A stretch of DNA of 34,914 nt from Hydrurus foetidus (taxonomy: Eukaryota). Within the stretch, counting starts at the first letter, position 1. Every line of letters starts with the position of its first letter. The translations under genes and the position numbers were made by a program. The stretch covers positions 1-34,914 of the forward strand of contig UYFQ01000452.1 in assembly GCA_900617105.1 (NCBI GenBank), in the 5' to 3' direction. The notes under the pieces were generated by a model. The model had not been told where the DNA came from. It did no database searches and saw only the letters and a list, made by a program, of their open reading frames with translations. Positions 1 through 34,914 of the stretch are shown here, piece by piece.

Positions 1-1118
1 ACTCTAATCAGAATTTAATACGTTGTACTCCACAGCTTCGTCTACTCGATAGCTCACTGAATTGAGACAGTAGCCTGCAGCTGCTTCTCCACCTTCGCTG
101 CGAACGCTAGAAGGTGACATCTTGTATTTAGTCTTACAATTACCATCATCAATATTAGAATCTTCATTTCTGATTTCATCTTCATTTTCGGTACTGTATG
201 CTAATTTCCGTTTTTTGTTGACTCTTATTTTAGCAGATTTCAAATAGAATTAAATGTCATTAATTCCAAATTTACTTTTGACAACATCTAATAATTCTAT
301 CGAAATATTTTCAATGGCTGATTGCTTTAGCTTTGATGGCGATTTCCGTGAGTTTTTTTTCTACTATTTTACGAACGATTATCTTCTCAACTTTCGGATA
401 TCGGTGACTTATTATCATCGGGAGATATAGATGGCCAAGTACAGAGGAAGGAGACAATTTGGAGGATGGGGCATATTTACTCTTACAAAGTAAACTGTTT
501 CTGACGGTAAGTATTCTAGATAAAAGATTGCTTTCAGTGTAGCCTAAAAACTTAACTTCGATTGATCTTTGAGCTGCTACAAGATCAAAGAATTTTTTTG
601 GTTTTTCTGATGCATATAATACCGGTACTGCTATTAGACCTCACTTGTTTAGTTGCCTTTGGAAGAGAGACAAACCGTGCTGAAGAGCTTCGGAGTCAAC
701 GTAGAAATCCGCAGACGATGAATAAGGTAGATCATCGAGTTCCTCGCTGATTTCAGCTCCCGACCATTGTTTTTCGGAATTCTCTTTGTTGACTCCATGT
801 CTAGCTAGGAGAATCGCTACCATAAACGCACAGTTATCCACAGACGGTCGATACTCAGGCGCTTCGTCTATCATTATGTCTGTATACGAGAATGGAGATA
901 TCACTTATCGCTTCTAGCGCTTTACTGGTTCGAGTTGCTCGAATGCACGAGTAGTAGTTTTGTTTCGCAGGAACAATGCTCAAAATGGTCTGTAATCACC
1001 TAGCTCCATTGTTATCTGCTATTAATTTTGGTAAGGTATATAACACGGTTATACCATTGAGACTCTGACCGGTGGTTTCAATTTTTTAACCCGGATTCTG
1101 CCGTTTAACCTGGCGGTA

Positions 1119-1204
1119 TCGAACGGCTGGTATGAAAACGACTGTTTTAAGTCCGTTTTAAGGGCGCAGGCCTTATAACAGTCGTTTTCATACCAGCCGT
1201 TCGA
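1119..1204. repeat. Perfect 28-bp inverted repeat (hairpin) upstream of YR gene 1
   Basis: TCGAACGGCTGGTATGAAAACGACTGTT (1119-1146) is the exact reverse complement of 1177-1204. Pairing extends imperfectly inward around a C-GCA-G tip (1164-1168). Confidence 0.9.
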
Positions 1205-1271
1205 ATTGCGGCAGCTGAAGCCACCGTTTATGCACAATTATTCACGATCGCAAGAAAAGTCTGACCGTGAA

Positions 1272-2334
1272 ATGCAACTGTCCGACGAGTCTCGCTGGAG
1301 CAGTTTCGTGGATACCATAAAAAGCTGGGACCGTTACCGGCGTTCCCTCGAAAAATACCAGACCTGGTGCGCTTCAAAAGAGATCATATGGGAAGATCCA
1401 CGCCATGTGGAGCAGTACATCGTGGAAATGCACAGCAACTACCTGGAGAGGCCAAAGAGTCAGGACTCATTTTGCGGTAAGACTTGTTGGAGCGTTGTCT
1501 CAATGATAGGCTCATAATTTCCGGCGATGCGAGGAATCACGCTGTCGATTGAGCACAAGCTCGAGCAGTGGCAGAAGCAGGAGAAGATAGACAAGGCCAA
1601 AAGCTTCAGTTACGAAGACATTATGAGGTACTGGACCGACTTTCCTGACGACTGTACCTATTTGGTTAGGAAGGTCGTTTCAGTTATTGCATTTTTGGTG
1701 TCTTACGTTGTGCTGAATATTCTGAAGTTGATTACGAAGATATTGATACCTCACTTGTAAACTCAGCTAAACCTATGATAGTTATTCAGAACGCGGAGCG
1801 CCACAAGAATGTCGTTTGCGAGGTAAGCAGCTTCGGAATCGCCCACCCTGTTGCCATCCAATCATCATGAAATACATTGCATGTTCCCCTCTCCACCATC
1901 GGCGGGGCTTTTTACTCTACAAACTAACTGAAAACATGAAGGCAACTAAACAAAAGATAGGTAAGAATACGATTGGCAACTACGCGAAGCAGATCGCCGG
2001 GCATCTTGGCTTGGAGGAGCCCTCGAGATACACCTCCCATTGTTGGAGGCGCAGTGGGGCCAGCTCACTTGCTGAGCGCGGCGCCAACGAGCGAGAGCTA
2101 CAGACTACCAGGAATGGGGCTTCAGACAAAGTTGCCGTGAGCTACATTTCAGGATCCATCGCCTACAAGAGGAAACTCGCAAATATGCTGGCCCCGCAGG
2201 AGGGGGAGGAAGACGGTCCACGACCGCCACCTGCCGCCCAAAAATCCTGCAGCTCCAACGCCCCGCCAAAGCCTCCCATCGCAAAGTCATCACTGCCACC
2301 TGCAACAATTGTGTTTTCAATCTCGCACCCTTAA
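1272..2334 (+). pseudogene. Crypton-like tyrosine recombinase, disrupted (YR1)
   Basis: Joining frames gives W-Q-K...AKSF, then GVLRCAE (catalytic R, ~1697-1717, frame-shifted), RHK (K), SHCWRR (HxxR) and VAVSY (Y). There is an in-frame stop at 1515-1517 and frameshifts near 1695 and 1845. The usual G-[HW] motif has decayed to RNG. It is colinear with YR2 at 22494-23563. Confidence 0.85.
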
Positions 2335-5300
2335 CAACATTGCCTCTCACACCCTAAAATTCCTCACCTCTAGTACTTCGACTCAAACACATCTTTAGAC
2401 GCCACCAAACAATGGAAAGAAATCTCAGTTTCGCACGTAATTTCATAGAAACTTGACTACTTTTTCTTCAACTAAAAGCTCAGTTTACCACTCGGGCGAT
2501 TGAGCATTTCTGTCCTCGGATTTTTCGGTTTATTTGAGCCCTTGGGCGGGAATCACCCACCCTGTTGCCATCCAATCATCATGAAATACATTGCATGTTC
2601 CCCTCTCCACCATCGGCGGGGCTTTTTACTCTACAAACTAACTGAAAACATGAAGGCAACTAAACAAAAGATAGGTAAGAATACGATTGGCAACTACGCG
2701 AAGCAGATCGCCGGGCATCTTGGCTTGGAGGAGCCCTCGAGATACACCTCCCATTGTTGGAGGCGCAGTGGGGCCAGCTCACTTGCTGAGCGCGGCGCCA
2801 ACGAGCGAGAGCTACAGACTACCAGGAATGGGGCTTCAGACAAAGTTGCCGTGAGCTACATTTCAGGATCCATCGCCTACAAGAGGAAACTCGCAAATAT
2901 GCTGGCCCCAGGGAGGAGGGGGAGGAAGACGGTCCACGACCGCCACCTGCCGCCCAAAAATCCTGCAGCTCCAACGCCCACCAAAGCCTCCCATCGCAAA
3001 GTCATCACTGCCACCTGCAACAATTGTGTTTTCAATCTTGCACCCTTAACAACATTGCCTCTCACACCCTAAAATTCCTCACCTCTAGTACTTCGACTCA
3101 AACACATCTTTAGACGCCACCAAACAATGGAAAGAAATCTCAGTTTCGCACGTAATTTCATAGAAACTTGACTACTTTTTCTTCAATTAAAAGCTCAGTT
3201 TACCACTCGGGCGATTGAGCATTTCTGTCCTCGGATTTTTCGGTTTATTTGAGCCCTTGGGCGGGAATCACCCACCCTGTTGCCATCCAATCATCATGAA
3301 ATACATTGCATGTTCCCCTCTCCACCATCGGCGGGGCTTTTTACTCTACAAACTAACTGAAAACATGAAGGCAACTAAACAAAAGATAGGTAAGAATACG
3401 ATTGGCAACTACGCGAAGCAGATCGCCGGGCATCTTGGCTTGGAGGAGCCCTCGAGATACACCTCCCATTGTTGGAGGCGCAGTGGGGCCAGCTCACTTG
3501 CTGAGCGCGGCGCCAACGAGCGAGAGCTACAGACTACCAGGAATGGGGCTTCAGACAAAGTTGCCGTGAGCTACATTTCAGGATCCATCGCCTACAAGAG
3601 GAAACTCGCAAATATGCTGGCCCCGCAGGAGGAGGAGGAGGAAGACGGTCCACGACCGCCACCTGCCGCCCAAAAATCCTGCAGCTCCAACGCCCCACCA
3701 AAGCCTCCCATCGCAAAGTCATCACTGCCACCTGCAACAATTGTGTTTTCAATCTTGCACCCTTAACAACATTGCCTCTCACACCCTAAAATTCCTCACC
3801 TCTAGTACTTCGACTCAAACACATCTTTAGACGCCACCAAACAATGGAAAGAAATCTCAGTTTCGCACGTAATTTCATAGAAACTTGACTACTTTTTCTT
3901 CAATTAATAGCTCAGTTTACCACTCGGGCGATTGAGCATTTCTGTCCTCGGATTTTTCGGTTTATTTGAGCCCTTGGGCGGGAATCACCCACCCTGTTGC
4001 CATCCAATCATCATAAAATACATTGCATGTTCCCCTCTCCACCATCGGCGGGGCTTTTTACTCTACAAACTAACTGAAAACATGAAGGCAACTAAACAAA
4101 AGATAGGTAAGAATACGATTGGCAACTACGCGAAGCAGATCGCCGGGCATCTTGGCTTGGAGGAGCCCTCGAGATACACCTCCCATTGTTGGAGGCGCAG
4201 TGGGGCCAGCTCACTTGCTGAGCGCGGCGCCAACGAGCGAGAGCTACAGACTACCAGGAATGGGGCTTCAGACAAAGTTGCCGTGAGCTACATTTCAGGA
4301 TCCATCGCCTATAAGAGGAAACTCGCAAATATGCTGGCCCCGCAGGAGTAGGAGGAGGAAGACGGTCCACGACCGCCACCTGCCGCCCAAAAATCCTGCA
4401 GCTCCAACGCCCCACCAAAGCCTCCCATCGCAAAGTCATCACTGCCACCTGCAACAATTGTGTTTTCAATCTTGCACCCTTAACAACATTGCCTCTCACA
4501 CCCTAAAATTCCTCACCTCTAGTACTTCGACTCAAACACATCTTTAGACGCCACCAAACAATGGAAAGAAATCTCAGTTTCGCACGTAATTTTATAGAAA
4601 CTTGACTACTTTTTCTTCAATTAAAAGCTCAGTTTACCACTCGGGCGATTGAGCATTTCTGTCCTCGGATTTTTCGGTTTATTTGAGCCCTTGGGCGGGA
4701 ATCACCCACCCTGTTGCCATCCAATCATCATAAAATACATTGCATGTTCCCCTCTCCACCATCGGCGGGGCTTTTTACTCTACAAACTAACTGAAAACAT
4801 GAAGGCAACTAAACAAAAGATAGGTAAGAATACGATTGGCAACTACGCGAAGCAGATCGCCAGGCATCTTGGCTTGGAGGAGCCCTCGAGATACACCTCC
4901 CATTGTTGGAGGCGCAGTGGGGCCAGCTCACTTGCTGAGCGCGGCGCCAACGAGCGAGAGCTACAGACTACCAGGAATGGGGCTTCAGACAAAGTTGCCG
5001 TGAGCTACATTTCAGGATCCATCGCCTACAAGAGGAAACTCGCAAATATGCTGGCCCCACAGGAGGGGGAGGAAGACGGTCCACGACCGCCACCTGACGC
5101 CCAAAAATCCTGCAGCTCCAACGCCCCACCAAAGCCTCCCATCGCAAAGTCATCACTGCCACCTGCAACAATTGTGTTTTCAATCTCGCACCCTTAACAA
5201 CATTGCCTCTCACACCCTAAAATTCCTCACCTCTAGTACTTCGACTCAAACACATCTTTAGACGCCACCAAACAATGGAAAGAAATCTCAGTTTCGCACG

Positions 5301-8300
5301 TAATTTCATAGAAACTTGACTACTTTTTCTTCAATTAAAAGCTCAGTTTACCACTCGGGCGATTGAGCATTTCTGTCCTCGGATTTTTCGGTTTATTTGA
5401 GCCCTTGGGCGGGAATCACCCACCCTGTTGCCATCCAATCATCATAAAATACATTGCATGTTCCCCTCTCCACCATCGGCGGGGCTTTTTACTCTACAAA
5501 CTAACTGAAAACATGAAGGCAACTAAACAAAAGATAGGTAAGAATACGATTGGCAACTACGCGAAGCAGATCGCCGGGCATCTTGGCTTGGAGGAGCCCT
5601 CGAGATACACCTCCCATTGTTGGAGGCGCAGTGGGGCCAGCTCACTTGCTGAGCGCGGCGCCAACGAGCGAGAGCTACAGACTACCAGGAATGGGGCTTC
5701 AGACAAAGTTGCCGTGAGCTACATTTCAGGATCCATCGCCTACAAGAGGAAACTCGCTAATGTGCTGGCCCTGCAGGAGGGGGAGGAAGACGGTCCACGA
5801 CCGCCACCTGCCGCCCAAAAATCCTGCAGCTCCAACGCCCCACCAAAGCCTCCCATCGCAAAGTCATCACTGCCACCTGCAACAATTGTGTTTTCAATCT
5901 TGCACCCTTAACAACATTGCCTCTCACACCCTAAAATTCCTCACCTCTAGTACTTCGACTCAAACACATCTTTAGACGCCACCAAACAATGGAAAGAAAT
6001 CTCAGTTTCGCACGTAATTTCATAGAAACTTGACTACTTTTTCTTCAATTAAAAGCTCAGTTTACCACTCGGGCGATTGAGCATTTCTGTCCTCGGATTT
6101 TTCGGTTTATTTGAGCCCTTGGGCGGGAATCACCCACCCTGTTGCCATCCAATCATCATGAAATACATTGCATGTTCCCCTCTCCACCATCGGCGGGGCT
6201 TTTTACTCTACAAACTAACTGAAAACATGAAGGCAACTAAACAAAAGATAGGTAAGAATACGATTGGCAACTACGCGAAGCAGATCGCCGGGCATCTTGG
6301 CTTGGAGGAGCCCTCGAGATACACCTCCCATTGTTGGAGGCGCAGTGGGGCCAGCTCACTTGCTGAGCGCGGCGCCAACGAGCGAGAGCTACAGACTACC
6401 AGGAATGGGGCTTCAGACAAAGTTGCCGTGAGCTACATTTCAGGATCCATCGCCTACAAGAGGAAACTCGCAAATATGCTGGCCCCGCAGGAGGAGGATG
6501 AGGAAGACGGTCCACGACCGCCACCTGCCGCCCAAAAATCCTGCAGCTCCAACGCCCACCAAAGCCTCCCATCGCAAAGTCATCACTGCCACCTGCAACA
6601 ATTGTGTTTTCAATCTTGCACCCTTAACAACATTGCCTCTCACACCCTAAAATTCCTCACCTCTAGTACTTCTACTCAAACACATCTTTAGACGCCACCA
6701 AACAATGGAAAGAAATCTCAGTTTCGCACGTAATTTCATAGAAACTTGACTACTTTTTCTTCAATTAATAGCTCAGTTTACCACTCGGGCGATTGAGCAT
6801 TTCTGTCCTCGAATTTTTCGGTTTATTTGAGCCCTTGGGCGGGAATCACCCACCCTTTTGCCATCCAATCATCATGAAATACATTGCATGTTCCCCTCTC
6901 CACCATCGGCGGGGCTTTTTACTCTACAAACTAACTGAAAACATGAAGGCAACTAAACAAAAGATAGGTAAGAATACGATTGGCAACTACGCGAAGCAGA
7001 TCGCCGGGCATCTTGGCTTGGAGGAGCCCTCGAGATACACCTCCCATTGTTGGAGGCGCAGTGGGGCCAGCTCACTTGCTGAGCGCGGCGCCAACGAGCG
7101 AGAGCTACAGACTACCAGGAATGGGGCTTCAGACAAAGTTGCCGTGAGCTACATTTCAGGATCCATCGCCTATAAGAGGAAACTCGCAAATATGCTGGCC
7201 CCACAGGAGGGGGAGGAAGACGGTCCACGACCGCCACCTGCCGCCCAAAAATCCTGCAGCTCCAACGCCCCACCAAAGCCTCCCATCGCAAAGTCATCAC
7301 TGCCACCTGCAACAATTGTGTTTTCAATCTCGCACCCTTAACAACATTGCCTCTCACACCCTAAAATTCCTCACCTCTAGTACTTCGACTCAAACACATC
7401 TTTAGACGCCACCAAACAATGGAAAGAAATCTCAGTTTCGCACGTAATTTCATAGAAACTTGACTACTTTTTCTTCAATTAAAAGCTCAGTTTACCACTC
7501 GGGCGATTGAGCATTTCTGTCCTCGGATTTTTCGGTTTATTTGAGCCCTTGGGCGGGAATCACCCACCCTGTTGCCATCCAATCATCATAAAATACATTG
7601 CATGTTCCCCTCTCCACCATCGGCGGGGCTTTTTACTCTACAAACTAACTGAAAACATGAAGGCAACTAAACAAAAGATAGGTAAGAATACGATTGGCAA
7701 CTACGCGAAGCAGATCGCCGGGCATCTTGGCTTGGAGGAGCCCTCGAGATACACCTCCCATTGTTGGAGGCGCAGTGGGGCCAGCTCACTTGCTGAGCGC
7801 GGCGCCAACGAGCGAGAGCTACAGACTACCAGGAATGGGGCTTCAGACAAAGTTGCCGTGAGCTACATTTCAGGATCCATCGCCTACAAGAGGAAACTCG
7901 CAAATATGCTGGCCCCACAGGAGGGGGAGGAAGACGGTCCACGACCGCCACCTGCCGCCCAAAAATCCTGCAGCTCCAACGCCCACCAAAGCCTCCCATC
8001 GCAAAGTCATCACTGCCACCTGCAACAATTGTGTTTTCAATCTTGCACCCTTAACAACATTGCCTCTCACACCCTAAAATTCCTCACCTCTAGTACTTCG
8101 ACTCAAACACATCTTTAGACGCCACCAAACAATGGAAAGAAATCTCAGTTTCGCACGTAATTTCATAGAAACTTGACTACTTTTTCTTCAATTAAAAGCT
8201 CAGTTTACCACTCGGGCGATTGAGCATTTCTGTCCTCGGATTTTTCGGTTTATTTGAGCCCTTGGGCGGGAATCACCCACCCTGTTGCCATCCAATCATC

Positions 8301-11300
8301 ATAAAATACATTGCATGTTCCCCTCTCCACCATCGGCGGGGCTTTTTACTCTACAAACTAACTGAAAACATGAAGGCAACTAAACAAAAGATAGGTAAGA
8401 ATACGATTGGCAACTACGCGAAGCAGATCGCCGGGCATCTTGGCTTGGAGGAGCCCTCGAGATACACCTCCCATTGTTGGAGGCGCAGTGGGGCCAGCTC
8501 ACTTGCTGAGCGCGGCGCCAACGAGCGAGAGCTACAGACTACCAGGAATGGGGCTTCAGACAAAGTTGCCGTGAGCTACATTTCAGGATCCATCGCCTAC
8601 AAGAGGAAACTCGCAAATATGCTGGCCCCGCAGGAGGAGGGAGGAAGACGGTCCACGACCGCCACCTGCCGCCCAAAAATCCTGCAGCTCCAACGCCCCA
8701 CCAAAGCCTCCCATCGCAAAGTCATCACTGCCACCTGCAACAATTGTGTTTTCAATCTCGCACCCTTAACAACATTGCCTCTCACACCCTAAAATTCCTC
8801 ACCTCTAGTACTTCGACTCAAACACATCTTTAGACGCCACCAAACAATGGAAAGAAATCTCAGTTTCGCACGTAATTTCATAGAAACTTGACTACTTTTT
8901 CTTCAATTAAAAGCTCAGTTTACCACTCGGGCGATTGAGCATTTCTGTCCTCGGATTTTTCGGTTTATTTGAGCCCTTGGGCGGGAATCACCCACCCTGT
9001 TGCCATCCAATCATCATAAAATACATTGCATGTTCCCCTCTCCACCATCGGCGGGGCTTTTTACTCTACAAACTAACTGAAAACATGAAGGCAACTAAAC
9101 AAAAGATAGGTAAGAATACGATTGGCAACTACGCGAAGCAGATCGCCGGGCATCTTGGCTTGGAGGAGCCCTCGAGATACACCTCCCATTGTTGGAGGCG
9201 CAGTGGGGCCAGCTCACTTGCTGAGCGCGGCGCCAACGAGCGAGAGCTACAGACTACCAGGAATGGGGCTTCAGACAAAGTTGCCGTGAGCTACATTTCA
9301 GGATCCATCGCCTACAAGAGTAAACTCGCAAATATGCTGGCCCCGCAGGAGGAGGATGAGGAAGACGGTCCACGACCGCCACCTGCCGCCCAAAAATCCT
9401 GCAGCTCCAACGCCCACCAAAGCCTCCCATCGCAAAGTCATCACTGCCACCTGCAACAATTGTGTTTTCAATCTTGCACCCTTAACAACATTGCCTCTCA
9501 CACCCTAAAATTCCTCACCTCTAGTACTTCGACTCAAACACATCTTTAGACGCCACCAAACAATGGAAAGAAATCTCAGTTTCGCACGTAATTTCATAGA
9601 AACTTGACTACTTTTTCTTCAATTAAAAGCTCAGTTTACCACTCGGGCGATTGAGCATTTCTGTCCTCGGATTTTTCGGTTTATTTGAGCCCTTGGGCGG
9701 AAATCACCCACCCTGTTGCCATCCAATCATCATGAAATACATTGCATGTTCCCCTCTCCACCATCGGCGGGGCTTTTTACTCTACAAACTAACTGAAAAC
9801 ATGAAGGCAACTAAACAAAAGATAGGTAAGAATACGATTGGCAACTACGCGAAGCAGATCGCCGGGCATCTTGGCTTGGAGGAGCCCTCGAGATACACCT
9901 CCCATTGTTGGAGGCGCAGTGGGGCCAGCTCACTTGCTGAGCGCGGCGCCAACGAGCGAGAGCTACAGACTACCAGGAATGGGGCTTCAGACAAAGTTGC
10001 CGTGAGCTACATTTCAGGATCCATCGCCTACAAGAGGAAACTCGCAAATATGCTGGCCCCGCAGGAGGGGGAGGAAGACGGTCCACGACCGCCACCTGCC
10101 GCCCAAAAATCCTGCAGCTCCAACGCCCCGCCAAAGCCTCCCATCGCAAAGTCATCACTGCCACCTGCAACAATTGTGTTTTCAATCTCGCACCCTTAAC
10201 AACATTGCCTCTCACACCCTAAAATTCCTCACCTCTAGTACTTCGACTCAAACACATCTTTAGACGCCACCAAACAATGGAAAGAAATCTCAGTTTCGCA
10301 CGTAATTTCATAGAAACTTGACTACTTTTTCTTCAATTAAAAGCTCAGTTTACCACTCGGGCGATTGAGCATTTCTGTCCTCGGATTTTTCGGTTTATTT
10401 GAGCCCTTGGGCGGGAATCACCCACCCTGTTGCCATCCAATCATCATGAAATACATTGCATGTTCCCCTCTCCACCATCGGCGGGGCTTTTTACTCTACA
10501 AACTAACTGAAAACATGAAGGCAACTAAACAAAAGATAGGTAAGAATACGATTGGCAACTACGCGAAGCAGATCGCCGGGCATCTTGGCTTGGAGGAGCC
10601 CTCGAGATACACCTCCCATTGTTGGAGGCGCAGTGGGGCCAGCTCACTTGCTGAGCGCGGCGCCAACGAGCGAGAGCTACAGACTACCAGGAATGGGGCT
10701 TCAGACAAAGTTGCCGTGAGCTACATTTCAGGATCCATCGCCTACAAGAGGAAACTCGCAAATATGCTGGCCCCGCAGGAGTAGGAGGAGGAAGACGGTC
10801 CACGACCGCCACCTGCCGCCCAAAAATCCTGCAGCTCCAACGCCCCACCAAAGCCTCCCATCGCAAAGTCATCACTGCCACCTGCAACAATTGTGTTTTC
10901 AATCTCGCACCCTTAACAACATTGCCTCTCACACCCTAAAATTCCTCACCTCTAGTACTTCGACTCAAACACATCTTTAGACGCCACCAAACAATGGAAA
11001 GAAATCTCAGTTTCGCACGTAATTTCATAGAAACTTGACTACTTTTTCTTCAACTAAAAGCTCAGTTTACCACTCGGGCGATTGAGCATTTCTGTCCTCG
11101 GATTTTTCGGTTTATTTGAGCCCTTGGGCGGGAATCACCCACCCTGTTGCCATCCAATCATCATGAAATACATTGCATGTTCCCCTCTCCACCATCGGCG
11201 GGGCTTTTTACTCTACAAACTAACTGAAAACATGAAGGCAACTAAACAAAAGATAGGTAAGAATACGATTGGCAACTACGCGAAGCAGATCGCCGGGCAT

Positions 11301-13419
11301 CTTGGCTTGGAGGAGCCCTCGAGATACACCTCCCATTGTTGGAGGCGCAGTGGGGCCAGCTCACTTGCTGAGCGCGGCGCCAACGAGCGAGAGCTACAGA
11401 CTACCAGGAATGGGGCTTCAGACAAAGTTGCCGTGAGCTACATTTCAGGATCCATCGCCTACAAGAGGAAACTCGCAAATATGCTGGCCCCGCAGGAGGG
11501 GGAGGAAGACGGTCCACGACCGCCACCTGCCGCCCAAAAATCCTGCAGCTCCAACGCCCACCAAAGCCTCCCATCGCAAAGTCATCACTGCCACCTGCAA
11601 CAATTGTGTTTTCAATCTCGCACCCTTAACAACATTGCCTCTCACACCCTAAAATTCCTCACCTCTAGTACTTCGACTCAAACACATCTTTAGACGCCAC
11701 CAAACAATGGAAAGAAATCTCAGTTTCGCACGTAATTTCATAGAAACTTGACTACTTTTTCTTCAACTAAAAGCTCAGTTTACCACTCGGGCGATTGAGC
11801 ATTTCTGTCCTCGGATTTTTCGGTTTATTTGAGCCCTTGGGCGGGAATCACCCACCCTGTTGCCATCCAATCATCATGAAATACATTGCATGTTCCCCTC
11901 TCCACCATCGGCGGGGCTTTTTACTCTACAAACTAACTGAAAACATGAAGGCAACTAAACAAAAGATAGGTAAGAATACGATTGGCAACTACGCGAAGCA
12001 GATCGCCGGGCATCTTGGCTTGGAGGAGCCCTCGAGATACACCTCCCATTGTTGGAGGCGCAGTGGGGCCAGCTCACTTGCTGAGCGCGGCGCCAACGAG
12101 CGAGAGCTACAGACTACCAGGAATGGGGCTTCAGACAAAGTTGCCGTGAGCTACATTTCAGGATCCATCGCCTACAAGAGGAAACTCGCAAATATGCTGG
12201 CCCCGCAGGAGGAGGAGGAGGAAGACGGTCCACGACCGCCACCTGCCGCCCAAAAATCCTGCAGCTCCAACGCCCCACCAAAGCCTCCCATCGCAAAGTC
12301 ATCACTGCCACCTGCAACAATTGTGTTTTCAATCTCGCACCCTTAACAACATTGCCTCTCACACCCTAAAATTCCTCACCTCTAGTACTTCGACTCAAAC
12401 ACATCTTTAGACGCCACCAAACAATGGAAAGAAATCTCAGTTTCGCACGTAATTTCATAGAAACTTGACTACTTTTTCTTCAACTAAAAGCTCAGTTTAC
12501 CACTCGGGCGATTGAGCATTTCTGTCCTCGGATTTTTCGGTTTATTTGAGCCCTTGGGCGGGAATCACCCACCCTGTTGCCATCCAATCATCATGAAATA
12601 CATTGCATGTTCCCCTCTCCACCATCGGCGGGGCTTTTTACTCTACAAACTAACTGAAAACATGAAGGCAACTAAACAAAAGATAGGTAAGAATACGATT
12701 GGCAACTACGCGAAGCAGATCGCCGGGCATCTTGGCTTGGAGGAGCCCTCGAGATACACCTCCCATTGTTGGAGGCGCAGTGGGGCCAGCTCACTTGCTG
12801 AGCGCGGCGCCAACGAGCGAGAGCTACAGACTACCAGGAATGGGGCTTCAGACAAAGTTGCCGTGAGCTACATTTCAGGATCCATCGCCTACAAGAGGAA
12901 ACTCGCAAATATGCTGGCCCCGCAGGAGGAGGAGGAGGAAGACGGTCCACGACCGCCACCTGCCGCCCAAAAATCCTGCAGCTCCAACGCCCCACCAAAG
13001 CCTCCCATCGCAAAGTCATCACTGCCACCTGCAACAATTGTGTTTTCAATCTCGCACCCTTAACAACATTGCCTCTCACACCCTAAAATTCCTCACCTCT
13101 AGTACTTCGACTCAAACACATCTTTAGACGCCACCAAACAATGGAAAGAAATCTCAGTTTCGCACGTAATTTCATAGAAACTTGACTACTTTTTCTTCAA
13201 CTAAAAGCTCAGTTTACCACTCGGGCGATTGAGCATTTCTGTCCTCGGATTTTTCGGTTTATTTGAGCCCTTGGGCGGGAATCACCCACCCTGTTGCCAT
13301 CCAATCATCATGAAATACATTGCATGTTCCCCTCTCCACCATCGGCGGGGCTTTTTACTTTACAAACTAACTGAAAACATGAAGGCAACTAAACAAAAGA
13401 TAGGTAAGAATACGATTGG
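1835..13419 (+). repeat. Tandem array: 16 full units of 713-717 bp plus a 142-bp partial unit; each unit is the YR 3' half, trailer and left hairpin arm
   Basis: Unit starts at 1835, 2549, 3264, 3981, 4698, 5412, 6126, 6842, 7556, 8269, 8984, 9700, 10414, 11131, 11844, 12561 and 13278. Units differ by only a few SNPs and indels, mostly in a GAG-rich tract. Confidence 0.98.
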
Positions 13420-13561
13420 TGACTAAGCCCTCTGACTCAAAAACACAGAAATAACCTCTGACAGAAAAAGCTCAATTACGCCCTCGTGGTGAAAATAGCT
13501 ATTGGAGGTGCTCAACTCTAAAAAAGAGTCAACTTTTGCATCAGTAACTAGGAACAGATTT
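13149..13561. repeat. Imperfect long inverted repeat (3' hairpin of YR element 1): arms ~13149-13276 and ~13427-13561
   Basis: Left ACCACTCGGGCGATTGAGCATTTCTGTC pairs with right GACAGAAAAAGCTCAATTACGCCCTCGTGGT. TTGACTACTTTTT pairs with AAAAAGAGTCAA. A CTCG/CTCG internal mismatch is present. Confidence 0.8.
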
Positions 13562-13591
13562 CAACTTCTTTAGCTCGAAAATTGCGCACTA

Positions 13592-13633
13592 GAAGGATAG
13601 CATGCTGTCCTAACCGAAGGATAGCATGCTGTC
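13592..13633. repeat. 18-bp direct repeat x2 with palindromic core
   Basis: GAAGGATAGCATGCTGTC occurs at 13592-13609 and 13616-13633. Confidence 0.85.
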
Positions 13634-13754
13634 TGCGGGAGATGGCAATGCAACAGCGATTGAGATATCGACGATAGATTAAAGTTGGATGATATGCAGC
13701 TCACAGTGAGATAGTAGACTGTAATACTGCAAAAAAAAGAAAAAAAGAGCACTG

Positions 13755-13911
13755 GACGGTACGGCGACGAATTTGGATGAATTCAGGCGAATTCAACCGA
13801 GAAATTCGATTGAATTCGTTGACCTGTTTTTGACCCCTCTGAATTTTACCGAATTCAGTGGCTGTTCTCCGCTGAAATCGCCTGAATTCCGCTAAATTCC
13901 GCAAAACCGTG
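13755..13911. mobile_element. Decayed MITE-like element with imperfect TIRs rich in GAATTC
   Basis: Left GACGGT...GAATTCAGGCGAATTCAACCGAGAA resembles the reverse complement of the right end, CACGGT...GAATTCAGGCGATTTCAGCGGAGAA. Flanks ACTG/TCTG may be a degenerate 4-bp TSD. Confidence 0.55.
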
Positions 13912-14191
13912 TCTGTATAGAATGACCCTCAGAGTTGAATGATCACCTCGTCGGACATCACCTTATCAGTGAGAAATCTACCAAATCAAACCACACTTCG
14001 ATCAAATTGGCACAGTCGATGTTTCTCAATTACTACGATCGCTGACCGCTGTTGTATTTCGGTTTTGAAAAAATTAGGGAAAGTTCGGTGAGAATCGTGT
14101 GAGTGGGCCGGTTGGTTTGTTGTGTCCCCTGTCTTTGTATTCCCCCTTGATGGAGCAATACAGCAAACAGTTAGTTACAGATAATATGGTG

Positions 14192-14237
14192 TACAAAATA
14201 CAAAATACAAAGTACAAAATACAAAATACAAAATACA
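14192..14237. repeat. (TACAAAA)n microsatellite, about 6.5 copies
   Basis: Directly visible. Confidence 0.9.
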
Positions 14238-15771
14238 TAATTGGAGGATAAACCTTTATGGTGGTTCCACCTCCACCGTCGCCGACCCTTTGTTTGCGGG
14301 GGCTTGAGTGTACATCGGTGACATGACCTTTTTTCGTCCAACTATTCACTTACTGTTCAATATGGAACCACAGCCATTCAGCTCACATTATCTCAATCAT
14401 CTTTCCACGCTGTTGCAAAACGTTCTTTGATTATGAATCTACCACTCAGTACCTCTACTGACCAGAACGAGAAAATTGTAAAGTTGAATAGTGGTCGAGA
14501 TTTTGCTGCAAACGTAGTATTGACTACTTTTTTGCTTGATCATGTCTAGGACCACACGATGAACAATCTTTTCGCTCTATCCTCCTACAGACACTCGTAG
14601 CATCTTCTTTAACATTACTTTCCACGTAATTGCGATTGTCCAGCACGCCTGTATAAGCCCATCATTTTTAAATTAGTGATTTTTACTTTCACCACCGATT
14701 TTTGCAGGTTGCATCTCTCGCCATCGAATTGTGCGCTTACTAAGTCGCAATTAGGTTTGTCGTCCTAGTCCAGTTACCAATCGTCAGTAGTCGATAACTA
14801 CTCTCTGTGATGAGCTGAAATGCTTCGTCCATCACGAAAATCATAACTTCCGATTCGATAAATTAGCTCTGCATCAAGGACTCACTATATTTAAGAAATC
14901 CATCGAGCAGTTTGGATGCACGATAGTCCTAGTGGGCTCCAAAGGTTATAATAATGTAGAAGAGTTTATGGATCTGTCGGCGAAGAGTAGAGGAGCGGGC
15001 ATTATCTTTTAAACTGGGACATTAAGTGATCAGACCACTCTTGACTACTTAGATTTAGAAATTCATCGAATAGTGACTGTACTGATGTACAGAACATTCA
15101 AGCTTGAGTCACAGTATGTTTCAATCAGTCAGATTTATGGTGTTCTGTGGCTGAGACAAATGAATGATGTATGCGAAGCATCAGAGCCGAGCAGGAAAAG
15201 GATAAAGAAAGGGGAAGAAATAGGTTATAGGCAGATACTAAGATATGGAAAGCAAGTGTATGAGTATGTAGCAGACACTATATGTGCTGTTGATGAGTCA
15301 CCAACTATATACATCAACGCAGCAGTGAAAGAGTTTTCACCACGGAGCACCACCGAACTCAAAAGTGTCCGTCGTAACATTTTCATTGATGACGATGATG
15401 AAATCGACAAGGAGCTTTCACAGATTTCACTTGATCCCGCTGTAGTAGAGACTCTGGGTAAATTTCCTAATAAGAACATCAAATTTAAGTTGCATGAGAT
15501 TCAGATGGTTATTGCGTTATTCGACTCCGTAACGACAGCACAAATTGAGTTGCAAGGGATAGAATACAAAATGGATACTCATGCAACTGCTACATTCACC
15601 AAGTTGATTATATCTAATTACACGCGTTATTCTGAGTTAGTGGTCGAATCGTTTGTCAGATGGGTAGTTGGTAGGGATGTTGTGAGAAAAGTATCTGGTC
15701 GAAAAATCTCAGTTGAGTTTGAGGCAGATGTCTGGGGAAAGTTAAAGATATATGAAATCGAGCAAAAAAAT

Positions 15772-15924
15772 GTAAGGAGCACCAATTTCTATAATGTGTA
15801 ATGATATTCTATTGTCAATCGCTGAATCTATATTTGATCATCATTTACACTCTAGTCTGATGTGTGCAGTCTTATCTTATATTTCCACTCTAATATGATA
15901 TGATATTGATGTACCTCGTAATAG
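15772..15924 (+). other. Predicted spliceosomal intron in the P1 transposase
   Basis: GTAAGG...ATAG. Removing it joins ...EIEQKN in frame to VDGVITDIPRIL...FSSRW. Confidence 0.75.
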
Positions 15925-16888
15925 GTCGATGGCGTGATTACCGACATTCCACGTATCCTAGTAAGCGTCGTTTACACGTATGCCATCATAGAAGAGGCTG
16001 CAAAAGCTGTGCAAGCAAGTGAGAGGTGGATTAGTGACGAAAAAACAAAAAAAACTAGAGTTCAGTTCTAGATGGGTTCGGCAATATTTAACGAGGGCGA
16101 ATATGCGGAGAAGAAAAGTAACAACTGACGACAAAAATGTCCCATCTGATGAGGAAATAAAAGAACAATGAATATCGGTCAATATATGTACAAAGAGTTT
16201 GGACACAATAAAGACACGACAATAAATATGGATGAAACGGCATTTACTTGTGCAATAGGACCTGAGTATATGTACTGTCCAAAAAAGATCAAAGTCGCGC
16301 GCAGAATATAAGAATACCAAATACATTCCTACGGATGACAGCAGTGGTCGCGGTGAGTGGAAAAGGCGGATTCGTACCTTTGTTTATTATCATAAGACAC
16401 TCCGTGAGCTCAGATGATAGACCTGATCAGTCCGGTATGAGAGTAATTCAAGATCTGCATAGGAAAAATGAAGAATTTGGGGATGATTATAATTGGAAAC
16501 TTATCAAATAGTCGAAGGAGTTAACGATTAAAGGTGTTACAAATATTCATGCATGCTACTACATCATTAACACTGTGACAGGCCACGTAATTACTAGCCA
16601 GTTTAAGGCATGGAATGACACAGTCAGAATGATCATGTGGTTAGAGACTGTAGTAAAGCCCTTGAAAGAAAAGTTAGAAAAATTAATGATATGGTTTGAC
16701 AATTGTGGATGTCACAAAACAAATATGGTAGATGAGGTTATTGGTGAATTAGATGTACAAATAGCCTGTTTACCACCTAACATGACAGGTGTTCTACAGG
16801 TATTAGATTTAGTCGTAAACGGACCGCTGAAAGCACACACTAGAAATTTAAGAGGTGCAAGAATAGTAGAAAGATTTCAAACATTTAA

Positions 16889-17295
16889 GAGTCACCGGCC
16901 GCAGGTGTGCTCTTTTTTTAGTGCGGAATTTGTCCGTACAGCATACCGGCTGGATGTTTTCGAATTTCTCACCAAATTCAATTCTGTAAATTGGGTTCGG
17001 TCAAAGTCACCAATACCTAACTGCGCTGTGTGTTTGCCAGTCGAAAAATGTTTTATGTACGTGTGCCACTTTTCTAATTCGAAAAAAGTTAGTATTTTCG
17101 GATTCGGAATCTATGCCAGACAACAGCGGGGAAGACAGAATTTCAAGCTGGACACGAATATCAAAACCGTTTGTTCCGCTTCGCTGGAATGGAAAACATC
17201 CAACCGGTTCAAAGTTGAGTGTAAAAAGTCCAATTTTTGGATTTAACGGTTTTTCTACGTGTGAAAAAAAAGAGCACGGCTGTGGCCAGTGACTC
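16889..17295. mobile_element. 407-bp MITE with TTAA TSD (Kolobok-like termini)
   Basis: 31-bp TIRs GAGTCACYGGCCRCAG..GTGCTCTTTTTTT with 4 mismatches, TTAA on both sides (16885-16888, 17296-17299). Excision restores the transposase frame TFKRLYEEE. The purine-purine start fits Kolobok rather than piggyBac. Confidence 0.9.
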
Positions 17296-18233
17296 TTAAA
17301 AGATTGTATGAAGAGGAAGCAGCAAATGAAGTACAAGGACGTACGATGCCTGTATTCCAACCCCCCAAACCTAACATGTCGCAAGGTATCCAAGATTTGT
17401 TCGACCTGATTGCGGGAGCTTTCAAACAAGAAAAATTTGTAGAAGGGGTAAGAAGATCATTCATCAGTACGGGTTGTGTTCCTTTTGATGATAGCGATGT
17501 GTCATCACTTACATTTCAAGTGTACTCTAAACACAACATATGTGGTACTATGAAATCAGTCCCCACAGGGACATTAGAATACTCAAATAATGCCAATAAT
17601 AATATCAGTGATATAGAAGTAAATGAAACAAGCGATATGATCCCAGAGATTGATTTCATGGTAGAGTATGACAACGCAATGCTAGAATATGATCATGAAA
17701 TTACAGAAGCAATGAACTTTATAGCAAACTTGTAAATAATAAACTTACATTACTTTGAAGGACGTAACTTGCGAAGAAAGCGTCCAATGTCAGTAGTTTC
17801 ACCAACATACTTCGTGAAAGTAAGAGTTAACAAACTCACCACACGTCAAAAAAGATCACCGCAACAAAGCTCACTGCATGGCTGCATGCGGTGACCATTC
17901 AGGTAAGCAGTCCAGACCAATAATTATCCGCAAATACATTCTGTATTCATGTTTAGAATTTGTTGTAATTAGTTGCAACAATGAATCGTAATGTGAAATC
18001 GTTAATGGTTCCTTTGACGATGATTAATCTTTCACCTTATTATGACAATTCATTTTTATTGCATTTTCATTGATTAGGTCTGAATAATGCATCGTCGCTT
18101 GCAAAACAAGGTTCATGATAGAAAATGCTTTAATTACAATGCATAAATGCAGTTACATAAATTTCACAAATAAAAAGATATAAGTGTTATATGTTATCTA
18201 ACGCATTTCTAGATAAAAAGTGAATCGCTGAAG

Positions 18234-19271
18234 TTACAATTCACTGTCGTTGAAGAAGGATAGCAGTTTAAGACTGATCTCCATGGAGTTGCTACTCATG
18301 ACAACAACATGCAAAGAGTAGCCGTTTCGGGCATGCGTGGTGTCGTTACCATGCAAAAAGCAGTCAAACGTTACTGTATGTAACATGTTTGTGTCATGAA
18401 GTGTGTCAATGATAGGTGAAACTTTGACTGAAGTTTCTCTTCGAAGGTGTCCAATATGCTCTCCTGTTTCGTATGAACCACGATTGGAGCCTTCCATATT
18501 CCGAGGCGCAAGGACTTGGATGTAATTCGAATCTGATCGGTGACATGTAAGTAACATATTAGTCCATATGAGTTAGTAAAGAGCTCGGGGTTCTATAAAC
18601 GGAGCGGTCGATAATGCATGCACAGTAGATAATCACTAAAACAAAGTGTCACTACTGTTCAGAGCGTATGAAGCACTTCAAGCATGAAAGGGGTACACAT
18701 CCAGGAGTTTACTGCACAACTACTCAACAAGATAGAATTTGTGATGCTAAAAACTCTAGGTAAGAAATATGAATAAAATTTCGCCAGCGTTTTAGCCTAG
18801 CAGCATTTTCGATTTAATCGGGTGGGGTTAAAAGTGCAGGCATGAATGATAGGTTAAATTTCCCGACAGACGCTTAACCAAAGACGTAAAATGTATCGCT
18901 CTCCTCCAGGCAAGATAAACTCACCGTGACAGTTGCTCGCATTGCGCCTCAACTGGCACAGAGATCCCTTCCGTACTTTGATGTCCTTGTCCAGAGCAGA
19001 CATCCCAGTGGCTTGACAGTCGAAGGCAAATATTTGGATCATCGCTGAAAAGCAAGGTGACAGGGGGAAACATCATTTAGAAATCAGTCGCATAACTTGC
19101 CGTGCCGGAGATTCTAAATATTGGTTGCATCGTGTTTTTAGAAGATGAATCACGCTGCAGTTGACCATCCAAGGAATTGGTGCCAATCTTGTGGAGCTCA
19201 TCGCTCACCTCGACTAAAATGAAGGCTGTTTCCTCCAAAGCCTCCCAGATTTGATTTCGGTCTTCAAACAA
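18234..19271 (-). pseudogene. Unknown convergent second gene of P1 (fragments)
   Basis: Peptides FAFDCQATGMSALDKDIKVRKGSLCQLRRN and NMLHTVTFDCFLHGNDTTHARNGYSLHVV have colinear homologues in P2. Confidence 0.65.
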
Positions 19272-19628
19272 AATTTCTCGCTGTGGCTTGGTTCACAATA
19301 AACAGACCTTCAATTTGTGCCACCCAACTCGTGATGAGACGCTGAAATGGTTGTGCAGTAATGTGGAGAGTGGAGTGAGTCGATAAGTTGTTATGTACCA
19401 GCTTTCGGGCAAAAAGAAGTTCAAATGTCACCGAGATTCCGCAAATAAAGGATCGGCGACGGTATGTAATAAATGCCAAATAATACGGAGCTAGATTTGC
19501 AGGGATTAGCTGTTATTTCAGTCATTCTCGTACCGTTGCCTTCCCTTTGTTTGCGGATTTCCTGTGACATAGAACTCCTTTTTGTCCGATTTTCAGTTAT
19601 TTCTAAATATCGAACAGCAGTCATTCCC

Positions 19629-20896
19629 AGAAGTCTTCAGTTCAGTCCACATTGGGTTAGAAAGTTCTTGACACGAGCAAACATGCGAAGACGTAAAATT
19701 ACTACAGATGATAAGAATGTGCCATCAGATGAGGAAATAAAAAGAATAATGAATATCGGTCAATATATGTACAAAGAGTTTGTACACAATAAAGACACGT
19801 CAATAAATATGGATGAAACGGCATTTACTTACGCAATTGGGCCTGAGTATATGTACTGTCCTCCCGACCAACAACGCGCCCAAAACATTGGCATTCCAAA
19901 TACATTCCTACGGATGACAGCAGTTGTTGCGGTAAGTGGCAATGATGAGTTCTTACTTCTATTCATCATAATCAAACACTCAGTTAGCTCAGAAGATAGG
20001 CCAGATCAGTCAGGAATGAGAGTAATTAGAGATCTTCATAGTAAGAATAAAGGATTCGGTGCTGATGATGGTTGGGATCTAATCAATTGGACAAAAGAGT
20101 TGACAATAAGAGGCATTACAAACACTCATGCGTGTTACTATATCATTAACATTAATACAGGAAATGTTATAACTAGCCAGTACAAAGCATGGAATGACTC
20201 AATTAGAATGATAATGTGGTTAGAAATTGTAGTGAAGCCATTGAAAGAGAAGTTAGGAAAATTATTGATATGGTTTGATAATTGTGGGTGTCATAAAACA
20301 GCAATAGTGGATGACACATTAACTGAGTTAGGTGTACAAATAGCATGTCTACCACCCAATATGACGGGTTTCTTACATGTGTTAGATTTGGTTGTAAATG
20401 GGCCACTAAAAGCACACACAAGAAATCTTAGAGGAGCTAGGATAGTGGAAAGTTTTCACGAATTCGTCAAGGAATACAAAGAGGAGTCAGCAAAAGATGT
20501 ACGTACACGTAATTTACCTACCTTTCAACCCCCTAAACCCGAAATGCTACAAGGCATCCAAGACCTGTTTGATCTAATAGCAGGAGGATTCAGATAACAA
20601 AAGTTTGTCGATGGTGTGAAAAGGTCATTTGTCAGTACAGGATGTGCTCCTTTTGATGAATCGGATGTGTCACAACCACTATTTAAACAGTAATCCAAAC
20701 ACAATGTATGTAGAACAATGAAAATCGTACCTACTGGAACATCTGAATCCTCCATTTGCAGCAGCATTAATTCTGATGATATTGCACTAGATGAATTGAG
20801 TGGAGAGGGCTTAATGTTATGCTAGAGTATGATAGTGCAATGTTCGCATACGACCACGAGATTACAGAGGCCATGAACTTCATTGATAATTTGTAA
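19629..20896 (+). pseudogene. DD35D transposase of P2, 5'-truncated
   Basis: Paralogue of the P1 transposase (FSPHWVRKF, MDET, WFDN, LPPNMT, HVLD). Premature stops at 20595 and 20690; it ends in the homologous ...EITEAMNFIDNL*. Confidence 0.88.
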
Positions 20897-21109
20897 CTCC
20901 ATTTTGATTGTTTAAAAAAAATAGTGTATATTAAAAATTAAGATTAATTACACACAGTAAAGATTAATTAAATCAAGATTAAAATTAAAAAGTTAAAGTT
21001 CATCGAAAAATTTAAAAAATAAAGTCATATCGGTGAATGCACACTGCTGCAGAATATGAGATTAACACTGTGGATGACTCTCGCGTAGGAGGGATGATAG
21101 GTTGTGATT

Positions 21110-21710
21110 GAAATCATCTTTCTTGCTACTGAATATAACGACATTCAGTGCATAACCACTTCAGGCGTGTGAAGTGTCACCATCACATAAACAGCATTCA
21201 AAGGTTACAGTGTGCAGCAGATTTAGTCACAGAATTATTGCACAGCTTAGTCGTCGTCTAAGCTAGGATGAGGTTCAAAGTAATGAAAGTGCTACAGATC
21301 ATATCAGCAAGGAGGGAAGAATTCTAAACGCGGAGGTGTTCAGTCTAGAGACAGGGAAGGACAGAAATCCTCCATCACATTGGGGTATAGACAGGGGAGT
21401 TTACGGCATCACACTACAGAGATGCATTCGAATTCTACAAGTCAGAAATGTACAGAAACTTTGGGCAGCGATTCGCCTCGCTTACAATCAGCGTCGAAAT
21501 GTTAGATTCAATCAGCAGCGAAAAGTTACAGCATACTCTGCTTGAAAATATTTCACAAAAAAAATAGCGCCTGGGAATTCGTGACTGCCAACCATGCGGA
21601 TTATGCATGTTCCGTTTCAGCCGGCAAGTCGAGCCTCTCCTAACTTTGTTCCCTTTGTCCAAAGCGAAGAGTCCACTGGCTCGGCAGTCGAAGTCAAATA
21701 TCCGAAGCAT
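21110..21710 (-). pseudogene. Unknown convergent second gene of P2 (fragments)
   Basis: FDFDCRASGLFALDKGNKVRRGSTCRLKRN (~21610-21698) and NLLHTVTFECCLCDGDTSHA*SGYALNVV (~21135-21225) match the P1 fragments in the same order. Confidence 0.65.
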
Positions 21711-21980
21711 GATTGATACGTGTGATAAAATTTAAGATGTCAATTTTAGAATCAACCTGATCTCGTGGCCTGCGGCACATTTCAAATTTCGCTTTGATGT
21801 AACAATCATCAACCAAATCTGTCCATAAAATGACATCATCACCATCCCCAGAGAAATTGATGAGCTCGAAACGTACCGTGTCGAAAATGATGACGACGTC
21901 TTCTGAAACTTCCAGCGATGCAGTCAGGTATCAGATAAAAATTTCCTTTCATTGAAATGAGATAGGAGTCAGATAGTAAT

Positions 21981-22148
21981 TTCGTACCGAGGCCAGAAAC
22001 GAGGCTTGTTTTTCTGACCGAGGGGTCTTTTTGCGGCTCAAAAACGCCCCGAAGGGCTCCCGCAGGGTGACGCGAGGGCGTTTTTGAAACCGCAAAAAAA
22101 ACCCGAGGTCAGAAAAACAACGCCGAGTTTCTGTGCCGAGTGTACGAA
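21981..22148 (+). repeat. 168-nt rod-like hairpin with four symmetric CGAG-type internal mismatches and a C-GCA-G tip
   Basis: Paired stems TTCGTAC/GTACGAA, CAGAAA/TTTCTG, TTGTTTTTCTGAC/GTCAGAAAAACAA, TTTTTGCGG/CCGCAAAAA and TCAAAAACGCC/GGCGTTTTTGA. CGAG faces CGAG at 21988/22137, 22000/22124 and 22019/22104; CGAAG faces CGAG at 22050/22073. Confidence 0.92.
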
Positions 22149-22493
22149 TATTTCTTTCCATACCAGGTACAAAATACGGATTTAGTATCAAGGTCGAACA
22201 TATGTATTTGAACTTTTTTCGCTGTCGCCCACCTGCAGGGTTGCTTATGCATCTGTTTCGGGCCCCACGCTCGTGGGTTCGAGGCCCGTTTGTCCCCTGC
22301 GGAGGCCGGGCTTTCTCACCCGACAATTTTCACCCGGTGGTTCGCCGTTTTCCTCCTCAAATCCTCTAATGCAAAATTGTTTCGTATTCATTCTTTCATT
22401 AGCCATGAATTTATTTAGCGCAACCCAATTTATTTTTTCCCCAAAATTGACTAATGTTCATAGAAACGATTGAATTAAAGTTTACATAATGTT

Positions 22494-23836
22494 TCAGGAT
22501 TTGTATTCAGTAGGACTGTAGGTTACATTGTTGCAATTATTGAAGGTAATATTAACTACAGTTCCTTTGTGAGTGTTGCTACTGGAGCTCGTTGCTGTAG
22601 ATGTGCTTTGACTGTTGTTTTGAGTATTGTGGACACTCATGTCGTTGTAGGTCCTCTTTCTCAAGACTGTTCCACCTTGTCCCCGCTGAAGTCCACCAAG
22701 TGATAGGATGTCGGCGCCTCCCTGCTTCATGTGGTCCGAATGATCGATGTATCTCTGTGCAACCATATCGCTCTTGTGTCCCGTTACCTGCTTTATCGCA
22801 GCCAATTGCATGCCGGCTTCTGCGCAAATTGTGGCACACGTCCGGCGGAAAGTGTGGCCTGTGTACAGGTTGGCATCCAGCAGGCCAAGTCTTGTCGCGA
22901 TGCGCATACCCGTCTTTGCCGTGATGTTGTGCCCGATGACTTGTTTCGTGCCCTTGATGCTGAATCCATTCTGCGAGGCAGTAAGCTTCCTGAAATATCT
23001 CCCCTTCTTGACAGCCATTTCGAAGGCTTTCTCGTACTCGAAGAAACCTCAACTTCCAGCGCCCCCGTTATCAAAGCCTGACTCTGCTCAGGCACTCCTT
23101 TCTGTTTGGTGCGCAGATACTTGACGAGAATCTTCACCTCTCCAGTATCCTGACTCACAGTTCGCGAGACATCTTCAAACGTGACCTTAATGATCTCGGC
23201 TCCTCTACCACCGAAAGATAATCCTATAACTGAGTATGCCGTGTCAGCAAGGTTTTCTGGCGTACGTGGCATTTGGTAAAATCTTACCAGCTCTTCCTTG
23301 GTGAAAACCTTCGCTTGCTTCGCTTGCTGCTGCTGCTTCTACTTCGTGGCGATGTTCGCTTCGAGCTGCGGCGCGATAGCCTTCAAATCTGTGTACCTCA
23401 CAAATTTCCAAAATTTCCTGTATACCGACAGCCAACTCCTTAGAGTTGTCGCCCGGTATCGGTCCGTGCCGTCGGCATTCTTTTCGTTGAGTTTAAGATG
23501 GAAATATGCATTGAGCTGTTGCTCCAATGTCATGTCGCTTGTGTTCTCGCTAATATAATCCACAAAATCTTGAATTTTCTCCCATGTACGCTTTTTTGGA
23601 GTGGAAGTTCTGCATGATTTCCACCCAGGATAGGCAGTTTTGTCCTATGTCAATCTCGTTAATTTTGCGCCTGATCTCTCCTAGAAGTCATTACGTGGAC
23701 AGTTTTCATCGTTTTCAAAATTGTCATCGTTATTGAAATTCATCCAGTCATCGTCGTAGTTTGTTGAATCGTCCTCCACTAGAGGCTGCTGTTGGGATTC
23801 ACTTTGGACCTGAGATAGATCCTCGTTGAACTGCAT
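22494..23836 (-). pseudogene. Crypton-like tyrosine recombinase (YR2), disrupted but with catalytic residues intact
   Basis: GGRGAE (R), LRTK (K), HTFRR (HxxR), GHKS (H) and AQRY (Y); the tail reads ITFNNCN. In-frame TAG at 23339-23341 aligns with a W in YR1. There is a frameshift near 23046. The acidic N-terminus from the ATG at 23836 is degraded. Confidence 0.88.
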
Positions 23837-24907
23837 AATTGTAGTTTAATACGTAAAACTTCCGTAGCTTCGTCTCCAGCTATAGGTAATACTTCCTTTC
23901 AATTATAGGGTTGCCGATTGATTATAACCATAATCGACCGGCAATTTGAGTGTGAGCGGTCAATTATGAAATTCCGGTCACAAAAAAGTCTTAGGTCCAA
24001 TAAACCTAAAATTTGAGTGGGTCTCTAGGCCTCACAAAGGAGTATTTCGTACCTACAGGTATGAAAAGTTAAATAACTCTCTATTTAGAATTGCAGGGCT
24101 CGCTATATTGATGATTTTTTAGTGCTGTGAGTGCGAAAGCTCCATCATGGACAAAAAGGAGTCCTATGTCACGGGTACACACTAGGGGTTCTGGCTAGGC
24201 TAGATTTTGCCGCCTAGCCCTAGCCAGTGGCTAGGCTAGATGTATGGCTAGATTTTGTCGAAAAATCTAGCTCAACTAGCCCGGCTGGCTAGCTTTTATT
24301 TTTTTCTGGCTGGCTAGCTTTTCTTTGGAAAGCTAGCCATAGCAAATCAGATGGCAAGTTGAAGATCATCTAGATGATGGTTACACTATTTTGATTGGAA
24401 ACGCTTCTTCTCCTCTGTCCGCGCAACTCATCTCGCTCTCAACAATCAACAACTCATCAACTGCAGAGAACAGCAATCAATCTCCGAATTCTCAAGCCTT
24501 CATCGTCTATCCAGTTGACGTGCCATCCATCCCGTCACGGATTCTGTGATCATTGTGCTCAAAAGGTAACAAAATTTACGCTTGCAAGTGCCACATCTGA
24601 AATCATGATTGCTTTTGAATTTCGAAGCATAACTAACACAGATCTCGTCGAATTAAATCTCCAGTTGAATCTACAGTCGCAATTAGTTGGAGAGCCTGTA
24701 ATTCTTAGTCGGTAGCCTTCATTTCGAAGCCAAAGTTTTCAAAGCTACCTGAAGGTTGCGACGTGTATTTTGTGTAGTGGAGACCATTTATTGCTGAAAA
24801 TTGTGCAGAATTTCTAACTGTGTCTATTTAACATGAAGTCACTGACTGTAATAAAACGCTGGCAAAATTTGGAACTCAGATTCAGCAACGATATTCGTCA
24901 AAGTGGG

Positions 24908-27579
24908 ATGGCAGACTTTCCTGGTCTTATATGTGAAGAACCAAGTTGCGTGGCGCACGTCCATGATGAATGTTATCATTGCAAGAAGTCGTTGTGCATC
25001 ATCTGCGTAGATGTTCATCACTGTCCGAATGCACCATGCTCATCAAATTCAGCTTCCGCAGCGAATCAAGTTCCATCTGCTGTGGCTGTGACTGCAGTCG
25101 CTGTCTCCACCGCCTTCGCTCCGGCTGCACAAAGTCGAGCCGCTTTCGAGAGAAATAAGAAAAGAGCAGTACTGGATCTCCTTGCACAGGAGTCTAATAA
25201 ATGTCCTAAATATTCTGCCACCGATTCTTTTGTTGATGTTCGTACCTACCCCTTAACGGTGATGACCACTTCAGTTAATCGATCTTGGCTTTGGAATAAC
25301 TTTAAAAGAATAATAGTAAAAGTAGGTACACCTAAAATAGTGACTTGGGCGGATTCTCATGCAGCATGCAACATTTGTTGCGAAAAAGCGCTAACGGATG
25401 AGAATATAAAGTGGGCTGTTTCGTATACCTCTCAACACAGTCCAGGTCATCTGGAGAGACACGTGAAACAGTATCACAACGAAATCATCGTTGGACGTAG
25501 AAAAGACTTAGCAGTTGAAGAAATGCAATGGAAGTCCATCACATCGTATTTCAAAAAGCATGCAGACATTGAGGAACGTTACTTAAAGTGGGCTGTTCAC
25601 ACCTTTCAGCCTCTGAACACGATAGAGGGGGAGCATTTCCGAGCGATGTGTCGGTCTCTTAGCCCAGAAGCTCCTATCCTGACAAGCTTCAGCGTCATGA
25701 AAAGATTGCTGCAGATGCAGGCAAATATCAAATTTCTCTTCCGGAAGGCTTTAGAGGGCCAGCACATGGCAATAACTTTAGACCACTTGACAAGTATCGC
25801 TATTTCTTTTCTTTTCTTTTCTTTTCTTTTCTTTTCTTTTCTTTTCTTTTCTTTTCTTTTCTTTTCTTTTCTTTTCTTTTCTTTTCTTTTCTTTTCTTTT
25901 CTTTTCTTTTCTTTTCTTTTCTTTTCTTTTCTTTTCTTTTCTTTTCTTTTCTTTTCTTTTCTTTTCTTTTCTTTTCTTTTCTTTTCTTTTCTTTTCTTTT
26001 CTTTTCTTTTCTTTCTTTCTTTTCTTTTCTTTTCTTTTCTTTTCTTTTCGTTTCGAAAATATTGTCGGGGTTGTTACCGACTCAGCGAAGGATATGAATG
26101 CTTTTGGCCGCTTTATCACTTCCACAACAACGTCACATCATAGCTGCTTCGATCACTGTCTTAGTAAGTTTAGAGTCGAATCGAATTGTATTAAATAACT
26201 AACAACGTTATTTGGTGCTGATTTTGCAAAACACTTATTAATTCTTGTTTTCTTTTTCTTTATTAGACTTGTGCACAAAACTAGCATTTCCAGATAGTGA
26301 CTTGTCAGATGGAACGATGAAGAAATGTCGCGATCTGGCGGGATACTTTACCATGTCGTGCCAAGCTGCAGAAATCCTTCGCTTAAAACAAGGACCTCGA
26401 CCACTAGATGTCGTTCAAGATGTAGCAACAAGGTGGTGGTCCACATTTTCAATGTTAGAGAGGATGCTTTATCTTAGGCCTTACTTTTCTTTAATGGTCA
26501 GAGAGGGCCCTACTTTTATCTGTCGTGAACTTGAGTGGTGAACAGTGGACTATTGTAGAAGACATTTGTATTTCAGGAATGTTCAACAGATTATGGAGGG
26601 CGAAAAGTATGTTACCATAAGCCTCATTCCAGGTACAATAATACCAAAAAATTTATGTTCTTGACAATCACTAAGCTAATTTGTTACAATTACGTCTTAT
26701 TAGGCATGATAAATCAAATCAGAGCTGGCATGATAAAAGTTGACGGCGACAATCAGAAGAGTGCTGCCGTTGCTTTGGTATTGCAAAAAATCAAGGCAAA
26801 ATTTGACGAAGAGTTCGGTACTGGAGAAGCCGGTACTGTTTTTACAGATCACATACATGGGGGACCATTTCTGAGGCTGAAGGGGTTTCCACTGAAGACC
26901 ATAATAGCTGCGGCCTTAGATCCGAGGACGAAGACTCTTGTGGGTGAGATAATTAACCATTTGTATGAACGCGCAATTGAGTGTCTTATTCATTATTCTA
27001 TAAACAATAGATATACCAGCTACCGCTGATGATCGCGAGAAGGTATGGGCATCAATCAAAGACATTATGATAGATCCCTGGGTGGCTAGCTACAACGCTA
27101 ATGTAACAGCTTCCGATGTTGCTGTATTACACGGCGCTAGAATTCTACCCGTAGAAGATGATCCATGGGCAGAGGCTAACGAAGAGGTGTCATTGCCAGG
27201 AATACCGCCTATAAATCTACATGAAGTTCACAGGAAAGTAAATGAAGAACTTGTCGAGTATAGAGCGCTCTTGAAAATTGATATGAGAGAGACTCTAGAG
27301 AATGGCGAAAAGGGTAAATTTACCGATCCTCTACTTTGGTGGAAAAATCGTGAAAAAAACTTTCCAACATTGTCCAAAATAGCGAGAAAAATCCTCTGTA
27401 TCCCAGGCACATCTGCTCCCTCTGAGAGAGTATTTTCTGTTGCAGGACTTACTATTTCAAAACTGCGTGCTAAGCTTGATCGTGAGAATGCTTCCTGTTT
27501 GATATTTTTAAGAGACAATTGGGAGTTGAGTGAAGAGTTAAGGATATCCATGAAAAATGCTGTCAATGATGTCGCATGA
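24908..27579 (+). pseudogene. hAT transposase with three predicted introns, disrupted
   Basis: BED-like finger (CNIC...HLERHVKQYH), ITLD, VVTDS, CFDH, TRWWST, and the dimerisation domain PLLWWK...PGTSAPSERVFS. Frame-preserving introns at 26164-26266, 26633-26703 and 26944-27010. Disrupted by a microsatellite and a frameshift near 26525. Confidence 0.92.
25803..26049. repeat. (CTTTT)n microsatellite, about 49 copies
   Basis: Directly visible, with one interruption near 26011-26020. Confidence 0.98.
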
Positions 27580-27953
27580 ATGTAGCAGAATAGCAGAAAA
27601 GGTGTTTTGTAGTATCTGATTTTTTATTATATAAGAAAAAGGCTGTCGTTTTAACGAATTTCGCTCTATTTTGGTGTGTCGGCTAGACATCTGGCTAGGT
27701 TCTAAATGCTGGTGTGTGGCTAGTGACTAGGCTAGCAATTGTGTCTGGGCTAGCAATTTCGGCTAGATTTGGACGTTTTTACGGCTAGCCGGGCCAAAAT
27801 CTATAAAAAGGGCTAGCCAGAACCCCTAGTACACACACTCAACACCTCCGCAAACAAAGGGAAGGCGACGGTAGTGGCAAGATTTGTATTTTGGGGGTCT
27901 ATTTTAGGGGGACTATCATTTGGGGGGTCACAGATCCAATGAAAGGGGGACTA

Positions 27954-28383
27954 CCGTCTAGTCCTATATGTTTGGTAAACGGTTTTGTCAAAATGACTGT
28001 TTTTCGAGTATACCAAGTGCAATAATGAAGAAAAGTTAGGGTATTATTCGCGCATCGCATGCCCCATGAAATTCCACACAAAATTATATATGGTCGTATC
28101 GCATGTCTGATTATGGTTTAGTTGCTAATGGCTGCTTAGCGCACCATTTTTGACATGTTCGGTACTTGGGGACCGCGATATTGCAAATCGCAAAATTATT
28201 TTGACAAATTTCAAATATGCCATCTATCTTAAATAATTGTGCTGAATTTGAATTGATAGCTAACTCTTCATGATTCTGAATATTGATGAAGATAGTTTTT
28301 CGGTGAAATTATTTTTTGGTGATTTTGAGTGTGGTCAAATGGCCTATTACCATTTTTTTTACCAAACATATGGGACTAGACGG
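27954..28383. mobile_element. 430-bp MITE with TA TSD and CCGT termini (Tc1/mariner/pogo type)
   Basis: 26-bp TIR CCGTCTAGTCCYATATGTTTGGTAAA with 1 mismatch, TA on both sides. Confidence 0.9.
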
Positions 28384-28427
28384 TACTGCCATAATCAATG
28401 CTACGTCACATATAATGTCCTGTACGC

Positions 28428-28640
28428 ATGAACTGGAAGTCCACCAAAATTGGATTATTTCGGAAAATCAAAACACGGATACTACCTGGTATCAAATTTT
28501 TTGATAGCAGGTAGCTATTTGCTGAGGTTCAAATTGGACCCCAGCGAATTGCTACCTGGTATCAAAAAATTTGAAACCAGGCAGTATCCGTGTTTTGATT
28601 TTCCGAAATAATCCAGTTTTGGTGGACTTCCACTGTTCAT
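28428..28640. repeat. Near-perfect ~210-bp foldback (palindromic MITE-like)
   Basis: TGGAAGTCCACCAAAATTGGATTATTT...CACGGATACT is mirrored by AGTATCCGTG...AAATAATCCAGTTTTGGTGGACTTCCA. Internal TACCTGGTATCAAA repeats. No clear TSD. Confidence 0.9.
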
Positions 28641-28924
28641 CTAACAGCGAACCTATACGAAAATTTTCGCACACATGCCGGTTTTTGAAAAGCGCGGTTT
28701 TGTCCCGGTATTGCTTTTGTGCCCCACGTGCACAGGAATGGATAATCTGGGTGGATCTACACCCAGCTTTGGAATTTAAGGAAATGGTAAAACCCCGTGC
28801 AAAGATCCCTGAAATTCAAAAATTCAAATAATTGCCGTAGTTATCAGGAAACGAAGTCTCACAATCGTTGCCAATTTAGTCACATTTTTTGCATCATTCT
28901 GCCCTCCAGCACCTACTTGTCACG

Positions 28925-30515
28925 ATGGCGAATCTAAATGCTGTCATAACTGCTTTTGAGTCACTGCAGAGCTGTCGTTTTGAGCCCCACTTCTCTGTTT
29001 TAATGACCGGAGATGGCAGAATCACAATACCTGCAATCGACTTTTTGTCGTTTGGTGGCGTCACTGATGTCATACTTCTGAACGACTTTGTAAGATTTAT
29101 TAAGAGAGATAAGTTGACTATGGCATTTCGTTTGCTGCTGCATCTCAAATGGGGCACTTCTCCTGGTGGCATCAACTGCAAGCTCTCATTCAACTTGCCA
29201 CTTTCGGACGTAAACCAGTTGCTGAGGAAAGAGCTTATAACTGTTATAACACCAGCTCCAATGTTACAATTCGTGGGTGATCAATTAGCGATTGCAGGCG
29301 ATCAGAATCTGAAAGTCCAATCAGAAACTATTCTCAATCTTATGATTGAGAATGACTTCGCTGCGATGGAAATCAAGATCCCACCTTCTCTGCAGAGGAT
29401 ACTGTCAAAGAAAGCAACATGTAGTTCGAAAACATCAGCGAAATATGCTTCAGCGCTCGAAAGAAGCATCTCACTCTTGATTGAGTCAACGGGATTATCG
29501 AAGAACATTAATTTACAAAATCAAGTACTACAGGATGTCCTACGAAGACTAGGAAATAAATTCGACACAAATGAAACATTAGACATGACGCAAACAATTA
29601 TATCAAATCTAAAGTGTCTAGTAAATGACATACGGGAGTTTGGGACTAATGATATCAAACAAATAAAGTATTTAGAGGGCCTGGCTCTAGCTGTATCTGG
29701 TGGCATCTCTGTGACAAAGATGATGACAGCTACGGGCCTTTCGAAGAGAACGCTTCAATATGGAAAAGAGTTAAGAAAAAAGTTCGATGAGAAAACGGTT
29801 AAAGCGAAGACTGAATCAGAAATAAGTACAGTTGCTCATATAAATTTGCTTAATGAAGATCAAGTTAATAGCGAGAGTAATGAGGACATTACAAATCAAA
29901 ATAATATTGATAGTGATTCTGAGACAGTGTATTCAGAAGAATCAATATCGGAAGATGATAATAGTGGTAAAAGAAAAAGAGCAAAGAGTGGAGAAGGTGT
30001 AAAAAAATTGAATGTCAACAGATATTGGTCATAGATTTCAAGGAAGTTTAGAAAGACTAGGAGTGACTTAATAAATGGGGTGGAAGTGCAAAGATTTTGC
30101 CACGAGAGTCAATGGGGTGGCAGGCCGGACACGTTGAAGTTATCGAAACAACAAGTCATAATAGAGCAGCCGTTAGGAGGATTCCAATATGAAAGTCTTA
30201 GGTCATATCAATACACACTAAAAGAAATGTACAGTCACTTCAAGTCGTCGGAATATGGTGCGAGACAGAGGTTGGAAAACAGCAAGAGGGATTTATCGAT
30301 AAGGAGATTTCGAGAGCTCATATGCCCCTGCATGACGCAAGCAAAGCAGAGGGATACAGCGGACGAAATAATTACAGTGTTCAAACACTGCTTAAGAACA
30401 TGGGATATCAACATGAGAAAGAAAGATCGAAACATAAGGGCATTAATTGAAAAATGCCAATTAACAGAATGTAAACAGCATCAAAAAAAATCGTCAATAG
30501 CAGAATTGTATACGA
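28925..30515 (+). pseudogene. Large ORF remnant, possibly the N-terminal half of a Sola-like transposase, truncated by the LTR insertion
   Basis: ORFs 28889-30034 and 30080-30532 share a frame and are separated by one TAG. The series RKTRSD...TLKEMYSHFK...SIRRFRELICP resembles Sola-type N-termini as I recall them. No catalytic domain is in view. Confidence 0.45.
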
Positions 30516-30714
30516 TGTATGACTCCGGATGAGAAAGATGAGGGGGGTGTCTAGAGGTGGTAGTTAGTTACAGCAGGGAAAGCTAGAAGCTAGGGTTAAC
30601 TTCTACGTGGAGGCTGTAAGTGGCTACGACGATACAACAGACTGTAGTGTACGGTGGGTAGTGTACCGTAGTACTATCCGGTAGGATCGGGACCTTGGAC
30701 CTGGAACTACCACA
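30516..30714 (-). repeat. Putative 3' LTR (~199 bp)
   Basis: On the minus strand TGTGGTAG...GTCATACA directly follows a purine-rich tract, and the upstream ORF ends just inside it. The 5' LTR is not available for confirmation. Confidence 0.6.
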
Positions 30715-30739
30715 CTACCCCCACTTATCCTTCTTTCTC
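30715..30739 (-). promoter_or_regulatory. Polypurine tract (PPT)
   Basis: Minus strand GAGAAAGAAGGATAAGTGGGGGTAG abuts the LTR-initial TGT. Confidence 0.6.
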
Positions 30740-31074
30740 AAAGAAAATCTAAACTACACTAAACTATGGCGAAACCCCCGTTTCTATATGTGAAAATCCC
30801 AATATTTAACTAAGAACATAAATGATTACTGAAAACGAAAATCAAGATTATGTACAAATAACTTAAATGTGCAGGTATGTACAAAAGAAATGTATAAGGG
30901 GTTTCGGAGATTTGAGAAAGATAAGTATAAGGGAGTATGTACAAAACAGAATCGTTCTGTTGTACGAGGGTCTAACGTAATTATGTCAGATTTTTACTGA
31001 CTAAAAAACCATAAAAATCCCTTGTGAGGGCAAAAATTAGGCCAAAAAATCTTCAAAAGATATTACGTTTGAGC

Positions 31075-34000
31075 TCAAACCTCGGTGGTTGATCCCTCAA
31101 TATTCCTGGGAACAAAACGCGACATGTTATTGTTCCTCAAGTATACATGGAGTGCATCACAGAGCCGGAGATTCTTCCAAGGCTCCCATGTATTATGTGA
31201 GTCATCATAGTTGAGCCATTTCACATGGAACGACATCGTAGTCGGTTTCTTTTTATCACCCGAGTGATTAAGAACTTTCTCAACGAAATACTCCATGTAA
31301 TCGCGACGTGCTGTATCAGCAGGTAAGCCCATCGAAGGGTCATAATTGAATATTTTAAGATTCGTTACATGTACACTATTGTGTTTATGTGTAATTAAGT
31401 TCGCGAGAACATACTCGGATCCTTCAAAGGATACAACACGGAAAGGGCCTTTCCATTTAGTGTGTAATCGAGTTGGAGGGTGTTCTTGTTTTACCAAGAC
31501 ATACGACCCTATAGGGAACACTGTCAAACCGGATGTCGACTTTTTGTGTTTTTCATCACATTTTTGAAGTGAGTCGATTGCTGCATCGAGGACTTTGTCC
31601 TGTATCTCGATTAAATCAGCAATGTATGTTGAATTTGAAGATGATACCATTGGTAACAAATGAGGTGTTAAAATCCCTCGATTCAAATCAAGTTTATCCG
31701 CGAATAGGATAGATGCTGGACTTGCACCCGTACGTTTATTAACTGAACTATTTATAATTCGTTGTACGAACGGAATGCATTTTGCATAATGGACAAGAGA
31801 CGGTGTATCGAACACCAGTCCTTTTAAATGTCTATTTATCTCTTTATTGACTCGTTCAACAATCGCATTCTCTTGAGAGAGTAAGCTAGAGTGAGGTTAT
31901 GGGGCGTACCCGTAAGATCTAAGAACTCTTTTATGAGATCATTAGCGAAATGGGATCCACGATCCGATCTTATCATGTTTGGCGAACCGATCGACCAAAA
32001 TGTGTTAATAAACTCTCCGCTGCAGATTCGGCAGTAGCGTCCTTACACCAGAACATTTCTGTCCATCTGGAGAAGGTGTCAATTATGACGAGAATATACC
32101 CCTTATCGGGGAAAGGACCCACATAGTCAATATTCAACGTATCGAAAATTGCGTGAGTAGAAGTTGAAAAATGGGCTGCATTGATTTTCGCATCAACCGC
32201 ACTTAGTTTTTGACAACAAGGACAGTTCCGTATGTATGAACGTACGTGCTGTTTCATATTTCTCCACACTTGGTTTAGACTGTAAAGTCGAGTGAGGGTT
32301 CGGTCGACACCGTTGTGACCAACAATTGCATTGTGGCACATCTGGATATGAAGTATTTGTTCATCTGTGGCCGGTTCGATAACCGTTAAAGCCGCCACAC
32401 TTGTGGAAGAAGATGAAGATGATGATGAACAAACATCTCTGACAATTGTCAATGGTAGAGCAATTTCAGTAAGATTTGGACATAAACGTGATAGCGCATC
32501 GGCTAATTCGTTATCCGATCCTTTAACAAAATGAACGGTGAAATCGAGTTCTTGCATTGCAATGAACCACCGTGCTACCATCGAAGTAGGGTTTTGTTTC
32601 ATATATGTCAAATTCATATGATCAGTATGAATAGTGAATTTCCTATCTCGGATAAGGTAATCCAATTGTTGGCAGCAATAAAAGATAGCGTAAGCCTCCT
32701 TTTGTATTGTTGACCAATTAATCTGAGTTGCAGATAGAGATTTGCTAATAAAAGCGATTGGTTTCCATTCGTCATTAATGACTTGGAATAATACACCACC
32801 GATTCCATAATCAGATGCATCAGTATATAATCTGATGGGTGAAGTTTCATCGATGAAATACATCAATGGACAACGAGATACCGCGATCTTTGTCTCATTG
32901 AATGCGTTTGTCCCCTCGAGGGTCCAAAAAATTGGAGAGCGTTTAACCGCCTTTGGGTCCACCATCATGTGAAGTGGTTTTACCATTTCTGAGTGAAAAG
33001 GAACGAATTGACGGAAATAATTGGCCAAGCCAAGGAATCCCCGTAATGCCGTAACTACTTTGGAAGTGGAAAGTTGAGTACTGTCTCAATCTTTTCTTTC
33101 GACATGGATAAACCATCTTTGTCGATGACTCGTCCTACGTATTCGATACGTTTAAGACCGAATCGGCATTTCTTTGCTTTGAGTTTAAGATTTTTAAGTC
33201 TAAATCTCTCAAAGACTTTCCTCAAGTTCAAAAGAAACTCTGCTTCGCCCCGGCCATATACAATGCAATCGTCGAGATACATCTCGCAACAGCTGTATAT
33301 GAGACCGTGAAGGACCGTTGTCACCATCTGCTCTTGAAAGTAAGAGGGGGCACGACAAGGGCCAAAAGGCAATCTTGTGAATTGAAACACCCCCATGAAA
33401 CATATAAATGCCGTATAGATTCGGTGGGGTGTATATAAAGGAGCTTGATGGTAACCCGCGGTTAAATCCATCACCCCATAAATATCCGGTTTTCGATTAC
33501 CGATCCTCTCAAAGAGGTGTTTGATATTTGGTAGTGGAAAGGAGGCCGGCTCAATGCATTCATTGAGTGCTCGATAATCGATGCAGGTTCGATATGTATC
33601 GGCTGTCTTATTTACCATTACAGGATGACTGTAGTATGCAGCGTTCGACCTCTCGATCACACCATCTTCCAACATTTCTTCGATAGAAGTGCGGAGATAC
33701 TGTTCCTTTTTAGAGGATTGGGTCGCACTGGTGCGTGGTTCGATGGAACCTCCCATTTCTGCCGTGGCAGGTTTATCTCAAACGGCTTGAGGTCAGCAGC
33801 TTGCGGAGCTAGCTTATCACTGAATATATCAGCGAATTCAGAACAGAGAGTACGGAGATCGTTTTGAAGGCTTTCATCTCCTTCAAAATGAATCTGAGAC
33901 AAGAAATCATCCGGCCCATTGGGCGGTACATTCCGGCACGTCTTGTCACGCAAGAAAGGTGCGAAGGTATCAGTTTTATCATCGTCAATCTCGTCAACGG

Positions 34001-34867
34001 AGAGTGCGACACCGCTTGGCCATATGGCTTCCGCGTCATAGTCTGATGTAACAGTGTCCCCAGAGGTATGTGTGAGGATGGGAATCGAGTCACCATCTAG
34101 GTGCGGGGTATCACCCGTACGTTTCGCGAGTACAGTCGAGACACTGTCCAGTCGCTCACAACCCACATCACCACATGGACTTTGGGTAGCTACTCCCTTG
34201 GTACCATCCTGGGTAACGTTACACGTGAACGTTGTATGACAACCTGACCCTACGACTTCCTTGGTTAGAGGTGCGTGCAGAATGGCCTTCTTAGGTGTTG
34301 GCTTTGGGCATAGACCGTATGGTTCTTTCCGATCCGAAAGTTTTGCTTTTGTGTGATACCCTTTAACATATCGTATGTAGGTGTAATCGACTCTACTTCG
34401 GTTCTTCGGGTATGAAAACCCTCAGATATCATACGTCTGGTGTATTTGTGCCAGTGAAGCGGGTCAAGCTTGGCTATCGCTTCCCTTTCTTCAAACTCGA
34501 GCCAACGAGCATCACGCTTCCTTTTGTTCTCGGCACTAAGCTCGGGAGAAATGCCAAAAGCGAAAGGTGTTAATGACATAAAATCATATTTATTTACAGT
34601 TTTTCGACTTAATAAAAGTTCAATGTCTGTGTTCCTATTAACCCGCATCGTTAAAGGGATGGTATGACATTCGCCGTCATAAGAATGAAATTTAAGAATT
34701 AAATCAATCATTTCGTTATTTATATAGCACTGGCCATCGAGACCAGAGCAAACAGTAATGGCTTTAGAAGCTGTATAACAGTTATGTTTAGCATTCAATT
34801 TATCAATCATAGTGAAGGAAATAAAATCCTCGGAGTAATTGGCGGTATCGAGTACGGCCTTGCCCAC
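31075..34867 (-). pseudogene. pol: pol polyprotein, frameshifted
   Basis: Protease VLDTA; RT CIDYR, DLTAGYHQ, LPFG and YLDD; RNase H TDAS, KEAYA, TDH and ADALSR; integrase HHCC, IDYVGP and WKGPF; chromodomain YFVEKV...VKWLNY...TWEP. Frame breaks near 34265, 33720, 33055 and 31990. Confidence 0.95.
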
Positions 34868-34914
34868 AATGCGTCGTACGCTAGATTGGCGCTCCTTATC
34901 CTTATTCTGTACCG

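Follow-up and report, generated by a model that had tools for sequence, protein, structure and literature searches.

Within the window analysed here, a stretch of 34,914 nucleotides from Hydrurus foetidus (contig UYFQ01000452.1), positions 21974 to 24066 hold a dead Crypton-like DNA transposon with a single broken tyrosine recombinase gene and no reverse transcriptase. The ends of this 2093-bp element, to which no strand is assigned, and an internal copy of the site made by joining them are predicted to fold one strand into an attachment site like attP(+) of phage CTXphi, and not to act as a template of the DIRS type. We give this reading a probability of about 0.6. Distant relatives keep the pairing with different letters, and such elements are therefore likely to move as one folded DNA strand.

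Limits and class of the element

Both ends were placed using other copies and an empty site. For the left end, contigs of four runs were aligned to 21500-24600; at least four contigs from two runs diverge from the window, two before 21973 and two before 21974 (from 24 of 76 loose-end rows). For the right end, contigs of four runs from two studies were aligned to 23960-24135, and six other flanks begin after 24062-24069. The empty site is found in all four runs, from two studies, as a contig joining the left flank to sequence from 24071. Since it shows 3-7 differences from the window over 62-65 bases, it represents a diverged allele or a paralogue. Removal of 21974-24066 leaves a stretch as long as the empty site, from which it differs at two bases immediately to the right of the break, and no target-site duplication is seen. 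The ends are thereby set at 21974 and 24066, with about one base of doubt from a single ambiguous A. The preliminary description had predicted termini at 21975 and 24068; the other copies and the empty site agree with that placement, the exact positions being slightly different. The 3-base overlap that it saw between the ends is rejected as a terminal repeat: the same trinucleotide stands at both ends in the window and with one other flank, and is missing at the remaining five right flanks. Run X3 includes one contig that hardly differs from the window and may come from the same source.

Insertions occur at many sites with unrelated flanks, in the window's family as in the related families A and B described below, and near copies are present in freshwater, sediment and air metagenomes and in one organism, with no RNA data set among the sources listed. 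Terminal direct repeats of 5-6 bp are absent, the right flanks being unlike the left hexamer. So is a terminal inverted repeat pair; the left end has its inverted partner inside the element, at 22082-22155.

The gene is a pseudogene on the minus strand (22494-23836), with stops at codons 52, 64 and 166 and a frameshift near 23045. Its C-terminal piece matches PF00589 in a Pfam profile search (E 1.9e-8). The three gene pieces match no other Pfam family, with no remnant of reverse transcriptase, RNase H or Gag, and PF12012 (DUF3504) is not matched in them at E 0.1. An intact relative of 450 residues, P0002, is 97% identical across the C-terminal piece, and the catalytic R, H-x-x-R and Y are read in its sequence. 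The nearest solved fold to the recombinase model (mean pLDDT 61) is Cre, with integron integrase at rank 30, and a sequence search of solved structures returns weak matches to Cre. Among Atlas clusters, an arthropod PF00589 group that lacks DUF3504 comes nearest (0.98, as a lead only), and clusters with DUF3504 rank lower.

Thus, the element is a Crypton in the broad sense: the recombinase is its sole enzyme, and it is interspersed in multiple copies, with empty sites, no target-site duplication and no terminal inverted repeat pair. The defining features of DIRS elements (reverse transcriptase and RNase H, Gag, inverted terminal repeats, a shared end trinucleotide) are not found, nor are those of CryptonF/S or CryptonA. 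CryptonF/S have 5-6 bp direct repeats and an extra C-terminal domain, neither of which was found here. The nearest Crypton is probably CryptonI, which likewise has one tyrosine recombinase gene, no reverse transcriptase and no terminal inverted repeats according to the available parts of PMC3212892, a likeness drawn from published descriptions. The size is also like that of Cryptons, about 1.5-2.1 kb, with full CryptonI of 1528-1980 bp (PMC3212892, in part). In the same portions of that source, no terminal direct repeats are reported for CryptonA and CryptonI, with supplement 1 listing "n.d." for all, and for animal Cryptons no terminal repeats of either kind are reported and a double-stranded circle model is cited. 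A hairpin and an internal copy of the junction do not appear in those portions (PMC3212892), whereas the window's element has both.

The window also contains other mobile DNA, of kinds that point to a eukaryotic host. A pogo/DDE_1-type family lies around 16575 and 19473, with common inverted ends at 14270-14302, 19439-19587, 24149-24175 and 27845-27877; the pogo-type end at 24149-24183 is polymorphic among aligned contigs. A broken chromodomain Gypsy retroelement occupies 31075-34914 on the minus strand (reverse transcriptase, RNase H, integrase and chromodomain pieces), and Pfam also detects hAT pieces within the window. Open frames at 24833-26143 (436 codons) and 28889-30034 (381 codons) have no convincing Pfam family, and a palindrome with 99-bp arms is found at 28434-28632. 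Within the element itself, a subterminal unit of about 130 bp on the plus strand (22241-22372) is tandemly repeated in a related genome: contigs of run X3 carry joints from 22370-22372 back to 22241-22242, with very high summed depth. This repeat is possibly a satellite or a non-autonomous derivative born of the element.

Joint site, internal copy and terminal hairpin

When reverse-complemented, 22142-22177 can be aligned both to 24042-24075 and to 21972-22001, which confirms the earlier claim that an internal segment is complementary to both termini. The left-end match is the base of a hairpin at 21975-22155, and the informative part is 22156-22177, the 22 bases just beyond it. Among 4315 plus-strand windows of the 34.9 kb, the best partner of these 22 bases is the exact right end, with a duplex energy of -13.5 kcal/mol (next, -12.2) and an alignment score of 25 (next, 21), and the alignment stops at 24066. 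Shuffled versions scored as well in 6 of 2000 cases within the element and in 0 of 2000 at the terminus. The right-end match is therefore beyond chance. That it could be chance complementarity beside an unrelated miniature inverted-repeat element has in its favour the small margin across the window (-13.5 versus -12.2 kcal/mol). However, besides the shuffles at the terminus, hairpin and gene have one boundary pair and one empty site, and the layout recurs in nine families; with the empty site, this recurrence and the own-copy matrix presented below, we count the explanation as refuted.

The right end that pairs with the internal segment is 24042-24066 on the plus strand. It is an imperfect palindrome (24045-24053, four bases, 24058-24066), whose second half is the right arm, 24058-24066, GGTATGAAA. 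At the other extremity, the plus strand begins with the hexamer TAGTAA (21974-21979), followed by the left arm TTTCGTACC (21980-21988), a predicted recombinase half-site that matches the reverse complement of the right arm at 8 of 9 positions. When left and right ends are joined, 24058-24066, 21974-21979 and 21980-21988 make two inverted 9-base arms around six bases, and the hexamer is the predicted spacer, or crossover region. A start in TAG recurs in six single-copy relatives, and families A and B start with TTG or TTA. Core sites of tyrosine recombinases have 11-13 bp arms and a 6-8 bp spacer (PMC3212892, in part), and the joint is, as predicted from sequence, a recombinase site of this arm/6-base spacer/arm form.

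The internal copy is a second such site, inverted, on the minus strand (22141-22164): 22141-22149 pairs with the left arm, 22156-22164 with the right arm, and 22150-22155 faces the spacer, mismatched. An extension of the complement (22165-22177, minus strand) pairs with 24042-24054. As computed on the plus strand of a circle, the arms of the two sites pair, and their spacers, which are unlike each other, stay mismatched. The near-continuous pairing proposed in the preliminary description does not hold: arms pair, but immediately past the joint the bases show mismatches or bulges, in the window and in eight other families. At 24064, most other copies have a G that pairs with the internal segment, whereas the window's A does not.

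The terminal hairpin (21975-22155, plus strand, 180 bases) has a computed energy of -63.5 kcal/mol (z -9.5), and none of 200 shuffles was as stable. It contains three tandem G.A/A.G mismatches, each with CGAG facing CGAG (21988/22137, 22000/22124, 22019/22104), and a loop of the C-GCA-G type lies at 22061-22065. The CGAG context is one in which tandem G.A pairs are stable. An Rfam search gave one match, at chance level.

These marks are specific to one strand. Twenty hairpins, from the window and its relatives, were each aligned to their own reverse complement, counting Watson-Crick pairs only as matches. On the hairpin-first strand, G.A mismatches outnumber C.T mismatches 61 to 10 and tandem GA/GA outnumber TC/TC 14 to 0, the families being related, so that a binomial P for this bias overstates independence. 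The G.A:C.T bias is found with the gene on the hairpin-first strand (34:8) and with the gene on the other (27:2). Five other inverted repeats of the window, one of which is also among the 20 hairpins, give 2:3. C-GNA-G loops cap 9 of the 20 hairpins on the favoured strand, and GNNA loops two more. Other observations go the other way or show no bias: one hairpin (locus L036) has a GCAA loop on the opposite strand, four of the 20 fold better on the opposite strand, and G.T versus A.C is unbiased overall (39:29), with a reversal to 5:13 where the gene is on the other strand. C-GNA-G mini-hairpins are far more stable in DNA than in RNA (melting at 76.5 C as DNA versus 39 C as RNA, for one sequence compared) and are found at single-strand phage origins, according to the available parts of PMC13037366. 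The biased mismatches and loops support the earlier proposal that one strand folds.

They also bear on the possibility that the internal copy is a second double-stranded recombinase site, for accessory binding, inversion or resolution, its complementarity to the ends being a by-product of inverted repeated arms. The 9-base arm motif indeed occurs several times in both orientations, and gene orientation changes among relatives, as inversion could cause. However, mismatches that are stable on one strand (GA/GA 14, TC/TC 0) are useless in a duplex, the pairing spans 20-30 bases, beyond one arm, and is family-specific, and the spacers of the two sites are unlike in sequence and, for families A and B, also in length. 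We regard such a site as quite unlikely. A simpler form, in which the match is mere repetition of the 9-base arms, was dropped on the basis of the family-wide pairing, the strand bias and the own-copy matrix.

Pairing of ends and internal copy in distant relatives

Relatives were collected with a degenerate pattern of the catalytic motif, giving 42 + 2 = 44 loci, of which 39 match P0002 with 23-68% identity across short stretches. Locus scans seeded with the protein found nothing in metagenome and viral contigs, nor did scans of viral contigs with two patterns. As no close relative was obtained as a locus with its flanks, co-variation was examined on distant families (23-48% identity), the window's close copies being seen through aligned contigs only.

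A hairpin of at least 80 bases lies within 1.8 kb of the motif in 23 of the 44 loci; the 21 loci showing none include many short contigs. In these 23 loci, the 43 bases just inside the hairpin were compared with the far side of the gene, using other body segments and shuffles as nulls. Thirteen loci, from nine families, exceed both nulls (P <=0.014 for body segments, P <=0.023 for shuffles). The other ten failed this automatic test, including three without a recombinase match and L002, whose own joint displaced the probe and which passes with hand-set limits. In families A (six copies) and B (two full copies), the match stops at termini that were set independently, by differing flanks.

The joint itself was then compared, in the window and eight families, with 200 null joints each, and it pairs with the internal region better than 199 or 200 of the 200. 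In a 9 x 9 matrix, no right end has a better partner than the internal copy of its own element (-11.5 to -20.1 kcal/mol, against -9.9 kcal/mol for the strongest cross pair), the diagonal being partly circular for the six single-copy families, whose ends were chosen by the match itself. Locus L016 passed the hairpin test and was left out of the matrix because its match lies in a repeated palindrome, so that its ends could not be set. Thus, the co-variation of termini and internal segment across families, which the preliminary description had put forward as a check, is borne out in eight distant families, where the layout is kept with unrelated letters. The bases just after the joint are unpaired in all nine elements. 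Joint and internal spacers have different sequences; their lengths differ as well in families A and B. All nine elements show, by computation, the arrangement of CTXphi: two inverted core sites, a fold of one strand and a mismatched overlap.

At the start of locus L002, the last 55 bases of the right end run straight into the left end, without any intervening base, which may represent a circle or a tandem pair. Such a joint was not seen in contigs of seven runs (eight alignments), a kind of data that cannot show absence.

The orientation of the gene relative to the ends is free. It changes at least twice, and about five times on a tree of 32 rows, for which 12 loci were omitted (near-copies, non-recombinase matches or too short) and short segments dropped, and which is poorly resolved (4 of 29 branches starred). 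Orientation is not clustered on this tree (192 of 500 shuffles are as low), and one supported pair has both orientations. These observations argue against a non-autonomous DIRS-type retroelement, whose transcript would be reverse-transcribed in trans and whose internal segment would template the missing ends, since families differ in whether the hairpin strand is the sense or the antisense one. Templating would also keep exact copies of the ends, whereas the copies differ at the joint in all nine elements. The mismatches that are kept and the free orientation of the gene together contradict the templating model. The gene pieces lacking any trace of reverse transcriptase, RNase H or Gag, the lack of room for a reverse transcriptase, the missing inverted repeat pair at the termini and the arthropod PF00589 group as nearest Atlas cluster point the same way, and we consider this origin very improbable. 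The likeness to the internal complementary region (ICR) of DIRS elements that had been proposed for the segment thus stands for its complementarity to both termini; it fails in the imperfect joint, the absence of reverse transcriptase and of an end-repeat pair, and the free orientation.

Several observations on individual loci can be added. The flanks of L021 and L030 read, by eye, as fragmented eukaryotic genes, and the host of these loci is probably a gut protist. At L030:2632, a family A copy lacks the entire terminal hairpin and starts exactly at the internal complement. At L036:1605-1664, the far end enters a perfect 60-base palindrome at the contig end, which may correspond to a hairpin-closed end, a tail-to-tail pair of right ends or a fold-back of the assembly.

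The window also holds a second, distant tyrosine-recombinase element at 1275-13560, with a broken gene on the plus strand. Its hairpin-first end, with the conserved start motif, is at 13501 on the minus strand, and the bases beyond 13501 also pair by computation with an internal region, in a joint-like manner. A tandem array at 1835-13420 comprises 16 units of about 715 bp. In each unit, the internal region and one arm of the hairpin accompany the 3' half of the gene, and the break falls at the hairpin apex. Just upstream of this second gene, a hairpin with 36-bp arms and a C-GCA-G loop (1119-1204) has a GGTATGAAAA word resembling the right arm of the first element. This hairpin was rejected as the second element's end, since the conserved start motif points to 13501 on the minus strand.

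A proposed attachment site on a folded single strand

The folded-strand reading can be described in five steps. In the first, the hairpin-first strand would become single-stranded, perhaps through replication or hairpin extrusion, and the internal copy would keep both ends side by side. Next, the recombinase would cut at two points, behind the right arm's AA and in front of the left hexamer, and the ends would be joined into a single-stranded circle. In this circle, joint and internal copy would pair into a duplex in which a mismatched spacer separates two binding arms. The recombinase would then act on this fold and a site resembling (A/T)A^A in a double-stranded target, exchanging one strand pair, and the mismatched spacer would block a second exchange. 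Finally, host replication would resolve the junction, leaving no duplication and an intact second site about 170 bp inside the left end. The logic would be that of CTXphi attP(+) and of integron attC, with the element's own enzyme.

Two predictions of this model are seen, the absence of duplication and the presence of the whole spacer at one end. The model would also have the first target base pair with the internal copy. The right arm is followed by A in all seven insertions of the window's family, in five of six insertions of family A and in one of two of family B, where the other right flank begins with T. This A agrees with the internal copy, unlike the T of the left hexamer. Since the joint of family A is without that A, the target supplies it there. 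Against the model stands the fold of the recombinase: Cre, its nearest solved neighbour, acts on double-stranded sites, and IntI comes at rank 30.

The same fold could be a splint that aligns and joins the ends, the circle then becoming double-stranded and integrating by the canonical two-exchange route that has been proposed for Cryptons. Two exchanges normally need a match between spacer and target and leave the spacer at both ends, as for Cre, Flp and lambda Int. Here, the hexamer is at the left end only and the right flanks differ from it, and a pure splint would gain nothing from a kept mismatch at the joint. Integrases of the Tn916 type work without spacer identity. All pairing and strand-bias data are compatible with a splint, the joint alone is a well-formed arm/6-base/arm site, and the same route has been modelled for DIRS-1 (PMC7192593, in part). 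We nevertheless consider it unlikely.

CTXphi offers the closest parallel to the folded-strand reading. Its two inverted sites fold on a single strand, where one pair of strands is exchanged; the overlap lacks the homology needed for a second exchange, and replication completes the process (PMC3442271, in part). Inverted fold-back sites, a mismatched overlap and a second site that is internal after integration are shared with the window's element. However, CTXphi is a phage with a rolling-circle single strand, which uses the host XerC/D and the single target dif (PMC3442271, in part), whereas the window's element has its own enzyme and many insertion sites. Integron attC sites share a kept structure with varying sequence, an unpaired central spacer, one favoured strand and a site completed only in the circular cassette (PMC2727003, in part). 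In contrast to attC, the RYYYAAC and GTTRRRY boxes are absent here by direct reading, the recombinase lies within the mobile unit and is Cre-like, and the strand is marked by tandem G.A pairs and GNA loops, no conserved extrahelical bases being identified.

DIRS-1 also has an internal segment complementary to both termini near one end, a tyrosine recombinase and a single-stranded DNA intermediate (PMC7192593, in part), which for the window's element would be a putative one. Its ICR, an 88-bp exact complement, is proposed to template end restoration after reverse transcription, and DIRS-1 has reverse transcriptase, Gag and inverted LTRs (PMC7192593, in part), whereas in the window's element the hairpin is local, the copy imperfect and the orientation of the gene free. 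In bacterial SE elements, a tyrosine recombinase can circularise one strand, as predicted here, and a 6-bp terminal segment of one end enters the circle. These elements have four core genes, and their authors found no attC- or dif-like fold (PMC9345347, in part).

Full-text literature searches returned no description of this end design for recombinase-only eukaryotic elements; Repbase entries, Goodwin 2003 and subscription reviews may note hairpins. It is unmentioned in the available parts of PMC3212892 with its supplement 1, PMC13465315, PMC6681497 and PMC10104507. For eukaryotic transposons, no description was found of the folded single-strand route, known from CTXphi and integrons. The circle of Cryptons was "hypothesized, but not yet demonstrated" in 2023 (PMC10104507, in part).

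In a wider and more doubtful extension, a widespread eukaryotic class of recombinase-only transposons would move wholly as a folded strand, as the counterpart of CTXphi and integron cassettes, the DIRS ICR would descend from the same end design, and DIRS cDNA would integrate folded, with no need for a double-stranded circle. The exact ends, substrate, strand, cut position and target rule can be tested with oligonucleotides and one enzyme of 450 residues. If the folded-strand reading is true, the hairpin-plus-mirror signature would serve to locate the boundaries of Cryptons and their non-autonomous copies, the enzyme would amount to a compact single-strand integrase of low target stringency, and an origin for the DIRS ICR would be offered. 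The folded-single-strand recombination of integrons and CTXphi would then also run in eukaryotic nuclei.

What the first reader, a model, noticed from the sequence alone, without database searches (positions are those of the whole stretch)
21981..22148. Strand-asymmetric hairpin 3' of a eukaryotic tyrosine recombinase: candidate attC-like folded ssDNA site
Seen: a 168-nt rod whose interruptions are not random. CGAG faces CGAG at mirror positions three times, CGAAG faces CGAG once, and the tip is C-GCA-G. Established: tandem sheared G.A pairs in CGAG context and GNA triloops closed by C-G are unusually stable in ssDNA, whereas the complementary strand would have T.C mismatches; integron IntI, also a YR, recombines attC as a single-strand hairpin. 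Inference: the antisense strand of this Crypton-like element is the folding strand and may be the recombinase substrate or a replication origin. I cannot verify from here whether this has already been described for Cryptons.
Basis: partly seen in the sequence, partly recalled or inferred. Interest (0 to 1): 0.85.

Follow-up and report, generated by a model that had tools for sequence, protein, structure and literature searches.

The report
G·A-studded hairpin ends recombinase transposon
This long DNA hairpin forms one tip of a small eukaryotic jumping gene that encodes a Cre-like recombinase, and its repeated G·A mismatches, all on one strand, suggest that a folded single strand is likely used when the element moves, a step never demonstrated for this class of transposon.

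Summary
The rod is real (z about -9.5) and is the left tip of a ~2.1 kb Crypton-like element (21974 to ~24069) whose single gene, broken in this copy, is a Cre-like tyrosine recombinase. Three CGAG blocks face CGAG; other copies restore the fourth. A second, distant recombinase element in this window and a gene-less metagenome relative with an unrelated stem also carry facing GA/GA pairs on the same strand (3, 2 and 3 pairs; 0 on the other strand; 0 in 7 other inverted repeats). The rod is followed by an inverted pair flanking the gene, so joined ends would fold into one continuous stem across a loxP-like two-half-site junction. Best reading: the G·A strand likely folds and is recombined as a single strand, like CTXphi attP or attC (0.5; inferred, untested). 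The folding model cannot show the asymmetry, no contig links a rod to an intact gene, and no strand-releasing enzyme is encoded. I found no description in ten paper searches; a 2026 review calls Crypton transposition undemonstrated. This scan noted the same plan earlier in coral and algal DNA (unchecked notes).

The parts
21974..24069 (.). Whole Crypton-like element E1, about 2.1 kb; both ends uncertain by about 3 nt
   Evidence: A contig of run X1 joins 21973 to 24071, skipping 2097 nt with 4 other letters between. Contigs with different flanks stop matching at 21969-21976; loose ends in run X4 begin after 24068.
21975..22061 (+). Arm A of the rod, with CGAG blocks at 21988, 22000, 22019 and CGAAG at 22050 (CGAG in other copies); its first ~20 nt are the conserved left-end motif
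22061..22065 (+). Tip C-GCA-G, a GNA triloop with C:G closing pair
   Evidence: Sequence; the relative L012 has a GAA tip; stability from PMC3201870 (passages)
22065..22153 (+). Arm A' of the rod, CGAG blocks at 22073, 22104, 22124, 22137; one extra unpaired base near the foot
   Evidence: the same one-base bulge in E1, L012 and the L008/L023 pair
22141..22164 (.). Predicted recombination site: two inverted half-sites about 6-8 nt apart, spanning the foot of A' and the start of B
   Evidence: Conserved in E1, L012 and L023 although not part of the search pattern; role inferred from the site layout given in PMC3212892
22154..22177 (+). Inverted repeat B
   Evidence: Pairs with B' (22 paired columns)
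22241..22372 (.). 132-nt GC-rich unit that exists as a very high-depth tandem repeat in organism A
   Evidence: Joints 22372 to 22241 and summed depth about 100,000 in X12; 45,185 in X1
22494..23836 (-). Cre-like tyrosine recombinase gene, broken here (offsetting indels near 23580-23680, a stop near 23340, a frameshift near 23044); intact 450-aa relatives exist
   Evidence: PF00589; P0001 97% over the C-terminal part; R214, K247, H331, R334, Y366 nearly invariant among 46 relatives; Cre best match
24042..24068 (+). Inverted repeat B', ending at the right terminus with a half-site
13200..13503 (-). G·A rod of a second recombinase element E2 (arms 13425-13503 and 13200-13276), 3' of its gene on the antisense strand, tip interrupted by duplicated gene sequence
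   Evidence: Two facing GA/GA, no TC/TC
1206..2328 (+). Recombinase gene of E2 (broken), about 31-34% identical to P0001 over the catalytic part; its 3' half plus one rod arm is repeated 16 times (~715 nt)
19561..24175 (.). Host element into which E1 appears inserted: inverted repeats 19561-19587 and 24149-24175, DDE_1 frame at 19473-20597

Best explanation
The rod is the left end of a Crypton-like DNA transposon, and its G·A-bearing strand likely folds on itself so that the element's Cre-like recombinase would cut and join a folded single strand. Shown: layout A-tip-A'-B-gene-B', terminal position, several insertion sites, facing CGAG blocks on one strand in three unrelated stems, and a conserved two-half-site junction with a one-base bulge. 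Inferred: (1) when the antisense strand is exposed, for example at a replication fork, A pairs with A' and B with B'; tandem sheared G·A pairs and the GNA tip would stabilise this strand only, because the other strand has T·C pairs; (2) the fold brings both element ends opposite the central site; (3) one strand exchange would release a single-strand circle shaped like a dumbbell with one recombination site; (4) that site would recombine with a short target, and replication would resolve the junction, as for attC and CTXphi. Gene-less miniatures with the same ends would be moved in trans.
For: Terminal position. Other copies repair ordinary mismatches and complete the fourth CGAG block. Facing GA/GA versus TC/TC: 3:0 in E1, 2:0 in E2, 3:0 in L012; 0:0 in 7 other inverted repeats of the window, B/B' among them. 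Decay null: 0 of 200,000 with three. Both recombinase elements of the window (2 of 2) have the rod 3' of the gene on the antisense strand. Of 54 metagenome loci found with the left-end motif alone, 2 (L012, L023) also carry the unsearched A'-foot motif and a B/B' stem. L012 folds at z -9.54 with a stem unrelated to E1. Loose ends show further families whose left and right pieces are complementary but differ from E1. Joined ends fold as one continuous rod, 24042-24068 pairing with 22154-22177. The breakpoints of the E2 array fall at its rod tip, a weak hint that the rod forms in vivo. Chemistry: PMC10085684, PMC3201870 (passages). Precedent: PMC4792948 (passages).
Against: The folding model gives both strands nearly equal energy, and the joined ends fold as well on the - strand (-73.8 against -73.3). 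No contig spans a rod plus an intact gene, and five scans for recombinase loci found none, so gene-rod linkage rests on two broken elements in one genome. No helicase or HUH nuclease is encoded to release a strand. The enzyme is closest to Cre, a duplex recombinase. Most G·A blocks lie far from the predicted cut site. The L008/L023 family has only one block (CGAG facing CAAG), and E1's B/B' stem has none. L020 and L076 have the left-end motif without a rod. The empty site differs by 4 letters from a clean join. E1 and one block of L012 were selected for CGAG, so they are not independent.
Confidence: 0.5

Rival explanations
1. Classical Crypton model: the recombinase works on duplex sites to excise and insert a double-stranded circle. 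The rod extrudes on one strand only as an accessory signal (origin or priming site for the circle, or a directionality switch), not as the substrate.
For: The enzyme is Cre-like. A complete two-half-site site exists in the duplex at 22141-22164. A double-stranded circle is the model in print (PMC13565253 and PMC3212892, passages). It explains G·A polarity equally well.
Against: It does not explain why the element ends are complementary to the central site with a conserved one-base bulge. No replication protein is encoded.
Confidence: 0.22
2. The CGAG motifs are direct-repeat protein sites in duplex DNA, or mismatches selected only to make a long palindrome less harmful; no fold is used.
For: CCGAG-like words recur on one strand. 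Interrupting a palindrome lowers cruciform formation (general knowledge). 2-nt micro-inversions could turn CTCG into CGAG.
Against: The blocks face each other in exact register in unrelated stems. Breaking symmetry needs no particular mismatch or strand, yet the count is 8 GA/GA to 0 TC/TC. The tips are GNA in both intact rods.
Confidence: 0.12
3. The fold acts as RNA: an antisense transcript forms a long hairpin with tandem G·A pairs that regulates the element or evades double-stranded-RNA silencing.
For: The + strand folds strongly as RNA (-99.9 kcal/mol, z -11.1). Tandem G·A pairs are stable in RNA too (recalled).
Against: The mRNA would carry the T·C strand. GNA triloop stability is documented for DNA (PMC3201870). 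The rod ends are half-site-like and lie at the terminus. No Rfam match reaches threshold.
Confidence: 0.08
4. The recombinase acts as a telomere resolvase or as an Flp-like invertase on the inverted central and junction sites, producing hairpin-ended linear or amplified intermediates.
For: The junction and central site are near-inverted copies. Tandem amplifications sit in or beside both elements. Flp amplification of the 2-micron plasmid is recalled, not read.
Against: Protelomerases score Z 6-7 and Flp 9.2 against Cre 19.6. The two sites differ by one base in the spacer. G·A polarity is unexplained.
Confidence: 0.06
5. A decayed palindrome or an independent MITE that sits beside the gene by chance.
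For: Gene-less relatives exist (L012, L023), and the outer 40 nt have far higher summed depth than the tip in X12 (10,685 against about 730).
Against: The empty site removes rod and gene together. E2 repeats the arrangement. The gene-less relatives keep the full A/A'/B/B' plan. The decay null fails.
Confidence: 0.02

Closest known systems
Crypton DNA transposons (Kojima and Jurka 2011, PMC3212892; review PMC13565253)
   Same: Eukaryotic DNA element whose only gene is a tyrosine recombinase with the R-H-R-Y residues; gene-less derivatives; no target duplication seen.
   Different: Cryptons are described with 4-6 bp direct repeats or no terminal repeats and no inverted ends; 'hairpin', 'palindrom' and 'stem' occur 0 times in PMC3212892 and PMC13465315. 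Here there is a terminal G·A rod plus an inverted pair. No DUF3504 or GCR1_C among 46 relatives and no TATGG termini. The nearest Atlas model cluster is arthropod PF00589 (TM 0.79), possibly CryptonI (label inferred).
CTXphi attP integration by XerCD (PMC4792948, passages)
   Same: A folded single strand would present a duplex-like two-half-site substrate to a recombinase without the I2 specialisation.
   Different: CTXphi is a phage that borrows host XerCD. This element encodes its own enzyme, has no phage or replication genes, and carries G·A blocks.
Integron attC / IntI (PMC4792948, passages)
   Same: Structure conserved while stem sequence varies; strand selectivity built into imperfections; a conserved extra base near the site.
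   Different: One rod per element, no cassette array or attI; selectivity would come from tandem G·A pairs; the enzyme is nearer Cre than IntI4 (Z 19.6 against 13.8).
HUH transposons: IS200/IS605, Helitron, Replitron (PMC13565253, PMC10288648, passages)
   Same: End hairpins read strand-specifically; single-strand circles; no target duplication.
   Different: No HUH nuclease here; the rod is about 180 nt rather than a small hairpin.
Cre/loxP
   Same: Best sequence match (E 2e-15) and best structural match (296 residues aligned, rmsd 3.7); inverted half-sites around a short spacer.
   Different: Cre acts on duplex loxP; half-sites here are about 8-9 nt and distributed over the element ends and the rod foot.

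Membership tests
Crypton (broad) | Tyrosine recombinase with R-H-R-Y residues as the only gene, no reverse transcriptase | tested here: met
   the window copy is broken, relatives are intact
Crypton (broad) | Dispersed mobile copies and non-autonomous derivatives | tested here: met
   Different flanks at the left end and an empty site; L012 and L023
Crypton (broad) | 4-6 bp terminal direct repeats | tested here: inconclusive
   Only 2-3 shared letters (AG/AGT) at the ends of the one complete copy; ends uncertain by about 3 nt; animal Cryptons lack such repeats too
Crypton (broad) | No inverted end structures | tested here: not met
   Rod A/A' and pair B/B'; hence filed as Crypton-like only
CryptonA | DUF3504-type recombinase | tested here: not met
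   0 of 46 members match DUF3504 at E 0.01; structural similarity to DUF3504 clusters TM 0.75-0.78
CryptonF | GCR1_C domain | tested here: not met
   0 of 46
CryptonS | TATGG termini | tested here: not met
   Ends read
CryptonI | Placement in the insect Crypton clade | not tested
   No reference sequences on hand; nearest Atlas cluster is arthropod
Integron attC/IntI | Recognised only as a folded single strand | not testable with these tools
   Needs cleavage and strand-transfer assays
Integron attC/IntI | Extrahelical bases that set strand choice | tested here: inconclusive
   One-base bulge conserved in E1, L012 and L008/L023; role unknown
Integron attC/IntI | Cassette array with attI | tested here: not met
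   One rod per element, at its end
Integron attC/IntI | I2 insertion in the integrase | tested here: inconclusive
   Cre ranks above IntI4; the insertion region was not aligned residue by residue
HUH transposons (IS200/IS605, Helitron, Replitron) | HUH nuclease | tested here: not met
   Only PF00589 in the element's frames scanned and in intact P0001
Independent MITE | Own terminal inverted repeats, moves apart from the gene | tested here: not met
   The empty site lacks rod and gene together; E2 repeats the link

The most novel reading that the evidence does not exclude
A widespread group of eukaryotic transposons moves as a folded single strand. One strand of the element folds into a dumbbell chosen by tandem sheared G·A pairs and a GNA tip, and its own Cre-like recombinase excises and integrates it by single strand exchange. 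This would be a eukaryotic, self-encoded counterpart of attC and CTXphi recombination, and a genome-encoded use of non-Watson-Crick DNA pairs as a strand selector.
Probability: 0.4. Interest if true: 0.9.

Novelty: new variant of a known kind. Interest (0 to 1): 0.72.

Why it matters
A 2026 review states that Crypton transposition has not been demonstrated and assumes a double-stranded circle (PMC13565253, passage). This locus supplies defined ends, a predicted site, natural intact enzymes and a sharp strand-specific prediction, so the question becomes testable with oligonucleotides. If the single-strand model holds, it adds a new transposition route in eukaryotes, gives sheared G·A pairs a biological role, and offers a compact structure-reading recombinase. 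The end plan is also a way to annotate gene-less Crypton-like repeats.

Tried and rejected
No own genome is held, so copies were studied through contigs of eight public runs. Depths there are not copy numbers; the roughly tenfold depth of gene contigs (991-1099) over a unique flank contig (112) in X1 is only a hint of several copies. No RNA holder was listed. Scans for recombinase loci found none: viral, metagenome (27) and genome contigs (31). The left-end motif gave 1 viral hit (L001, inside phage coding DNA, no rod), 54 metagenome hits and 1 genome hit. Of the 54, I kept L012, L008 and L023, noted L020, and treated the other 50 as chance; 11 were examined in detail (output partly cut). L019 has a short stem but lacks the A'-foot motif and was dropped. 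The central-site motif gave 20 viral hits, none with a rod. No recombinase was found in any of the 76 loci. Folding energies were rejected as a test of asymmetry (GA/GA -7.8, TC/TC -7.4, AA/AA -8.0; all triloops -2.4). Rfam gave only sub-threshold hairpin matches. CpG decay as the source of CAAG variants is unproven (CpG observed/expected 0.92 in 13501-34914). A covariation count on an alignment was not made because stems of different families do not align. B' of E2 was not located. Ten paper searches returned no description of Crypton end hairpins. Repbase and Dfam entries, subscription papers and supplements were not seen and may describe them.

Full report
Observation. The + strand of 21961-22168 folds as DNA into one long rod, -60.2 kcal/mol, z -9.46, 0 of 200 shuffles as good; the - strand gives -57.2, z -9.43. 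Aligning the arms around the C-GCA-G tip gives 71 pairs, 12 mismatches and 10 gaps. The three clean two-by-two loops are all CGAG facing CGAG, and the CGAAG near the tip faces a fourth CGAG. Among 200,000 simulated palindromes decayed by 12 substitutions none had three such loops. The energy model cannot show strand asymmetry, because it scores GA/GA, TC/TC and AA/AA loops almost alike and all triloops equally.

The gene. The - strand carries a broken tyrosine recombinase at 23836-22494 (PF00589). An intact 450-aa relative, P0001, is 97% identical over the C-terminal part, and its cluster has two more 450-aa members. The family is large: 1,713 representatives at E 0.001. R214, K247, H331, R334 and Y366 are nearly invariant in 46 aligned members; 42 of 46 match PF00589 and none DUF3504 or GCR1_C. 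The model (pLDDT 81.6) matches Cre best (Z 19.6, rmsd 3.7, 296 aligned), then XerH 16.2, XerA 15.1 and IntI4 13.8, with protelomerases at 6-7. A profile search agrees (Cre E 2e-15, IntI4 3e-4). The neighbourhood is eukaryotic repeat DNA (DDE_1, hAT and chromodomain LTR-retrotransposon frames). The host is not identified; the stretch is held in freshwater, sediment and air metagenomes.

The element. No own genome is held, so I laid contigs of eight runs. A contig of X1 joins 21973 to 24071 with four other letters between: an empty site that lacks rod and gene together. Contigs of four runs leave the window sequence at 21969-21976 into different flanks, and loose ends in X4 begin after 24068. 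The rod is therefore the tip of a ~2.1 kb element, apparently inserted in a DDE-type element (inverted repeats 19561-19587 and 24149-24175). Other copies read G at 22053 in all covering contigs, which completes the fourth CGAG block, and carry changes at 22068, 22099 and 22101 that close ordinary mismatches. With these four letters the rod folds at -70.9 against -66.6 for the other strand. The outer 40 nt have much higher summed depth than the tip, and loose ends show sibling families whose left and right pieces complement each other but not E1.

End plan. The rod (A/A') is followed directly by B (22154-22177), which pairs with B' (24042-24068) at the right end. The foot of A' and the start of B form two inverted half-sites around a short spacer, the layout that PMC3212892 gives for tyrosine-recombinase sites (passage). 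The left and right ends each carry a matching half-site. Joined in silico at their shared AGT, the ends fold into one continuous stem opposite the central site, on either strand. I saw the B/B' pair before consulting earlier notes (note). The A/B labels, the ends-brought-together idea and the CTXphi comparison were taken from those notes and then tested on this DNA.

Independent cases. (1) A second recombinase element in the window (gene 1206-2328 on +, 31-34% identical over the catalytic part) has its own rod 3' of the gene on the antisense strand, starting with a similar end motif and with two facing GA/GA pairs. Its 16-copy 715-nt array has breakpoints at the rod tip. (2) A 16-nt left-end motif found 54 metagenome loci; 2 of 54 also carry the unsearched A'-foot motif. 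L012 is a complete rod with an unrelated stem (no blastn match), z -9.54, three facing GA/GA pairs, a GAA tip, the same one-base bulge and a gene-less B/B' stem. L008 and L023 are complementary halves of another family with one CGAG/CAAG block. Totals: facing GA/GA 3, 2 and 3, facing TC/TC 0, 0 and 0; seven other inverted repeats of the window have none of either. E1 and the outer block of L012 were selected for CGAG and are not independent.

Results against. Five scans for recombinase loci found none, no fetched locus encodes one, and no contig spans rod and gene. L020 and L076 have the end motif without a rod. The empty site is not a clean join. No enzyme that releases a strand is encoded. 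The enzyme's best relative works on duplex DNA.

Mechanism. CGAG blocks with two sheared G:A pairs are stable in DNA hairpins (PMC10085684, passages), and d(GNA) loops closed by C:G are especially stable (PMC3201870, passages). Exact facing register in unrelated stems is hard to explain without a fold, and one-sided polarity points to one chosen strand. I put a functional fold of the G·A strand, as DNA or RNA, at about 0.8, and its use as the recombination substrate at 0.5. The precedents are attC, recognised only as a folded strand and resolved by replication, and CTXphi, whose folded site is read by XerCD without an I2 domain (PMC4792948, passages). The main rival keeps the duplex-circle model and uses the rod as an origin or switch.

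Comparison and novelty. It works like a Crypton in gene content but fails the 'no inverted ends' description and the markers of CryptonA, F and S; it is not an integron or an HUH element. In PMC3212892 (parts 1-2 of 7 read, plus term search) and PMC13465315 (term search) the words hairpin, palindrom and stem do not occur. PMC5753468 (passages) notes conserved Crypton termini without structure. PMC13565253 (passages) says the mechanism is undemonstrated. PMC11296320 and PMC10288648 (passages) concern other elements. Ten searches found no description; Repbase, Dfam, subscription papers and supplements were not seen. This scan's earlier notes report the same plan in coral, algal and diatom-like DNA; they are unchecked and not counted as evidence. 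Verdict: a real feature, a new variant of a known kind, interest 0.72.

Noticed in passing
window 1835-13424: Sixteen ~715-nt tandem copies of the 3' half of the E2 recombinase gene plus one rod arm. The unit junction uses a short shared sequence and both breakpoints lie at the rod tip, suggesting repeated template switching there.
   Followed up: partly
window 22241-22372: A 132-nt internal segment of E1 occurs as a tandem repeat at about 100 times the gene's depth in organism A, a satellite possibly born from the element.
   Followed up: partly
window 1119-1204: Near-perfect 36-bp hairpin just upstream of the E2 gene; both arms carry the same half-site word as B' of E1, with no G·A blocks.
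   Followed up: partly
window 28434-28632: 199-nt near-perfect palindrome (92%) containing a 10-letter word shared with repeat B, no G·A blocks; next to another inverted pair at 27947-27979 / 28358-28390.
   Followed up: partly
L020:49-1140 (+) and 1360-1380 (-): The left-end motif (20 letters) without a rod lies 3' of a Pif1-like helicase frame (PF21530, just under cut-off), in the same orientation as in E1. It could be chance, a truncated insertion, or a helicase-carrying relative.
   Followed up: partly
L076:281-299: The left-end motif in a 1-kb AT-rich contig of a bacterial MAG; it looks like eukaryotic contamination and has no rod.
   Followed up: partly
L023 (- strand 330-45) and L008: The B/B' stem of this family has CAAG facing CAAG, one transition away from CGAG on each side.
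   Followed up: partly
window 24196-27829: Decayed hAT element with many short GGCTAG-type subterminal repeats and a long (CTTTT)n run at 25810-26050; a chromodomain LTR retrotransposon lies at about 31000-34400 on the - strand.
   Followed up: no
proteins P0003-P0008, P0012: Many relatives stop at the same place just before the last catalytic segment, which suggests a shared intron that E1's gene lacks.
   Followed up: no
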